Shown: one piece after another, positions 1 to 51,251 of the stretch | Numbering within the stretch: the stretch's first letter is position 1 | Layout of the letters: each line of letters begins with the position of its first letter | IMG/VR virus record: IMGVR_UViG_2870495154_000004 | Span: 1 to 51,251 of that record | DNA from: a virus | Lineage: Duplodnaviria; Heunggongvirae; Uroviricota; Caudoviricetes | Length of the DNA stretch: 51,251 nt | Reading direction: 5' to 3' (one strand) | Made by a program: the position numbers and the translations under genes | Notes under the pieces: generated by a model | The model's input: the letters and a program-made list of their open reading frames with translations, nothing else | Databases searched by the model: none | What the model was told of the DNA's origin: nothing

Positions 1-249
1 TCATCTGATCTGTATCCAGCAGAGAAGGTCACTTAACAACCATCCGCAAGATTTCTTTCCGATAGACTTACGTGGTGGAAATGTTCCCTCCCGTTCAAGT
101 TTCCACGCTTGTGTACGAGAAATTGACGTGATCTCATATCGTTCCTTTTCACGTACCAGTCTGTCGCATTCAATCCCATAAGCTTTCAAAATGACCAGAC
201 GCTGTTCATCTGTTAATGGAAGCCACATACTACCCTCCTGATATATCAA
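1..249 (-). CDS. AlpA-like small DNA-binding regulator (phage/island transcriptional regulator family)
   Basis: 82-aa ORF; the C-terminal GWLLSDLLCWI segment resembles the AlpA/Xis-type HTH family; lies outside the prophage in AT-rich flank. Confidence 0.45.
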   Translation of the reverse strand: MIYQEGSMWLPLTDEQRLVILKAYGIECDRLVREKERYEITSISRTQAWKLEREGTFPPRKSIGKKSCGWLLSDLLCWIQIR

Positions 250-918
250 TACTTTTTATTTCCGGCATGAGCATGAAATGACTAAGTTTCCCGGATAAAC
301 AATGAGTGAAAGTCACTATCATTCATCCAGTCAACACCTTACAAATAAAATGTAATACTATGATTTTTATAGGTCAAAATACTGAATTGAAATGTCAAAA
401 TGGCTTTTAATGGAAAAAATAAAGACATATAGAACCAAATAAAAACAATCCGCGACCAATAAAAACAAAAATTAATATTAAAAATCCATTATGACGATTT
501 TTGTTGACTAAAATTAGGTTGGGATATATAAATAAATCCATGTAAAATTCAAACAAAGCATGGAGGAGTCGCAGGAAGGTGAAATATTTCCATCTAATTT
601 GTGATAATCATCACAAAAATAAGCTACAACAAGCGGAGGAAAAGACAATCTGTTGCTGAACAGACAGAAGCAGGCTACGAATGATCGGAAAATGAAGCAA
701 ATACGCTTATACAGAAGACGCAGAGGTAACTGACGGAGACAATCACAATCAGGAGAAAATTATCGTAAATAATGTATAAAATCTCAGGATATAAACAAAT
801 GTACACAAGCTATCCACGTAATCAGCGGCTGGCTCAGGATTAACGTTTCATTTCAGTGGACAAGATCGATTCTGTCTGACAGCGGACCAATATGTAGCAA
901 GCAGAAACTTCTGACATC

Positions 919-2550
919 ATGGTAACTCGGACAATGCAACAAAAGTATCAGTATGATCGTGTTTTATCCGGCGAACTCCACCCATTCCCTGGCATATACG
1001 AGGCGGTTTCCGAACAAATCCTTTTGCTCATTTTTAAAGCACGTCAACTATATCAGGATCCAGAATATCGCCCCTGGTTTGAAGAACAGCACAGAGTACT
1101 CTCTGCATTACGTGCCAATACAGAGCTCCTGAGAATCTTTAGAGAACAAAGAAGCGCTGAAGAACCAAAGCTTACTATTGAAGAGTCTACCTCCCCCCAA
1201 CCCACTCCTTCTGCTCTTACAGATGCGCTTAATGTGATGTGCCATTTATACAATGGTTTTGATGAAGGAAATATCAGTCTGAAAACTTGGGGGGCGATGC
1301 AAGAGGTACAGACAACATCAACCTTTATCAGCCCAGGAACGAGAACCTGGAAAACACCTGAACTGGCAAAGTTTGTAGGAGATGATTTATTTAATATTCT
1401 GACTGAATGTAAGGCCTGGAGTTCACCAATTCCAGCAGAAACCCGACAGGGGTATTGCCATCAGGATCTGTCTGTTGCGCACTCCTGCACCTCAGAGTTG
1501 CTGGCACACCTGAAGCAGTATCATGAAATAGATGAATCAACAATACTTGCCATAACAATTGGTCTGGCGGTTAACGAATTCTACCAGAATAAGCAAAATA
1601 TTCCAGAATGGCTTTCCTGTTTTGAGAATAAGAACAAATGGCCCTGGGACTGCAGGAAGTCAGATACTGAAGATGTGCACAGACTGAGAGAACGACTATC
1701 GATAATCGGATGTACAGAATTCGTAAAAAATATGTTTTCAGTCGCCAGTCAGCGTGAAATACAGACAATGTACAATATTTATGTCCATATTTATGCAGCT
1801 GAAATCTGTGGTTGGGTAAAAACAAGTATGGCGTATTTTAAACCAACAGATTTCATCCAGTACACATGGAAATTCGCAACAGTTACTCCGGATAAAGATG
1901 AAAAAACCGAGAATACGACCGCATGGGAAAGGGATTATTGTCAGATAACCATACAACGAGATGAACTCCTTAGATTGATTCGCACTAATACTCTGCAGGA
2001 TGCCGCAATTCATCTTTCAGGCTGCCTGCAATATGCATATCTGGAGTCAGTAAAGCATGATATTGACTATCCAGGAATAGCCCCTAATGCTGAAGAAAAG
2101 AAAATGAAACACACAGATTCTATTGAATTTTCTGGAATTCGGAATAACATCATAAATGCAGTAAAACGGCTAGAATCATTTGAAAAATGGTATGAAACTA
2201 ATAAAGTTTTGTTGGTAAGTAATAAAAAAATACGAACAGAGAAGATTGACGTTGTTGTACGACTTGCAGGACTGAAAGCCTATGATTTGCAGGAAGGGGT
2301 TCCGGAAGGTCTGAAATGGAAAGTTAAAGATGGCATAAATGAACGCATCAAAACCGATACCAGTTTATGCCTGCCTCAGGATATCAGTGATACATCGCTA
2401 AACCGTTATCGTCACGCTGTGACGCGCATTGTCAACAACGAAATCGACACATTACTGATGGAACAGAAGAAAAAAAATAAAAGATTCCCCTACAGCAAAG
2501 ATCGACATGCGATCCAACCTTTATGGAGCAAATGCTTGATCGAGCAGTAG
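919..2550 (+). CDS. hypothetical protein, 543 aa, no recognised domain
   Basis: long uninterrupted ORF preceded by about 670 bp of very AT-rich leader; no motif recognised by eye. Confidence 0.5.
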   Translation: MVTRTMQQKYQYDRVLSGELHPFPGIYEAVSEQILLLIFKARQLYQDPEYRPWFEEQHRVLSALRANTELLRIFREQRSAEEPKLTIEESTSPQPTPSALTDALNVMCHLYNGFDEGNISLKTWGAMQEVQTTSTFISPGTRTWKTPELAKFVGDDLFNILTECKAWSSPIPAETRQGYCHQDLSVAHSCTSELLAHLKQYHEIDESTILAITIGLAVNEFYQNKQNIPEWLSCFENKNKWPWDCRKSDTEDVHRLRERLSIIGCTEFVKNMFSVASQREIQTMYNIYVHIYAAEICGWVKTSMAYFKPTDFIQYTWKFATVTPDKDEKTENTTAWERDYCQITIQRDELLRLIRTNTLQDAAIHLSGCLQYAYLESVKHDIDYPGIAPNAEEKKMKHTDSIEFSGIRNNIINAVKRLESFEKWYETNKVLLVSNKKIRTEKIDVVVRLAGLKAYDLQEGVPEGLKWKVKDGINERIKTDTSLCLPQDISDTSLNRYRHAVTRIVNNEIDTLLMEQKKKNKRFPYSKDRHAIQPLWSKCLIEQ

Positions 2551-2642
2551 AGAACTGAGGGGATAACCGTTCTGTTATCCCCTGTTTATTCTGCCAACTC
2601 TCAGGTCTGTCAGAGTTCCAAGAACACGATGCGGCTGGCAAA

Positions 2643-3158
2643 TTATGCGGCTTTTCCATTAACAGATTCGGCCACAAGAACAACACCGTGTTTATTTCGA
2701 TCAGGATGTTCACTCCAGATTTCTGATACAGGAATACTTTCCCCGTCATAGCAGATCCGATCGCCATCAAACGGATAATACCGTGCGGAATCAGTATCTA
2801 AAATAAACACTTTCAGATTCGTTGAACGACGCGCTATATGCTACCAGAGGGCTTTACCTCCTTCATATTGCTCGTTATCACTTAATAGTATAACGCCCGC
2901 TTTTGTGGCTATCGTTTCATAAACAAACGTCGCAAGGCCAACATCACGTACAGCGCCATCGACAACAATCCCTTCAATCTGAGCAACGTCCTGTTCTTCC
3001 CAGAATTTCCGGACAAACACCCCTTCAAGCTGTGAACGACGCTGAAGCTCCAGAGTGGCAACAACCTTATGGCGAATATCACCATCAATAACAGAAGGTG
3101 CAGCTTCGATTACCGCAGCGAACGGAGTCTTTGGATCCCAGATGATCTGGTAAAGCAC
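2643..3158 (-). pseudogene. ORF interrupted by a single in-frame amber codon (105 aa + TAG + 66 aa in the same frame)
   Basis: 105-aa ORF ends at TAG (2841-2843); the same frame stays open for 66 more codons to a TAA at 2643-2645. Confidence 0.35.
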
Positions 3159-3531
3159 ACCCTGAATAGTTACTCCATCCAGTATCGAAAAAGACGAGCT
3201 ACAGTAGCAGGGGAGTAAGACATTGGAATGACAGCCATTTTATGGCCTAAAATTTGAAAACATTAGTATCAATACTGACCTCATCAGTCTGAGCATATAT
3301 TGATAAAGTTTTTATGTTTACACTCAATAAATACCTTGCCAAACAACTAATAGCGATGTCTACATTGCCATTCGACATGCTTACAATTTTTGTCAACAAG
3401 AAAGTCAATTTATATCAACGATAAGAAGTAAACACGAGGACACCAAAACCAAATGTACACACTTTTGTGCTTTGTGTCCCCTGTGTGTACCCAAATGACA
3501 AACTGCAAGAAAATCTAGGCACACACTTATC

Positions 3532-3594
3532 TAACTTATTGATTTAAATGGTGCCGATAATAGGAGTCGAACCTACGACCTTCGCATTACGAAT
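3532..3594. repeat. att core copy distal to int (63 bp; carries the 3' 46 nt of tRNA-Thr plus 17 bp)
   Basis: exact 63-bp direct repeat of 49791-49853; flanking sequence diverges on both sides. Confidence 0.85.
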
Positions 3595-4133
3595 TATAAG
3601 AATCCGCTTCTAATTCAAAGCATTACCCCATCAACACTGCGCTCACACGTCCCACCACATCAAAACATGTAAAGCCTTGCAAGCCATTGCGAGGCCTTAT
3701 ATGTCTCAGTTTTGTCCCACCTTGTATTACGACTTGCATAGCCAATGAAGATAAACGTAACGACAAACGGCACTGCAGTCTTCTTTTCTTTCACGACTTC
3801 CCCACACCCAGCATGCATACCTTTCTGCCACAACTGTAGTGAATGTCTGTTATGAGCGAAATATAGTCATTGACTACCGAATCTCTTTTCGCCGAAACGC
3901 GCTACTAAATAGCTAGCGCGTGCGCAATGGCACGTTAGTGCTGATATACGTCAGGAGTAAAGCGTGATGTAAATTTTTCTGATGAATTTTCAGAATGTAT
4001 CATCCGGGCTTACCGATGGCAGTGTCGTTTCGGCTCAAAAAGGTGTGAAATATAAATAGCAGCGCTGATGTTTAAATAATTATCAAGTCTGGCATGATGA
4101 GAGAGAAACTTAACTTATGCGAGGATCGCAAGT

Positions 4134-5504
4134 ATGCTGAATCTTATCGTTGTCGGAACCCCCAAATACTACACTTTTTTTTCTGAACCCAGTGGCAATG
4201 ACTCTTTCCCTGTGTCGCGACTCTTCGAATCCACGCCAGAGTCTCTTAGAAGCAGATTGCTTCCCCTGACTGAAAAAACCTATCATTTTCTTCAGGAACT
4301 GCCCGTTGTATTTATGTCCGAGCCGGAAATTGAATTCGATGAAGATAATGAAAAAATAGGTTATTTCAGCCACATCCGCTTAGGAAAAATCAGCAAGATA
4401 AGTACGTCCGTGTATAACAGAGAAAAAGTTTTAGCGTTTGATTATGAGATTACCAGTGATATCGGCTACAAGCCCTTAACCAGCGATAAAGAGTACGTAA
4501 GTGAGCTGGAGCTGGGCAGTTTCGGACTAAACAGAACGTTCTGGGCGGTCAAAGAGATTTCCGTAAATGAGATTCTGCGTGTTTTAGGCCTTGAAGGCTA
4601 TTCTAATGTTGAGCCCGCAGCAGCGAGTGCGGAAGCACCGGAGAATAATGAAGAACTAGAGATCATTGCGAATATCAATCAGTACTTGCAGGTGATACTC
4701 GATCATACACAGGGAAACGATGAAGAGGTATTTTACCGCGGTCACTCGGACATCAACTACCAACTGGAACCCTCACTGTTCCGCAAGGATACTCAGGGTA
4801 ACTATCGCTACCGCCATCACGAATCGGACATGATAACAGAGCTGCTGACCGTGCAGCCCGCCGAGTTCAAAGACGATCGGTATATGCTAGATAAACTCGT
4901 GCGCATGCAACACTATGGCCTACCCACACGCCTGCTTGATGTATCAACAAACCCCTTGATCGCACTATATTTTGCCTGCTCTAAAATCAAGCACGATGAA
5001 AATAATCATGAAATTGACGGGAACGTCATTATTCTGACGACGCCCAAAAGTGAAATTAAGTTTTTCGACTCGGATACCGTAAGTTGCATAGCCAATCTTT
5101 CCCGTCTTCCCTCTCGTTTCAAAAGCAGCCTGAAAACTAATCTCACCATTCCGGCGTTTAACGAATCTGAAGAGTGCGGACAACTACTACACCTGATCCG
5201 CGATGAAAAGTCCTATTTCAAAAGCATCATCGATCCGGTCCACCTAAGTAAAATTGTTGTGGTCAAAGGTCGGCTCAGTAACGCACGTATTTCGTCCCAA
5301 TCAGGCGCTTTCCTGCTCTTTGGTGAAAACGTAGACCTACCGGAAACGGGACTCAGTACGCTGAACATCAAAAAGCTTGTTATTAGAAACAAAGAGCATC
5401 TGATGCAGCAACTGAGCCGCCTTGGCATTAACGAAAGCACGGTGTACCCCGGCATTGAGAAGGCTGCTACGGAAATTGCAAAACTATACGATGGACGAAT
5501 CTGA
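4134..5504 (+). CDS. FRG-domain protein with an uncharacterised N-terminal domain
   Basis: 456-aa ORF; C-terminal half carries the FRG signature (VFYRGHSD...YQLEPSLFR...QHYGLPTRLLDVSTNPLIALYFAC); SD-like GAGGA upstream. Confidence 0.6.
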   Translation: MLNLIVVGTPKYYTFFSEPSGNDSFPVSRLFESTPESLRSRLLPLTEKTYHFLQELPVVFMSEPEIEFDEDNEKIGYFSHIRLGKISKISTSVYNREKVLAFDYEITSDIGYKPLTSDKEYVSELELGSFGLNRTFWAVKEISVNEILRVLGLEGYSNVEPAAASAEAPENNEELEIIANINQYLQVILDHTQGNDEEVFYRGHSDINYQLEPSLFRKDTQGNYRYRHHESDMITELLTVQPAEFKDDRYMLDKLVRMQHYGLPTRLLDVSTNPLIALYFACSKIKHDENNHEIDGNVIILTTPKSEIKFFDSDTVSCIANLSRLPSRFKSSLKTNLTIPAFNESEECGQLLHLIRDEKSYFKSIIDPVHLSKIVVVKGRLSNARISSQSGAFLLFGENVDLPETGLSTLNIKKLVIRNKEHLMQQLSRLGINESTVYPGIEKAATEIAKLYDGRI

Positions 5505-5645
5505 TAGCGCTTTAGTCGCACGGCACGCCTGTGTGCCAGCGTGGGCCCATAGCCGCTTTAATCGCCGTGCAGAATGCAGTTTTCAGGTAACTTCAGAGAA
5601 ACAAGTGATCTCATTTCGTTGTATTTATTAGCTGCGGAGTCATTA

Positions 5646-6698
5646 ATGGAAAGAATCAAGAGGAATCCCGAACGATTTGAAGCCTTTGAGCTTTTTTCCT
5701 CGTTGGGCCAGATCTATAATTACGATATTAAAAACCCCGAGCACCAGGATGACTTTATACAAAAGGTCACCACGTCATTAATCGCTTCCCATCAGAATCC
5801 AATTCTGCTGAACGGGAAAAGAATAGAAAACCTATTTAAACACGTTTGCGCCGCACTGAACCACTGCCAGTTTCTTAAACAGGAAGACGCCGGAGACTTG
5901 ATGTCAGCCGATCCCGATCTGGTGGCACCTGACTATCGCATTATACTGAAGGATCGCCGTCAGATCTTTGTGGAAGTAAAAAACTTTAACGCGGATGACG
6001 TGGCTGACGATTATCGCCTGAAGAAATCGTACAGTGATAAGGTTGAAAAGTACGGTGAGCTCCATGGTATTCCAGTTTATTATGCCATCTACATCAGGAT
6101 GCTGCGCCGGTGGGCGCTGGTTGCACGCTCCTCAATGAAGGAGCTAGAGCGTGAACATACCTTGACGCAGGCCTCGGCGCTCGCAAAAAGTGAGATGTAC
6201 CTGCTGGGCGACCTATCGATAGCAACAGAACCCGATCTGGTTTTTGAGCTTATCCCCGACCGGACCAAAGAAGTTTCAGTTAGTCCCGAAGGCATCGCCC
6301 ATTTTACAATTGGCGAGATTAAAATTTACTGCAATGACAGACAAGTAACGGATAAATTTGAAATGAACACGGCGTTTCATCTGATGCGCTACGGAGAGTG
6401 GCTCTGCCCCGGATCGGAGGCAATATTCACTGATGGTCAGCTTGAGAGCATCCGATACACATTTTCCCCGGAAGACGACGAAAATTACAAAAGACAGGGT
6501 TTCGACTTTATAGGTACGCTGAGTTCGCTGGTCACGTCGGCCTTTAACGAGCAGACTGTACACGACAGCCAGATCAGGTCAGTTGACACCCGGCAGAATG
6601 TCAGACTTTTCACGGTAACCATCCCTGATGATTACAAAGGGGGAGGCCTGCCTCTGTGGCGTTTCTCAATGCGGCCAAACTATGAATTTACCGATTAA
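5646..6698 (+). CDS. PD-(D/E)xK nuclease-fold protein (restriction-endonuclease-like) with an unknown C-terminal domain
   Basis: ORF with GGAG 6 nt upstream of ATG 5646 (track ORF opens at 5574); motif order E...PD...(14 aa)...EVK in APDYRIILKDRRQIFVEVK. Confidence 0.5.
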   Translation: MERIKRNPERFEAFELFSSLGQIYNYDIKNPEHQDDFIQKVTTSLIASHQNPILLNGKRIENLFKHVCAALNHCQFLKQEDAGDLMSADPDLVAPDYRIILKDRRQIFVEVKNFNADDVADDYRLKKSYSDKVEKYGELHGIPVYYAIYIRMLRRWALVARSSMKELEREHTLTQASALAKSEMYLLGDLSIATEPDLVFELIPDRTKEVSVSPEGIAHFTIGEIKIYCNDRQVTDKFEMNTAFHLMRYGEWLCPGSEAIFTDGQLESIRYTFSPEDDENYKRQGFDFIGTLSSLVTSAFNEQTVHDSQIRSVDTRQNVRLFTVTIPDDYKGGGLPLWRFSMRPNYEFTD

Positions 6699-7174
6699 GA
6701 GTAATAGTGAGACATTTAATCGGGATAAATCGCTCGATAATTCGTTGCTACTTCAACAACTTATAAATGAGAAGACCCAGCCTAATAACCTCACAATCAA
6801 CTTCATTGCGGATCCCCAAAGATAGACGGGCATAGGCGGCTTTTTATCACCTAAGCGTCAGCGCAACATAAATGATCGGGTCAATGGAATGACCTGTTCC
6901 CCGTTAAACAACACAGATGGTTGTTAGCCACTTCCGCACTTGGCATGACTTGTCCCACCGTTTGATACGTTACTATCTTAGTAATGTCCGCTTCTGGCAC
7001 GAAGCTATCGTAGGTTAGGCCCAAGGACAGCTTTAAGCGAGGAGCGGACGCTGAATTCGAATTCATCGTAAAAATTTTTATGGCCAAGTAGCTCTATAAG
7101 GCCTTTCATTAAAGCTATCTTTGTCGCAAAGCTTATGCAAAAAGTTACTTTATCTTTAAATCTAATAAGATAAC

Positions 7175-7990
7175 ATGATTGACGAAACCCCAAAATCAAC
7201 TTTACTTAAGCAAAAACGAGGCATGCAATTGAAAAAGATTAGGAAAATCAATAAAAAAATTATTGATGAATTGCTATCTCTTCGCGAATCAAGAGGAGCT
7301 ATAGAAGACTTCTCAATGTCTTTCCTACTAAATTTTGCAGAAAATTGTCGACTTATGCATTCACTTATTTCAACGAAAGATAAGAAAATAGATATTTATA
7401 AAACAGCATATCGACAATATTTTGTATTTCTAATCAGTTGCTGGGAAACATATTTTAGAGACGTTTTTGTTTTCGTGCATTCAGTTGATGAATCTAGAAT
7501 TACAACACTACTATCTAAAATGAGAACAGAAACATCTATCAATATAAACACTGAGATAAATCTATCAGAGTTATTGAGTAAAAGCTTTAACTTTCAAAAC
7601 TTAAACGACCTTGAAGAAGCATATAATGGCATGTGGGGTGAGAGTTTTTTAAACTACATATGTACAACTAATATATCTCCTTGCGGTCTGAGTGGCCAAA
7701 TTTCCCAAAGCTTATCGATAGAAAATATATTTCCAGACTGGAGAGCCCTCATAGAGGAAGCATTTTACATTAGGCACAAAGTGGTTCATGATGCAAACTT
7801 CAGACCTAAAGTCAACATTGAATTAATCAGTAAGGTAGAGGCTTTGTTTTTAATAATCCCACAATTTGCAACGCATATCATATCAGAAAGATTCAACTTA
7901 AAAAAAATCGTCATTTCAGATGGTAAAAATAACCATACCTATATTTTCAATATCAGTGATATATTATCTGATGATTGGGTTGTTAGTTGA
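7175..7990 (+). CDS. AT-rich hypothetical protein with HEPN-like Rx4H motif (candidate RNase / abortive-infection protein)
   Basis: 271-aa ORF in markedly AT-rich DNA; C-terminal motif YIRHKVVHD fits the HEPN Rx4-6H signature. Confidence 0.4.
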   Translation: MIDETPKSTLLKQKRGMQLKKIRKINKKIIDELLSLRESRGAIEDFSMSFLLNFAENCRLMHSLISTKDKKIDIYKTAYRQYFVFLISCWETYFRDVFVFVHSVDESRITTLLSKMRTETSININTEINLSELLSKSFNFQNLNDLEEAYNGMWGESFLNYICTTNISPCGLSGQISQSLSIENIFPDWRALIEEAFYIRHKVVHDANFRPKVNIELISKVEALFLIIPQFATHIISERFNLKKIVISDGKNNHTYIFNISDILSDDWVVS

Positions 7991-8229
7991 TGATGGGATT
8001 GTAAGTATATTAACACAAAAAACAAAGAATCTAATGAAGTCCGCTTCTGGCACATAGCAGCCATAGAGACAGTGGCGTAAAGTCATGGAGGATCGGTGGG
8101 AGGAGGTGCAAATCCTCTCATGCAAAAATATGTAAAATCGGTAGCAACTGGAAATCATTCAATACTCGCACTATCGGAAGTTCACCAGCCAACCGCAGCA
8201 CGTTCCTACATACGACGTGTCTGCGGTTT

Positions 8230-8584
8230 TCTTTTTCGCTTAGATTGTGTCTGGTTCTTTCGGCCACTCAATATCAGGTGCAGTTGATGTATCAACACGG
8301 TTCAGCAACACCCGATACTTTTTCCAGGCTTCCACCACCAGCACGACAAGATGCCGCATACAGTGACCCAGTCAGTCCAGTTTCCAGACAACCAGTGCGT
8401 CACCTTTTTGAAGGCGCTTTAAAGCGCGTTTTAATCCTGGTCGGTCTGTCTTTGTCCCGCTTAATTTATCTTCAAATATTTGTTCACATCCTGCACAAAC
8501 AAGAGCGTTTCGTTGCAGGTCTGTATTCTGGTCATTTGTTGATACCCTTACATAGCCAATCAGCACACTGAATCTCCCGTCCAA
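8230..8584 (-). pseudogene. pin: Pin/Gin-family serine DNA invertase remnant (frameshifted and truncated)
   Basis: first 70 aa ([23 protein letters not shown]...LVVWKLD) match Pin-type invertase N-terminus; premature TGA; invertase-like residues continue in another frame; C-terminal HTH missing. Confidence 0.65.
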
Positions 8585-8620
8585 AAGCGCAAATCATGCC
8601 ATGCAGGCCAGAAACGGCCA

Positions 8621-8648
8621 TTATCTAAAACCTCGGTTTACAGGAAAC
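8621..8648. other. gix/pix-like invertase crossover site (orphan)
   Basis: TTATCTAAAACCTCGGTTTACAGGAAAC resembles Gin/Pin recombination sites; lies about 55 bp upstream of the pin remnant. Confidence 0.5.
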
Positions 8649-8973
8649 GGTAAATCAGGCTTCTGGCGCATTACAGAAAAAACAGAACGGCGCAGATATT
8701 CCAGGAAAAGATACCTTCACCAAAAATATTGGTGCCTGCCGCGCATATAGCGCATGGCTGAATATTGGTGGCGATAGTCAGACCTGGACAACTGCACAAT
8801 TCATTTCGTGGCTGGAGAGTCAGGGGGCATTTAACCATCCTTATCATCCTTCCTCAAGTCGTTAATCGCGTGCGTAGCCAAACTCAATACATCAACATGT
8901 CGAAGCATGATCTGCCCTCCCATATACTGTTTTTATATACAGCGGTTGCACTTTAAAGGCAGATCAATAGCTG

Positions 8974-9801
8974 CTACGGAAAGGTAGACGGATTTGTTGG
9001 GATCGTGTCGCCATAGTACTTCCCGCCTGAACTGAATCGCCTGTTAAAGATATCCTGTTCAGACGCCGTGGCCTCTGCCATGGTCATACCTGCTGCAGTG
9101 AGATCGATAAAATGCCATCTGTAAAGGACGTATGAACGACACAAATTGTTCAGTAGCGTACCGAAACCGCTAGGTGACCCCCAAACCATATGGTCGTAGT
9201 AGGCAGTTGCGACAGCCATATCTGTGCCTGTTTTTGCTGACGCTTGAGATTTCAGGGCTGGATTACCCGTCAACCCTCCATCCAGACTGGCAATCAGCAA
9301 CTTATTATTAGATGGAGCTGAGTTATGCGACATCAACACTTCTACAGGGTTCTGGCTCGTCGATGACGGCTTATCTCGAGTAATACGATGATGCACAAAC
9401 ACTGCGAACTGATGATCATTCTGATGTGCAACAACGTACGGCAGGATGCCAGGGCAGCGGAACCGGGCCAGGTGGCCAGATACCTGATTGACCTGAGAGA
9501 CTATGCCATGAATACCAAGCTTTGGTGTTCTCTCAAACTTAACTTCAGTGCTACCAAGTGTGTTTGAATACTTAAAGGCCAAATCAGCCTGCGATACGCC
9601 AGTTAAAGTGGCGGCTGGAATCGCGGCTAAATTTGGCGTTGTCGATATATCAGTACCTGTCGCTGATAAATTAAAATTTTCATCTACTTCATAAGCATCC
9701 AGCAGCCCAAGAGACCCATCAGTTAACCCAGGGTACGGATAAAAAATAGGCATTCTTGAATCTGTAAAATTAGCTCCATATAAAGGATTGGCGCGGCCCA
9801 T
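8974..9801 (-). CDS. hypothetical protein downstream of the tail fibre gene (possible tail-fibre-associated protein; not Tfa-like)
   Basis: 275-aa ORF immediately following stf on the same strand; no motif recognised. Confidence 0.4.
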   Translation of the reverse strand: MGRANPLYGANFTDSRMPIFYPYPGLTDGSLGLLDAYEVDENFNLSATGTDISTTPNLAAIPAATLTGVSQADLAFKYSNTLGSTEVKFERTPKLGIHGIVSQVNQVSGHLARFRCPGILPYVVAHQNDHQFAVFVHHRITRDKPSSTSQNPVEVLMSHNSAPSNNKLLIASLDGGLTGNPALKSQASAKTGTDMAVATAYYDHMVWGSPSGFGTLLNNLCRSYVLYRWHFIDLTAAGMTMAEATASEQDIFNRRFSSGGKYYGDTIPTNPSTFP

Positions 9802-9811
9802 ATTTTACTCC

Positions 9812-12800
9812 TCAAAAGAAAAAGTTATTGTTAAGCATTCCTGCAAGACCTTCGCTGGATGATATTGTGGAAAAACCTGATCCACCATTCGCAAGCGCAA
9901 GACCACCTGTGTTACTAAGGTGTGTCCGGTCTATTGATTTTTCAGACCATACACCGCCATTATTGTAAATAATGTTTCCAACTGTTCCGCCACCTATCCT
10001 GATGTAGTAATCCATAGAACTACCACCAGTTGGTAATACTGTGTCACTCCATGTACCTTTGTATACCAGGTCGTTTGTTGTGAACCCTGTAAATGACCCG
10101 CCATTGAAAAATGACCAGGGTAGAACGCCATAAGTAACAGCAACTTGTTTTTCGGTCATGCCCGGGAAAGTAGGATCAATTGCGTCAGTAGCAGCAGAAA
10201 GCATATTTTGGTATACGTTAAAGAAACGTCCTGGAAATATTCTTCTGTACCATTCTCCAAGCTCGTAAAGAACACCCGTTTTAGCGTACTGGTCCTCATG
10301 CTGCTGTACAACAATTCTTGAACCGTTCCATGTCTCTGTCCTTTGCCCCATAATTGTCAGGAATATATATCTGGCATCCCTGGCCCCAACCAATGCAGCC
10401 ATTTCAATAGAATCCTGCCTGATTTGTGCAGCATTTAAATCAGTTGTCGGCTGGTTATTTTGTCCGTGCCAAAAGCAGATGACCTGTCCGGCATAATTAT
10501 CCCCGTTAACAAGAATTTCCTGCTTTAACATACCGAGGACCTGATCGGAAGTAGAGCCGCCATAGGAGCGGACCTCCCCGGGCACGCTCACCTCTGAAAG
10601 GATTTGGTTGCCGGAATTTCCACTGCCGAAAAGAGAATCCCCGATCAAGAGAAGCTTACTCCCAAGAGATTTACGGATTGTCGTCATCACCTGAGCTTTC
10701 AGCCTTACACCGACAGGGCCAGAGCTCTTATCAGAACGCCGAATTTCCCACTCGTCAGAGTTTTGACTACAACGTAGGCTGATAGAGCTGCCTGCAGCAA
10801 CAGTAACGGATGCCTGACCTGCTATGCGAATCCACGCGGAGCCATCCCAGAGAGCGTAATCTCCGGCAGAAAAACTATTTCCTGAAATGGTACCCGCTGC
10901 GGATGCCTGATAAACCGAATTACGCAGTGGACTAGCAGGATAACCAGAGGCAGGAGCAAACTCCCCTGCGTAAACCAGTGCATCACTGGCTGATGACAGC
11001 AATACCCATCGTGGAGTCATGGATGCGCCACCGGCAGTTTGCAGTCCTGTATAGAGCAATTTGTCCCCTGCCTGCAGCGCCATGCCGTTGAACGTCCCAG
11101 CAGCAGTCACCTCATACCAGCTGTCCGCGATTTTAATCACACCGGTGCCCGGCCCACGCTGGATGACGAACTCTGTACCATTCCAGACAAGATTGTCGCC
11201 GCAGTACAGGCTCTGACTGCCCCAGGTGCCCGGTAGTGTCTCGGAGAGGTTTCCGTTTGTGTTATAGGCCTCGTAGCTATAGTAATCACCGACAGCAAAC
11301 GTCCCTGTCGGCGTGGTAACTGCGGTGGTGAGAAACCGCCCTTTTTTCGTCAGCGATGGCACCGCGCCTGGCGTAAACACGCCAGCCCGCGCTTTCCCGG
11401 TGAACAGCAGCCCGCTGGCCTGCCGGTATTCAATCGCGGTGCCGGTCGCATTAATTCCGAATGCGGCCTTACACACATGCGACGGCAGCGGAGACCAGGC
11501 AGAGCCGTCGCGTGCATTGGTCCGCACCGCGATTTCGGAGAGCGTTGAGCGCGTTGCATCCGGGCGGGCATCTACAACATCCTGTGGGTGTGCAATAATT
11601 TTATTCTGTACATCTTCAGTCAGCGTTGAGAAGCCGACGATGTCATCACCCAACAGAAGACGAGAAATAAATACATCGCCATCTGTCGTCACATAGCTGG
11701 ACATCCGCTTTGTCACCGGATCATAGTCGACGCTGACATAACCAGTATCAGGGTCAAGGTCCAGTGGAATGACCTGCTGAACTTCTGTGGAAAGTTGTGA
11801 GTTCCCGACGCTATTCTCAGGGACCTGTAGCAAGGGAATAAAAACCTGTCCATCCGTTGTGGTATATGAAGACATACGTCTGGTTACCGGATCGTAGTTG
11901 ATTTCTGAAAACCCAGTATCAGGGTCCAGTTCCTGAGATAAAATACTTTGAACATCCAGCGAAAGTTTTTCTGAGCTTACTGAGCCATTTTGAATATTAT
12001 TTCCAGTGACTGCATTTTCAGATAATTGCAGCAAAGGGATAAACACACGACCATCACGCATAGTGAACTTAGACATGCGCATGGAAACTGGGTCATATTC
12101 AACATCAACAATATCGAGACCATCATCCAGCTCAGTTGAGATTAATCCCCTTGATGCAAGATCATCAATATACCCCTTGGAAATCATTACCCGGCCAGTG
12201 GCAGATAATATCCCTGAATTATTGATAACTTCTATTGCAAGATATTTGTAATCGGAGTCTCGGTAATAAGCTGTTGACCCAACAGGAATATTGCCAGCAT
12301 CTGCGTCTGCCTGTGCCGCCGCCAGCGTCGGAAACTCGCGGATTGTCCCAGTTATAGCCGCTGTGCCTGGCTCAGAAGCCTGCAACACAGCTACGCCATC
12401 CTGGTTCTCGTAGGTTTTGAATGCCGCCGTCGCTTCCGGACCTTCCGCTACGCGGAACGACTGTCCGTTGGTCGTAGCAGCAAGGCCTGCAATTGTACCG
12501 TCCGGATCGCTCGGCGTTTTATAGAACGTGAACTTATTCAGCGCATATTCAGAAGCATTGCTCGCGAACTCTTCGGCCTGAGAGGCAGAAATAGCAGCCT
12601 CTGCCGTGTTCTGTGCCACCGCGGACGCGTTACGCGCCACTTCTTCCACCATCAGCTCAAAACGGCGCAGTGCCTCCGGACGGGCATCATCCTCCGTCAT
12701 GGCACCGAGAAAATCATTCAGCGTACCGGGTCGGGAATCTTCATACACGGTGATAATTCCGGCATGTGACGGCGGGAATCCCTCCACCAACAGAATAACG

Positions 12801-12982
12801 CTGTACTGACCGTACTCAACGTCCATACTGTAACGCCCGGCTTCATCCGGATTTTCTGAGGCCACCGTGTTCGCCACCACCGTGGTGCTGTTACGTTTTG
12901 CTTTCAGCTGGATTGTGCAGTTCTGTACCGGTTTACCTGCACCGTCTTTCAGTACACCTGAAATCTTTACTGCCATATTCAC
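9812..12982 (-). CDS. stf: side tail fibre protein, lambda Stf-like N-terminus, three internal tandem repeats, C-terminal GDSL/SGNH-like hydrolase motif
   Basis: first ~120 aa match lambda Stf; three ~35-aa repeats (DYDPVTxRMSSYxTTDGxVFIPLLQ); motif LLLIGDSLFGSGNS near residue 780. Confidence 0.8.
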   Translation of the reverse strand: MNMAVKISGVLKDGAGKPVQNCTIQLKAKRNSTTVVANTVASENPDEAGRYSMDVEYGQYSVILLVEGFPPSHAGIITVYEDSRPGTLNDFLGAMTEDDARPEALRRFELMVEEVARNASAVAQNTAEAAISASQAEEFASNASEYALNKFTFYKTPSDPDGTIAGLAATTNGQSFRVAEGPEATAAFKTYENQDGVAVLQASEPGTAAITGTIREFPTLAAAQADADAGNIPVGSTAYYRDSDYKYLAIEVINNSGILSATGRVMISKGYIDDLASRGLISTELDDGLDIVDVEYDPVSMRMSKFTMRDGRVFIPLLQLSENAVTGNNIQNGSVSSEKLSLDVQSILSQELDPDTGFSEINYDPVTRRMSSYTTTDGQVFIPLLQVPENSVGNSQLSTEVQQVIPLDLDPDTGYVSVDYDPVTKRMSSYVTTDGDVFISRLLLGDDIVGFSTLTEDVQNKIIAHPQDVVDARPDATRSTLSEIAVRTNARDGSAWSPLPSHVCKAAFGINATGTAIEYRQASGLLFTGKARAGVFTPGAVPSLTKKGRFLTTAVTTPTGTFAVGDYYSYEAYNTNGNLSETLPGTWGSQSLYCGDNLVWNGTEFVIQRGPGTGVIKIADSWYEVTAAGTFNGMALQAGDKLLYTGLQTAGGASMTPRWVLLSSASDALVYAGEFAPASGYPASPLRNSVYQASAAGTISGNSFSAGDYALWDGSAWIRIAGQASVTVAAGSSISLRCSQNSDEWEIRRSDKSSGPVGVRLKAQVMTTIRKSLGSKLLLIGDSLFGSGNSGNQILSEVSVPGEVRSYGGSTSDQVLGMLKQEILVNGDNYAGQVICFWHGQNNQPTTDLNAAQIRQDSIEMAALVGARDARYIFLTIMGQRTETWNGSRIVVQQHEDQYAKTGVLYELGEWYRRIFPGRFFNVYQNMLSAATDAIDPTFPGMTEKQVAVTYGVLPWSFFNGGSFTGFTTNDLVYKGTWSDTVLPTGGSSMDYYIRIGGGTVGNIIYNNGGVWSEKSIDRTHLSNTGGLALANGGSGFSTISSSEGLAGMLNNNFFF

Positions 12983-13040
12983 CCCACAAAAAAGCCCGCC
13001 TGAACCAGCGGGCTGTCATAACACTGTGTTACCTGGCTAA

Positions 13041-13640
13041 TCAGAACTTATAACCGACACCCACGATGAAACCGTCAGTGCGCCAGTCGCCACTGCCGGA
13101 GCCTTCATAAGCAATATCAATGGCCACGGATTCGGTCGGGTTAAACTGCACGCCAGCCCCCCACGCCAGAGACGTGTTGCTGCGGCGACCATCATCACTT
13201 CCGGTCAGCACTTCGTGCGTTTTCCCCTTGTTGTCAGTTACGCGGAGATAATCCCCGGAGAAAGTCGAAATACGGCTGTAAGCCACACCCGCCATCGCAT
13301 ACGCGCTGAACCATTCATTCACGCGCACAGACGGCCCCGCCATCACGCTGAACCAGCGGTTACGCACGGAATCTTCATGCCAGCGGGTATCGCTGTAACG
13401 GGTAAGCTGGCGATTCTTGTCTTCTGCATAGCTGAATGACGTCACCATCCCCAGCGTGTCCGTAAACTCATAACGGTATTTCATGTTAATCCCGTTAAGA
13501 TCATCGCTGCCGGGAACGTTCGTCGAGGCATGAAGATACCCCGCGCTTAGCGTGGACTGATGTTCAGACGCCCATGCAGGCGCACCGGATACGACCAGAC
13601 AGATGGCTGCGGACAAAATGGCTGCACAAACTTTACGCAT
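13041..13640 (-). CDS. lom: Lom/Ail family outer-membrane protein
   Basis: 199 aa with signal peptide; C-terminal [23 protein letters not shown] matches lambda Lom. Confidence 0.85.
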
Positions 13641-13710
13641 AATTACCTCTCGCTTTTCTGCAATAAAAAAGGCGTCATTCCTGACGCCCTTTATTGGGGT
13701 TATAAATATT

Positions 13711-16700
13711 TCAACGAATACTGATGCCGGAAGCAGCCTTTTTGGTCACAATCACCGTACAGTCGGTGATATTGCCTGCCCCCTGATTGCCTTTCTGGAA
13801 AATCTTAAACTCCAGAGTGACGCTTCCCCTGCCACTCGGCATATCAATAACCGCACTGTAACTACCGGGAATGGCCCCTTTAGTTTCTCTGGATGCGATT
13901 AATACGCCGTTTTTGCGAACTTCAAAACCATACCCCGTGTACCTTGTACCTCCCGGGTTATTACCACTTCCCGGATCGTCATACGCTATACCGTTAAAGA
14001 TAATGGGCGGAATAATGATTTGACGGTCAAAGTTATGATCATCACTGATGGTGACTGTAACCGTCCCGTCTGGTGTTTCCGTGTTACCCCACGTACCAGC
14101 CTGTTTCGGAAATGATTTGGATACAGCTTTAACGAAGTCACCTCTGACCTGAGTCGCCTCCAGCATGCCCTTAATCGTACAGTTTTCATTTACCGTGACA
14201 TTGTTGAGCGTCCCGGAGTTCGCATTCACACTACCACTGATATCCGCATTTTTAGCGGTCAGCTTTCCGTCCGGTGTCAGGGAAAATACCGGAGGACTGC
14301 CACCGCTGGTAATGGTGGGGGCCGTCAGGCGCTTCAGGAACACGTCGTTCATGAATATCTGGTTGCCCTGCGCCACAAACATCGGCGTTTCATTCCCGTT
14401 TGCCGGGTCAATAAACGCGATACGGTTAGCGGCAACCAGAAACTGGCTCAGTTTGCCTTCCTCCGTGTCCTCCATGCTGAGGCCAATACCCGCGACATAA
14501 TGTTTGCCGTCTTTGGTCTGCTCAATTTTGACAGCCCACATGGCATTCCACTTATCACTGGCGTCCTTCCACTCTTTCGAAAACTCCTCCAGTCTGCTGG
14601 CGTTATCCTCCGTCAGCTCGACTTTTTCCAGCAGCTCCTTGCCGAGATGGGATTCGGTTATCTTGCCTTTGAAAAAATCCAGGTAACCTTCCGCATCATC
14701 GCTCGCCCGACCGACGGCCTCCACGAATGCCGATTTGCCAACGGTGTTCACACTGCGGATATAAAAGTAATAATCATGGCCCGGTTTGATATTGATACTG
14801 GCGGCTATCCAGTACAGCCCCGTGCCAAGGTAGCGGGCTGTGGTTTCAACCTGCCTGATATCGGTAATCCGCTTTTCCGAGAACCAGAACTCAAACTGTA
14901 CCGTCGGATCGTAAACCGCAAGATGCGGCGTGGCGGTTATCTGAAAATAGCCCGGCGTCAGCTCAATCCGCGACGGCGCTGCCGGTGCGGCAATCCGGAA
15001 CGATACCGATGCCGGATCGCCCTGCTGTCCCCACGCATTTACCGCCCGGACCGTCAGCGTGTAACGCCCCAGCGCCAGTTGCCTGAAGCGGTATGTGGTT
15101 TCCGTCGTCCGGGCCGTGCTGACCAGCCGCTCACTGCCGTCATCCGCTGCCACGGTCAGGCGAAGCAGGAAGCTCACGCCCTTCACCACCTTCGGCGTGT
15201 CCCAGCGGGCCAGTACCTGATACTCCCCGCTGTCTGCGGTGACTTCGGCAGTCAGGTGCTGCACCGCTGGCGGCGTGACACCATTTACCGTGCCGCTCTG
15301 GTCGCCGTCAAAGTGCGCCCCGTTATCCACGATGGCCTCTTTTTCCGGTACATGCTGCACGGCGGTGATGGCATACGTGCCGTCGTCGTTCTCACGGATA
15401 CTCACGCAGCGGAACAGGCGCTGGCGCAACGTCGGCAGCTTCAGCCCCCATACGCTGTATTCAGCAACGCCGTCAGGAACACGGCTCACTTTCACCTTCA
15501 CGCCGTCGGTGACGGACTGAACCTCCACGCTGACCGGACTCCCCTGCCCGTCAACCAGGCTTATCAGCGTGGTACCGGAGGATGGCAGCGTGATTTCACG
15601 GTCGAGCGTCAGCGTCCGGGTCTGGCTGTTCACCGCCAGCACGCGACCACCGGTGCTGATACCGGCATAGTCATCATCGCAGATTTCAATGACATCGCCC
15701 GGTACATGGCGAAGCCCTTCTGCGCCCACGCTGAAGTCCACGGTCTGCGTCTCCAGCAGTTCCGTTTTAATCAGCCACAGCCCGGCGCGGTGTGCCTGCC
15801 CCCGGCTGGTACAGCCAAAGGCATCCATCTTCGTGACATTACGACCATAACGGGCAATGGCCTGCGTATCTTCAACAAGCTCTGTCGCCGTCTCCCAGCC
15901 GTTGTTCGGGTCAATCCAGTTCACCTCAACGGCATTATGGCGGTCCTTCAGGGCGCTGAAACTGTAGCGGAACGGCGCGCCATCATCCGGCATCACCACA
16001 TTACTGCGGTTATAGGTCCACACCTTATCTGATGGTCGGTCCTGCACGAACGTCAGCGTCTGCCCGTTCCATACCGGCATACAGCGCATCGCCGAGCAGA
16101 AATCACTGAGCACATCCCACGCCTTACGCTGTGTGGTCAGGTACGCATTACAGGTAATGCGCGGCTCCGTGCCGCCAAAGCCGTCCGGCACCGACTGGTC
16201 GCAGTACTGGCCGATGACATACAGCGCCCATTTATCCACATCCGCCGCACCAAGACGTTTCCCCATGCCGTAGCGCGGATGGGTCAGCATATCCCACAGA
16301 CACCAGGCCATGTTGTTGCTGTATGCTGGTTTTAACGTTCCGTCCCAGATACCGCTGTATTGTCGCGTCTGCGGGTTATAGTTCGACGGCACCTGCAGAA
16401 TGCGCCCGCGCAGATGATAATTACGGCTCACCTGCTGGCTACCGAACTGCTCCGAGTCCACCTGTACGCCGACCAGTGCCGTGTTCGGGTAGCACTGTTT
16501 CACATCGATGATTTCGGTGTATGACGACCAGAGCGTTTTGTTCTGCAGCTGGTCTGTGGTGCTGTCCGGCGTCATCCTGCGCATCCGGATATTAAACGGG
16601 CGCGGCGGCAGGTTATCCACCACCACCGAGGCCAGATACTGCGAGGTGGTTTTGCCTTTAATGGTGATGTCTTTTTCCGTCACCCAGCCACCATTACGCT

Positions 16701-17124
16701 GTATCTGAACCAGCAGGCGGACTTCCGACGGATTCCGGTCACCCTTTGAGGTGGTTTCCACCAGTGCCTGCACACCGAAGGTAAAGCGCAGACGGTCGAT
16801 GTTTGCCGACGTGATGGTGCGGGTGATCGGCGTGTCATATTTCACTTCCGTACCCAGCACAGTCTCGGAGCCGGAGGATTCAAAACCTTCCGGCGGTGTC
16901 TGCTCCTGCTCACCTGCCCGGAACACCACCGTGACGCCGGAGATGTTGGTATTCCCCTCACTGTCCAGCACCGGCGTACTGTTCAGCAGCACGCTTTTTA
17001 ATCCATCTACCGGACCTTCAACCGGCCCTTCGCTGATGGCATCGATCACACTCAGCAACTGCGTGGACTTCAGGTTGTCCTTCGCTTCGCGCGGGGTATG
17101 CCCCTTACTGCTTCCTTTACCCAT
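13711..17124 (-). CDS. J: tail tip / host specificity protein J
   Basis: 1137-aa ORF, lambda J-like throughout, correct position after I. Confidence 0.9.
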
Positions 17125-17184
17125 TCCTCACGCTCCATAAATGACAAAACCGCCCGCAGGCGGTTTCACATAAAACATTTTGCA

Positions 17185-17856
17185 TCAGCGACCAATCACC
17201 ACAACCTGACCACCGTCCCCTTCGTCTGCCGTGCTGATCTCCTGAGAAACCACACGTGATCCCACGCGCATTTCACCGTACAGAACGGGCAGAACATTGC
17301 CCTGGGCAACCATGTTATCCAGTGAGGAGAAATAGGTGTTTTGTTTGCCGTTATCCGTTGTCTGTGTACGGGGAGTTCTGGCTTTCGGTGCCAGCATCTG
17401 GGCCACACCACCGAGCACCATACTGGCACCGAGAGAAAACAGGATGCCGGTCATACCACCGGCCCCAATGGCTGCCCCCCATGCTGCAAGGGTGGCTCCG
17501 GCGGTAAAGAATGATCCGGCAATGGCGGCAGCCCCCAGGACAATCTGGAATACGCCACCTGACTTGGCCCCGGCGACTCTGGGAACAATATGAATCACAG
17601 CGCCATCAGGCAGAGTCTCATGTAACTGCGCCGTTAACCCGGACGTGCTGACGTCCCGCCCGGCAATCCGTACCTGATACCAGCCGTCGCTCAGTTTCTG
17701 ACGAAACGCCGGGAGCTGTGTGGCCAGTGCCCGGATGGCTTCAGCCCCCGTTTTCACACGAAGGTCGATGCGGCGACCAAATCGTTGTAAATCCCCGTAA
17801 AGGCAGATGCGCGCCATGCCCGGTGACGCCAGAGGGAGTGTGTGCGTCGCTGCCAT
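17185..17856 (-). CDS. I: tail assembly protein I
   Basis: 223 aa, lambda I-like. Confidence 0.85.
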   Translation of the reverse strand: MAATHTLPLASPGMARICLYGDLQRFGRRIDLRVKTGAEAIRALATQLPAFRQKLSDGWYQVRIAGRDVSTSGLTAQLHETLPDGAVIHIVPRVAGAKSGGVFQIVLGAAAIAGSFFTAGATLAAWGAAIGAGGMTGILFSLGASMVLGGVAQMLAPKARTPRTQTTDNGKQNTYFSSLDNMVAQGNVLPVLYGEMRVGSRVVSQEISTADEGDGGQVVVIGR

Positions 17857-18497
17857 TTGTCGGTGTACCTCTCTCGTTTGCTCAGTTGTTCAGGAATATG
17901 GTGCAGCAGCTCGCCGTCGCCGCAGTAAATTGCGGCGTGATTCGGCACTGATGAACCAAAACAGCACAGCAGCACATCGCCCGGCTGTGCCGCTGACAAC
18001 GGCACCTGATACAGCCCCGTCGCCTCCAGATTATCCAGATAGAGATTCTGGCCGTTACGCCACCAGTCATCCTCACGATGAAAGTCCGGCATCTCAATCC
18101 CCGCCAGATGATAAGCATCCCGGAACAGTGTGTAACAGTCCGTCACACCGTGCTCAAAGCGCCGCCCGGTGAGATGCGGCACACAGCGGAACTTATGAAT
18201 CGTCCCCCGGCAGACCAGCCACCACGGCAAATCACTCTGCACCTGCAGCCGCCGGTCGGCCTCACTCAGCCAGGGCAGACCACCGGGGTGGCTGTGGACC
18301 AGCGCCACAATCTCACCCTGCATCTCTGCCTGCAGCCAGTCCTCCGGAGCCATCCGGAAATAATCCTCCGGCTCACCGGAAATATTCACGCAGGGAAAAT
18401 ATCTTTCCCCCTCCGGCGCTCTCACCACGAAGCCGCACGACTCCGCTGGCGCACATCGCCGGGCGTGCGCCAGAATCGCTGATTCTGTCTCTGTCAT
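17754..18497 (-). CDS. K: tail assembly protein K (NlpC/P60-like)
   Basis: lambda K-like from MTETESAIL; track ORF has an N-terminal extension. Confidence 0.85.
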   Translation of the reverse strand: MTETESAILAHARRCAPAESCGFVVRAPEGERYFPCVNISGEPEDYFRMAPEDWLQAEMQGEIVALVHSHPGGLPWLSEADRRLQVQSDLPWWLVCRGTIHKFRCVPHLTGRRFEHGVTDCYTLFRDAYHLAGIEMPDFHREDDWWRNGQNLYLDNLEATGLYQVPLSAAQPGDVLLCCFGSSVPNHAAIYCGDGELLHHIPEQLSKRERYTDKWQRRTHSLWRHRAWRASAFTGIYNDLVAASTFV

Positions 18498-18501
18498 GGG
18501 T

Positions 18502-19200
18502 TTACTGCGAAAGTTTGTTAATGGAAAGGAAGCCGCCAAAGTTGCCGACGTTATTGCGAAACTTACAGCCGCTCAGGCATTTGCTGCATTTATCCTTCGT
18601 GATATCGGACGTTGGCTGGTCATATTCATCCGCGACCGCCGGACCGTGATAACCGCACTCATCGCCGCGATAGGTCCAGGTGCAGGTGTTGGCCAGCATG
18701 ATACGTCCCGGAAAAACAGCGCCGTCCGTTTCCGTCGGCGTGGACAGTACAAAAGAGGCACTCACCGCGCTCAGTTCGCTGCACTGCTCAATGCGCCAGC
18801 GGCTGATCACCTCCTGCTCCGGATCGGCGTCACTGTTTCCGTTGACGAAGTTCACCGCATCCAGAAAACAGGCGTAAACCTTACGCCGGACCACCGTTCC
18901 GCCGACCAGACTCTGCAGATCTTCCGCCATCCCGGTGACCATACCGTACAGGTTAGAAACCGTCAGCGTGGGGCGCGTACTGGTGCCTTTGCCATTCAGT
19001 TCAAAACCACTCCCCTGAATGGGATACGGCTGATACTGTCGCCCCTGCCAGGTGACCGGCTCACCTTTTTCGTTCTGCTCATTACAGAAAAAATAACGTT
19101 CTCCACCGACCTCTGTCAGGTCGATTTCCCAGAGCACCACGCTGGCCGACTGCTCCGCACGGGTGCATTCATTCAGTGTTTCCTGTCGGATATCCTGCAT
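18502..19200 (-). CDS. L: minor tail protein L
   Basis: 232 aa, lambda L-like. Confidence 0.9.
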   Translation of the reverse strand: MQDIRQETLNECTRAEQSASVVLWEIDLTEVGGERYFFCNEQNEKGEPVTWQGRQYQPYPIQGSGFELNGKGTSTRPTLTVSNLYGMVTGMAEDLQSLVGGTVVRRKVYACFLDAVNFVNGNSDADPEQEVISRWRIEQCSELSAVSASFVLSTPTETDGAVFPGRIMLANTCTWTYRGDECGYHGPAVADEYDQPTSDITKDKCSKCLSGCKFRNNVGNFGGFLSINKLSQ

Positions 19201-19529
19201 CAGTTCACCACCTGTTCAAACTCTGCGCTGAACTCAACACGCAACATACTGACCCGCGACGACCATTTTGCGCAGGTCACCTTTATCTGCCGGTAGCCAT
19301 AAGGCGGCGTCCACAGAAAGGATTTCCAGCCCCCGTGCTCAGCCAGAAACGACTCCAGCGCCGCGGCCTCCCAACGGGAGACAGACAGCGTCACGCTGTA
19401 CGTTTTCAGGTCAGCGTTCAGCCCGGCAGGCGCTCGCTGGGAATAGCCATCACCAAAGCGCACCTTTCTTACGGAAGGGGCCGAAGCCACATCCATACCG
19501 GGTTTCACTTTCCAGCGGAAGGTTTTCAT
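19200..19529 (-). CDS. M: minor tail protein M
   Basis: 109 aa, lambda M-like. Confidence 0.9.
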   Translation of the reverse strand: MKTFRWKVKPGMDVASAPSVRKVRFGDGYSQRAPAGLNADLKTYSVTLSVSRWEAAALESFLAEHGGWKSFLWTPPYGYRQIKVTCAKWSSRVSMLRVEFSAEFEQVVN

Positions 19530-22105
19530 CGTCCACCTCCGGAGAACAGACCACCATCACGCATCTGTGTCTGAATTTCATCACGGGCACCCTTGCGGGC
19601 CATGTCATACACTGCTTTCATCATCTGTGGACCTGGCAGACCATTCGTACCGTCGTTCTGAATCACCACGTGATTGTTCTGATTAAAATTAATGCCTTCC
19701 GCCCGCCGCATCTGCGCCGGACTTCCGGTGCCACCGACATAACCGCCGGTGGCATAGCCGCGCATCAGCCGGTAGAGATTTCCCACGCCAATCCGGCTGG
19801 TTGCCTCCTTCGTGAAGACAAACTCACCACGGTGAACAATCCCCGCTGGCTCATATTTGCCGCCGGTTCCCGTAAATCCTCCGGTCGCAAAATGGAATTT
19901 CGCCGCAGCTGCCTGAATGGCTGTACCGCCTGACGCTGATGCGCCGCCACCAACAGCCCCGCCAATGGCGCTGCCGATACTCCCGACAATCCCCACCATT
20001 GCCTGCTTAAGCAGAATTTCTGTCATCATGGACAGCACGGAGCGGGTGAAGCTGCGCCAGTTCTGTTCACTGCCGGTCAGCATCGCCGCCATATTCTGCG
20101 CAATACCATCAAAGGTCTGCGTGGCTGCACTTTTTACCTGCGACATACTGTCCGTGGCGCTCTCTTCCCACTCACTCCAGCCGGACTTCAGGCCTGCCAT
20201 CCAGCTCCCGCGAAGCTGGTCTTCAGCCGCCCAGGTCTTTTTCTGCTCTGACATGACGTTATTCAGCGCCTGCGGATTATCGCCATACTGTTCCTTCAGG
20301 CGCTGTTCCGTGGCTTCACGTTCTGCCTGCCGGTCAGTCAGCCCCCGGCTTTTCGCATCAATGGCGGCCCGTTTTGCCCGTTGCTGCTGTGCGAATTTAT
20401 CCGCCTGCTGCGCCAGCGCGTTCAGGCGCTCCTGATACGTAACCTTGTCGCCAAGTGCAGCCAGCTGGCGTTTGTACTCCAGCGTCTCATCTTTATGCGC
20501 CAGCAGGGATTTCTCCTGTGCAGACAGCTGGCGACGTTGCGCCGCCTCCTCCAGTACCGCGAACTGACTCTCCGCCTTCCACAAATCCCGGCGCTGCTGG
20601 CTGATTTTCTCATTTGCTCCGGCATGCTTCTCCAGCGTCCGGAGTTCTGCCTGAAGCGTCAGCAGGGCAGCATGAGCACTGTCTTCCTGACGATCGCCCG
20701 CAGACACCTTCACGCCGGACTGTTTCGGCTTTTTCAGCGTCGCTTCATAATCCTTTTTCGCCGCCGCCATCAGCGTGTTGTAATCCGCCTGCAGGATTTT
20801 CCCGTCTTTCAGTGCCTTGTTCAGTTCTTCCTGACGGGCGGTATATTTCTCCAGCGGCGTCTGCAGCCGTTCGTAAGCCTTCTGCGCCTCTTCGGTATAT
20901 TTCAGCCGTGATGCCTCAGACTCGGCCCAGTCCTTTGCTGCCATCTCTCTGGCCTTTTCAAGATCGGCCTGCAACGTGGCGGCTGAAAGCCCAAGTTGCG
21001 CATTCGCTCTGTCCTCCCATGCTCCCCGGAGATTGGCAAGAAATGCTGAGGTTTTACCGCGCCGGTGGCTCCGGCTCTGATACCACTGCCATTTTTTGTC
21101 CGCCTCATCAAAAGCCTTTTCTGCTTTCTCCAGCATTTCCTGGGCAGTGTCCGGGCGACCAATATCCAGCACCGAATCCCACATGGATTTGAATGCCCGT
21201 GCTGTCCTGTCTGCCCAGGTCTCCAGCGTGCCCATGTTCTCTTTCAGGCGGCGGGTCTGGTCATCAAACCCTTTCGTTGCAGCCTCGTTCGCCGCCTGCA
21301 ATGCCCCGGCCTCATCGCCGGAACGCTGCAACTGAGCAACATACGCAATCTGCTCCGCCGTCACGTTATGGAACTGACGTGCCATCGCTGTCAGTCCCGA
21401 CGTCGGGTCTGTGGTCAGCTTCCCGAAGGCTTCAGCGACCTTGTCCACCTCCACGCCGGATGCAGAGGAGAAACGCGCCACACTCTGGCTGATGGACGCA
21501 ATCTGAGCCTCACCGCTTACCCCCGCCTTAACCAGTGCGCTGAGTGACTCGCTGGTCTGGTTAAACGTCAGCCCTGCCGCCTGCCCGGCTCTGGACAGGA
21601 CCAGCATACGATCTGCCGTCAGCCCGGCCTGATTGCCGGAAAGGACCAGCGTTTTGTTGAAATCGGACAGGGTTGAGTTGCCCTGATACCAGGCATACGC
21701 CAGCGCACCGGTCGCCACCGCCAGCGAGGTGGCCCCCACCATCGGCAGGGTGATCGCACCGGCAAGCCCCCGGAACATGGGGATCATCCCGCCGAAGGAG
21801 TCCTTCACCTGACCCCCCTGTTGCAGCAGGATCAGCCACGGACTTTGCCCGCCTGCAAGCTGCGTGGCCACGTCGGTGAACTGTGCAGGAAGCATACGCA
21901 TGGCGGCTTTATACTGTCCGACGGAAATCCCCGCTTTCTGTGCAGCCAGCGCCTGTCGGCTCAGCGACTGTTCAACGACTGCCGCTGTTTTTTTCGCATC
22001 AGTTTCCGTACCGGAAAAATGACGCCTGACTCTGGCCATCTGCTCGTCAAATCTGGCCGCATCCAGACTTAAATCAACGACCAGATCGCCTACCGGTTCA
22101 GCCAT
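19526..22105 (-). CDS. H: tail tape measure protein H
   Basis: 859 aa, lambda H-like. Confidence 0.9.
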   Translation of the reverse strand: MAEPVGDLVVDLSLDAARFDEQMARVRRHFSGTETDAKKTAAVVEQSLSRQALAAQKAGISVGQYKAAMRMLPAQFTDVATQLAGGQSPWLILLQQGGQVKDSFGGMIPMFRGLAGAITLPMVGATSLAVATGALAYAWYQGNSTLSDFNKTLVLSGNQAGLTADRMLVLSRAGQAAGLTFNQTSESLSALVKAGVSGEAQIASISQSVARFSSASGVEVDKVAEAFGKLTTDPTSGLTAMARQFHNVTAEQIAYVAQLQRSGDEAGALQAANEAATKGFDDQTRRLKENMGTLETWADRTARAFKSMWDSVLDIGRPDTAQEMLEKAEKAFDEADKKWQWYQSRSHRRGKTSAFLANLRGAWEDRANAQLGLSAATLQADLEKAREMAAKDWAESEASRLKYTEEAQKAYERLQTPLEKYTARQEELNKALKDGKILQADYNTLMAAAKKDYEATLKKPKQSGVKVSAGDRQEDSAHAALLTLQAELRTLEKHAGANEKISQQRRDLWKAESQFAVLEEAAQRRQLSAQEKSLLAHKDETLEYKRQLAALGDKVTYQERLNALAQQADKFAQQQRAKRAAIDAKSRGLTDRQAEREATEQRLKEQYGDNPQALNNVMSEQKKTWAAEDQLRGSWMAGLKSGWSEWEESATDSMSQVKSAATQTFDGIAQNMAAMLTGSEQNWRSFTRSVLSMMTEILLKQAMVGIVGSIGSAIGGAVGGGASASGGTAIQAAAAKFHFATGGFTGTGGKYEPAGIVHRGEFVFTKEATSRIGVGNLYRLMRGYATGGYVGGTGSPAQMRRAEGINFNQNNHVVIQNDGTNGLPGPQMMKAVYDMARKGARDEIQTQMRDGGLFSGGGR

Positions 22106-22532
22106 ACCGGACTCCTCCTGCGATCCCTTCTGATACTGTCATCAGCATTACGTCATCCTCCGTCATGTCCGCCACATCCGGGGAAGCGGGGATAACTTCA
22201 TTCCCGTCCGGGCCAAAACGAACGCCTCCGGCAAGCCCTGCCGCTTTCTGCATCAGCACATCATCTTCAGGCTCTTCGTCAGCCTCGCGCCGGTTCAGCA
22301 GACTGAAATCCAGCGGATGCATATCCGGATCGCTGAAAAACAGGCTGAGCACGGTGTACGTCAGCCCGGAAAAGTGCATATCCAGCAGAACATCATGAAA
22401 ATAATGGGTACTGTAAAAGCGGTGCCAGTCGGCATACTCCGTGGATGACATCCCGGCAAGCATGGCACGCCAGTCGGGTCGCCCCATCTCACGCGCCAGT
22501 TTCAGGGCAAAACTCAGCTCACCGTCGAACAC
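22098..22532 (-). CDS. T: tail assembly chaperone T frame (made as G-T fusion by -1 frameshift)
   Basis: ORF in -1 frame relative to G beginning VFDGELSFALK as in lambda gpGT; slippery site just upstream. Confidence 0.8.
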   Translation of the reverse strand: MFDGELSFALKLAREMGRPDWRAMLAGMSSTEYADWHRFYSTHYFHDVLLDMHFSGLTYTVLSLFFSDPDMHPLDFSLLNRREADEEPEDDVLMQKAAGLAGGVRFGPDGNEVIPASPDVADMTEDDVMLMTVSEGIAGGVRYG

Positions 22533-22936
22533 TTTCCCGCAGAAACAGGCTCTGCAGGCCCGGCGTCCTCTGTCTGTTCAGGGGTATTATTCACAACAAA
22601 CTCATACATACCAGACAGCCGGTACACCACGTTTTCAGCATGAGAAATTGCCTCCGTGGGCCAGGTGGTAAGCACTTCCTGCTCAATCTGTTTAACGGCT
22701 TCATTCATGGACGGCATCTGCGTCTTCTGCGGATGGTTATGCCACAGGGACATCGCCACCAGAAACGCGCCGGTTCTGATGGCGTCTTCCACAGTAAACT
22801 TCCGGTTGCTGTCTGACTCCGCCTGTTCTGCCTGCCGTTTCATCAGGGCGAGATGCTCAATACGCTGCAGGGCTGACAGTTCAGAAAGCGTGACGGTCAC
22901 ACCGTTATGTTCAAATGATTCGGTTTTCAGGAACAT
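22514..22936 (-). CDS. G: tail assembly chaperone G
   Basis: 140 aa, lambda G-like. Confidence 0.9.
   Translation of the reverse strand: MFLKTESFEHNGVTVTLSELSALQRIEHLALMKRQAEQAESDSNRKFTVEDAIRTGAFLVAMSLWHNHPQKTQMPSMNEAVKQIEQEVLTTWPTEAISHAENVVYRLSGMYEFVVNNTPEQTEDAGPAEPVSAGKCSTVS
22532..22538 (-). promoter_or_regulatory. programmed -1 ribosomal frameshift slippery heptamer G GGA AAG (G to G-T)
   Basis: minus-strand GGGAAAG, in G frame as G GGA AAG at codons G133-K134. Confidence 0.8.
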
Positions 22937-22951
22937 CGCTGACTCTCCGGA

Positions 22952-23692
22952 TTAACTGGCGGTGACGGTGATTTCTGCAACCGCAGCAAACTCACCATTA
23001 CCGGATACGACCGGAATGTTGACCTTACCTGCAGCAACGCCATTCACGGTGATGGTCATACCACTGACCGACACGGTGGCTTTTGTTTTATCCGCTGACA
23101 CCGCACGGAAGCTCTTGTCGGTTGCGCCTTCCGGCTGGAATGCCACGGTCAGCGTGGTGCTCTTCCCTTTCACTACGGAAGCGCTGGCTGGCGTCACGGT
23201 CATACCGGTTGCCGCTGTTACCGTGCTGCGATCTTCTGCCATCGACGGACGTCCCACATTGGTGACTTTCACCGTACGGGTGATCACTTCCTTCGCCGTC
23301 ACCGCCTTACCGATACTGCTGACCCAGCCACGGAACACATCGACCGTGCCGTTCGGGAAGCGGATTTTATAGGCACGGGTATCGCCTTCATTAAACCACG
23401 CCAGCAGCGCCTGCTGCCCCTGCTCTCCGGGCATCCACGCCAGCGTGAAGCTGGTATCTCCGGCAGATTTCTGCCCCTGCCTGGTCGCGGTCCAGTCTGC
23501 ATCTTCATCATCGAGATAGCTGTCGTCATAGGACTCAGCGGTCAGTTCGCCGGGCGTCAGGTCTTTAACTTTAGCCAGACGCGACCAGTCAACGTCTGAA
23601 AGCGGGTTCGCATAAGGGTCACCGTTCCCCTTATAAACCCACAGGGTGGTCCCGGCCCCTTTCACCGGCATTACTGGATTTGGTACAGGCAT
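22952..23692 (-). CDS. V: major tail tube protein V
   Basis: lambda V-like from MPVPNP; Ig-like C-terminal region. Confidence 0.9.
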
Positions 23693-23699
23693 ATCGTCC

Positions 23700-24095
23700 T
23701 CACATTTCATAGGTAATGACATAAGTCATATCGGCTGAACTCCACAGGCCCGCATCATCGTCGCGCCGGTAGTCATAGCCGCTGGCCACCATACTGGTGA
23801 TCAAATCTGACAGTGCCGGGATATCACTCATCACCGGATAAATCCGGGACTCCATCCACGCATCCAGCTCTGAATCCGGCACCTGAGCAGGCAGGAAAAC
23901 TTCGATATGCAGCTCCGCCTGCCAGGTATCGCTGTCCAGCTCTTCGCCCGTGTATTCAGCGCCGGTGAGATAAACGGCAACTGCCGGAAAATCCGCCTCA
24001 TCAAAAACAGCGGGGCGACCATCAAAAAACGTCGCCCCGGTGTCATGCTTCTCCAGTGCATCCAGTACGGCTGCACGGAGTTCAGTATGTTTCAT
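23700..24095 (-). CDS. U: tail terminator protein U
   Basis: 131 aa, lambda U-like. Confidence 0.9.
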
Positions 24096-24670
24096 CGCTT
24101 TATTACCATTCTCAGTTGATGCTGCAGCGCATAGCCCAGCTCTTTCGGAAGACGTTCACGCCGTATCCGTTCAATATTCTGTTTAAACGCCGTGGTCAGC
24201 GGCACCGCCATCGGGATTTTCACTACATCAATGGGGTAACGGTTTTTCCCGGCCACACGCTGCATAACATGCCACCGGCCGTTTTTCAGTTGCTGAATAA
24301 ACGCGCCGGGAATACGACGGTTTCCCACCACAAGCACGCTGCCGCCACCTTTCAGGGCTGAACGCTGCCCCTTTTTACGACGCCTGCGTCGGGACAGGAC
24401 AACCCGCGCGTTACCCAGCTTGATTACGGGCAAATCCCCCCGGTTAACTTTGATTCTGGCCTGCGGATTTTTGACCGTGGCCCTTTTCAGCCTGGCCCTT
24501 TCCTTTACCAGTTTCCGGCGCACCTTTGTCTCACGGGCAACCTGTGACGCCGACTGCGATATCGCGGATGAAGCAACGCGGTTAATGGCCATTGCGGCGG
24601 CACCAGGCACCGCCGTTTTGCTGATACGGCTGAGGTTTTCAACGGCCTGCTCAAGACCTTTTATGGCCAT
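24092..24670 (-). CDS. Z: tail completion protein Z
   Basis: 192 aa, lambda Z-like. Confidence 0.9.
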   Translation of the reverse strand: MAIKGLEQAVENLSRISKTAVPGAAAMAINRVASSAISQSASQVARETKVRRKLVKERARLKRATVKNPQARIKVNRGDLPVIKLGNARVVLSRRRRRKKGQRSALKGGGSVLVVGNRRIPGAFIQQLKNGRWHVMQRVAGKNRYPIDVVKIPMAVPLTTAFKQNIERIRRERLPKELGYALQHQLRMVIKR

Positions 24671-24681
24671 ACATCCCCCTT

Positions 24682-25035
24682 TCAGCGGCGACGGTTAACG
24701 GCAGGCGGTACCCCCCGCCCAAGCCAGAGATGACAGCTTCCGCCATCATCCGGCGTAACCCGATCTACCCAGAAGTTTTCCTCACCGATGGTCAGCGTGT
24801 CTCCACGCCGCAGCTGCCGCACATCATCAGTCCGGACAAACAGGGACGGGCTGGAGCCTTCAACGCGCACGCCCTGTCCGGCATAGCTGATATTTTCAGG
24901 GTCATCAAAAACACCACGTATTACTGCGCCGGACTGCTCACCGGATGTCATGGTGGCTGACGTTCCCATGTACCCGCGTATCGTTTCATCGGCGCGGGCA
25001 ATGGCAGCATCGAACAGGTTATCGAAATCAGCCAC
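24682..25035 (-). CDS. FII: head-tail joining protein FII
   Basis: 117 aa, lambda FII-like. Confidence 0.9.
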   Translation of the reverse strand: MADFDNLFDAAIARADETIRGYMGTSATMTSGEQSGAVIRGVFDDPENISYAGQGVRVEGSSPSLFVRTDDVRQLRRGDTLTIGEENFWVDRVTPDDGGSCHLWLGRGVPPAVNRRR

Positions 25036-25046
25036 AGCGCCTCCCG

Positions 25047-25442
25047 TTATTGCATTCTGGCCAGGCCGCGCGCTGTCATTTCAGCTGCCACACCGGCAGA
25101 GACACGGAACGCCGTTCCCGGCAGCACAAATGCCACAGCCTCATCCCGCGTGGCGTGAAGTGCATCAGTATGCAGCGTCACCAGTGCCACAACCGTGACC
25201 AGAGCAGCCGTATCAGTCACGGTATCCGTCTGCGCTGATACCACCTCATTTTCATGTCCGGTCAGCGCATTTTCCCGGCTGACAGACGTGTCCAGACCGG
25301 CTGCGTCATCCGTGTCATCAAGCTCCTCTTCCAGCTCTGCCACACGGAGCGCCAGTTCTTCTTTCGTCCCCGTCAGGCTGACATCACGGTTCAGTTGCTC
25401 ACCCAGCGACCGGAGACGGGCAATCAGTTCATCTTTCGTCAT
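25047..25442 (-). CDS. FI: DNA packaging protein FI
   Basis: lambda FI-like from MTKDELIARL. Confidence 0.85.
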   Translation of the reverse strand: MTKDELIARLRSLGEQLNRDVSLTGTKEELALRVAELEEELDDTDDAAGLDTSVSRENALTGHENEVVSAQTDTVTDTAALVTVVALVTLHTDALHATRDEAVAFVLPGTAFRVSAGVAAEMTARGLARMQ

Positions 25443-25483
25443 GGATTCCTCCACAGAGAGAAAATGGCCCCGAAGGGCCATGA

Positions 25484-26509
25484 TTACGCCAGTTGAACGG
25501 ACACGAACTCATCAGGATCAGCCAGCAGCATCAGCGGTGCTGACTGAATCATGGTGAACTCTCGCGCCGGATCGCCGGATGTCTTCCAGTTTTTCGGATA
25601 ACGGGGAGACGCATTAATACCCTCACTCAATGCATCCGCATCCTGAATACAGCCATAGGTGCGCAGACCGCGTGCATGAGTGTTACCCAGCACCATCGTG
25701 TTGTCCGGCAGGAAGTTCTTTTTGACGCCGTTTTCCACGTACTGTCCGGAATACACGACGATGGCCACATCGCCATACATTCCCTTATAGGACACCGCTT
25801 TGCCCAGGTCTTTTACCGCTGTCTCCAGTTCGGAATGAGAGCCGCGACGGGTATCCAGCTTCTCCCTGACGGCTTTGAAGGAACGGAACAGCGCCCAGCC
25901 TTTCGGGTCAAACACGATGATATTCACCACGCCGCTGGCGTTCAGCGCGTAGGCTTCGATATCGTCGGTCGGGTCATACGTGGACTTGTCACGCTTGCTC
26001 CACTCCGTGACGCCGGACTGTGTGATGTTGTTCGCCGCACTGCGGCCCATATCCACCTCAACCGGATCGAAGGCTTCACCGGTCATGGTGTATTTGCCCT
26101 TGAGCACGGCAGAAACGGCCTGCATCTCTTCGACCTGAGCAATGGCCAGCTCTTCGTCTCGCATGTTCTGCATGATGATGCGACGGCGGCGGTAAGCCGG
26201 GTCCGCCAGATTCTGTGGATCTTCATCCGGCAGGCGACGCAGGGTCATCTGCGGATTCACCTCATGCTTGGGTTTGACATATCCCGGCGTAAATTCAGAG
26301 GTGGAGCCGCCACGGGAACGGATAACCTCACCGGAAACAATCGGCGAAACGTACAGCGCCATGTTTACCAGTCCCGGAATTTGTGAGAGATAGACTTTCT
26401 CCGTAGTGAAGGGATAGCTCTCACGGAAAAAGAGACGCAGAAACAGCGGATCAAACTTAAATTTCTGCTCATTTGCCGCCAGCAGCTGGGCGGTTGTGTA
26501 CATCGACAT
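25484..26509 (-). CDS. E: major capsid protein E
   Basis: lambda E-like from MSMYTTAQLL (341 aa). Confidence 0.95.
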   Translation of the reverse strand: MSMYTTAQLLAANEQKFKFDPLFLRLFFRESYPFTTEKVYLSQIPGLVNMALYVSPIVSGEVIRSRGGSTSEFTPGYVKPKHEVNPQMTLRRLPDEDPQNLADPAYRRRRIIMQNMRDEELAIAQVEEMQAVSAVLKGKYTMTGEAFDPVEVDMGRSAANNITQSGVTEWSKRDKSTYDPTDDIEAYALNASGVVNIIVFDPKGWALFRSFKAVREKLDTRRGSHSELETAVKDLGKAVSYKGMYGDVAIVVYSGQYVENGVKKNFLPDNTMVLGNTHARGLRTYGCIQDADALSEGINASPRYPKNWKTSGDPAREFTMIQSAPLMLLADPDEFVSVQLA

Positions 26510-26564
26510 AAAAAAATCCCGTAAAAAAAGCCGCACAGGCGGCCTTTAGTGATGAAGGGTCATG

Positions 26565-26897
26565 TTAAACGATGCTGATTGCCGTTCCGGCAAACGCGGT
26601 CCGTTTTTTCGCCTCGTCGCTGGCAGCCTCCGGCCAGAGCACATCCTCATAACGGAACGTGCCGGACTTGTAGAACGTCAGCGTGGTGCTGGTCTGGTCA
26701 GCAGCAACAGCAAGAATGCCAACGGCAGCACCGTCGGTGGTGCCATCCCACGCAACCAGCTTACGGGTGGAGGTATCCGGCATCAACGGAGTCATTGCTG
26801 GCGTTTTCTTACTCAATCCGCCGGGCGCGGTTGCGGTATGAGCCGGGTCACTGTTGCCCAGCGGCTGGTAATGGGTAAAGGTTTCTTTGCTCGTCAT
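26565..26897 (-). CDS. D: capsid decoration protein D
   Basis: lambda D-like from [10 protein letters not shown]. Confidence 0.9.
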
Positions 26898-26906
26898 AAA
26901 CATCCC

Positions 26907-28206
26907 TTACACTGGTGTGTTCAGCAAATCGTTAACGGCATCAGATGCCGGGTTACCTGCAGCCAGCGGTGCCGGTGCCCCCTGCATCAGACGATCCAGC
27001 GCAGTGTCACTGCGCGCCTGTGCACTCTGTGGTGCTGCGGCCAGAATGCGGCGGGCCGTTTCCACGGTCATACCGGGGGTTTCTGCCAGCACGCGGGCCT
27101 GTTCTTCGCGTCCGTGAGCCTCCTCACAGTTGAGGATCCCCATAATGCGGCTGTTTTCTGCCGCAACCGCAGCGGTGATCTGCGCGTTCACGTCCGGCTG
27201 CGCCGCGCTGGCGTTTTCGCCCTCCGTCGCTGGCACCACGTCAGTAACGTCAGCCTGAGAAGCAGTGGCTGAAACAGTTGTTGATTGAGTCTCTTTGGTC
27301 ATTCGCCCTCCTGAGAGACGGGATTTACGTGCATCCAGTGCATCACGCATAACGGTGATCGCATCGGTGCTGTTGACAAGTTCATCAGCCAGTCCGGCAT
27401 CAATGGCCTCCTGACCGCTGTACACTGCAGCCTCGGTATCCAGCACAGCCTGCACGGACAGGCCGGTATATGCCGACACCTTCTGCGCAAACATCCGGCG
27501 GGTTGCATCCATCCGGGACTGCAGTGTCTCCCGGACGTCATCCGGAAGATGGCTGTAGGGGTTGCCATCCACCTTATGGCTGCCGCTGTAAATCAGCGTG
27601 ATTTCCACGCCCTGTTTCTCCAGCGCAGCACCGTAATTACTGTGAGCCATCATGACGCCGATGGAGCCTGTCCGGGCGGTCTGCGTGACCAGACGCCGGG
27701 AGGCGGCGCTGGCAAGCAGCTGACCTGCACTGCAGTTCATGTCGTTGGCCAGCGCCCATACCGGTTTTATGTCTCGCACACGGGCGATGATGTCAGCACA
27801 GTCAAATGCTCCCGCCACCATCCCGCCCGGTGTGTCCATATCGAGCAGAATGCCGTCCACCATCGGATCGCTGGCAGCCTGTTGCAGACGGGCGATAATG
27901 CCGTTGTAACCGGTCATTCCCGAATACGGCTGCAGCGCCCGCGTCCGGCTGACCAGCGTACCGGACACCGGCAGCACGGCGATGCCGTTCATGACCTGAT
28001 AACTGCGGGCCTGTCGTGGTCCGTCATCATCACCGGATAACGCCAGCGCCGCGGGTGCCTCTCCGGCAGTCAGGCTGTCGCCGGACACCGCATCCGTCAG
28101 GCGACTGATCCCAAGCTGGCCTGCAAGCGCACAAAAGAAAACCCGCGCATAGGCGGGTTCAAGCATCAGCGGCTCATTAAAAGCCATGCTGGCAATATGC
28201 GGGAGA

Positions 28207-28226
<20 letters not shown>
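26907..28226 (-). CDS. C: capsid assembly protease C (scaffold Nu3 encoded in-frame in its 3' part)
   Basis: lambda C-like from (V)TAELRNLPH, probable GTG start; 20-nt overlap with B as in lambda. Confidence 0.9.
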
Positions 28227-31907
<3,681 letters not shown>

Positions 31908-31933
<26 letters not shown>

Positions 31934-32453
31934 TCAGCAACCCCGGTATCAGTTCATCCAGCGCGGCTGCTTTGTTCATGGCTTTGATGATATCCCGTTT
32001 CAGGAAATCAACATGTCGGTTTTCCAGTTCCGGAAAACGCCGCTGCACCGACAGGGGGATCCCGTCGAGAATACTGGCAATTTCACCTGCGATCCGCGAC
32101 AGCACGAAAGTACAGAATGCGGTTTCCACCACTTCAGCGGAGTCTCTGGCATTTTTCAGCTCCTGTGCGTCGGCCTGCGCACGCGTAAGTCGATGGCGTT
32201 CGTACTCAATAGTCCCTGGCTGGAGATCTGTCTCGCTGGCCTGCCGCAGTTCTTCAACTTCCCGGCGCAGCTTTTCGTTCTCAATTTCAGCATCCCTTTC
32301 GGCATACCATCTTATAACGGCGGCAGAGTCATAAAGCACCTCATTACCCTTGCCACCGCCTCGCAGAACGGGCATTCCCTGTTCCTGCCAGTTCTGAATG
32401 GTACGGATACTCGCACCGAAAATGTCAGCCAGCTGCTTTTTGTTGACTTCCAT
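31908..32453 (-). CDS. nu1: terminase small subunit Nu1
   Basis: 181 aa, lambda Nu1-like. Confidence 0.95.
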
Positions 32454-32630
32454 TGTTCATTCCACGGCCAAAAACAGAGAAAGGAAACGACAGAGGTCCA
32501 AAAGCTCGTTTTCAGCACCTGTCGTTTCCTTTCTTTTCAGGGGGTATTTTAAATAAAAACATTAAGTTACGACGAAGAAGAACGGAAATGCCTTAAACCG
32601 GAAAATTTTCATAAATAGCGAAAACCCGCG

Positions 32631-32642
32631 AGGTCGCCGCCC
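32631..32642. other. cosN 12-nt cohesive-end sequence (lambda type)
   Basis: minus-strand GGGCGGCGACCT at the lambda-equivalent distance upstream of Nu1; flanks match lambda left and right ends. Confidence 0.85.
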
Positions 32643-32841
32643 CGTAACCTGTCGGATCGCCGGAAAGGACCCGCAAAATGATAATAATTATCATCTACAT
32701 GTCACAACGTGCATCTACTCCATCAAACCACGTCAAATAATCAATTATGACGCAGGTATCGTATTAATTGATCTGCATCAACTTAACGTAAAAACAACTT
32801 CAGACAATACAAATCAGCGACACTGAATACGGGACAACCTC

Positions 32842-33075
32842 ATGTCAACGAAGAACAGAACCCGCAGAACAACAACCCGCAACATCCGCTTTCCTAACCA
32901 AATGATTGAACAAATTAACATCGCTCTTGAGCAAAAAGGGTCTGGGAATTTCTCAGCCTGGGTCATTGAAGCCTGCCGCCGGAGACTGTGCTCAGAAAAA
33001 AGAGTTTCGCCTGAAGCAAACAAAGAAAAGAGTGACATTACTGAATTGCTCAGAAAACAGATCAGACCAGATTGA
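32842..33075 (+). CDS. small ribbon-helix-helix-like protein (YlcI/YnfO-like, DUF3950-type)
   Basis: 77-aa ORF MSTKNRTRRTTTRNIRFPNQMIEQINIAL..., the type found beside cos in lambdoid prophages. Confidence 0.55.
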   Translation: MSTKNRTRRTTTRNIRFPNQMIEQINIALEQKGSGNFSAWVIEACRRRLCSEKRVSPEANKEKSDITELLRKQIRPD

Positions 33076-33116
33076 AGCAATTTAGATAATCGTGCAGACT
33101 ACGCCCCTCATATCAC

Positions 33117-33542
33117 ATGGAAGGTTTATCTATGGATCAGGTAGTCATTTTTAAACAAATATTTGATAAAGTTCGAAACGATTTAAACTATCAATGGTTT
33201 TATTCTGAGCTAAAACGTCACAATGTCTCACATTACATTTACTATTTAGCCACAGAGAATGTTCATATTGTATTAAAAAATGATAATACAGTGTTATTAA
33301 AGGACCTAAAAAACATTGTGTCTGTCAAATTTTCAAAGGATAGGCATCTTATAGAAACGACCTCTAATAAGCTGAAATCCAGAGAGATCACATTTCAGGA
33401 ATACAGAAGAAACCTTGCTAAAGCAGGAGTTTTTCGGTGGGTTACAAATATCCACGAACAAAAAAGATATTACTATACCTTTGATAATTCATTACTCTTT
33501 ACTGAGAACATTCAGAACACTACACAAATATTTCCGCACTAA
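33117..33542 (+). CDS. hypothetical protein (YbcV/YdfO-like, DUF1398-type)
   Basis: 141-aa ORF in AT-rich DNA, followed by hairpins at 33551-33580 and about 33800-33830. Confidence 0.45.
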
Positions 33543-34033
33543 ATCATAACGTCCGGTTTCTTCCGTGCCAGAACCGGACTCGCTGGCATGATGAAATATG
33601 TGTACCCGGTAACCCCGGTGTGCATCGTTTTTGATTATTCCCGCACACTCGCGCAGAAGGAGTTCCCCGTCGGGCTACGGTCTCTGTTAATACGGGAATA
33701 CGGCGACGATACAGCGCATGATGTGTCAGGCTTGAATACCTTTATCCTTTAAAAGGGATATCAGTTAAGTTATCCCGTGTAGGGTATAAGCCATTATCAA
33801 AGCCACTCTGTAGGGAGTGGCTTTTGTAATGGCAATAAAAAGCCCCGCGAATACGAGGCTAAATCCTGGTATTTGTAATGACTGGCTCTTATTTCAACGC
33901 AGCCCCTTACCGCGCGCCAGATGCTCAACTTCAAGCATCAGCAATGAGATGTTTAATCTGGATTCACTCCAGAAGTGATCACCACCCTGTCTACAGAGCC
34001 AAATGTGAAGGATGATGAGTAAAATTATCGCTA

Positions 34034-34516
34034 TCATCGAAGGCATTGCGTCCTGATATATTCCTGAAGCGTTCTTAGTGCTGTCTGGTCTCTGATGATT
34101 CCGTCCCGGATACCGAGAACGTTTCGTCCAGCAACTGGAGAGAGTTCGACGGTGGCATCATTGCCCATGCCGGAGGCGCTGGAGGTTTCGGCTGAGGATG
34201 GCACAGAGCATTTTCCTTTGACGAGCACCCAACCACCATTATCAAGCTTGCGCCGAAGAGCATCATTTTCAGCTTTCGCATCAGCCAACTCCTTCGTGTA
34301 TTTAGCATCGAGTACATCAGCAGCACGCTGGCGTTGCTGCATGTCAGTAATGGTGGCGGTCGCCTGCTTCAGCTCACTGACTTTTTTATCACGCTGTTCT
34401 TTGTAGGCGATGGCGTTATCACGGTAATGATTGACCGCCCACGACAGGCAGACGATGATGCAGATAACCAGAGCATAAATAATCGCGGCGACTCTGCTCA
34501 CTGATCTATCCCCCAA
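34034..34516 (-). CDS. Rz: i-spanin Rz
   Basis: lambda Rz-like N-terminal TM segment and coiled coil. Confidence 0.85.
34075..34281 (-). CDS. Rz1: o-spanin Rz1 (lipoprotein, embedded in Rz +1 frame)
   Basis: [21 protein letters not shown] lipobox and proline-rich segment, nested in Rz. Confidence 0.75.
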
Positions 34517-35031
34517 CAGGCTAATGCGCTTTCCTGGTCACGGCGAATAACCTGTCCATAGCAGTTATTTGAACGTATGCGGCAATCGCGCCCACCATCT
34601 TTTATCCACCAGCGAATCGCCTCGCATGCACCCTTACGATCACCGGCATTCAGCCGCTTATAAAACGTCGACGGGAAACACTTACCGGGGCCAATGTTAT
34701 AGGGACAAAATGACGCTATACCCGCTTTCTGTGGTTCGGTCAGTGGTACTTTAATATTGCGCTCCACCCATGCCAGCGCCTTATCACGCTCAATGGCGTT
34801 GACCTGGTCGCATTTTTCCTTCGACAGTTTCATACCGGGAAAAACGGGTTTTCCATCCACCATCGTGGCACCCCGACAGATGGTCCAGATGCCGGACCCA
34901 TCGCGGTATGCCGTTGTGTGGTTACCTTCTTTTTCATCCAGAAACTGGTCGAGAATATCAGGCGCGGGCGCACCGACGGCAATCAGTGCCAGAACGGCAG
35001 CCGACAGGCCGTATCTGATTTTTGCGTTCAT
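34498..35031 (-). CDS. R: SAR endolysin (lysozyme, phage 21 R-like)
   Basis: 177 aa; N-terminal SAR-type hydrophobic segment; T4-lysozyme-like region. Confidence 0.85.
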
Positions 35032-35094
35032 GGATATTTATCAGGATTTATCGGTTTCTGCCCACGGACAGGTTTATCTGTTCCGGTCAGTGAC

Positions 35095-35445
35095 TTAAGG
35101 TTGTGATTCCGGAGGAGTCTTCAGAGAACCAGTAATTCTTCCCGGTAGCTTTCCTTTGTAGGTTATCCATACATTCTGCGCCTCTAAAATTACGGGGCGC
35201 TTTTCCGGCGACTGCTCATCCCCTTCACATAACCCGGCAGCAACATCCAGGAAGACCTGTCTGATGCTCATTCTGGCTGCTGCCTCATAAAACTCCAGCG
35301 CGGCACCTTCAACACGGTCCAGCGAGATGTCCAGGTCAAAAATTTCACCGTCAAAGCGTTTTTTGTCCCGTAACGCTAAAGTTACCGTAACTTTATTCTC
35401 AAAATTGCGGATCCCTTTCACAATCAGTTCATAGTTTTGAGTCAT
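35095..35445 (-). CDS. hypothetical protein between holin and endolysin
   Basis: 116-aa ORF tightly packed in the lysis cassette; no motif recognised. Confidence 0.4.
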   Translation of the reverse strand: MTQNYELIVKGIRNFENKVTVTLALRDKKRFDGEIFDLDISLDRVEGAALEFYEAAARMSIRQVFLDVAAGLCEGDEQSPEKRPVILEAQNVWITYKGKLPGRITGSLKTPPESQP

Positions 35446-35449
35446 TGAA

Positions 35450-35665
35450 TTACTCTCCCCGTGCAGCCTTACGCTTGTCTTCTTTAATCTTGAAATAAAG
35501 ATTTGTCAGATACGTCAGCAGGCCAAACACCAGACTACCCAGCACACCTATTGCCGCCCACTGTGAGGGCGTGACTTTATCGAGCAACTGTAAAAACCAG
35601 TACCCGGCACTACCTGCTGAGGTGCCATAGGCGACACCCGTTGTTAACTTATCCATGGATTTCAT
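35450..35665 (-). CDS. S: pinholin (phage 21 S-like), dual-start MKSM motif
   Basis: [29 protein letters not shown]... closely resembles S21; two TM segments. Confidence 0.85.
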
Positions 35666-35735
35666 AACCCCACCTCGCAGACAAAGCGGGTGCTGTGTAA
35701 TGGAAATAAAAAGGCCACCTGACGTGGCCACCAAA

Positions 35736-36788
35736 TTATTTCCCCACCAGCTCGTTTATCTCTTTCACTGTCTGGTTAAACCGCTCTGACTCAAGCTCAA
35801 CACCTAAGGCCCGACGCCCCAGCGCCATTGCTGCTTTTATTGTGGAACCGGATCCCATAAAAAAATCAGCAACCAGATCACCAGGTCGACTACTGGCATT
35901 GATTATTTGCCTGAGCATATCCGCCGGTTTCTCACACGGATGTTTACCCGGGTAGAACTGAACGGGTTTATGCATCCAGACATCGGTATAAGGCACGGAG
36001 ACTGATACGGAGAAATAGCGCCGGAGAGATTTAAACTCATCCAGCAATTCAGAATATTTGCGATTCAGTGAATCATAAGATGCCACCAGCTGGTGGTGTG
36101 GTTGTTCCAGTTGTTGTTCCTGAAACTTCTCTGCCGCTATACGGGAAAACAGTGCCTGTAACTTCCGATAGTCAGCCTCATTCGGCAACTGCCACTGACT
36201 GGCACCAAACCAGTGGGAAACCATATTTTTCTTACCTGTGGCTTCGGCAATTTGTTTTGCCGTTATACCCAGTTCGGCACGAGCATCCCTGAAATACGAT
36301 ATCAGCGGTGCCATTATGTGCTGTTTGAGTTCCCTTTCTTTTGCCGCATAGCCGTCACTTTTGCCGCGATATGGCCCCTGGTAATGTTCAGCAAACAGAA
36401 CGCGCTCTGTGGCAGGAAAATATGCGCGCAGACTTTCTTTATTACATCCATTCCAACGTCCGGACGGCTTCGCCCAGATGATATGGTTAAGCACGTTGAA
36501 ACGTTCACGCATCATGATCTCAATATCAGATGCCAGACGATGCCCACAGAACAGGTAAAGGCTTCCGGCAGGTTTTAACACCCGCCAGAACTGGGCCAGA
36601 CAGTGGTCCAGCCACTTAAGGTAATCTTCGTCCCCTTTCCACTGATTGTCCCAACCGTTGGGTTTCACCTTGAAGTAAGGCGGATCGGTAACAATCAGGT
36701 CAATGGAATCATCAGGCAGGGACTGAATAAAATGCAGGCAATCAGCGTTGATTAAATCAACACTGTTTATTTTTACAGTATTTTTCAT
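35736..36788 (-). CDS. DNA methyltransferase (N6-adenine/N4-cytosine class, DPPY motif)
   Basis: 350 aa; LIVTDPPYF motif near N-terminus and FFMGSGST near C-terminus. Confidence 0.8.
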
Positions 36789-36938
36789 GGATCAGTAAGC
36801 GTAACTCTGGTAGGCTCACTCTGCTTTTGCGCTAAAGCAGTGGGCCGTGGTTCGCTTGTGACCAGTAAGCATGAGCGAATGGCTGGCAGGTGCTACCAAC
36901 ACCCACCAGCCGCCCATTTTCACAGCAGGAAACCGCCA

Positions 36939-37166
36939 TTACTGGCAGCGTCTGAATTTATTCCCATACCCGCCGTTATCCTTCGCCAGACCCGCCAGAA
37001 CTAACTGAGTCAGTATTAACTGGCACCGGGCTTCGCTTACTCCGGTAGTTCTCGTCATCATGCGTGGCGTTACCCACTTGTCAGCAGGTAGGAAATGAAG
37101 GACTACGGCGGCGGTTTCTGTCATATCTTGCTGTTTTAGCATGTCTTTTTCCCTTCTGGTTAACAT
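36939..37166 (-). CDS. FaeA-like small winged-helix regulator
   Basis: 75-aa ORF; AVVLHFL...WVTPRMMTRTTGVSEARCQLILTQLVLAGLA resembles FaeA-like HTH proteins. Confidence 0.4.
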   Translation of the reverse strand: MLTRREKDMLKQQDMTETAAVVLHFLPADKWVTPRMMTRTTGVSEARCQLILTQLVLAGLAKDNGGYGNKFRRCQ

Positions 37167-37264
37167 GACATACCAATAACTCTTGTCTAAAAAGCCAGCA
37201 AGATAAAAAGCCAGTATTCACGACCACCAGCGTGTTTACTGTACTGCACCAGGTTTACAGGTAC

Positions 37265-37289
37265 AAAAAAACCGCTCAACTGCGGTTTT
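37265..37289 (-). terminator. rho-independent terminator (minus-strand orientation)
   Basis: AACCGC-loop-GCGGTT hairpin followed by a T-run on the minus strand. Confidence 0.55.
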
Positions 37290-37355
37290 AAGGAAGGAGT
37301 CGAAGTAACCACTCTTAACATGATACAATTATTTTTGCGGACCGCGTAAGCGTTT

Positions 37356-37389
37356 ATATAGTGTCAACATGCCAAAGATGACACTATAT
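37356..37389. promoter_or_regulatory. palindromic operator-like element in a promoter-rich region upstream of the NYN gene
   Basis: 10-bp inverted arms ATATAGTGTC / GACACTATAT, 14-bp spacer; TTGACA hexamers at 37391 and 37433. Confidence 0.4.
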
Positions 37390-37542
37390 GTTGACAGCAG
37401 AAAAAATTTACATTTAAACAGTGCAAAATTTGTTGACAACGCAAATGTCAATAGTTAATTATTGCGTCACCAGCTCAGCACTGTTCGTAGATAATATTTA
37501 GGGTCTACTCAACGGTTCTGAGCTTTTTTTGTGAGTTTTTCA

Positions 37543-38406
37543 ATGAAGAAAACAGCAGTCTTGATTGACGGCGGCTACTTCATCCGTCGGATTGATTACT
37601 TTCTACGAAAACATTTCCCTGGGCATGAGTTAGACAGCCAACAACTTGTTAAAATAATCTGGCGAATTGTTAAATTTCATGTAGAGGTTCCACATGGTGC
37701 TCACGCTGACCGTGAACCACTTGAGCTTTACCGTATTTACTATTACGACTGCCCGCCGCTTGATAAACAGATTAAGTATCCTTTGCCTGATGGAGACAAC
37801 AAAACCCCATCAACTAAAAACTTCAAGACACATGCTCCGAATGTTTTACGAAACAAGCTTCATGAGGAGCTAAGGAAGAATCGTAAAACGGCACTTCGTA
37901 TGGGTATTCTTTCAAACGTCGGTAACTGGCAAATAAAAGAACATACTCTTAAGAAACTATTACGTAATGAAATTCAATGGTCTGAGTTAACTAACGACGA
38001 TTTCTACTACGAATATAAACAAAAAGCCGTCGATATTAAGCTTGGTATGGATATAACTATCCTTGCTCATGAGAAACTAGTTGATGTGATCGTCCTGATT
38101 GCTGGCGATGCTGATTTCGTTCCTGCCGCTAAACATGCCCGTATAAAGGGTGTGGATTTTATCCTCGATCCAATGAACCAACAAGTTCCTCCCTCACTGG
38201 CAGAGCACGTCGATGGAGTGCAATCGAGCAACATTGTTGTTGCAATTGCTGATATTTGCAGAATCGTCCCAACAGTAAAACCTGATTGGTGGGACGATTA
38301 TATTGACAGACGCAAAGAGAAAAAACTCAATCGTCAAAAGAAAACAAAATCATCTAAGAACGAGCCCAAGAAAAAAACACTTCAATCTGAAACATCCCCG
38401 GCTTAA
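37543..38406 (+). CDS. NYN-domain (PIN-like RNase fold) protein
   Basis: AVLIDGGYF ... DIKLGMDI ... LIAGDADFVPA acidic motifs; lysine-rich tail; AT-rich; opposite strand to flanking phage genes. Confidence 0.6.
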   Translation: MKKTAVLIDGGYFIRRIDYFLRKHFPGHELDSQQLVKIIWRIVKFHVEVPHGAHADREPLELYRIYYYDCPPLDKQIKYPLPDGDNKTPSTKNFKTHAPNVLRNKLHEELRKNRKTALRMGILSNVGNWQIKEHTLKKLLRNEIQWSELTNDDFYYEYKQKAVDIKLGMDITILAHEKLVDVIVLIAGDADFVPAAKHARIKGVDFILDPMNQQVPPSLAEHVDGVQSSNIVVAIADICRIVPTVKPDWWDDYIDRRKEKKLNRQKKTKSSKNEPKKKTLQSETSPA

Positions 38407-38413
38407 GCCGGGG
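38396..38413. terminator. perfect palindrome CCCCGGCTTAAGCCGGGG between convergent NYN and Q (likely bidirectional terminator)
   Basis: 7-bp GC stem, 4-nt loop containing the NYN stop codon; 5 bp from the Q stop. Confidence 0.5.
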
Positions 38414-38418
38414 TTTCA

Positions 38419-38784
38419 CTAATCCATTTCAAGTTTAACATCCAGAATTGAAAGGCATCCATCAATAAACCCCTCAGCCATCTGTATCTCAATGCGTATT
38501 AGTTTCTCATCCTTTCCACGCGCCTTTGCAATCTTACGCTTGGATATTCTGTATAAATAATGTGCCACAAGAAGCGAATGCTCATCAGGTCTTTTTTGCT
38601 TTAGACGTGCAAGACAACCTTCAATAATTAATGCATCACTATCTGAACAAGCCTGACGTGTTTTGCTTGTATAGGGAAGAAGCCCTTTAAACCCAGCAGC
38701 TATAGGAGAATAATCTACTCCTGAACTATCACTCGCCGCCCATGCTCCCCAACGATCCAGAACCATCTGAATATCACGCATCAC
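38419..38784 (-). CDS. Q: late antiterminator Q (phage 82 type)
   Basis: MRDIQMVLDRWGAWAA...IAAGFKGLL...EGCLARLK...LIRIEIQMAEGFIDGCLSILDVKLEMD matches Q82 family. Confidence 0.85.
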   Translation of the reverse strand: MMRDIQMVLDRWGAWAASDSSGVDYSPIAAGFKGLLPYTSKTRQACSDSDALIIEGCLARLKQKRPDEHSLLVAHYLYRISKRKIAKARGKDEKLIRIEIQMAEGFIDGCLSILDVKLEMD

Positions 38785-38799
38785 CTTTCTCCGAAAAAA

Positions 38800-39795
38800 T
38801 CAGGCCAGCACGCCAATTGCCAGCGCGCGATCGATAAAACGAAATATCAGCTCCAGCTGGGAGCCATACTTTTCTTCAAATGCCACGGTATCCGCATGCA
38901 GCTCGTCGTGATGCTTTCTGCACAAAGGCAACACAAAAAGGTCATGCGCTTTTGTTCCCATTCCACCCTGACCGTAACCTATCAGGTGGTGGGGATCATC
39001 AGCGGGCTTTCCACAACATGCACACGGCTGTGTCTTAACCCAGCGCGTGTACTTTTCATTAACCCAGCGGCGACGTTTTGGGCGTAACATAAAAGACTCC
39101 GGCGACTCCGGATCCACTTTCAGCGCCAGCACCTTTTTCGCCTTATCCTGGATGATGCTGGTGGCAGGAACCGAAGGCACAAGGTCACTTTCCCGGGTGA
39201 CAGACGGCACAACAGGCTTCGGTAATCTAAGTGCCTTACGGGCTGCACTTTCCGGTAAGGCATCCGCCAGGTCATTACGAATCAGCCACCAGCACAGTTC
39301 CGGCATTGTCACAACGTGACTGTCATCAAAACCGAGATCCCGACGCACAACAGACAACACCCAGCGGGCACAGTTATCCGTTGCCATTGATTCCAGCCGT
39401 TCCGTGAACTGATCGCGCAGCTGGTTATCGCAGTGCCAGCACAGACGGATTGCGCCCGGAGCGTGTCGCATTGTGGTCATGTTCTCGCTGTGCCAGTCGG
39501 AATGAGGCCACTGGCAGCCTTTTTCACGAAGTAACCAGCTTTCAAGACATTCCACGCCACCAGCACGACGGATCACTGCCTCATTGCGGAACACGGCCCG
39601 AACGGCAGGATCATCCGCCAGCGGTTGTGATGCCGCCGGAACGGCACCACTGGCGAAAGATGAATAACGTTCCGGCTCAGGCTCCAGCAGGACACGCCCC
39701 TGCATAAACAGGGGCATCAGCTCTGAACCTGGCCTGAACAATACGATCCCCATACGCGGGGCAATTTCAGGAGTCAGTAGTGCTCTCACGGTCAC
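38800..39795 (-). CDS. DUF968-family protein (YdfU-like) with C-terminal Cys/His HNH-like motif
   Basis: 331 aa; CACCGKPADDPHHL...CRKHHDELH; typical neighbour of Q. Confidence 0.6.
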   Translation of the reverse strand: MTVRALLTPEIAPRMGIVLFRPGSELMPLFMQGRVLLEPEPERYSSFASGAVPAASQPLADDPAVRAVFRNEAVIRRAGGVECLESWLLREKGCQWPHSDWHSENMTTMRHAPGAIRLCWHCDNQLRDQFTERLESMATDNCARWVLSVVRRDLGFDDSHVVTMPELCWWLIRNDLADALPESAARKALRLPKPVVPSVTRESDLVPSVPATSIIQDKAKKVLALKVDPESPESFMLRPKRRRWVNEKYTRWVKTQPCACCGKPADDPHHLIGYGQGGMGTKAHDLFVLPLCRKHHDELHADTVAFEEKYGSQLELIFRFIDRALAIGVLA

Positions 39796-39796
39796 C

Positions 39797-40594
39797 TCAA
39801 TGAACGGTATCGAGCAGCTTTAACAGCTCAGGGAATCGGGATTCGAAGAAATGCGGCTGCGTCTCGCGCGGATTTGCGGGACTGGTGATGTTCTTGCCGA
39901 ACATGCAGCCTTTCGCTGTCAGCGACCAGAATTTTTTGATGTTGTTAATCGCGGTACGGCTGTATCGTTCGCGCTGCTCGACGATCCCCAGCTTCGCCAT
40001 CTGGTGATATGCCTGATTAGCTGTCAGGCGGATACCATACTGTTTCAGCAGTGCACTCAGCGACAGCGTAGGGCGACTTGAGCCATCAGGCGCGTCAGCA
40101 GGAGCATCAATGGCATAGTGTGGTGCCAGATTCGGTAAGCCAACAGCCTCCTGGAGTTTCTGACAGGCCCCAAGCACAGATGAGTTAGACAGGTTTAACT
40201 CCCGGCGCATAAAGTCCAGCAGAATCACGCCAGCCTGCATCTTGTCAGCAGCCTGCCCGGATATTTTTTCCGGTGTGCTGGTTACCATATCGAAAGTACG
40301 GATCACCTTCAGATGGAATGACGGGCTGATCCACATTGCATAGGCATACACCAGTTCTTTGCAGACATACGTCCCCTGGTTATTTCCGCCACGACTAACG
40401 TTAACTGGCTCTATATTGACCGAGTTGCAAATCTGCAACTCGCTTATTAAACGTTCGGTTTGCTCATTGCGGAGCCAGAATGCAGGCTTATGCTTATCCT
40501 GAGAACCGGCAGCCCTGTGCAGATCGTTCAGGCTGTAACGCCCATAAGCATCACGACGAACTTCAATACCATCAATAACCATCAGATTATTCAT
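39797..40594 (-). CDS. KilA-N domain protein (antirepressor-like)
   Basis: N-terminal MVIDGIEVRRDAYGRYSLNDLHRAAG...KPAFWLRNEQT is KilA-N-like. Confidence 0.6.
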   Translation of the reverse strand: MNNLMVIDGIEVRRDAYGRYSLNDLHRAAGSQDKHKPAFWLRNEQTERLISELQICNSVNIEPVNVSRGGNNQGTYVCKELVYAYAMWISPSFHLKVIRTFDMVTSTPEKISGQAADKMQAGVILLDFMRRELNLSNSSVLGACQKLQEAVGLPNLAPHYAIDAPADAPDGSSRPTLSLSALLKQYGIRLTANQAYHQMAKLGIVEQRERYSRTAINNIKKFWSLTAKGCMFGKNITSPANPRETQPHFFESRFPELLKLLDTVH

Positions 40595-40613
40595 ACTTCG
40601 TTTCTCCTCTTAA

Positions 40614-41003
40614 TCAGGCGGCTGCACCCGCCGGTTTCTCATACTTACTGATAGTGATCTCGACCTTCCCTTCCGGGATAACCGGTCCCCACTCCACCAG
40701 CATTCTTTTCACCTGACTGTCGTCTTCCCACACCCCCGCGTGGGTCAGGGCGTCAAACAGCGCCTTGTTATAGTTGTCCAGATCGCGGATCCGGTTATCC
40801 GGAGGAAACAACACGATCTCCACTGAAGCAGGTGCCGACGTTGGTTTCGGCAGACGACGTAACTGCTCAACTATTGCTGCGCACGCCGCGCTCTGGAATT
40901 TTCGCCCCGCCGCGCTTATCAGACTCTTACCAGCAAACGCCCCTTTGTTGGGGTGTCGCCAGTACGTGTTCACGCTGGGCGGGAAAGGCAGGATCAGCTT
41001 CAT
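40614..41003 (-). CDS. rusA: Holliday junction resolvase RusA
   Basis: LPFPPSVNTYWRH...DLDNYNKALFDALTHAGVWEDDSQV matches RusA family. Confidence 0.85.
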   Translation of the reverse strand: MKLILPFPPSVNTYWRHPNKGAFAGKSLISAAGRKFQSAACAAIVEQLRRLPKPTSAPASVEIVLFPPDNRIRDLDNYNKALFDALTHAGVWEDDSQVKRMLVEWGPVIPEGKVEITISKYEKPAGAAA

Positions 41004-41326
41004 ACTTTCAGGCCCCTCTCATGTAACCAGTGGGCTGCACGCAGCCTGGCGTTTTCCTCACCGACAAGCAGTGAGCGGATAATCCCGACCGCCTCGCTGT
41101 CGTCGTCCTTCACCGCGGTATGAAGCGTGATGCCCCGGGCCACGCCACGCTTTATCGTGATGACGCCTTTTTTCTCCAGTGCGCGAAGATGCTCTACCGC
41201 TGCATTCACTGAACGGTATCCCAGCATGGTTGCCACCTCCTGATTGGTTGGCGGAAAGCCACGCTCTTTCTGATAAGAAATCAGCATATCCAGCACCTGC
41301 TGCTGGCATTGAGTTAACGTCGTCAT
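41000..41326 (-). CDS. LexA N-terminal DNA-binding-domain-like protein (no peptidase domain)
   Basis: LTQCQQQVLDMLISYQKERGFPPTNQEVATMLGYRSVNAAVEHLRALEKKGVI parallels the LexA winged-HTH; ORF ends about 108 aa; start overlaps upstream stop. Confidence 0.5.
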   Translation of the reverse strand: MTTLTQCQQQVLDMLISYQKERGFPPTNQEVATMLGYRSVNAAVEHLRALEKKGVITIKRGVARGITLHTAVKDDDSEAVGIIRSLLVGEENARLRAAHWLHERGLKV

Positions 41327-41820
41327 TACGCCCCCACGTAATTCCCTGACAGATACCACTCATCACTCGATACAGCGCGCTTGCTGCTTTTCCGTAAACA
41401 CTGCTCACGACGCGCCAGAAAATTGTTTCGTTCTGGCTGGGAATGGCTTTCACGGAATGCCGCCATCCACACCGTTGCAGCACGACGGTATAAGCCCCTG
41501 GACTCCAGTTCTTCAGCCTGGCGGGTCAGGCACAAAATCTCCCGCGGGTCGTTAGTGCCGACATAGAAATTGCGCACAGGTCTGGTTTCACGAACTGGTT
41601 GCGGTTCCGCCTCCTGCGCTCTCTCAGTCAGGCGCGGGAAATGTCTGCGTGTATCCCCTTCACAACGGTGAGCCACACGACCACTCTGACGTAACTTGCT
41701 TGCTGACTGCAGAACGCGCTGCCGTGAGTAACCTGCAAAAGCATCCGCAATGTCTCCGGAAGTACACCCCGGATGGGCTTCAATGTATTTCTGAACTTCA
41801 TTCAAAAGACTCATGATCAC
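41326..41820 (-). CDS. hypothetical protein, possible PerC-like regulator
   Basis: 164-aa ORF downstream of O-like gene; AEELESRGLYRRAATVWMAAF resembles PerC-type motifs (weak). Confidence 0.35.
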   Translation of the reverse strand: MIMSLLNEVQKYIEAHPGCTSGDIADAFAGYSRQRVLQSASKLRQSGRVAHRCEGDTRRHFPRLTERAQEAEPQPVRETRPVRNFYVGTNDPREILCLTRQAEELESRGLYRRAATVWMAAFRESHSQPERNNFLARREQCLRKSSKRAVSSDEWYLSGNYVGA

Positions 41821-42758
41821 CCCCTGAATCCTGCCGGGATCTGGCTGTAGTCCACGTTGTCGTAACTGGCTTTGAAGTACGGGTCTTCGCGTTTTTCGGT
41901 GTACGTGCTGACGGACGGCGATAAGCGCAGGGAAAGCTCATCCCATTTTTCCCGCAGCTTCGACGGGCTGAGCACGTTACGGCACCAGAACGGATCGCGG
42001 CTGACGCGGCTGTACATCTCGCAGATTTGTTTGTGAGTACGACCATCCTGCACACACATCAGGCGAATTTCGTTTGCCCAGGCTGTCCAGTTCGGTTCTT
42101 TGGGACGAACCACCTCGCCGTCACATTCGGCGGCCTGCTCGTACAGGGCGATGATTTTTTTCCAGAGCCACTGTGCGCAGGTCAAATCATCCTGCGTTCC
42201 CCACTGGCGCTTTTTAGGGCTGAATACAACCGCATTAGGATGGCGAGTTAAAAACTCCTGTTCAGCCGTCTGCGTGTCCGGTTGCGAAGCGTCCGGACGA
42301 GAAGTTTTTTTATCTGACGGATCATGTTTTGATTTTACTGACGGATCCCCGCCAGATTCTGACGGGTGAAAACCCGCTTTTTTGCCAGATTTCGACGCAT
42401 CAAATTTTGACGGGTCAGATTTTGATGCGTCAGATTTTGACGGGTCAGAATCTGACAATTGAGAAAATGCCGCTGCCTGAAGCTTCGCAACGTTAAGCTG
42501 ATAAACATTCGACGCATTGCGGTTACCCTGGCGACGCGCCTTACGCGTTAACCAGCCTTCTGCTTCCAGCCGTGCGATAGCCGTTCTGACGGTACTCATC
42601 CCCGCGCCAATCTGACGGGCAATGGTTTCAATTGATGGCCAGCACACACCTTCGTCATTACTGAAATCAGCCAGGCGGGCCATAATTGCCACGCTGGATA
42701 ATTTCATGCCTGACGCAGCGCAACCATCCCATACATAGCCGGTTAATTTAGTGCTCAT
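41817..42758 (-). CDS. replication initiation protein, lambda O-like N-terminal HTH, with internal iteron-encoded repeat
   Basis: N-terminus MSTKLTGYVWDGCAASGMKLSSVAIMARLADFSNDEGVCWPSIETIA is Phage_rep_O-like; internal SKSDASKSDPSKFDASKS repeat. Confidence 0.75.
   Translation of the reverse strand: MSTKLTGYVWDGCAASGMKLSSVAIMARLADFSNDEGVCWPSIETIARQIGAGMSTVRTAIARLEAEGWLTRKARRQGNRNASNVYQLNVAKLQAAAFSQLSDSDPSKSDASKSDPSKFDASKSGKKAGFHPSESGGDPSVKSKHDPSDKKTSRPDASQPDTQTAEQEFLTRHPNAVVFSPKKRQWGTQDDLTCAQWLWKKIIALYEQAAECDGEVVRPKEPNWTAWANEIRLMCVQDGRTHKQICEMYSRVSRDPFWCRNVLSPSKLREKWDELSLRLSPSVSTYTEKREDPYFKASYDNVDYSQIPAGFRG
42386..42457. repeat. replication origin iterons (five tandem ~15-bp repeats inside the O-like gene)
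   Basis: tandem CAGATTTTGACGGGT-like units; same arrangement as lambda ori. Confidence 0.6.
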
Positions 42759-42767
42759 GACCGACCT

Positions 42768-43106
42768 CTATTTCCCTGAATTTACGACGAAACTGTTCGA
42801 GCGGACTGAAGCATTCATGCTCATAGCCTTCGCGGAGGTAGATAACCCGTTGTGTTTCCGGCTCCCAACGAATGACTCTGACGGGTACTCCGTAGTGATC
42901 TTTGAACCAGCGGTTAACTTGTCGCAAAGGACTGTCTCCTTTTGCCGGTTAAAATCACCCACAGCCCACTCTGCAAAGCTGTGGGTTACAATTACCCTGC
43001 CACCTGGTACATTTACTGCATAGCAATACTCCACCTTCGCTTTTCCACCCGGTACAGGAAGCGCAATCAGTTGCGAGCGACGGTAGTGTGTTGTTAAACT
43101 GTTCAT
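42768..43106 (-). CDS. small hypothetical ORF between CII-like and O-like genes
   Basis: 112-aa ORF filling the gap; competing plus-strand ORF 42751-43023; no motif. Confidence 0.2.
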
Positions 43107-43699
43107 GCGTTAGTTTCTCCACAGTCACGACACGCCACGGCGCCCGGAGCTGCACACTCGCGGGCGTCACTACTTTCTGAAACGCAAAAGATTTTGTAGA
43201 CCAGAGCTGCATGCTCCTGCAGCTTCGAAATTGAGAGGTACAGCTCATCGTTAATTGCTGTCTTCTCATGCGGTTCCACTACACCGTCTTCAATTGCTGA
43301 ACGAATCTGTCTGGAATAACTGCCGATCTGTTCAATGACTTCCAGCAGACGCTGGTTAATATCGGCATTGTCCACATCCTCGACGTCAGGAAGAGACACA
43401 AAGATGCCATTTGCAGACTGCGCCACAGCGTCAGCAATGAAGTGAGTTCCACCAGCACGTTGCAAAATCATTGCCCATCCCAGCGGGAAAATCTGATCGC
43501 CATCGGCACGAAGGCGGTTAAATAATGCGTTCTCTGTTACATCCAGCCAGTCAGCTGCTTCAGCGTAACCACCCGGCAACTTTGCGATAGTTTTTCTGAC
43601 AGCTTTCACGTACCACTCAGGCTGTTTTTCTACTTTCCAGTGATGCTTACCCACGGTTAGCCTCATCGTTCTGTGGTTTCTGTTAATCGATTTATCCAT
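43103..43699 (-). CDS. CII-like regulatory protein (CP76 phage-regulator family)
   Basis: ATG overlaps cro stop (AATGGATAA coupling); [22 protein letters not shown]...FIADAVAQ resembles CP76-type CII; alternative starts 43711 and 43768. Confidence 0.5.
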
Positions 43700-43892
43700 T
43701 AGATTTTTCATAAAGCTCAGGTTTAAATGGCAACCGTCCGCAAGTTCTATATGCAGCTTCTGCTGCACGTCCTTTTGGAATTAACTGGCCCGGACGGTTT
43801 CGCCACTGATAAACGGCTTCAGTTGTTATGCCGAAAAAAGCAGCAACTTTCTCAATACTGCCGAAGTAGCTTTCGATATCGTCAGTTGTCAT
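43692..43892 (-). CDS. cro: Cro-like repressor
   Basis: 66-aa HTH protein divergent from cI across the operator region. Confidence 0.75.
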   Translation of the reverse strand: MTTDDIESYFGSIEKVAAFFGITTEAVYQWRNRPGQLIPKGRAAEAAYRTCGRLPFKPELYEKSNG

Positions 43893-43904
43893 ACGCCCTC
43901 CAAA

Positions 43905-43967
43905 CTAAGTTTTGTTAGATGCTAATTACAAATCTATCTTTGGTCAATAAAAACTAAGATTACTTAG
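43905..43967. promoter_or_regulatory. OR-like region with two CTAAG-N4-(C/G)TTAG operators between cro and cI
   Basis: CTAAGTTTTGTTAG (43905-43918) and CTAAGATTACTTAG (43954-43967) in the 97-bp divergent intergenic region. Confidence 0.55.
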
Positions 43968-43989
43968 CGATTAAAGAAATGGTGCTCCT

Positions 43990-44616
43990 ATGGAAACGGT
44001 TGGTCAGCGTATAAAAGCTCTGAGAAGAGTTACCAGAACGTCCCAGAAAGAATTGGGTAAATTTTGTGGAGTAAGCGACGTTGCTGTGGGGTACTGGGAG
44101 AAAGACATCAATACCCCTGGCGGGGAGGCACTTTCGAAATTAGCGAAGTTCTTCAATACGTCAATAGATTACATTCTTTACGGTGCTGAGTTTGAAGGCA
44201 AACTCGTCACAAACATGCGCAGAGTTCCTGTAATATCGTGGGTTCAGGCTGGGCAGTTTACTGAGTGCAGGGCAGCAGAAGTGTTTAGTGAAGTGGACAA
44301 GTGGGTAGATACATCATTAAAGGTTGGTGATAACTCATTTGCATTAGAGGTTAAAGGTGACTCCATGACTAACCCTAATGGCCTCCCAACAATACCAGAA
44401 GGCGCAACAGTGATTGTAGATCCAGATGCAGAACCTCGTCATGGAAAAATAGTCATCGCTCGACTTGATGGAACAAACGAAGCTACAGTAAAAAAATTAG
44501 TCATCGATGGCCCTCAAAAGTTTTTAGTGCCATTAAATCCTCGGTATCCCAACATCCCTATCAATGGTAATTGCCTTATCATTGGTGTAGTCAAAGGAGT
44601 TCAATACGAACTCTAA
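43990..44616 (+). CDS. cI: CI-type prophage repressor (HTH + S24 LexA-like peptidase)
   Basis: 208 aa; N-terminal HTH, C-terminal S24-like domain with GDSM serine motif. Confidence 0.85.
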   Translation: METVGQRIKALRRVTRTSQKELGKFCGVSDVAVGYWEKDINTPGGEALSKLAKFFNTSIDYILYGAEFEGKLVTNMRRVPVISWVQAGQFTECRAAEVFSEVDKWVDTSLKVGDNSFALEVKGDSMTNPNGLPTIPEGATVIVDPDAEPRHGKIVIARLDGTNEATVKKLVIDGPQKFLVPLNPRYPNIPINGNCLIIGVVKGVQYEL

Positions 44617-44669
44617 GACCTCTCTTCTCTAACTAAGGCACCGAACCAAGAAAAGTTTGGTGTTTTCTC

Positions 44670-44698
44670 TTGTCATGATAACTAAGTTAAGTTAGATT
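44670..44698 (+). promoter_or_regulatory. candidate pL/OL: TTGTCA -35, 17-bp spacer containing a third CTAAG-type operator, TAGATT -10
   Basis: operator CTAAGTTAAGTTAG at 44682-44695, same family as the OR sites, 66 bp after the cI stop. Confidence 0.4.
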
Positions 44699-44781
44699 TT
44701 ATATCAAAGATAACGAACAGGCAGGACGCCCACGAAGTAGCCGCCTGGGGCATATGAAGTCCAGGATGATTCGTTAGCAAC

Positions 44782-44804
44782 AAAAAAGCGCCCTACAGGA
44801 CGCT
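44782..44804 (-). terminator. rho-independent terminator for the minus-strand gene 44844-45335
   Basis: minus-strand hairpin AGCGTCC-TGTA-GGGCGCT followed by TTTTTT, 40 bp after the stop. Confidence 0.5.
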
Positions 44805-44843
44805 TAGCTCTTTAACAATCTGGATATCCACAACAGTAGTAAT

Positions 44844-45335
44844 CTACAGATTGCCGTTAAGTTTTCTGGACAACTCCTCAATGGATGGAGGCGATACGTA
44901 ATCCGGATTTTTATTCATCAGAAACTTATTTTCACAGTGGAGGCACCTGCTTTTATGAAAAAGCTCATCTTCGCTAACCGGGAATGGTTGAAGTATCGAT
45001 ACTATCTTTTGTCCAAAACATTTTGGGCAAAGATGCATGGTTATGCTGCCACCGTTCACGATTACCTCCTTCGAGTATACAAAAGTACCCGACTCAAGTT
45101 GGTTAAGGATATAGCCTTCCGTCTGAGCCTCAAAGTTTTCGAATTCTGCAATTTTAGCTTTGAGAGAAGCATTTATTTCTTGATAAGAGCCCACCAGTTC
45201 AACGAGAGACACGCATTCGCGCTGAATAGACGCAAGCTTTGAGTTCAGCTCACCAATAGCCGCATTTACTTCAGCTTGAGTTTTTGCCTCGTTCATTAGT
45301 TTTGCAATCTGGGCTGTTTCACGAATAGCCGTCAT
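44844..45335 (-). CDS. hypothetical coiled-coil protein with C-terminal CxxC...CxxC zinc-ribbon
   Basis: about 163 aa from MTAIRETAQIAKL; CPKCFGQK ... CLHCENKF; opposite strand to cI and the early-left genes. Confidence 0.45.
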   Translation of the reverse strand: MTAIRETAQIAKLMNEAKTQAEVNAAIGELNSKLASIQRECVSLVELVGSYQEINASLKAKIAEFENFEAQTEGYILNQLESGTFVYSKEVIVNGGSITMHLCPKCFGQKIVSILQPFPVSEDELFHKSRCLHCENKFLMNKNPDYVSPPSIEELSRKLNGNL

Positions 45336-45373
45336 TGCTGCCGTTAATTCAGCGATCACATTGAATACTCTTA

Positions 45374-45419
45374 TTGTTGTTGGGGATATCCAGATTAACC
45401 GAATCCTTGTTGTTGGGGA
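45374..45419. repeat. two 13-bp direct repeats TTGTTGTTGGGGA spaced 33 bp apart, upstream of the Zn-ribbon gene
   Basis: exact copies at 45374-45386 and 45407-45419. Confidence 0.5.
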
Positions 45420-45692
45420 ATAACCAGGTCCACCTCGCCTGATGTGGCTAAAAGCAGGCACATAACAGCTAAGTATTTTCAACCAGAGAGAATCCTTAGC
45501 GTTGTGGTGAATGCGGCTCAGCGCACGCGGGTTAAGGTTGAGGCTGACAGTCGACCTTCTGTGGATACCCACCCGCCTGGTGTGCAACCTTCGCCAGGCA
45601 CCGGGAGGCACCCGGCACCACAACTTTATGCTGTGTGTAGTCCTGGCGGTATCAGCTTGTACCCTTGCTTCCGGCTGGTACCGTCCTTTTTA

Positions 45693-45779
45693 CAAAACAG
45701 AGAAGAGTATCACCGGACGACGGGCTCATAACCCAATCCATCCGGGCGGCTGCCACCGCAGGTGTTCTTCTCTGTTTTG
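45693..45779 (+). ncRNA. structured element: 14-bp perfect inverted repeat enclosing two GC-rich hairpins (candidate cis-acting RNA)
   Basis: CAAAACAGAGAAGA (45693-45706) pairs with TCTTCTCTGTTTTG (45766-45779); internal hairpins CCGGAC...CCGGG and GCGG-CTGCCA-CCGC. Confidence 0.3.
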
Positions 45780-45828
45780 TGGAGAAACCAACCGACCTTG
45801 CAGGGTCGATATGATGGGGAGCAGCAAA

Positions 45829-46191
45829 ATGGCTAGCGAACGCAGTACTGATGTGCAGGCATTTATCGGGGAGCTGGACGGCGGCGTATTTGAAACCAAA
45901 ATCGGCGCAGTTCTCAGTGAAGTCGCTTCCGGTGTGATGAACACGAAAACCAAAGGTAAGGTCTCGCTCAACCTGGAAATCGAACCGTTTGATGAGAACC
46001 GTGTAAAAATCAAACACAAACTCTCATATGTTCGCCCGACTAACCGCGGGAAAATTTCCGAAGAAGACACCACCGAAACGCCGATGTATGTCAATCGCGG
46101 TGGTCGCCTGACTATTCTGCAGGAAGACCAGGGACAATTACTGACTCTTGCCGGTGAACCTGACGGAAAACTCCGCGCAGCAGGTCGTTAA
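45829..46191 (+). CDS. hypothetical early protein (YfdP-like)
   Basis: GGAG 7 nt upstream of ATG 45829; about 120 aa; first gene of the plus-strand early-left cluster. Confidence 0.5.
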   Translation: MASERSTDVQAFIGELDGGVFETKIGAVLSEVASGVMNTKTKGKVSLNLEIEPFDENRVKIKHKLSYVRPTNRGKISEEDTTETPMYVNRGGRLTILQEDQGQLLTLAGEPDGKLRAAGR

Positions 46192-46256
46192 TATCGTTTT
46201 TAATAAACTGATTATTTATCTCATCACTGAATATCTTTATATAGTGAGGACTTATT

Positions 46257-47081
46257 ATGTCTCAGAACTTAGACGCAACCGCAATTAATCAAATCCATGC
46301 CCTTATTTCTGCTCAGGGTGTTAATGAAATTATCAGTAAGATTGGTGCCGATGCTGTGGCATTGCCTGAGAATTTCCGCATTCATGATCTGGAAAAATTT
46401 AATTTAAATCGCTTCCGTTTCCGTGGTGCGCTTTCCACTGCCAGCATCGATGACTTTACCCGTTATTCTAAAGATCTTGCAGATGAAGGCACCCGCTGCT
46501 TTATCGATGCTGATAATATGCGAGCCGTCAGTGTGCTTAACCTGGGTACTATTGATGAACCAGGTCACGCAGATAACACCGCCACTCTCAAACTGAAAAA
46601 GACAGCACCGTTCTCTGCCCTGTTGTCTGTTAACGGCGAGCGTAACTCCCAGAAGTCACTGGCAGAATGGATTGAAGACTGGGCCGACTACCTTGTGGGC
46701 TTTGATGCTAATGGTGACGCCATTCAGGCAACAAAAGCGGCTGCGGCGGTCCGTAAAATCACGATTGAAGCAAACCAGACCGCTGATTTTGAAGACAATG
46801 ACTTCAGCGGCAAACGCTCTCTGATGGAGTCTGTCGAAGCGAAAACCAAAGACATTATGCCAGTAGCATTTGAGTTTAAATGCGTTCCGTTTGAAGGCCT
46901 GAAAGAACGTCCGTTTAAATTACGCCTCAGCATTATCACTGGTGATCGCCCTGTACTGGTTCTGCGCATTATTCAGCTGGAAGCAGTGCAGGAAGAAATG
47001 GCTAACGAATTTCGTGATCTGCTTGTTGAAAAATTCAAAGACAGCAAAGTAGAAACCTTTATTGGTACTTTCACCGCCTGA
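46257..47081 (+). CDS. DUF2303-type protein (YfdQ-like)
   Basis: 274-aa ORF with strong SD; size and position match YfdQ-type prophage proteins. Confidence 0.5.
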
Positions 47082-47208
47082 TTTCATTACTGCAAATGCC
47101 CCTGCGGGGGCATTTATGGAAACGTAATTAACTCAATAATCGCCTGATGGCGAGGGTTTTCTTTAACCAAAATTCAGCGCGGTGCAGCGCATATACGTGG
47201 AGAACAAA

Positions 47209-47745
47209 ATGTCATTTATTAAAACTTTTTCCGGGAAGCATTTTTATTATGACAGGATAAATAAAGACGACATCGATATTAACGATATCGCGGTTTCCCT
47301 TTCAAATATCTGTCGCTTTGCCGGTCATCTTTCGCACTTCTACAGCGTCGCCCAACATGCGGTTCTTTGCAGCCAGCTGGTGCCGCAGGAATTTGCTTTT
47401 GAAGCGTTAATGCATGATGCAACAGAAGCGTATTGCCAGGACATTCCCGCACCACTGAAACGCCTTCTTCCTGACTATAAACAAATGGAAGAAAAAATAG
47501 ACGCCGTAATCCGTGAGAAATACGGGTTACCCCCAGTTATGAGTACGCCCGTGAAATATGCCGATCTCATCATGCTGGCAACCGAACGCCGCGATCTCGG
47601 GCTTGATGATGGCTCTTTCTGGCCTGTACTGGAAGGTATCCCGGCAACAGAGATGTTCAACGTGATTCCACTGGCACCGGGCCATGCCTACGGGATGTTT
47701 ATGGAACGCTTTAACGAGTTATCGGAGTTACGCAAATGCGCATGA
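47209..47745 (+). CDS. HD-domain phosphohydrolase (YfdR-like 5'-deoxynucleotidase family)
   Basis: H...HD metal-binding signature (VAQHAVL ... LMHDATEAY); GGAGA SD before ATG 47209. Confidence 0.65.
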   Translation: MSFIKTFSGKHFYYDRINKDDIDINDIAVSLSNICRFAGHLSHFYSVAQHAVLCSQLVPQEFAFEALMHDATEAYCQDIPAPLKRLLPDYKQMEEKIDAVIREKYGLPPVMSTPVKYADLIMLATERRDLGLDDGSFWPVLEGIPATEMFNVIPLAPGHAYGMFMERFNELSELRKCA

Positions 47746-48098
47746 ATGTTTTCGAAATGGAAGGGTTTCTTCGTGGGAGATGTGTACCGCGAGATCTGAA
47801 AGTAAATGAAACAGATGCTGAATACCTGGTGCGTAAATTCGATGCGCTTGAAGCTAAATGTGCAGCACAGGAAAACAAAGTAATACCAGTGTCAACTGAA
47901 CTGCCACCAGCAAATGAAAGTGTTTTGTTATTCGATGCTAACGGAGAAGGCTGGCTAATTGGCTGGCGTTCTCTCTGGTACACCTGGGGACAAAAAGAAA
48001 CCGGAGAATGGCAGTGGACATTTCAGGTCGGGGACCTTGAAAACGTCAATATCACTCACTGGGCAGTAATGCCAAAAGCACCGGAGGCTGGAGCATAA
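47736..48098 (+). CDS. DUF551-like small protein (YfdS-like)
   Basis: 120-aa Trp-rich ORF overlapping the upstream stop. Confidence 0.45.
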   Translation: MRMNVFEMEGFLRGRCVPRDLKVNETDAEYLVRKFDALEAKCAAQENKVIPVSTELPPANESVLLFDANGEGWLIGWRSLWYTWGQKETGEWQWTFQVGDLENVNITHWAVMPKAPEAGA

Positions 48099-48403
48099 TG
48101 ACCACTTTTACCGACAAAGAACTGATTAAAGAAATTAAAGAGCGTATCAGCAGCCTTGACGTGCGAGACGATATTGAGCGCTGTGCTTATGAAATCGCAC
48201 TCCTATCTCTGGAAGTAGAACCAGATGAACGCGAAGCTTATGAATTATTCATGGAAAAGCGTTTCGGTGACTTAGTAGATCGTCGGAGAGCAAAAAACGG
48301 CGATAACGAATACATGGCATGGGATATGACTCTCGGTTGGATCGTCTGGCAGCAACGAGCTGGTATCCATTTTTCAACAATGTCACAGCAAGAGGTGAAA
48401 TAA
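48098..48403 (+). CDS. hypothetical early protein
   Basis: 101-aa acidic ORF; stop overlaps xis start (TAATG). Confidence 0.45.
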   Translation: MTTFTDKELIKEIKERISSLDVRDDIERCAYEIALLSLEVEPDEREAYELFMEKRFGDLVDRRRAKNGDNEYMAWDMTLGWIVWQQRAGIHFSTMSQQEVK

Positions 48404-48753
48404 TGGAGCCATACAGCCTCACACTCGATGAGGCCTGTCATTTTCTCAAGATATCCAGACCGACTGCCATTAACTGGATACGCACAGGGCGTCTTCAGGC
48501 AACACGCAAAGATCCCACTAAGAATAAATCTCCTTACCTCACAACACGACAAGCCTGCATTGCGGCTCTTCAGTCTCCGCTGCATACTGTCCAGGTGAGC
48601 GCGGGTGATGGCATAACAGAGGAAAGAAAATGTCACTCTTCCGCAGAGGTGAAATATGGTACGCCAGTTTCACATTGCCGAACGGTAAAAGATTTAAACA
48701 GTCTCTTGGAACAAAGGACAAAAGGCAGGCGACAGAACTCCATGACAAGCTAA
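48403..48753 (+). CDS. xis: excisionase (P22 Xis-like HTH)
   Basis: [33 protein letters not shown] directly upstream of and overlapping int. Confidence 0.7.
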
Positions 48754-49793
48754 AGGCTGAAGCATGGCGGGTCAGCAAACTTGGTGAAATACCTGATATA
48801 ACGTTCGAGGAAGCGTGTATCAGGTGGCTTGAAGAGAAAGCACATAAAAAATCACTGGACGATGACAAAAGCCGGATCGGATTCTGGCTTCAACATTTCG
48901 CAGGAATGCAACTAAGAGACATTACTGAATCAAAAATTTATTCAGCAATGCAGAAAATGACGAACCGGCGTCATGAGGAAAACTGGAAACTCAGGACAGA
49001 AGCATGCAGAAAAAAAGGGAAACCTGTTCCAGAATACACGCCAAAACCAGCGTCCGTTGCAACGAAGGCTACGCATCTTTCATTTATAAAAGCCCTACTA
49101 AGAGCCGCAGAGCGTGAATGGAAAATGCTGGATAAGGCACCAATTATTAAAGTGCCTCAACCAAAGAATAAACGGATCCGCTGGCTGGAGCCCCATGAAG
49201 CACAAAGGCTGATTGATGAATGTCCGGAGCCATTAAAGTCTGTTGTTGAATTTGCACTGGCAACAGGCTTAAGACGCTCGAACATCATCAACCTTGAATG
49301 GCAACAAATAGACATGCAGCGCCGGGTGGCATGGATAAACCCGGAAGAGAGTAAATCAAACCGCGCAATTGGCGTTGCGCTGAATGATACTGCATGTCGC
49401 GTTTTGAAAAAACAAATCGGGAATCATCACCGTTGGGTATTTGTGTACAAGGAAAGCTGTACCAAACCAGACGGAACGAAAGCGCCAACAGTAAGGAAGA
49501 TGCGGTATGACGCAAACACAGCCTGGAAAGCGGCGCTGAGACGGGCTGGTATTGATGATTTCAGATTTCACGACTTGAGACACACCTGGGCAAGTTGGCT
49601 GGTTCAAGCCGGAGTCCCGTTGTCAGTGTTACAGGAAATGGGAGGCTGGGAGTCTATCGAAATGGTTCGTCGATATGCTCACCTTGCACCTAATCACCTT
49701 ACCGAACACGCACGGCAAATAGACTCGATCCTGAACCCATCGGTCCCAAATTCGTCCCAGTCAAAAAATAAGGAAGGTACTAATGATGTGTAA
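48630..49793 (+). CDS. int: tyrosine integrase, P22 Int-like, thrW-specific
   Basis: 387 aa; arm-binding N-terminus and catalytic HDLRHTWAS...VRRYAH; stop codon is the first 3 nt of the att core. Confidence 0.9.
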
Positions 49794-49853
49794 CTTATTG
49801 ATTTAAATGGTGCCGATAATAGGAGTCGAACCTACGACCTTCGCATTACGAAT
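49791..49853. repeat. att core copy adjacent to int, overlapping the 3' 46 nt of thrW
   Basis: exact 63-bp direct repeat of 3532-3594. Confidence 0.85.
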
Positions 49854-49883
49854 GCGCTGCTCTACCAACTGAGCTATATCGGC
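49808..49883 (-). tRNA. thrW: tRNA-Thr (anticodon CGU)
   Basis: 76-nt cloverleaf ending CCA; anticodon loop TTCGTAA; next to proA. Confidence 0.9.
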
Positions 49884-49997
49884 CCTGAAAGGACATGTTC
49901 ACGAACGTGAATCACGGTGGGCAAGGTTAAAACTAACCGGGCGATGCGTCAATGGCCTTGTGAATCAAATGGCTACTTTTGCATCACCCGGTTTTAT

Positions 49998-51251
49998 TTA
50001 CGCACGAATGGTGTAATCACCAATGCCGATCCACTTGTAAGTGGTCAGTGCTTCCAGCCCCATTGGGCCACGCGCGTGGAGTTTTTGTGTGCTTACCGCC
50101 ACTTCCGCACCCAGACCAAACTGGCCGCCGTCGGTAAAACGCGTAGAGGCGTTAACGTAAACAGCGGACGAATCCACTTCGTTAACAAAACGCTGGGCGT
50201 TGCGCATATCGCGGGTCAGGATCGCATCGGAGTGTTGTGTGCCGTGTTCACGAATATGGGCGATGGCATCGTCAAGATCGCTGACGATTTTGACGTTCAA
50301 ATCTAATGACAGAAACTCATCGTCATACTCTTCGGCTTTAACAGCAACCACCTTCGCAGGGCCTGCCTGCAACTGCGCCAGTGCAGCTGCATCTGCGTGT
50401 AATGTCACGCCGCTTTCCGCCATTTGTTTGCTTAATGCGGGCAGGAAGCTATCGGCGATGTTTTTATTCACCAGCAACGTTTCAACCGTATTACATGTGC
50501 TCGGACGCTGAGTTTTCGCGTTGACGATCACTTTTAATGCTTCAGCGATCTCTACACTTTCATCAACGTAAATATGGCATACGCCTATACCACCTGTGAT
50601 CACCGGGATTGTCGACTGTTCACGGCACAGTTTATGCAAACCAGCGCCACCACGCGGGATCAGCATGTCGATGTATTTATCCATACGCAGCATTTCACTG
50701 ACCAGCGCACGGTCAGGATTATCAATCGCCTGCACGGCACCCGCCGGTAAGCCGCAGGATTTCAGGGCGTCCTGAATCACCGCCACCGTTGCAGCGTTAG
50801 TGCGACACGTTTCTTTGCCACCGCGCAGGATCACCGCATTACCGGTTTTCAGGCACAGCGAAGCGACATCAACCGTCACGTTCGGGCGCGCTTCATAAAT
50901 CACGCCAATAACCCCCAGCGGTACGCGACGACGCTCAAGACGCAGGCCGCTGTCCAGTACGCCGCCATCGATTACCTGCCCCACCGGATCGGCGAGGTTG
51001 CACACCTGACGTACATCGTCGGCAATGCCTTTCAGCCGTGCGGGCGTCAGTGCCAGACGGTCAAGCATCGCTTCGCTAAGGCCATTGGCTCGCGCGTCAG
51101 CAACATCCTGGGCGTTAGCGTTGAGGATGATTTCGCTTTGTGCTTCCAGTTCATCGGCGATTTTTTCCAGCACGCGATTTTTTTCGCGGCTGGAGAGTTG
51201 CGCTAATTTATACGAGGCTTGCTTCGCGGCAATGCCCATTTGTTCCAGCAT
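49998..51251 (-). CDS. proA: gamma-glutamyl phosphate reductase
   Basis: 417 aa, ProA-like along the whole length; start codon at the window edge. Confidence 0.95.

What the first reader, a model, noticed from the sequence alone, without database searches (positions are those of the whole stretch)
37543..38406. NYN-domain gene inserted antisense immediately downstream of antiterminator Q
In lambdoid phages the interval after Q holds the late promoter and leader and is where Stx toxins and other morons insert. Here it holds a plus-strand NYN (PIN-like RNase) gene convergent with Q. Any late transcript initiating next to Q would be antisense to it, implying expression mainly in the lysogen. It is AT-rich with a lysine-rich tail and no partner gene.
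Basis: partly seen in the sequence, partly recalled or inferred. Interest (0 to 1): 0.6.

Follow-up and report, generated by a model that had tools for sequence, protein, structure and literature searches.

The report
Prophage NYN RNase with leader hairpin
A real NYN-type ribonuclease gene sits between the Q antiterminator and the late promoter of an E. coli lambda-like prophage, and it always travels with its own promoter and a conserved hairpin RNA, which makes it a candidate lysogen-expressed exclusion or toxin module that nobody has tested.

Summary

- **Late promoter.** Comparison with cdtI, PhiR40_1, other E. coli prophages and DLP12 places the late promoter/qut/terminator block at 37265-37347 on the minus strand. 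That is on the far side of the NYN cassette and points away from it. Late transcripts are therefore not antisense to the gene. Only read-through from pR across Q would be.
- **Partner.** The gene has no protein partner, but it is never alone. A sigma-70-like promoter is followed by a 62-nt leader hairpin with a U7 tail (37469-37530). This element precedes every homologue of at least 49% identity examined (49 further loci). It shows 12 of 18 compensatory base pairs and invariant loop bases, and matches no Rfam family.
- **Location.** The promoter-hairpin-NYN cassette recurs in temperate phages (418 IMG/VR contigs) in three places: just after cI (the lambda rexAB slot), between Q and pR', and beside int.

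Most likely it is a lysogen-expressed RNase moron held in check by the leader RNA, acting in exclusion or addiction. That function is inferred. Two other NYN defence candidates tested elsewhere were negative.

The parts
37348..38418 (.). Mobile cargo cassette: regulatory region, leader RNA, NYN ORF and 3' hairpin, inserted between the Q stop codon and the late-promoter block
   Evidence: Phage cdtI has the same Q type. Its homology to the window runs 36500-37346 and resumes at 38419. Other E. coli prophages break at window 37320, 37347-37349 or 37360. GC is 0.39-0.41 here against about 0.5 in the flanks.
37356..37389 (.). 11-bp inverted repeat ATATAGTGTCA-N12-TGACACTATAT lying between the two divergent promoters; function unknown
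   Evidence: Read directly from the sequence. The ATATAGT/ACTATAT arms are retained in the Edwardsiella copy of the cassette.
37433..37462 (+). Sigma-70-like promoter of the cassette, TTGACA-18-AATTAT. The -35 is part of the palindrome TTGACA-N7-TGTCAA (37433-37451).
   Evidence: The promoter scan scores it 10/12. Equivalent hexamers stand at the same distance from the hairpin in Edwardsiella, ev099 and other loci. The block of invariant sequence begins at 37469, where a start site is expected.
37469..37530 (+). 62-nt 5' leader: a long interrupted hairpin (18 bp, 12-nt loop) followed by U7. It is an intrinsic-terminator-like element and a candidate small RNA.
   Evidence: MFE is -22.4 kcal/mol with z=-3.7. 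The sequence is almost identical (one loop base differs) between the window and Edwardsiella, although the proteins are 86% identical. Across 28 sequences, 94.4% of cells pair against 25-44% in slid controls, and 12 of 18 pairs show compensatory changes. Covariance model R1 gives 78.2 bits, E=6e-21, and this is the only strong hit in the window. No Rfam family matches.
37543..38406 (+). NYN-domain (PIN-like) nuclease gene, 287 aa
38396..38413 (.). Palindromic hairpin CCCCGGC-TTAA-GCCGGGG spanning the NYN stop codon, between the convergent NYN and Q genes. The T-runs are weak on both strands.
   Evidence: Read from the sequence. It lies inside the cassette, because homology to cdtI resumes only at 38419.
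38419..38784 (-). Antiterminator Q, 121 aa, QuuD-like. It is 50% identical to DLP12 QuuD and only distantly related to Q21.
   Evidence: Pfam PF06530 E=8.9e-52. BLASTP to QuuD gives E=8e-41. The match to the PDB Q21 chain is E=0.0065.
37265..37347 (-). Inferred late-promoter block pR'/qut/tR'. It holds the conserved ACGCGGTCCGC (37347-37337), the -10-like TATCAT (37325-37320), the conserved initial transcribed block GTTAAGAGTGGTTACTTCG (37319-37301), and the terminator hairpin with T7 (37289-37265).
   Evidence: Phages with the small Q share this block, whereas phages with the 250-aa Q share only the terminator onwards. Six different cargo contexts keep a TAnnnT hexamer in register directly before GTTAAGAGTGG. 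In DLP12 the exact motif lies between nmpC and essD, preceded by TTTACG-16-TATGCT.

Best explanation
The finding is one gene of a self-contained moron cassette of about 1.07 kb. The cassette runs, in order: its own sigma-70 promoter, a 62-nt leader that folds into a long hairpin with a U-tract, a 287-aa NYN (MARF1/LabA-type, PIN-like) metal-dependent nuclease that is most probably an endoribonuclease, and a 3' hairpin.

In this thrW-integrated lambdoid prophage the cassette sits between the stop codon of a QuuD-like Q gene and the late promoter block. It is transcribed divergently from pR'. It is therefore outside the late operon, and is opposed only by pR read-through across Q.

The same promoter-hairpin-NYN unit occupies the classic lysogen-expressed slots of other temperate phages: directly after cI (the rexAB position), between Q and pR', and next to int.

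Proposed working:
1. In the lysogen the promoter fires constitutively.
2. Most transcripts stop at the leader terminator, giving a short hairpin RNA.
3. A minority read through and make a small amount of RNase.
4. The RNase is kept harmless by low dosage and/or by binding its own leader hairpin.
5. On superinfection or another stress it cleaves RNA, excluding the incoming phage or killing the cell.

What is shown: the fold, the conserved acidic residues, the cassette boundaries, the structure and strict linkage of the RNA element, and the prophage slots. What is inferred: RNase activity, expression in the lysogen, the function of the hairpin, and the exclusion phenotype.

For: **Cassette and presence/absence polymorphism.**. 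The full gene is in only 26 of 5426 complete E. coli genomes, while the flanks are in about 1250 (1245 and 1417 genomes in the two searches).

**Cargo hotspot.** The same slot holds other plus-strand cargo in cdtI, PhiR40_1/W150, GF54 and AH19K002, and holds nmpC in DLP12.

**pR' on the far side.**

**Leader RNA.**. There is one hit of 61-87 bits directly 5' of NYN in all 49 further loci with at least 49% aa identity, and none in the six loci searched that lack NYN.

**Slots.**
- Edwardsiella copy (86% identical) lies between a lambda-type Q and the holin, in the same orientation.
- In 59 viral loci, 30 have a Peptidase_S24/HTH repressor immediately 5' and co-oriented.
- Annotated phages ev099 and Brookers show cII-cro | cI-NYN-N.
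- Brenneria has the rex slot. Halomonas and P. syringae have the gene beside int at the prophage end.
- Downstream neighbours include Q, N and integrases.

**Precedent.** A single-protein PIN RNase without an antitoxin defends E. coli: DS-3 in PMC13092281.

**From established knowledge.** The lambda rexAB slot, and genes oriented against lytic transcription such as bor and lc/nmpC, are expressed in lysogens.
Against: - There are no expression data, toxicity data or phage-challenge data for this family. I found no paper on it.
- Matches to known defence models are weak and at domain level only: PADLOC E about 5e-4 over 47 residues.
- Two other NYN-domain defence candidates gave no protection against the coliphage panels used: HEC-09 (bioRxiv 10.1101/2024.01.29.577857) and 'NYND' WP_001399740.1 (PMC13092281 supplement).
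- The alternative cargos in the Q-pR' slot match no known defence system.
- The hairpin plus U-tract could be just a leaky terminator that limits expression.
- PIN-like folds also include DNA flap nucleases, so an RNA substrate is not proven.
- One Pseudomonas copy lies in a region with no obvious prophage genes.
Confidence: 0.55

Rival explanations
1. RNA-antitoxin (type III-like) toxin-antitoxin or abortive-infection module. The 62-nt hairpin RNA made from the cassette promoter and ended by its own terminator is the antitoxin. It binds and inhibits the NYN RNase made from rare read-through transcripts. When transcription is shut off by infection or loss of the prophage, the RNA decays and the RNase is freed.
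For: - The architecture promoter, structured RNA, terminator, RNase ORF is that of toxIN-type loci (established knowledge).
- The hairpin starts about 3 nt after the predicted start site, which leaves no room for an alternative anti-terminator fold.
- The RNA sequence is more conserved than the protein: one base differs in 62, against 86% aa identity.
- Loop bases are invariant while the stems covary.
- Linkage to NYN is strict, in all 49 further loci checked.
- No conserved protein partner exists, because the neighbours differ: cI, Q or int.
Against: - There are no tandem repeats, which are the hallmark of known type III antitoxins.
- The toxin fold is NYN and not ToxN/AbiQ.
- There is no evidence of RNA-protein binding or of toxicity.
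- Loop conservation fades in the homologues at about 40% identity, which keep only a hairpin plus U-run and are not matched by the model.
Confidence: 0.25
2. A phage housekeeping or regulatory RNase. The NYN protein processes or degrades the phage's own transcripts, for example leaky early, Q or late RNA, to stabilise lysogeny or time development. The leader hairpin would be a negative autoregulatory substrate, as with Regnase-1 cleaving a stem-loop in its own mRNA.
For: - The gene sits next to the master regulators cI or Q.
- From established knowledge, NYN/PIN-like RNases such as Regnase-1 recognise stem-loops, including one in their own mRNA.
- The loop of the leader hairpin is conserved.
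Against: - The gene is dispensable and sporadic. Closely related phages with the same Q, cI and lysis modules lack it or carry unrelated cargo in the slot.
- It also occurs beside int and in non-prophage Pseudomonas DNA.
- Covariance model R1 finds no second copy of the hairpin in the window that could serve as a target.
Confidence: 0.12
3. One reading: the gene lies inside the late leader next to Q, so Q-dependent late transcripts run antisense through it and silence it during lytic growth.
For: The gene is convergent with Q and only 12 bp from it. N-antiterminated transcripts from pR that read through Q would indeed be antisense to it (inference).
Against: The Q-type-specific promoter, qut and terminator block lies at 37265-37347 on the other side of the cassette and faces away. 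The sequence immediately after the Q stop is not conserved among phages with the same Q. In DLP12 the same motif follows the convergent nmpC gene.
Confidence: 0.05

Closest known systems
NYN domain nucleases (Pfam PF01936): MARF1 NYN domain (PDB 5yaa) and LabA-like VPA0982 (PDB 2qip)
   Different: Sequence identity is only about 15%, and neither the single sequence nor the family profile matches any solved structure by sequence. The family has its own insertions: the Pfam match covers only residues 105-208, and there are extra helices at 32-48 and strands at 76-93 and 122-131. It also has a conserved PxxWW motif and a variable charged tail. It is prophage-borne and carries a dedicated leader RNA.
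nmpC/lc porin moron of DLP12 and related lambdoid prophages
   Same: It occupies the same slot in the same orientation. It lies between a QuuD-type Q gene and the GTTAAGAGTGG late-promoter block, convergent with Q and upstream of the lysis genes.
   Different: The product is unrelated (an outer-membrane porin against a cytoplasmic nuclease). No R1 hairpin is present in that locus.
Lambda rexAB and other exclusion genes placed directly after the prophage repressor
   Same: About half of the viral homologues sit in exactly that position, cI followed by NYN and then pL/N, and are co-oriented with cI.
   Different: The proteins are unrelated. The NYN unit brings its own promoter and a terminator-like leader, so it is not simply co-transcribed with cI. 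In the window itself the gene is in the Q slot and not the rex slot. An exclusion phenotype has not been tested.
Type III toxin-antitoxin / abortive-infection loci (ToxIN, CptIN, TenpIN)
   Same: The order of parts matches: promoter, structured non-coding RNA, intrinsic terminator, endoribonuclease gene. There is no protein antitoxin.
   Different: The RNA is a single hairpin and not a tandem repeat array. The nuclease fold is NYN and not ToxN-like. No functional data exist.
DS-3, a single-protein split-PIN RNase defence system of E. coli (DefensePredictor, PMC13092281)
   Same: It is a stand-alone PIN-superfamily RNase with no cognate antitoxin, found in the accessory genome of E. coli. Its catalytic residues are required for defence.
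   Different: The sequence is unrelated (WP_022645725.1, 340 aa, VapC-like PIN). A leader RNA is not described for it.

Membership tests
NYN domain / PIN-like nuclease superfamily | Profile match above the curated threshold | tested here: met
   PF01936 scores 39.1 bits against a cut-off of 24.2, E=1.4e-9, over residues 105-208.
NYN domain / PIN-like nuclease superfamily | Three-layer alpha/beta PIN-like fold superposable on solved NYN domains | tested here: met
   [not shown]
NYN domain / PIN-like nuclease superfamily | Conserved acidic metal-binding residues | tested here: met
   D9, D164, D170, D189 and D191 (plus D69, D205, D224) are invariant in 31 homologues down to 41% identity. Their mapping onto the MARF1 catalytic Asp residues is inferred from motif position and was not superposed residue by residue.
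NYN domain / PIN-like nuclease superfamily | Metal-dependent ribonuclease activity | not testable with these tools
   This needs purified protein. FEN-type DNA nucleases are the next-best structural matches.
Lambdoid moron (autonomous accessory cassette) | Present or absent between otherwise homologous phages, with sharp boundaries and deviant base composition | tested here: met
   Boundaries at 37347 and 38419 relative to cdtI. Full gene in 26 of 5426 genomes, flanks in 1245. GC 0.39-0.41.
Lambdoid moron (autonomous accessory cassette) | Own promoter and terminator, independent of phage operons | tested here: inconclusive
   There is a promoter-like site scoring 10/12, conserved in position across loci, and hairpins at both ends. 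No transcript mapping is available.
Lambdoid moron (autonomous accessory cassette) | Expression from the repressed prophage | not testable with these tools
   Inferred only from slot and orientation.
Late-operon morons of the stx type (inserted downstream of pR'/tR' on the late strand) | Located downstream of the late promoter and co-oriented with late genes | tested here: not met
   The gene is on the opposite strand and upstream of the inferred pR' block.
Type III toxin-antitoxin | Non-coding RNA gene and terminator immediately upstream of an endoribonuclease toxin gene, under one promoter | tested here: met
   Promoter 37433-37462, hairpin plus U7 at 37469-37530, ORF from 37543.
Type III toxin-antitoxin | Antitoxin RNA made of tandem direct repeats processed by the toxin | tested here: not met
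   Tandem Repeats Finder reports no repeats in 37200-38500. The element is a single hairpin.
Type III toxin-antitoxin | Toxin of the ToxN/AbiQ fold | tested here: not met
   The fold is NYN.
Type III toxin-antitoxin | Toxicity neutralised by the RNA | not testable with these tools
   Needs expression experiments.
Type II VapBC-like TA (PIN toxin plus protein antitoxin) | Conserved small antitoxin gene adjacent to and co-transcribed with the toxin | tested here: not met
   Immediate neighbours differ between loci (cI, Q, int, N), and the 5' gap holds only the RNA element.
Catalogued anti-phage defence systems (PADLOC-DB v2) | Significant full-length match to a defence-system model | tested here: not met
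   Only HEC-09 and 'NYN' models match, at E about 5e-4 over about 47 residues. HEC-09 itself showed no defence.

The most novel reading that the evidence does not exclude
The 62-nt leader hairpin is a trans-acting RNA antitoxin or specific ligand of the NYN RNase. On this reading the promoter-hairpin-NYN unit is a new class of RNA-controlled toxin or abortive-infection module: type III-like, but with a non-repetitive RNA and an NYN toxin. It would be spread through hundreds of temperate phages of Gammaproteobacteria in the slots reserved for lysogen-expressed exclusion genes.
Probability: 0.22. Interest if true: 0.8.

Novelty: new variant of a known kind. Interest (0 to 1): 0.58.

Why it matters
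Genes that temperate phages place after cI, between Q and pR', or beside int are the classic sources of superinfection exclusion and lysogenic conversion. This one is common (418 viral contigs and more than 3000 proteins), is annotated only as 'NYN domain-containing protein', and has no known function. If it is an exclusion RNase it adds an NYN-based single-gene system to prophage immunity. If the linked hairpin RNA is its inhibitor, it would extend RNA-antitoxin systems beyond the ToxN family. The comparison also locates the probable late promoter/qut block for QuuD-type Q proteins, and shows that the Q-pR' junction is a cargo hotspot. That is useful when annotating E. coli prophages, including relatives of Stx phages.

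Tried and rejected
- **Sequence search against solved structures.** Neither the single protein nor the family profile gave a meaningful hit. Only fold comparison worked.
- **Foldseek against afdb50.** The library was not available.
- **Rfam scan of 37150-38500.** Only two sub-threshold chance hits.
- **PADLOC.** Only weak domain-level hits for the NYN protein, and nothing for the alternative cargos in the slot.
- **Literature.** No paper on NYN genes in lambdoid phages. 'NYN' in PMC12704755 refers to a codon scheme and is irrelevant.
- **Is this protein DS-3 of DefensePredictor ('split PIN')?** No. DS-3 is WP_022645725.1, an unrelated sequence.
- **Transferring the phage 21 QBE.** Rejected, because the window's Q matches Q21 only at E=0.0065. 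pR' was located by comparison instead.
- **tRNA genes between Q and the lysis genes, as in Stx phages.** None found.
- **Tandem repeats upstream of NYN.** None found.
- **Other copies of the hairpin in the window as possible targets.** None. The next hits are generic terminators at 22 bits or less.

Full report
**1. Observation**

The window is a complete lambdoid prophage integrated at tRNA-Thr next to proA. It is identical to a prophage of E. coli CREC-532.

The ORF at 37543-38406 (+) encodes 287 aa.
- It passes the Pfam NYN gathering threshold: 39.1 bits against 24.2, E=1.4e-9. It matches PHROG 5783, of unknown function, at E=7.6e-109.
- RefSeq calls it 'NYN domain-containing protein'.
- An AlphaFold2 model built on 31 homologues has mean pLDDT 90.8.
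- No solved structure matches by sequence.
- In an alignment of 31 homologues down to 41% identity, D9, D69, D164, D170, D189, D191, D205 and D224 are invariant, along with several Arg, Lys and His residues. The aspartates lie in the NYN motifs DGG, VDxKLGxD and GDxDF.

The downstream gene on the minus strand (38419-38784) is a Q antiterminator (PF06530, E=8.9e-52). It is 50% identical to DLP12 QuuD and only distantly related to Q21. The two stop codons are 12 bp apart. GC is 0.39-0.41 over the insert against about 0.5 around it.

**2. Where the gene sits relative to the late promoter**

Phage cdtI has the same Q type. Its homology to the window runs 36500-37346 and resumes exactly at the Q stop, 38419. 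In between, cdtI carries two unrelated plus-strand genes.

Other prophages with a Q of this family carry yet other plus-strand cargo in the same place:
- a 148-aa gene in PhiR40_1 and W150;
- a 339-aa gene in GF54;
- a 308-aa plus 182-aa pair in AH19K002.

None of these matches a known defence model.

The sequence shared by all phages with a Q of this family begins with a TAnnnT hexamer in fixed register, followed by GTTAAGAGTGGTTACTTCG and a hairpin with a T-run. Most also share ACGCGGTCCGC about 11 bp upstream of the hexamer. Phages with the unrelated 250-aa Q (Ayreon, 720R4, SfV) share only the terminator and what follows it.

In E. coli K-12 DLP12, quuD is followed by the convergent porin gene nmpC. 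The exact GTTAAGAGTGGT motif, preceded by TTTACG-16-TATGCT, lies after nmpC, about 170 bp upstream of essD.

I therefore place pR'/qut/tR' at window 37265-37347 on the minus strand. The NYN cassette (37348-38418) lies between Q and pR' and is divergent from pR'. Late transcripts do not cross it. Only pR read-through beyond Q would be antisense to it. This is unlike stx-type morons, which lie downstream of pR'. The placement rests on comparison alone; no start site has been mapped.

**3. The gene is not alone: a conserved leader RNA**

The NYN upstream regions of the window and of an Edwardsiella prophage were aligned. The proteins are 86% identical and the Edwardsiella Q is of a different, lambda-type family. 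From the predicted start site to a T7 run there is a 62-nt block that differs at a single loop base. It is preceded by a TTGACA-17/18-TAAATT/AATTAT promoter.

The block folds into an 18-bp interrupted hairpin with a 12-nt loop and a U7 tail (MFE -22.4 kcal/mol, z=-3.7). The same element with different stem sequences precedes:
- the paralogues at 59% identity that follow cI, for example phage ev099;
- Pseudomonas chromosomal copies;
- Halomonas copies.

On a gap-free alignment of 28 distinct leaders, 94.4% of cells pair, against 25-44% when partners are slid by one to three columns. Twelve of 18 pairs carry changes on both sides, and the covariation score is 0.423 against 0.13 or less in the controls. 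Several loop bases are invariant.

A covariance model (R1) finds exactly one strong hit (61-87 bits) per locus. The hit is always within a few tens of bases 5' of the NYN start and on the same strand. This holds in the window and in all 49 further loci whose protein is at least 49% identical. The six related loci searched that lack NYN have no hit.

Homologues at about 40% identity keep a hairpin plus U-run by eye, but the model does not match them. Rfam has no such family. No tandem repeats are present. Because the stem begins about 3 nt after the predicted start site, there is no room for a competing anti-terminator fold. The element therefore looks like a constitutive, leaky terminator that would also release a short hairpin RNA.

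**4. Distribution and context**

The protein family has 3236 members at E<=1e-3, mostly in Gammaproteobacteria. It is encoded on 418 IMG/VR viral contigs.

Among 59 partly de-duplicated viral loci, the gene immediately 5' and co-oriented is an HTH plus Peptidase_S24 repressor in 30. The annotated phages Escherichia ev099 and Proteus Brookers show cII-cro | cI-NYN-N. That is the lambda rexAB position. Brenneria prophages show the same arrangement.

The window group and the Edwardsiella copies occupy the Q slot. Halomonas and P. syringae copies lie beside the integrase at the prophage end. Downstream neighbours include Q, N and integrases. One Pseudomonas copy lies in non-prophage DNA near a RES-Xre toxin-antitoxin pair.

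In complete E. coli genomes, the Q-slot gene is present in 26 of 5426 and the rex-slot paralogue is full length in 74. About 200 further genomes hold only part of it. In the one O157:H7 example I inspected it is cut off by IS1203 in a decayed prophage at thrW.

**5. Mechanism**

*Shown:* an NYN fold with intact acidic residues; an autonomous cassette with promoter-like and terminator-like elements; a covarying RNA element that is strictly linked to the gene; and repeated placement in slots where temperate phages keep lysogen-expressed genes.

*Inferred:* the cassette is transcribed in the lysogen; most transcripts end at the leader, so little RNase is made; and the RNase acts on RNA during superinfection or stress, as an exclusion, abortive-infection or addiction function. 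I give this composite 0.55.

Within it, the sharper idea that the hairpin RNA is an antitoxin-like ligand gets 0.22-0.25. In its favour are the architecture, an RNA that is more conserved than the protein, and the invariant loop. Against it are the absence of repeats, the non-ToxN fold and the lack of any functional data.

A role in the phage's own RNA metabolism gets about 0.12, because the gene is sporadic among otherwise identical phages.

**6. Comparison with what is known, and caveats**

PIN-superfamily RNases without an antitoxin can defend E. coli, as shown for DS-3 in PMC13092281. DS-3 is unrelated in sequence.

Two other NYN candidates, which share at most domain-level similarity with this one, gave no protection in the panels used. 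HEC-09 gives only a weak partial match and showed no defence. 'NYND' WP_001399740.1 was not compared directly, and it was also negative. Both were tested mainly against lytic coliphages. I found no study of this family.

The slot itself is known, through nmpC/lc. What is new here is the link between an NYN nuclease and a dedicated structured leader RNA, its three-slot distribution, and the placement of the cassette upstream of pR'.

**7. Verdict**

The gene is real and correctly identified. The regulatory reading needs correction, and the gene has an overlooked RNA companion. I class it as a new variant of a known kind, a prophage moron or RNase module, with moderate-to-good interest (0.58). 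Interest would rise to about 0.8 if the RNA-antitoxin reading proves right.

Noticed in passing
window 37348-38418; L001 2147-3633; L088 1426-2044; L090 1163-2182; L091 3508-4969; L096 4030-6326: The junction between QuuD-type Q genes and the late-promoter block is a cargo hotspot. At least six different inserts occupy it, all transcribed convergently with Q: NYN; a DUF6731 protein plus a 147-aa partner in cdtI; a 148-aa protein; a 339-aa protein; a 308-aa plus 182-aa pair; and nmpC in DLP12. None of the unknowns matches a PADLOC model.
   Followed up: partly
window 37301-37347 (- strand): This is a candidate qut site for QuuD-type Q proteins. ACGCGGTCCGC lies between the -35 and -10 positions and is present in 5 of 7 contexts. 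GTTAAGAGTGGTTACTTCG lies directly after the -10 and is identical or nearly so in every context with a Q of this family, including DLP12. It has not been mapped experimentally as far as I could find.
   Followed up: partly
window 37433-37451 and equivalent positions in other NYN loci: The -35 hexamer of the NYN promoter is half of a palindrome (TTGACA-N7-TGTCAA). The palindrome persists in other loci with changed sequence (GTTGAC-N6-GTCAAC, TGACGG-N2-CCGTCA). It could be an operator or a small hairpin. This is unexplained.
   Followed up: no
window 37356-37389: An 11-bp inverted repeat, ATATAGTGTCA-N12-TGACACTATAT, lies between the divergent pR' and NYN promoters. Its arms are partly conserved in the Edwardsiella cassette.
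   Followed up: no
[not shown]
   Followed up: partly
window 35736-37166 (- strand): An orphan N6/N4 DNA methyltransferase (350 aa) and a 75-aa PHROG 331 gene lie in the late leader between tR' and the holin. This arrangement is conserved in many E. coli prophages and phages (cdtI, mEp460, Ayreon, SfV).
   Followed up: no
window 38800-39795 (- strand): The gene upstream of Q is a DUF968/HNH-like protein (YdfU family). It takes the place of NinG in this phage group.
   Followed up: no
L004 13161-13677: The Edwardsiella prophage that carries the 86%-identical NYN cassette also carries a BrnT/BrnA toxin-antitoxin pair, inserted on the opposite strand within its early region.
   Followed up: no
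phage collection hits H113-H145 (LC616031-LC616078): Forty-eight Stx2a-converting phage records encode the rex-slot NYN paralogue at 59% identity, so the family is common in one Stx2a phage lineage. These records carry no annotation.
   Followed up: no

What the first reader, a model, noticed from the sequence alone, without database searches (positions are those of the whole stretch)
44670..45420. Independent Zn-ribbon gene in the rex-equivalent position beside cI, with its own repeats and terminator
Between the cI stop/OL-like operator and the early-left genes lies a minus-strand gene for a coiled-coil protein with a CPKC...CLHC zinc ribbon. It has an upstream region with two exact 13-bp direct repeats (TTGTTGTTGGGGA, 33 bp apart) and a downstream rho-independent terminator. 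In lambda this position holds rexAB, so a lysogen-expressed exclusion or defence function is a reasonable guess. Any pL transcript from the candidate promoter at 44670-44698 would be antisense to it.
Basis: partly seen in the sequence, partly recalled or inferred. Interest (0 to 1): 0.55.

Follow-up and report, generated by a model that had tools for sequence, protein, structure and literature searches.

The report
Rip1-family anti-phage pore gene beside cI
The small zinc-ribbon gene next to this E. coli prophage's repressor is a distant relative of Rip1, a recently described single-protein phage defence. It sits in a conserved slot that holds different unknown genes in related prophages.

Summary
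A 171-aa gene lies on the minus strand at 44844-45359, with a GTG start. It has an intrinsic terminator (44786-44805) and two exact 13-bp repeats upstream (45374-45386, 45407-45419).

The protein belongs to the Rip1 ("ring interacting pore 1") family:
- A profile of 40 homologues hits PDB 9OOX (phage HK446 Rip1 bound to T6 small terminase) at E 2.8e-20 over the full length.
- The AlphaFold model (pLDDT 90.6) finds only 9OOX by Foldseek (prob 1.0).
- All four zinc-binding cysteines are invariant.

Like HK446 Rip1, HK620 HkaP and JBD30 gp30, the gene runs antisense to the surrounding lytic operon. Here it lies just downstream of pL/OL and an rrn-type boxA, so this is the N/sieB side of pL, not the rex position.

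The gene sits in a conserved dock of shared terminator, boxA, 13-26-nt inverted-repeat arms and a CA-rich leader. In related prophages the dock carries other genes of unknown function. In other genera it lies convergent with the repressor.

The defence reading is supported by homology only. Expression in the lysogen, the promoter and the trigger were not tested.

Verdict: a new member of a known kind, of moderate interest.

The parts
43990..44616 (+). cI-type prophage repressor (HTH_3 + Peptidase_S24). It is convergent with the target gene.
   Evidence: Pfam hits PF00717 at 1.8e-27 and PF01381 at 1.3e-9. RefSeq annotates it as a LexA family protein.
44670..44698 (+). pL-like sigma-70 promoter, TTGTCA-17-TAGATT. 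It overlaps the operator-like site ACTAAGTTAAGTTAG at 44681-44695.
   Evidence: The promoter scan scores it 9/12. The motif ACTAAGN5TTAG occurs exactly three times in the window: 43904, 43953 (the OR region) and 44681.
44712..44775 (+). Conserved early-left leader, shared with SfV-type phages of other immunity types.
   Evidence: BLAST to SfV gives 98% identity over 64 nt. The segment is present in 61 of 80 yfdP loci.
44776..44805 (-). Intrinsic terminator of the Rip1-like gene. The stem is 44805-44786, followed by a U-run.
   Evidence: The terminator scan finds 8 pairs, 5 of them G-C. The fold energy is -11.7 kcal/mol on the minus strand but only -7.5 kcal/mol, with no U-run, on the + strand. 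It is conserved downstream of homologues in other genera.
44807..44818 (+). rrn-type boxA (GCTCTTTAACAA) on the pL-sense strand, directly after the hairpin. This is a nut-like arrangement.
   Evidence: It is the single exact match in the window. It is identical to the rrn boxA-spacer ugcucuuuaacaa in Table 1 of PMC2724277. It is kept in 165 loci.
44817..44842 (.). Inverted-repeat arm A, 3' of the gene. The core on the mRNA strand is GGATATCCAGATT.
   Evidence: It forms a 26-nt inverted repeat, 85% complementary, with 45371-45396. The 13-nt core is paired in 88% of cells across 27 distinct arm combinations from 165 loci.
44844..45359 (-). Rip1-family gene, 171 aa, GTG start: two N-terminal helices followed by a C4 zinc-ribbon/beta domain.
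   Evidence: It matches phrog_1244 at 9e-60. Against PDB 9oox_L Rip1 the single sequence scores E 2.7e-7 and the profile 2.8e-20. The AF2 model has pLDDT 90.6. Foldseek returns 9oox_L/M at E 6e-7, prob 1.0.
45371..45396 (.). Inverted-repeat arm B, in the 5' leader. It contains direct-repeat copy 1 (45374-45386).
   Evidence: The point where homology between different cargo types breaks falls inside this arm, at 45375/45376.
45407..45419 (.). Direct-repeat copy 2 (arm C). On the mRNA it reads UCCCCAACAACAA followed by GGAUUC.
   Evidence: Exact match. It follows copy 1 in all 120 IMG/VR stretches found with copy 1 as the search pattern, even where the spacer diverges. It is conserved in 14 of 16 gene-upstream regions from other genera.
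45420..45470 (-). Conserved upstream leader block (GCCTGyCTTTT..CCAC.TCAGGC..GTGG). Conservation among genera begins here.
   Evidence: Comparison of upstream regions. The block is no more structured than shuffled sequence (z +0.6 to +0.7).
45471..45693 (+). STnc100/PasD-like prophage sRNA element on the pL-sense strand. Its 3' part is weakly DicF-like. It is context, not part of the gene.
   Evidence: Rfam RF02076 scores 40.5 bits (gathering score 47), E 1.7e-7 to 4.9e-7, covering the full model. RF00039 scores 20.5 bits.
45829..46191 (+). yfdP, the first early-left ORF downstream of the dock.
   Evidence: It matches phrog_204 at 1.2e-49. RefSeq annotates it as yfdP.

Best explanation
The gene encodes a Rip1-family, single-protein abortive-infection defence carried by the prophage as a moron.

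**Shown here**
- The protein is homologous over its full length, and in fold, to HK446 Rip1.
- Its C4 zinc site is conserved.
- It has its own terminator.
- It is oriented against the pL early-left operon.
- It sits in a conserved, exchangeable cassette dock next to the repressor.

**Inferred from the published Rip1 work** (Patel et al. 2026, read only through the review PMC13434031)
- In the lysogen, pL is repressed and the gene is expressed from the shared CA-rich leader.
- The protein is harmless on its own.
- When a superinfecting phage makes ring-shaped morphogenesis oligomers (small terminase or portal), the C-terminal zinc-ribbon/beta domain binds around the ring.
- About 12 copies assemble, and the N-terminal helices form a membrane pore.
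- The pore permeabilises the inner membrane before progeny mature.

**Further inference.** On induction, pL transcription carries an rrn-type boxA and reads through the cassette antisense to the gene. This would lower its expression, so that the prophage's own terminase and portal rings do not trigger it.
For: **Homology**
- phmmer of the single protein hits 9oox_L 'ring interacting pore 1 (Rip1)' at E 2.7e-7, aligning both CxxC pairs.
- The profile of 40 homologues hits it at E 2.8e-20, covering profile positions 5-152 of 170 and residues 15-160 of 164.
- The AF2 model has pLDDT 90.6. Foldseek against the PDB returns only 9oox_L/M below E 0.1: E 6e-7, prob 1.0, TM 0.55/0.71.
- tblastn links the protein directly to HK620 HkaP (3e-13), JBD30/DMS3/MP38/D3112 orf25 (2e-11) and HK446 gp37 (4e-4).
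- Five subfamilies share the four Cys, VY and ILQP.

**Gene arrangement**
- The same antisense-in-a-lytic-operon layout is seen in HK446, HK620 and JBD30.
- Here the layout is supported by pL/OL and by boxA.
- The neighbouring convergent gene is an HTH/S24 repressor in 9 of 10 loci tested from other genera.

**Published mechanism.** Summarised in PMC13434031. PMC13601566 cites Rip1 as a small-terminase sensor.
Against: - Identity to characterised Rip1 proteins is only 27-29%, so the trigger specificity, and even the effector mode, could differ.
- The N-terminal helices have no hydrophobic moment above shuffled controls, and there is no TM segment. Membrane insertion therefore rests on homology alone.
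- No sigma-70 promoter scoring at least 9/12 was found on the minus strand upstream of the gene. Expression in the lysogen is not shown.
- PADLOC (2023), Pfam and NCBIfam have no model that hits the protein.
- The primary Rip1 paper could not be read here.
Confidence: 0.72

Rival explanations
1. The protein has the Rip1 fold but serves the phage itself. For example, it could act as a checkpoint or lysis-timing factor that senses the phage's own terminase or portal assembly, rather than as a defence against other phages.
For: The prophage encodes its own Nu1-like small terminase and gpB-like portal, which could be ligands. The family is almost always phage-borne.
Against: In four independent contexts the gene is antisense to the lytic operon and has its own terminator. 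That is the layout of lysogen-expressed morons, not of late genes. Deletion and expression tests on Rip1 itself showed defence (review PMC13434031).
Confidence: 0.1
2. It is a classical superinfection-exclusion protein that blocks DNA entry or early steps at the membrane, as the HK620 annotation of hkaP proposes. On this reading there is no ring sensing and no cell death.
For: HK620 hkaP, a homologue at 28% identity, is annotated 'putative superinfection exclusion protein'. Its position resembles that of sieB-type genes in the pL region.
Against: That annotation is only a guess by its depositors. The protein has no TM segment. The solved homologue is a complex with a late protein, small terminase.
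Confidence: 0.1
3. It is a DksA/TraR-like or other nucleic-acid-binding coiled-coil zinc-finger regulator of transcription in the immunity region.
For: The architecture is a coiled coil followed by a C4 zinc motif, and the gene lies next to cI.
Against: There is no Pfam zf-dskA_traR or other DNA-binding hit. Foldseek finds only Rip1 among solved structures.
Confidence: 0.04

Closest known systems
Rip1 of Escherichia phage HK446 (gp37, PDB 9OOX); Patel et al. 2026, Nature 651:1060
   Same: - Homologous over the full length (profile E 2.8e-20).
- Same fold: N-terminal helices followed by a C4 zinc-ribbon/beta domain.
- Similar size (164 versus 171 aa).
- A single gene, antisense within the pL operon of a lambdoid prophage.
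   Different: - Only about 27-28% identical.
- HK446 Rip1 lies after N, between N and the cIII-kil genes. This gene lies directly after pL/boxA and before an sRNA-like element and yfdP.
- This gene sits in an inverted-repeat-bracketed dock shared with unrelated cargo genes.
- Its trigger and phenotype are untested.
Pseudomonas aeruginosa Mu-like phage Rip1 homologues (JBD30 gp30, D3112/MP38 orf25, DMS3)
   Same: - 29% identity at E 2e-11 over 89% of the query.
- Same length class.
- Antisense to the flanking phage operon.
   Different: They lie between the small and large terminase genes in the late region, not in the immunity region. The host genus is different.
HK620 HkaP ('putative superinfection exclusion protein')
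   Same: - 28% identity at E 3e-13.
- Antisense inside the pL operon of a lambdoid phage.
   Different: It is a different subfamily, and its function was never tested as far as the record shows.
Lambda RexAB
   Same: It is a lysogen-expressed abortive-infection function in the immunity region that ends in membrane permeabilisation.
   Different: - Rex is a two-gene system, co-transcribed with cI from pRM and lying between cI and OL.
- RexB is a polytopic membrane channel.
- Here there is a single soluble-looking protein, convergent with cI and lying beyond pL/OL.
- There is no sequence relation.
rrn/lambda nut boxA antitermination sites
   Same: The sequence GCUCUUUAACAA is identical to the rrn boxA plus spacer. 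It lies about 110 nt downstream of the pL-like promoter, next to a hairpin.
   Different: No N-like gene or boxB was identified, and antitermination was not tested.

Membership tests
Rip1 (ring interacting pore 1) defence family | Full-length sequence homology to an experimentally characterised Rip1 | tested here: met
   The single sequence hits 9oox_L at E 2.7e-7 and the profile at E 2.8e-20, covering residues 15-160 of 164.
Rip1 (ring interacting pore 1) defence family | Fold: long N-terminal helices followed by a C-terminal beta domain that contacts the ring | tested here: met
   The AF2 model has pLDDT 90.6, with helices at 2-24 and 28-79 and strands at 84-150. Foldseek returns 9oox_L/M with prob 1.0 and TM up to 0.71, and no other hit below E 0.1.
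Rip1 (ring interacting pore 1) defence family | Two CxxC pairs (C4 zinc site) in the C-terminal domain | tested here: met
   C111, C114, C139 and C142 are invariant in 40 homologues and in 5 subfamilies that include HK446 and JBD30.
Rip1 (ring interacting pore 1) defence family | Small single gene carried by a prophage and set apart from the lytic operons | tested here: met
   The protein is 171 aa. It has its own terminator and runs antisense to the pL unit. The same layout is seen in HK446, HK620 and JBD30.
Rip1 (ring interacting pore 1) defence family | Amphipathic N-terminal helix able to form a membrane pore | tested here: inconclusive
   The helices are predicted with confidence. Their hydrophobic moment, however, is not above shuffled controls (controls reach it in 23-29% of cases), and there is no TM segment.
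Rip1 (ring interacting pore 1) defence family | Non-toxic alone; activated by oligomeric small terminase or portal rings; forms a roughly 12-mer pore; protects against phage | not testable with these tools
   This needs plating, co-expression and structural experiments. The description is known only from the review PMC13434031.
Lambda Rex-type exclusion module | Two genes co-transcribed with cI, lying between cI and OL, one of them a polytopic membrane protein | tested here: not met
   This is a single gene, convergent with cI and lying beyond pL/OL, with no TM segment.
DksA/TraR zinc-finger regulators | zf-dskA_traR domain after a coiled coil | tested here: not met
   There is no such Pfam hit at E up to 0.1 and no structural match.
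Intrinsic (rho-independent) terminator | G+C-rich stem-loop followed by a U-run, just after the stop codon on the gene's strand | tested here: met
   The stem has 8 pairs and is followed by UUUUUUG, 38 nt after the stop codon. Its energy is -11.7 kcal/mol. It is conserved in other genera.

The most novel reading that the evidence does not exclude
The locus is a conserved, exchangeable 'antisense defence dock' of lambdoid prophages in Enterobacterales. It comprises a terminator, an rrn-type boxA, a 13-26-nt inverted repeat bracketing the cargo, and a CA-rich tandem-repeat leader.

Two things would follow if this reading is right:
- pL read-through on induction, possibly helped by pairing of the arms and RNase III processing, switches the cargo off. 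That would give the prophage built-in self-immunity to its own terminase and portal rings.
- The other cargo families found in the same dock (phrog_5286, phrog_3983, and phrog_6315 with two predicted TM segments) would be undescribed anti-phage genes.
Probability: 0.3. Interest if true: 0.6.

Novelty: new member of a known kind. Interest (0 to 1): 0.42.

Why it matters
- **A likely function for a common gene.** The gene is annotated 'hypothetical protein'. This allele and its context are present in at least 382 of 5,426 complete E. coli genomes.
- **A wider Rip1 family.** The result extends the newly described family to a divergent enterobacterial subfamily. A profile of that subfamily reaches 2,751 clusters at 50% identity.
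- **Leads for new defence genes.** The shared dock, with its alternative cargos of unknown function, is a practical guilt-by-location lead.
- **A testable self-immunity question.** The antisense pL/boxA layout offers a concrete way to ask how a prophage avoids triggering its own ring sensor.

Tried and rejected
- **Domain libraries.** Pfam, NCBIfam and PADLOC gave only sub-threshold coiled-coil noise for the protein.
- **Regulator reading.** A DksA/TraR-type or other regulator was rejected for lack of domain and fold matches.
- **Promoter.** None was found. The scan lists no minus-strand site between 45360 and 45830. Hand inspection gave only weak TGnTAT-like candidates, which I do not rely on.
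- **Repeat motifs, by eye.** I compared the repeats with CII-type TTGC-N6-TTGC sites, DnaA boxes, CsrA sites (ACAAGGAU) and Hfq (ARN)n sites. The DnaA-like bases are not conserved across loci. The CsrA and Hfq readings remain untested ideas.
- **Leader structure.** The leader at 45360-45470 is no more structured than shuffled sequence.
- **Inverted-repeat arms.** Covariation is mixed. There are two-sided changes at two positions but many one-sided ones. RNA pairing cannot be told apart from a symmetric DNA site or from recombination boundaries.
- **Amphipathicity.** Not significant.
- **Primary Rip1 paper.** Not held in the library.
- **Alternative cargo proteins.** No Pfam, PADLOC or PDB hits.

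Full report
**Setting**

The window is E. coli chromosome: the query stretch 44600-45850 is 100% identical to strain CREC-532. It holds a lambdoid prophage integrated at a tRNA-Thr gene next to proA. The structural genes are lambda-like and the early-left genes are of the SfV/KplE1 type (yfdP, yfdQ, yfdR).

The immunity region reads as follows:

| Feature | Coordinates | Strand |
|---|---|---|
| O-like replication gene | 41817-42758 | - |
| CII-like gene | 43103-43768 | - |
| cro | 43692-43892 | - |
| cI (HTH + S24) | 43990-44616 | + |
| target gene | 44844-45359 | - |
| yfdP | 45829-46191 | + |

**Checking the observation**

All elements are present.

- The ORF ends at 44844. The conserved N-terminus MIAEL... 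in 40 homologues, and RefSeq, place the start at GTG 45359, giving 171 aa.
- The CPKC and CLHC pairs are there, and all four cysteines are invariant.
- The exact 13-mers lie at 45374-45386 and 45407-45419, 33 bp apart start to start.
- A terminator with an 8-bp stem at 44805-44786 and a U-run follows the stop codon by 38 nt.
- A promoter-like site, TTGTCA-17-TAGATT, lies at 44670-44698 on the + strand. It overlaps ACTAAGTTAAGTTAG. That motif occurs exactly only three times in the window, and the other two copies lie between cro and cI. This fits an OL/pL assignment.

**What the protein is**

Domain libraries give nothing beyond phrog_1244, a family of unknown function. The evidence for Rip1 comes from solved structures:

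- Against the sequences of solved structures, the single protein hits 9oox_L, 'ring interacting pore 1 (Rip1)', at E 2.7e-7. Both CxxC pairs are aligned.
- A profile of 40 homologues hits 9oox_L at E 2.8e-20 over essentially the whole length.
- The AlphaFold model (pLDDT 90.6) has helices at 2-24 and 28-79, followed by a beta-rich zinc-ribbon domain.
- Foldseek against the PDB returns only 9oox_L/M below E 0.1. That entry is HK446 Rip1 bound to T6 small terminase. The match has E 6e-7, probability 1.0, TM up to 0.71 and 28% identity.
- tblastn connects the protein directly to HK620 HkaP, HK446 gp37, and JBD30/DMS3/MP38/D3112 orf25 of Pseudomonas phages.
- An alignment of these subfamilies keeps the four Cys, VY and ILQP.
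- The profile reaches 2,751 clusters at 50% identity in the large protein library.

**What Rip1 does**

I could read this only through a 2026 review (PMC13434031). Two short mentions in other papers support it.

- Rip1 is a prophage protein that is not toxic on its own.
- It is activated by ring-shaped small terminase or portal oligomers.
- It forms a 12-mer around an 11-mer terminase ring.
- It makes a pore that disrupts the inner membrane before progeny mature.

The primary paper (Patel et al. 2026, Nature 651:1060) is not held in the library.

**Gene arrangement**

In every context examined, the Rip1 homologue is antisense to the flanking lytic operon:

- In HK446 it lies between N and the cIII-kil genes.
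- In HK620 it lies in the corresponding slot of the pL operon, between hkaQ (next to N) and cIII.
- In JBD30 it lies between the small and large terminase genes.
- Here it is the first thing downstream of pL.

On the pL-sense strand, the terminator hairpin is followed immediately by GCTCTTTAACAA at 44807-44818. This is the only exact copy in the window, and it is identical to the rrn boxA plus spacer (PMC2724277 Table 1). The hairpin is weaker on the + strand and has no U-run there. pL transcripts should therefore read through the gene antisense.

The position is thus the N/sieB side of pL, not the rex position.

**The repeats and the dock**

Comparison with SfV and phage 689R6, with 80 yfdP loci and with 120 further loci shows that the gene sits in a slot with shared flanks.

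- **Shared flanks.** On one side are the leader at 44712-44775 and the terminator plus boxA at 44776-44823. On the other side, shared sequence runs from 45376 onward and contains both repeats.
- **Alternative cargos.** Between these flanks the cargo alternates among:
  - several divergent Rip1-like alleles;
  - a 144-151-aa family (phrog_5286);
  - a 167-aa family (phrog_3983);
  - a 157-171-aa family with two hydrophobic segments (phrog_6315).

  None of these has a known function. Other loci lack these flanks and carry SfV orf33-type genes instead.
- **Inverted repeat.** The first 13-mer is part of a 26-nt inverted repeat that brackets the cargo, 44817-44842 against 45371-45396. The second 13-mer is a tandem copy of that arm. 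The same bracket surrounds all five cargo types.
- **Conservation of the core.** The 13-nt core is paired in 88% of cells across 27 distinct arm combinations from 165 loci. There are two-sided changes at two positions, but also many one-sided changes.
- **RNA folding.** The minimum-energy and centroid folds of the mRNA pair the 5' arm with the 3' arm.
- **Other genera.** The leader, both repeats, the arm, boxA and the terminator recur around Rip1-like genes in Citrobacter, Kosakonia, Enterobacter, Edwardsiella, Symbiopectobacterium and a Klebsiella phage. There the gene is again convergent with an HTH or HTH+S24 repressor, in 9 of 10 loci tested.

What the repeats do is not settled. The options are:
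- a translation or Hfq/CsrA-type leader element;
- an RNase III-type stem formed between the two arms;
- a symmetric protein-binding site;
- recombination boundaries for cassette exchange.

No promoter was identified.

**Mechanism**

*Shown:* the homology, the fold, the zinc site, the gene's own terminator, the antisense layout and the dock.

*Inferred:*
- the gene is expressed in the lysogen;
- the protein senses ring-shaped morphogenesis proteins through its C-terminal domain;
- it forms a pore through its N-terminal helices;
- pL read-through down-regulates it on induction.

*Weak points:*
- identity to characterised members is low;
- amphipathicity is not significant;
- the promoter is unknown.

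**Novelty**

The family has been known since 2026, and its authors reported wide distribution in prophages. This gene is therefore a new member of a known kind.

I did not find two things described in what I could read. One is the conserved dock with its boxA and inverted-repeat architecture. The other is the set of alternative cargos, which are candidate defence genes. These are the more interesting part of the finding.

Noticed in passing
window 45471-45693 (+): A full-length but sub-threshold match to the prophage sRNA family STnc100 (40.5 bits against a gathering score of 47; E about 2e-7 to 5e-7). Its 3' part is weakly DicF-like. It lies between the dock and yfdP on the pL-sense strand. 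RefSeq annotates 45504-45814 as a 'frameshifted hypothetical protein', which is more likely this RNA. A 2026 preprint reports STnc100 and PasD as related prophage sRNAs.
   Followed up: partly
window 44807-44818 (+): An exact rrn-type boxA (GCTCTTTAACAA) about 110 nt downstream of the pL-like promoter, just after a hairpin. It suggests Nus-factor antitermination of the early-left transcript. No N-like gene was identified.
   Followed up: partly
window 44817-44842 and 45371-45396; loci L003, L035, L039, L078, L087 and others: A 13-26-nt inverted repeat brackets whatever cargo gene occupies this slot. It is conserved across five cargo types and several genera. Its function is unexplained.
   Followed up: partly
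L007/L003 (144 aa), L035 (167 aa), L078 (157 aa, two hydrophobic segments), L010/L002 (81 aa and SfV orf33): Alternative genes occupy the same slot in related prophages (phrog_5286, phrog_3983, phrog_6315, phrog_3311). None hits Pfam or PADLOC, and the two searched against the PDB (144 aa and 157 aa) gave no meaningful match. By location they are candidate defence genes.
   Followed up: partly
window 45692-45706 / 45766-45780: A perfect 15-nt inverted repeat with a 59-nt loop, in the universally conserved leader just upstream of yfdP.
   Followed up: no
window 44937-45242 (+): The in-register antisense frame of the Rip1-like gene stays open for 100-133 codons in 20 of 22 non-redundant homologues. 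Synonymous-codon shuffles reach the observed length in only 1-27% of trials. This is a weak signal. It could be a codon-position effect or an antisense ORF on the pL transcript.
   Followed up: partly
window 37531-38406 (+) and 4134-5504 (+): Two further moron-like genes. One encodes an NYN-domain protein and is antisense just after the Q antiterminator gene. The other encodes an FRG-domain protein near the far end of the prophage. Names come from the RefSeq annotation of the identical record, and the ORFs were confirmed in the window.
   Followed up: no

Follow-up and report, generated by a model that had tools for sequence, protein, structure and literature searches.

The nut sites of phage lambda combine boxA with a 15-nt boxB hairpin and work with the N protein, and the N leader of this phage contains an RNase III site. 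RNase III sites such as those of the lambda N leader, T7 R1.1 and Qin dicBF share a duplex of about 20-25 bp located between an upstream RNA and a first gene, and the C4 antisense RNA of phages P1 and P7 is cut out of a phage operon leader by RNase P as a small RNA. The known bacterial tRNA mimics either copy the acceptor/T half of the molecule, as in tmRNA and YrlA, or constitute the operator of a synthetase gene (thrS); to our knowledge, no mimic of the initiator anticodon arm is known in a phage leader. The put RNAs of phage HK022 are about 70 nt long, form two stem-loops arranged in a V and bind the beta' zinc-binding domain; they occur as a pair, with putL at +3 of PL and putR about 270 nt after PR (PMC9378689). 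In the case of the DicF leader, a 190-nt form requires RNase III (bioRxiv 10.1101/2023.04.14.536235). Finally, sRNA-17 of E. coli K1 RS218, a 193-nt RNA established by 5'/3' RACE and Northern blot, is encoded by a mEp460-like prophage (PMC7719688). The element analyzed here is found in the same leader region as sRNA-17, STnc100 and DicF but outside those RNAs and their Rfam models. No description of it was found in Rfam 15 or in the literature searched: in the papers on sRNA-17, Pas/STnc100 and dicBF, coverage stops at the terminator, and the element goes unmentioned in the sRNA-17 paper. What is new is an undescribed RNA family, probably of a tRNA-like or tRNA-mimicking kind, and not a member of the put family.

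The window, i.e., the whole stretch of 51,251 nt of DNA that was analyzed, corresponds to an SfV/SfIV-like lambdoid prophage at thrW, with the integrase at 48630-49793, a tRNA-Thr gene on the minus strand at 49808-49883 and proA adjoining it. The repressor gene cI, identified by its Peptidase_S24 and HTH domains, is on the plus strand (43990-44616), whereas the minus strand encodes cro (43692-43892) and a CII-like gene. Hence, the early-left direction is that of the plus strand. The Q-like antiterminator gene is located at 38419-38784 on the minus strand. An operator-like 17-mer (AACTAAGTT..GTTAG) is present three times, at 43902-43918 and 43951-43967, both between cI and cro, and at 44679-44695, the last copy being overlapped by a promoter-like site of the plus strand (TTGTCA-17-TAGATT, 44670-44698) just after cI. 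Judging from these motifs, this site and the third 17-mer probably represent PL and OL, and the predicted untranslated leader from PL to yfdP would be about 1.1 kb long. No N-like family was found by Pfam or PHROGs in any early-left open reading frame, in agreement with an earlier note on this DNA, in which no arginine-rich N-like open reading frame had been seen. A recognisable N is likewise lacking in a whole phage class (SfV, SfIV, mEp460, ST64B, e14, cdtI and the Stx2c phages), and no N is annotated in the phages that carry the form of the element present in the window. Between cI and the leader sRNA, a minus-strand gene (44844-45341, phrog_1244) is antisense to the PL transcript and is flanked by a 26-nt inverted repeat (44817-44842 and 45371-45396, 85% complementary). 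The segment 44817-45396 looks like an inserted moron cassette, and SfV and mEp460 have different inserts at this site.

The element was brought to attention by the earlier note as a perfect 14-bp inverted repeat enclosing two hairpins just upstream of the first plus-strand early gene. The repeat is real and perfect, its length being 15 bp: the arms, 45692-45706 (ACAAAACAGAGAAGA) and 45766-45780, are 100% complementary and separated by 59 nt. It ends 48 nt before the yfdP-like gene (phrog_204, profile match), the first protein gene of the early-left operon, which extends on the plus strand from 45829, and not 45830, to 46191. In the whole 51-kb window, just one other perfect inverted repeat of at least 15 bp with separate arms within 150 nt was detected, a 16-bp repeat with arms 25 nt apart (AGAAAGGAAACGACAG, 32478-32534), and the sequence of the repeat arm has no second occurrence anywhere in the window (0.09 chance matches expected). 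Further inverted repeats are clustered at 42353-42454 inside the O-like replication gene (41817-42758) and are most likely the iterons of the origin. When folded as plus-strand RNA, the segment 45685-45790 reached -46.3 kcal/mol, compared with -25.7 ± 3.4 kcal/mol for shuffled sequences (n = 200), i.e., a z-score of -6.1. In this fold, the closing stem reaches 20 bp when G.U pairs are counted and encloses two hairpins, so that both the inner hairpins and the structured RNA proposed by the earlier note for the head of the operon were recovered.

The element is a discrete, autonomous RNA module of the plus strand, 45687-45788, in which three helices meet in a three-way junction. The closing helix P1 pairs 45692-45711 with 45761-45780 over 20 bp, of which 15 bp are perfect. 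It is preceded by the U-run of the upstream terminator (45687-45691), which pairs with GGAGA (45781-45785) and adds about five pairs, bringing P1 to about 25 bp. This extension is also predicted by RNAalifold, which pairs columns 3-7 with columns 123-127 in 42 sequences, and the terminator T-run is found immediately 5' of P1 in 112 of the 114 copies of the form present in the window, hereafter type A. P2 (45713-45745) is an interrupted 10-bp arm composed of a CCGGA/UCCGG base, a GA/UC step and an apical GGG/CCC; its 14-nt tip, CGGGCTCATAACCC (45721-45734), equals nucleotides 28-41 of the E. coli initiator tRNA. P3 (45746-45759) is a variable hairpin, GCGG CUGCCA CCGC in the window, replaced by inserts of 25-40 nt in other subfamilies. 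A conserved GGAGAAAC tail (45781-45788) forms the 3' boundary of the module, and sequence families diverge just beyond it. A separate small hairpin (45793-45808, CGACC UUGCAG GGUCG) is located directly 5' of the yfdP ribosome-binding site; at this position ST64B, phiNP and the Klebsiella relatives carry GGCGG UGGCAG CCGCC, with compensatory changes in the stem and a conserved loop.

Conservation in relatives, which the earlier note had proposed as a check, was assessed on a structure alignment of 42 distinct type-A copies, and the element was found to be conserved with covarying helices. Over the three helices, 96.0% of the cells were paired, against 41-50% when the 3' partners were slid, and 11 pairs had changed on both sides, against one or two in the slid controls; none of 500 shuffles equalled the observed values. 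In P1, whose length is constant in all 42 sequences, 96.4% of the cells were paired and compensatory changes affected 6 of the 20 pairs. The basal stem of P2 covaries as well, columns 33 and 57 being A-U in 15 sequences, G-C in 21 and G-U in 2, with base variants such as CCUGA/UCAGG, ACGGA/UCCGU and CCAGG/CCUGG, and P3 shows compensatory changes at three of its four pairs. The apical GGG/CCC of P2 is invariant, so that these three pairs are without covariation and are given by the energy model alone. Independently, RNAalifold recovered P1 and its U-run extension; it prefers another inner fold, which is itself devoid of covariation. The strand also left a trace in the alignment, as G.U cells (79) exceed A.C cells (17), a count dominated by two columns, which favours an RNA of the plus strand. 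A small protein was considered and rejected because total lengths (104, 105, 106, 107, 125 and 129 nt) differ by values that are not multiples of three, excluding a coding reading. Hence, with high confidence, the element is a conserved, folded RNA structure of the plus strand that forms a family.

This family is widespread among the temperate phages of Enterobacterales and was shown to be confined to them. It was detected in 2807 of 5426 complete E. coli genomes, with a median of one copy and a maximum of five, and in 71 phage records, including SfV, SfIV, SfII, mEp460, cdtI, Stx2c, some Stx2a and ST64B, in addition to Citrobacter phiNP and Klebsiella and Pantoea phages. When IMG/VR was scanned with a pattern, 127 copies were returned, 83 of them distinct, and the family covariance model (R1) gave 92-122 bits in about 25 species of Enterobacterales, with one copy in the window; pattern matches outside Enterobacterales were not family members. 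Rfam 15 gave only chance-level overlaps on 45692-45780 (hairpin ribozyme and ar7, E of at least 5). Two forms were distinguished, type A, in a long helix right after a terminator, and type B, after a tRNA. Type A heads the early-left operon, except in Pantoea PA-1, where a type-A-like copy (51.5 bits) belongs to the late leader, follows a terminator and precedes an STnc100-like start. Rfam 15 yielded no match on the type-B and PA-1 copies at E up to 0.1.

The context of the element is constant, a terminator or a tRNA being found on its 5' side and the first gene of a lytic operon on its 3' side. At least six unrelated terminator hairpins occur upstream, each followed by the same T-run-AC-P1 junction, and conservation ends downstream after the tail. 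The first downstream gene is YfdP at 77 loci, RdgC at 13, YfdR at 8 and an excisionase (Xis) at 1. The element is present at each of the 80 closely related yfdP loci and ends 40 nt before the yfdP start; in a 933W-like phage with N, yfdP is in the middle of the operon and the element is absent. The layout of type-A phages is cI, an optional moron, the sRNA, the element and the first gene, with xis and int at the end. In K-12, the copy is located in e14, just 5' of xisE and beneath the annotated open reading frame ymfH. The latter (2822-3133 of the e14 locus L001) overlies both the sRNA terminator and the element, and is probably not a protein gene. A ymfH clone is listed among the triggers of the retron-Sen2 RcaT toxin in a screen (bioRxiv 10.1101/2020.06.22.160242), an effect that could be due to the RNA.

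A further feature of the module is its likeness to tRNA. The tip of P2, CGGGCUCAUAACCC (45721-45734), is identical to nucleotides 28-41 of the initiator tRNA, comprising three G-C pairs and the loop CUCAUAA; the tRNA-fMet sequence used was checked against the E. coli genomes, of which 5425 of 5426 contain it at 100% identity under the annotation tRNA-Met. Hence, the features of an anticodon-arm mimic are present, i.e., a 7-nt loop with U33, the CAU triplet and closing G-C pairs, on a 3-bp stem without covariation. Most sequences of alignment A2 had been gathered with a pattern that fixes the core, and core invariance there is partly by construction. The scan was thus repeated with a pattern confined to the P1/P2 junction. 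Among the 141 family members recovered in this way, GGGCUCAU was kept in 139 and CAU in 140, and loop positions 37-38 varied (AA, UA or UC), which makes the loop a poor fit to a strict mimic of a VapC site. The e14 copy is an exception, its loop being UUAAUAA, and the 80-90% identity band, a class that includes e14, comprises 313 records; either CAU is dispensable in e14-type copies or e14 is decaying.

Type B extends the likeness. It is 72 nt long and is located inside phage tRNA arrays, 5-6 nt past the CCA of tRNA-Arg, tRNA-Thr or tRNA-Asn, in Klebsiella-type lambdoid phages, where it is part of the late leader, 3' of Q and of an 81-bit STnc100 match. Its helices are a P1 of 6-7 bp, a P2 of 7+3 bp and a covarying P3 of 6-7 bp, and its sequence ends in (G/A)CCA, exactly where the similarity between phages ceases. 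A tRNA is built of two domains, one formed by the acceptor and T stems and the other by the anticodon and D stems. The helix lengths of type B match these two domains, with 12-13 bp for P1 plus P3 and 10 bp for P2. The window copy, of type A, has no CCA end and a P1 of 20 bp. The likeness is partial: neither type was called a tRNA by ARAGORN (mitochondrial mode included) or by Rfam RF00005, the D arm and the T-loop motif are absent from the element, and resemblance to tRNA-fMet beyond the shared 14-nt anticodon stem-loop is weak. An origin from the phage's own tRNA-Met was rejected because the anticodon arm differs. Set beside the initiator tRNA and the tRNA mimics, namely the plant-virus TLS, the tRNA-like domain of tmRNA, the Y RNA YrlA and the thrS operator, the element resembles them in having a type B that is tRNA-sized, is located in tRNA arrays and ends in RCCA. 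A genuine relationship between the element and tRNA is rather probable. At the type-B loci (L009, 2560-2660, and others), the next 90 nt or so belong to one or the other of two conserved sequence groups, each closed by an intrinsic terminator and followed by the lysis genes, and this stretch may be a further small RNA.

A partial likeness of this kind, together with the perfect terminal inverted repeat and the mosaic boundaries at both ends of the element, would also be expected if the locus had no RNA function and were a decayed tRNA pseudogene, a recombination linker, a DNA cruciform or a miniature transposable element. This explanation is very improbable in view of the compensatory changes in three helices and of the excess of G.U over A.C cells, which points to one RNA strand. 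It also accounts poorly for a single copy per prophage in a constant context, with a median of one per genome, and for the occupation of all 80 close yfdP loci. In particular, a miniature inverted-repeat transposable element was rejected because of the constant context, the single copy in the window and the lack of any empty site among these 80 yfdP loci.

Upstream of the element, a homologue of sRNA-17 is encoded on the plus strand (45500-45691). Its body resembles STnc100 and is closed by GUUGUGGUG/CACCACAAC, and its terminator, whose stem is formed by 45645-45656 and 45674-45685, is DicF-like. The Rfam matches to STnc100 (45471-45693, 40.5 bits) and DicF (45632-45686, 20.5 bits) are both below their gathering scores, 47 and 48, respectively, so that annotation pipelines would miss this sRNA. 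According to the primers published for sRNA-17, its 5' end is at CGTTGTGGTGAATGCG and its 3' end is ...GGTACCGCTCTTTT (PMC7719688). These ends align with positions 45500 and 45691 of the window. The middle of the sRNA differs between mEp460 and the window, and the closing helix and the terminator are common to both. Since the 3' end of sRNA-17 is the T-run before the element, transcripts of the lysogen most likely stop at this T-run, which abuts the element. A motif resembling GAATCCTTGTTGTTGGGG is present in three direct copies (45368-45385, 45401-45418 and 45490-45507), the last of which overlaps the 5' end of the sRNA; these copies may have arisen by duplication of the sRNA start or may form an array for protein binding. 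In the Qin prophage of K-12 (L172, 1551-1760), an STnc100-like domain (34.4 bits) is located between the DicF terminator and dicB and opens with GTGGTGAATGCGGCTGAGCGCACGCGG, as does the sRNA of the window. This arrangement implies that the STnc100 domain recurs in early-left and late leaders, its order relative to DicF and to the element being different. As the sRNA resembles STnc100, which follows Q in other phages, a Q-dependent leader was considered; it was rejected because the leader from Q to the lysis genes of this prophage contains no STnc100-like or element-like sequence.

The element itself might be an intrinsic terminator or attenuator, acting as a second stop behind the sRNA terminator, an option that the earlier note had raised. 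Its hairpin is strong, its A-tract and U-tract are arranged with the symmetry of bidirectional terminators, and if the lower 7 bp were opened the upper stem would be followed by UUUUGUGG. Such a role is nevertheless improbable. Intrinsic-terminator scans do not report the element, the "loop" of which measures 59-85 nt and is branched. The U-run is part of the stem, the full helix is followed by the tail described above, and UUUUGU becomes UUGUGU(G/A) in other subfamilies; moreover, termination would not need the conserved core. Expression data point in the same direction: in wild-type RS218, yfdP had 0.5 reads and yfdR none, and with a cassette in place of the sRNA body these values rose to 47 and 8.5, respectively (PMC7719688), indicating that the element is no absolute block to transcription.

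The earlier note had also suggested antitermination by an RNA like HK022 put, which would replace N by making RNA polymerase resistant to terminators in cis. Like put, the element is a structured RNA encoded by a lambdoid phage devoid of N, in the leader of an early operon, and no protein is known to be dedicated to it. The search for an N-like gene was negative, the operon headed by the element must pass terminators, and the family also occurs in late leaders. The comparison fails in the details. Put forms two stem-loops, whereas in the element a 20-bp helix closes a three-way junction; put is next to its promoter, whereas some 1.1 kb separate the element from the predicted PL, and the element comes after the first terminator, the very one that would need suppression; and put occurs as a pair, whereas the covariance model finds a single element in the window and no counterpart of putR in the early-right leader. 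The same model had no match in the HK022 immunity region. A homology to put was further rejected since the PL-nun region of HK022 offers only a short resemblance, GCGGGTTCAGG versus GCGGGTTAAGG, which falls within the upstream sRNA and not within the element. In addition, type B is located in tRNA arrays and ends in RCCA, and no convincing plus-strand terminators were found downstream in the operon. By position, shape and copy number, the element is not a put-type antiterminator, and a put-like RNA is the least probable of the explanations weighed. Besides, because it comes after the sRNA terminator, the element cannot explain how the operon passes that terminator without N.

Other kinds of RNA were compared as well. 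Unlike a lambda-type nut site, the element has no boxB-type hairpin and no N-like family accompanies it; a CGCUCUU-like string seen in some relatives consists of terminator stem plus U-run and varies. There was no Rfam match to C4, and a C4-like cis antisense RNA was rejected because no complement of the conserved core exists elsewhere in the window. A hammerhead ribozyme was discarded as well, type B having CUGAUGA without the GAAA core, type A being without the motif, and Rfam giving no match.

The RNase III sites resemble the element in position and in duplex length, with the difference that those named above are plain or bubbled hairpins, whereas the element adds a conserved branched insert and its cleavage is only predicted. 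With its 20 bp, which the U-run extends to 25 bp, and its invariant length in the 42 sequences, the duplex suits RNase III (about two helical turns). The RNase III target list that was searched has no entry for the e14 region of the element. By analogy with the DicF leader, excision of the element by RNase III is quite possible, at somewhat less than an even chance. The main alternative to a freed RNA is that the element acts purely in cis, either as a processing and stability site for one of the two enzymes RNase III and RNase P or by controlling translation, and thus sets the 5' end and the expression of the first gene. The element is always located between the 3' end of an RNA and the first coding sequence of a long operon, P1 is constantly 20 bp long, the small hairpin at 45793-45808 comes next, directly before the yfdP ribosome-binding site, and the N leader of lambda contains an RNase III site. 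A purely cis role is nonetheless unlikely. The first downstream gene varies, and conservation of the module ends at its tail; about 90 nt and a terminator intervene between type B and the lysis genes, and type B has an RCCA end like a free RNA; and a processing site alone would not need an invariant mimic of an anticodon arm.

The reading that we tentatively favour, although it falls slightly short of an even chance, is that the element is a tRNA-mimicking small RNA made from read-through transcripts only and probably excised by RNase III. According to this model, transcripts of the lysogen would probably stop at the terminator ending at 45691, as shown for the homologous sRNA-17, and the element would be silent, whereas read-through transcription during lytic growth would produce it. 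The P1 duplex of about 20-25 bp would then be cut by RNase III, for which the homologous DicF leader provides a precedent, and type B would be cut by tRNA-processing enzymes instead. Cleavage by RNase III would both free a small, stable tRNA mimic and split the transcript between the upstream sRNA and the yfdP mRNA. The mimic of the CAU anticodon arm would be the working surface, presented to a reader of the initiator tRNA such as the 30S P site with IF3, MetRS or an anticodon nuclease (VapC). The small RNA mentioned among the options of the earlier note comes close to this model, which we infer in turn. Its parts are not equally probable. That the element acts in trans as a mimic is a reasonable possibility, short of the likelihood given to its excision. 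That it serves, in lytic growth only, as a decoy or competitor of the initiator-tRNA anticodon arm is doubtful, in either of the two versions that may be envisaged and that share this low likelihood. In the first version, the decoy would soak up a defence nuclease, e.g., the VapC/MvpT/VagD toxins, which are common in Shigella, Salmonella, Klebsiella and E. coli. In the second, it would occupy the 30S P site or MetRS and thereby retune translation initiation. As part of this doubtful reading, type B could even be an RNA that lacks a D arm and is nevertheless able to be charged.

The element is carried by about half of the complete E. coli genomes, including those with Stx2c, cdtI and Shigella serotype-converting phages, where it is either unannotated or hidden beneath "hypothetical protein" calls such as ymfH, so that likely false protein annotations can now be flagged. 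At minimum, it defines a new RNA family, which has two forms and a clear structure. The element also provides a concrete RNA for study in the many lambdoid phages whose early-left operon is expressed in the absence of N and, if it is a true tRNA mimic, it would add a new class to the story of phage tRNAs and counter-defence; no paper on a phage mimic of the initiator tRNA was found in our literature search.

Follow-up and report, generated by a model that had tools for sequence, protein, structure and literature searches.

The yfd block and its prophage

The window, that is, the whole stretch of 51,251 nucleotides analysed, contains a 46-kb lambdoid prophage (about 46.3 kb between its att repeats), which is inserted at the tRNA-Thr gene thrW and adjoins proA. 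The tRNA-Thr(CGU) gene lies on the minus strand at 49808-49883. Its 3' part is covered by attL, a 63-bp repeat at 49791-49853 to which no strand is assigned, and the partner repeat, attR, lies at 3532-3594. The virion genes of the prophage are lambda-like, no gtr genes follow int, and elsewhere it carries conflict-type cargo, a PDC-S15 FRG-domain protein.

The interval 45829-48403, between a cI-type repressor gene and xis/int, is filled exactly by five open reading frames on the plus strand, with the start of yfdP at 45829 and the stop of yfdT at 48403. The first-pass annotation had placed YfdPQRST-like early-left genes here, and it had called a DUF2303 protein, a YfdR-type HD hydrolase and a DUF551 protein among them. 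The coordinates proved exact, the five proteins are 95-99% identical to those of K-12, and HMM searches with Pfam and PHROGs confirmed the three family calls. The family calls were right, but the word "like" was too cautious; the genes are the yfdPQRST alleles themselves, and their DNA is 96.5% identical to K-12 and 98.6% to phage SfV.

yfdP (45829-46191, plus strand) encodes a protein of 120 aa that matches PHROG 204 (1e-49) and is identical to K-12 YfdP at 118 of 120 residues. The Pfam family PF27127 'YfdP' is precomputed for 98%-identical relatives of this protein. The AF2 model (pLDDT 67) predicts a helix, a three-stranded sheet and a conserved flexible tail, and Foldseek gave no significant fold match for it in the PDB (best E = 0.06). 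yfdQ (46257-47081, plus strand) encodes 274 aa, of which 272 are identical in K-12. Residues 7-272 match DUF2303 (PF10065) with 309.7 bits against a cut-off of 26.6. A homologue has been solved as PDB 9o7m, 'YfdQ Protein', with 36 chains (E = 1e-44); our literature search found no accompanying paper. Foldseek comparison of the AF2 model (pLDDT 75) with the PDB and BFVD returned only other DUF2303 proteins, with a best PDB E value of 0.08.

yfdR (47209-47745, plus strand) encodes an HD-domain phosphohydrolase of 178 aa, annotated as a 5'-deoxynucleotidase, and a GTG at 47182 is a possible alternative start. The protein is the orthologue of the characterised K-12 YfdR, being identical at 174 of 178 residues and having the same gene neighbourhood. 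It matches PHROG 318, 'deoxyribonucleoside 5' monophosphate phosphatase', at 1e-111. In alignment with Atu1052 the HD-family metal-binding motif is intact (H50...H69-D70...D119, with E73 and D78 after the HD pair). The E. coli 5'-deoxynucleotidase YfbR (PDB 2paq) and Atu1052 (PDB 2gz4) share the HD fold and the H...HD...D metal site with YfdR, which is clearly closer to Atu1052, its closest solved relative (3e-14, against E = 0.88 for YfbR in phmmer). Membership of YfdR in the YfbR family was considered and rejected, with 20.4 bits against 122 for NCBIfam NF003009 and 25.0 against 25.9 for Pfam PF12917. Judged by these scores, YfdR is related in fold to YfbR but is placed outside the YfbR family.

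The yfdS-type gene (47736-48098, plus strand; PHROG 583) encodes 120 aa, of which 115 are identical in the K-12 protein and all 120 in SfV orf29. DUF551 (PF04448) is reached marginally in its C-terminal half (residues 50-117, 22.2 against 22.0 bits). yfdT (48098-48403, plus strand; PHROG 660) encodes 101 aa, with 96 identical in K-12 YfdT. The block is followed on the same strand by the excisionase gene at 48403-48753 (Pfam HTH_17, 2e-8; PHROG 2907 'excisionase', 1e-50), whose start overlaps the yfdT stop, and by the tyrosine integrase gene at 48630-49793 (Pfam Phage_integrase, 6e-48; also called by PHROG and by PGAP, which puts the start at 48675). Since yfdR and yfdS overlap by 10 nt, yfdS and yfdT by 1 nt, and yfdT and xis by 1 nt, yfdR through xis-int would form one translationally coupled unit.

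Between the window and K-12 the five genes show 55 synonymous and 18 non-synonymous codon differences. This pattern points to purifying selection on the genes, and chance open reading frames are ruled out. E. coli CREC-532 carries DNA 100% identical to the block, and in its PGAP annotation the five genes appear as yfdP, yfdQ, yfdR (5'-deoxynucleotidase), 'phage protein' and yfdT. Of 5426 complete E. coli genomes, 3297 (61%) gave a match to the block DNA. yfdP was linked to yfdQ in all 80 loci sampled, as tightly as anything in the block, and yfdR accompanied both in 77 of the 80. The order cI-yfdP-yfdQ also occurs in Xenorhabdus, Klebsiella and Salmonella prophages.

Repressor, predicted promoter and leader RNA upstream of yfdP

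The repressor gene (43990-44616, plus strand) lies upstream of the block and encodes a helix-turn-helix domain and an S24 autopeptidase (Pfam HTH_3, 1e-9; Peptidase_S24, 2e-27; PHROG 4). Operator-like repeats, ACTAAG-N5-CTTAG, lie between cI and cro at 43902-43918 and 43951-43967. A third copy at 44679-44695 is overlapped by a promoter-like site, TTGTCA-17-TAGATT (44670-44698, plus strand), which is predicted from sequence to be the pL-equivalent. The first-pass annotation had assigned the yfd genes to a pL-equivalent operon. The operator copy and the promoter-like site after cI agree with that assignment, but a cargo gene and a terminator intervene before yfdP.

Just past pL lies a 65-nt segment (44712-44776, plus strand) that, by alignment, is common to SfV and SfIV despite their different immunity regions; its predicted fold is unexceptional (z = -1.4). 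The cargo gene (44844-45359, minus strand; 171 aa, PHROG 1244) is flanked by 26-nt inverted repeats at 44817-44842 and 45371-45396, and it has its own terminator at 44786-44805. The slot that it fills between pL and yfdP is variable, with different genes in SfV and SfIV.

A structured non-coding leader follows at 45471-45693 on the plus strand. The full length of the Rfam STnc100 model RF02076 (206 positions) aligned with it at E = 2e-7, and the score of 40.5 bits was below the cut-off of 47. The leader is best described as a diverged relative of STnc100. Like the RF02076 STnc100 and PasD prophage RNAs, it has the core CACCGGGAGGCACCCGGCACCA and a terminal terminator hairpin, here 13 bp with a U-run (about 45645-45693), which resembles an intrinsic terminator. 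In most elements with the STnc100 core, the genes that follow are nanS-p-type esterase or holin genes of late operons, whereas this leader precedes early-left genes. The idea that it was copied from the phage's own late-operon leader was rejected, as the interval from Q to the lysis genes in the window gave no STnc100-like match.

A second long hairpin (45688-45784, plus strand; -44.8 kcal/mol), followed by UUUUGU, lies directly 5' of the yfdP ribosome-binding site and contains a perfect 15-nt inverted repeat (45692-45706 and 45766-45780). The leader is about 85-90% identical to that of phage ST64B, whereas the coding DNA of yfdP, yfdQ and yfdR is only 66-69% identical. The terminator stem has another sequence in ST64B with the pairing kept, and the second hairpin shows one compensatory change from G-C to A-U. 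A structured leader of roughly 320 nt, bearing a terminator and a sub-threshold STnc100 match, is thus conserved above the level of the genes behind it. A small hairpin with a T-run (47140-47153, plus strand) lies in the 127-nt spacer between yfdQ and yfdR, and a second, weak STnc100-like match surrounds it (47073-47252, 22.7 bits, E = 0.09).

Small open reading frames in 44617-45828 were also considered as real genes and rejected. None had an informative PHROG match, and PGAP treats 45504-45814 as a frameshifted pseudogene; this stretch is better explained by structured RNA than by genes.

On its way from pL to yfdP, transcription would run across the cargo gene, which faces the other way, and meet one or more clear intrinsic terminators within the conserved leader RNA. 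Neither the open reading frames in 44617-45828 nor YfdP had a PHROG or Pfam match to an N-family protein. An HK022-type put RNA as a substitute for N was not supported either, as a covariance model of putL and putR found no match in the 65-nt segment past pL. By eye, this segment shares with putL and putR the short motifs ACGAAC and CAGGAUGA at similar spacing, but the local alignment score fell inside the shuffled range. In the window the model reached no score above 12 bits, and its weak matches lay outside the early leaders of the window, SfV, SfIV and ST64B. It was built from two sequences, HK022 putL and putR, which scored 95 and 85 bits as controls, so that distant put types could escape it.

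Recombination genes and Chi sites

The early regions were searched for a Rec module with Pfam, PHROGs and PGAP, and the YfdQ and YfdP models were submitted to fold searches. No homologue of exo/bet (Red), RecET, Erf, Gam/Abc2 or N was found by Pfam, PHROGs, NCBIfam, PGAP annotation or the fold searches, and the first-pass claim that exo/bet, recET, erf, gam and N are lacking thus holds. A recombinase, Gam or N hidden in YfdQ or YfdP was rejected on the Foldseek results in the PDB and BFVD, which gave only DUF2303 relatives and no PDB match below E = 0.06. The prophage has only a RusA resolvase and an HNH/DUF968 protein, both in the nin region, and no gene for an annealing protein, a recombination exonuclease or an anti-RecBCD function.

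On the late-gene sense strand (the minus strand), nine Chi sites (5'-GCTGGTGG-3') are clustered in 34606-43456, at 34606, 35744, 36083, 36903, 37224, 39286, 39557, 40694 and 43449. Two further sites on the late-sense strand lie at 8335 and at 47904, the latter inside yfdS. In total, eleven Chi sites are on the late-sense strand and two on the opposite strand. In the cos-proximal right arm 0.54 sites were expected against the nine observed, and none of 300 second-order Markov simulations reached nine. The 22.7-kb late region contains no Chi site. Chi sites so strongly enriched and so consistently oriented suggest that the phage depends on host RecBCD.

Lambdoid phages that have no Rec module, and that carry yfdP/Q/R genes and Chi sites as compensation, were reported as a class in 2025 (PMC12315714). 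The same work lists yfdP/Q/R-bearing phages such as LLS and ST64B as being without Rec modules and rich in Chi (PMC12315714). Like the LLS functional type, the window prophage has no annealing protein, exonuclease, RecBCD inhibitor or N. It also has yfdP/Q/R in the early-left region, an O-like initiator without P or a helicase, and active-strand Chi sites clustered near the right end. A difference is that it carries RusA and HNH/DUF968 in the nin region, which in LLS reportedly contains no gene related to recombination (PMC12315714). As far as its gene content and Chi sites tell, the window prophage fits the Rec-less, Chi-rich LLS class, and its growth would depend on RecBCD.

Comparison with CPS-53 and the SfV group

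The K-12 element CPS-53 (KpLE1) has the same five genes with the same order and overlaps, with 96.5% DNA identity and 95-99% protein identity to the window. CPS-53 has lost the immunity region, pL and the leader, yfdP lies directly against what remains of yfdO, and the excisionase is TorI at argW, whereas the window block belongs to a complete thrW prophage with its native upstream region. The window prophage is the intact-phage counterpart of the CPS-53 remnant.

The closest phages are the Shigella flexneri phages SfV (orf32-orf28) and SfIV (gp34-gp30). Between the leader and the end of int their DNA is 98.6-98.7% identical to that of the window, and the proteins are 99-100% identical. They also have the same xis, int and thrW attachment. 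The repressor, the operators and the cargo between pL and yfdP differ from those of the window, where gtr is absent after int and the virion genes are lambda-like.

Possible function of the block

In K-12, multicopy yfdQ and yfdR together with either yfdS or yfdT suppress over-initiation mutants and inhibit initiation at oriC in the wild type, and yfdP is dispensable for this effect (PMC4776307). Purified YfdR binds domains I-II of DnaA in a Phe46-dependent manner and competes moderately with DiaA and DnaB (PMC4776307). The authors pointed out the SfV homologues and an analogy to lambda P (PMC4776307). DnaA binding and the block of initiation on overexpression were thus demonstrated elsewhere, with proteins 95-99% identical to those of the window, and they may also be the role of the block during phage growth.

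We propose that yfdP-yfdQ-yfdR-yfdS-yfdT is an accessory early-left block of a thrW prophage of the SfV/ST64B/LLS type that acts on host replication, while the Rec role is left to RecBCD-RecA through Chi; we give this proposal about an even chance. Cleavage of the repressor would start transcription from the pL-equivalent (44670-44698). The transcript would have to get past the terminator-bearing leader RNA before the yfd block and then xis-int, and the Yfd proteins would then target host DNA replication. YfdR, an HD-fold protein with an intact metal site, would have only weak 5'-dNMP phosphatase activity, a low affinity being reported for the K-12 protein. It would bind domain I of DnaA at the Phe46 surface, which is used by DiaA and DnaB. 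Acting with YfdQ and with YfdS or YfdT, it would lower initiation at oriC, and the phage replicon would be favored. The missing Red/RecET/Erf/Gam module would not be replaced by the yfd genes; instead the phage would rely on host RecBCD-RecA, drawn in by the many Chi sites that lie in the right orientation close to its right cos end. Counting against the proposal is the terminator between pL and yfdP, for which no antiterminator match was found. The tight linkage of yfdP to yfdQ (80 of 80 loci) counts against it as well. In addition, the replication phenotype was seen on overexpression only, and its authors allowed for an artefact; deletion of yfdQRST in K-12 left both initiation and hydroxyurea resistance unchanged (PMC4776307).

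It is possible, if unlikely, that YfdR is mainly a 5'-deoxynucleotidase that reshapes the early pools of dNMPs and nucleosides, with YfdP, YfdQ, YfdS and YfdT as unrelated passengers. Its intact metal-binding motif and the labels given by PHROG 318 and PGAP speak for this. HD homologues of the YfdR family also occur across 333 phage records, among them phiCbK-like, Tsamsa-like and ACP17 phages with very different genomes and hosts, and virulent and jumbo phages of unrelated hosts are included. This spread fits a general enzyme of nucleotide metabolism better than a DnaA-specific binder. However, YfdR scores short of the YfbR families, and it accompanies yfdP and yfdQ in 77 of the 80 loci. YfdQ and either YfdS or YfdT are needed for its only known phenotype. 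According to PMC4776307, which cites Zimmerman 2008, K-12 YfdR has a much lower affinity for nucleotides than YfbR, and its role is described there as elusive.

We think it rather improbable that the block is kept for the stress tolerance of the lysogen and not for phage growth. Deletion of yfdQ or of yfdS in K-12 is reported to cause H2O2 sensitivity, and multicopy yfdQRST to raise hydroxyurea resistance (PMC4776307). The block is also intact in the decayed CPS-53 remnant and very common, and the ratio of synonymous to non-synonymous changes indicates selection. On the other hand, the reported phenotypes are weak, and the gene order is kept in the active phages SfV, SfIV and ST64B. The block stands behind a repressor-controlled pL and a terminator, in an operon that ends in xis-int, which is a layout for lytic growth or induction.

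A bolder form of the replication proposal is that YfdP/Q/R(S/T) are the missing replication-takeover device of an O-only, N-less, Rec-less lineage. A large YfdQ assembly would join YfdR in seizing the surface of DnaA at which DnaB docks, silence oriC and hand helicase loading to the phage origin, and the unusually conserved STnc100-like leader would gate the block in place of N. We regard this as an improbable extension.

The first-pass annotation had suggested a possible anti-defence or nucleotide-pool role, and our results lend it no support; the functional data point elsewhere, to DnaA binding and inhibition of oriC, with a reported low nucleotide affinity of YfdR (PMC4776307). Very doubtful is an anti-defence module in which the HD hydrolase would break down signalling nucleotides or act against defences that deplete nucleotides, with YfdQ possibly a sponge-like oligomer. 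HD enzymes are able to cleave many nucleotide species. The block is early in the phage programme, the 36 chains of the solved YfdQ homologue may reflect a large oligomer, and the PDC-S15 FRG-domain protein is conflict-type cargo in the same prophage. However, PADLOC gave no match for the five Yfd proteins or the neighbouring cargo gene, our literature search found no paper tying Yfd proteins to defence or counter-defence, and no experimental hint points that way. The block also occurs in 61% of complete E. coli genomes, and one of its copies lies in the defective CPS-53 remnant.

The view that YfdP and YfdQ replace Red/Erf/Gam, as an annealing protein that has escaped recognition or as a modulator of RecBCD, is already largely refuted, and we give it next to no credence: the two genes stand at the map position of a Rec module, K-12 yfdQ mutants are reported to be weakly MMS- and H2O2-sensitive (PMC4776307) and unrelated phages have DUF2303 genes in their 'replication and repair' regions, but the AF2 models of YfdQ and YfdP resemble no annealing protein, exonuclease or Gam fold (best PDB E 0.08 and 0.06), Burkholderia phage JC1 has DUF2303 beside RecT and a YqaJ exonuclease, phage ArgO145 has the yfd cluster plus a complete Rec module, and the oriented Chi enrichment points to host RecBCD.

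Conclusion

The gene block (PMC4776307) and the Rec-less phage class (PMC12315714) were already published, and the present finding is real but ordinary. That is, a block present in most E. coli genomes has been re-identified in a phage class known from 2025, and as found it matters little. Its modest value is that of a clean, intact example with the native promoter, the leader, the five genes and xis-int, which the truncated K-12 copy does not offer as such. The intact native block is therefore suited to asking whether YfdQRST shuts down host replication during phage growth. For the same reason it is suited to the study of early-left expression and replication in lambdoid phages that are N-less, P-less and Rec-less.

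Gene content and identity of the block

The interval 45829-48403, which lies between the cI-type repressor gene and xis/int of a lambdoid prophage, consists of five plus-strand genes; it begins with the start codon of the first and ends with the stop codon of the last. The product of yfdP (120 aa) matched PHROG 204 and gave zero matches in the local Pfam copy; its homologues are assigned to a newer Pfam family, PF27127 'YfdP'. The product of yfdQ (274 aa) matched DUF2303 over its full length (309.7 bits). That of yfdR, taken to start at the ATG at 47209 (178 aa), matched PHROG 318, 'deoxyribonucleoside 5' monophosphate phosphatase', at 1e-111, and the HD-superfamily residues H50, H69-D70, and D119 were all kept. 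The fourth gene, at the yfdS position, encodes 120 aa with a marginal match to DUF551, and yfdT encodes 101 aa matching PHROG 660. From yfdR on, successive genes overlap as far as the excisionase start (47736-47745, 48098, and 48403), and these genes therefore form one unit with xis and int.

The block DNA was 100% identical to that of E. coli CREC-532, in whose PGAP annotation the five appear as yfdP, yfdQ, yfdR (5'-deoxynucleotidase), 'phage protein', and yfdT. It was 98.6-98.7% identical to orf32-orf28 of the Shigella phages SfV and SfIV and 96.5% identical to K-12 strains, and it was matched in 3297 of 5426 complete E. coli genomes. The protein identities with K-12, from YfdP to YfdT, were 118/120, 272/274, 174/178, 115/120, and 96/101, and the codon differences over the five genes were 55 synonymous and 18 non-synonymous. 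Judged from these comparisons, the block is the yfdPQRST genes themselves, and they are under purifying selection. In a set of 80 IMG/VR loci that share this YfdQ, YfdP was present in all 80 and YfdR in 77, and S and T varied. More distantly related prophages (in Xenorhabdus and Klebsiella, and ST64B in Salmonella) keep the order cI-yfdP-yfdQ at the operon head.

Setting of the block in the prophage

The prophage occupies 46.3 kb of the window and has a copy of a 63-bp att repeat at each end (3532-3594 and 49791-49853); the second copy overlaps tRNA-Thr(CGU), which adjoins proA. The gene of the S24-type repressor (cI; 43990-44616) lies upstream of the block on the same strand, with cro divergent. 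Two copies of the operator-like repeat ACTAAG-N5-CTTAG are found between cI and cro, and a third (44679-44695) overlaps a promoter-like site, TTGTCA-17-TAGATT. This third copy together with the promoter-like site is a credible candidate for pL/oL, and the label 'early-left operon' given in the first-pass annotation is thus a fair description.

The replication module is an O-like initiator alone (41817-42758, minus strand), without a P-type loader or helicase, and the same layout is found in ST64B. Downstream of the O-like gene are genes for a PerC-like activator (called yfdN in K-12), a LexA-family protein, and RusA; the succession of O-like and PerC-like genes also occurs in the K-12 prophage remnant CPS-53 and in a Klebsiella prophage. 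At the attR end, an FRG-domain protein (4134-5504, plus strand) matched the PADLOC candidate defence family PDC-S15 (8e-99). Downstream of it are a 374-aa protein with no assigned function (5574-6698) and, at 7175-7990, a gene with a weak match to RiboL-PSP HEPN (25.9 bits, where the cut-off is 28.4). A NYN-domain protein, a predicted RNase (37531-38406, plus strand), is encoded directly beside the Q antiterminator gene on the opposite strand and looks like cargo in the late-promoter region.

Recombination functions and Chi sites

In the early regions, including the early-left one, searches of Pfam, PHROGs, NCBIfam, and the PGAP annotation found no annealing protein (Red-beta/RecT, Erf, Rad52-type, or Sak4) and no lambda Exo, RecE, Gam, Abc2, or N. 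Recombination-related genes were limited to two in the nin region, which encode the RusA resolvase and an HNH/DUF968 protein. Disguised functions were tested with structure models of YfdQ (pLDDT 75) and YfdP (pLDDT 67), neither of which matched any PDB fold significantly; the BFVD matches of the YfdQ model were other DUF2303 proteins only, some from actinophages. In Burkholderia phage JC1, DUF2303 occurs alongside RecT and a YqaJ exonuclease. One phage has the yfd cluster in addition to a full Rec module, which makes a cryptic recombinase in the cluster unlikely (PMC12315714).

The first-pass annotation had described YfdPQRST-like genes here, among them a DUF2303 protein, a YfdR-type HD hydrolase, and a DUF551-like protein, with no recombination or N genes, and had proposed HMM confirmation. 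The Pfam and PHROG profiles that we ran bear out this gene content, and the profile, annotation, and fold searches agree with the absences.

A 2025 survey of 325 lambdoid phages defined an 'LLS functional type', which is without a Rec module or RecBCD inhibitor and has many active-strand Chi sites clustered towards the right end (PMC12315714). The early-left operons of this type contain yfdP, yfdQ, and yfdR homologues; no N homologue is found, and some members have an O-like initiator only (PMC12315714). In the prophage, eleven Chi octamers (the host recombination signal) lie on the late-gene sense strand and two on the other. Nine of the sense-strand sites fall between the lysis genes and cro (34606-43449) against 0.54 expected; 0 of 300 Markov simulations produced as many as nine, and the 22.7-kb virion-gene region has zero. 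The prophage shares with the LLS type the lack of a Rec module and the oriented clustering of Chi at the right end, and with some of its members O-only replication. It is a typical member of this class, and both the class and the yfd block have been described before.

Possible function of the block

The sole direct functional evidence concerns the K-12 proteins (PMC4776307). Multicopy yfdQ and yfdR together with either yfdS or yfdT inhibit initiation at oriC; K-12 YfdR binds DnaA domains I-II via a surface around Phe46, in moderate competition with DiaA and DnaB; yfdP is dispensable for the effect, and deletion of yfdQRST gave no phenotype (PMC4776307). Citing the SfV homologues, the authors proposed a lambda-P-like host shut-off in phage growth (PMC4776307). 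We consider this the best-supported mechanism, with moderate confidence because the evidence comes from overexpression.

The main rival is that YfdR is a plain nucleotide-pool enzyme, as its intact HD site and the occurrence of its family in 333 phage records, virulent and jumbo phages among them, would suggest. However, the nucleotide affinity of K-12 YfdR is reported to be much below that of YfbR (PMC4776307, citing Zimmerman 2008); YfdR also scores below the cut-offs of the YfbR family, and its nearest solved relative is Atu1052. As for the anti-defence role suggested in the first-pass annotation, none of the block proteins matched in PADLOC and our literature search found no paper tying them to defence or counter-defence. 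The reading given in that annotation holds for gene content and finds no support for function.

A YfdQ-family homologue (of 46257-47081) has been solved with 36 chains (PDB 9o7m), for which we found no associated paper; its assembly state could bear on YfdQ function. A preprint reports that YfdQ production triggers plaque formation by a co-resident phage.

From pL to yfdP

The route from pL to the block is not straightforward: pL is followed by a 65-nt segment, a variable slot, and a non-coding leader of about 430 nt. The 65-nt segment (44712-44776, plus strand), right after pL, is conserved in SfV and SfIV despite different repressors and operators. It has ACGAAC and CAGGAUGA in common with the HK022 antitermination RNAs putL and putR, at similar spacing. 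However, a covariance model of HK022 putL/putR matched neither this segment nor anything else in these early leaders. No N gene was found.

The slot holds an opposite-strand gene (44844-45359, minus strand) for a 171-aa protein of PHROG 1244, with a predicted coiled coil and a C-terminal CxxC...CxxC. The gene has its own terminator and is bracketed by 26-nt inverted repeats that are 85% complementary (44817-45396). It looks like an exchangeable cargo cassette, because the slot holds other genes in SfV and SfIV.

The leader, nearly identical in SfV and SfIV, contains a non-coding RNA (45471-45784, plus strand), apparently a diverged member of the STnc100 family (RF02076); the Rfam match was full-length and sub-threshold (40.5 against 47 bits). 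PGAP annotates part of the leader as a frameshifted pseudogene. The STnc100-like part ends in a 13-bp hairpin with a U-run (about 45645-45693, plus strand), a predicted intrinsic terminator, after which comes another long hairpin (45688-45784, plus strand). The leader is about 85-90% identical to that of ST64B, whereas the coding DNA of yfdP, yfdQ, and yfdR reaches 66-69% identity; compensatory changes preserve the pairing in the stems of both hairpins.

In ST64B (locus L088, 4653-4841) and cdtI (locus L089, 4848-5036), C4 antisense RNA and isrK matches above the Rfam cut-offs lie inside antirepressor-type early-right genes; Rfam found neither RNA in the window.

The 22-nt core of the leader, CACCGGGAGGCACCCGGCACCA, is common in lambdoid phages and was found in at least 128 elements (IMG/VR loci L091-L210). 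Ten of these precede yfdP and five precede yfdR, and most lie in late operons, 300-500 nt upstream of genes for a 654-aa nanS-p-like esterase or a holin. The same RNA module thus appears to be reused in early-left and late operons. Of the features described here, this conserved leader RNA alone may merit closer study.
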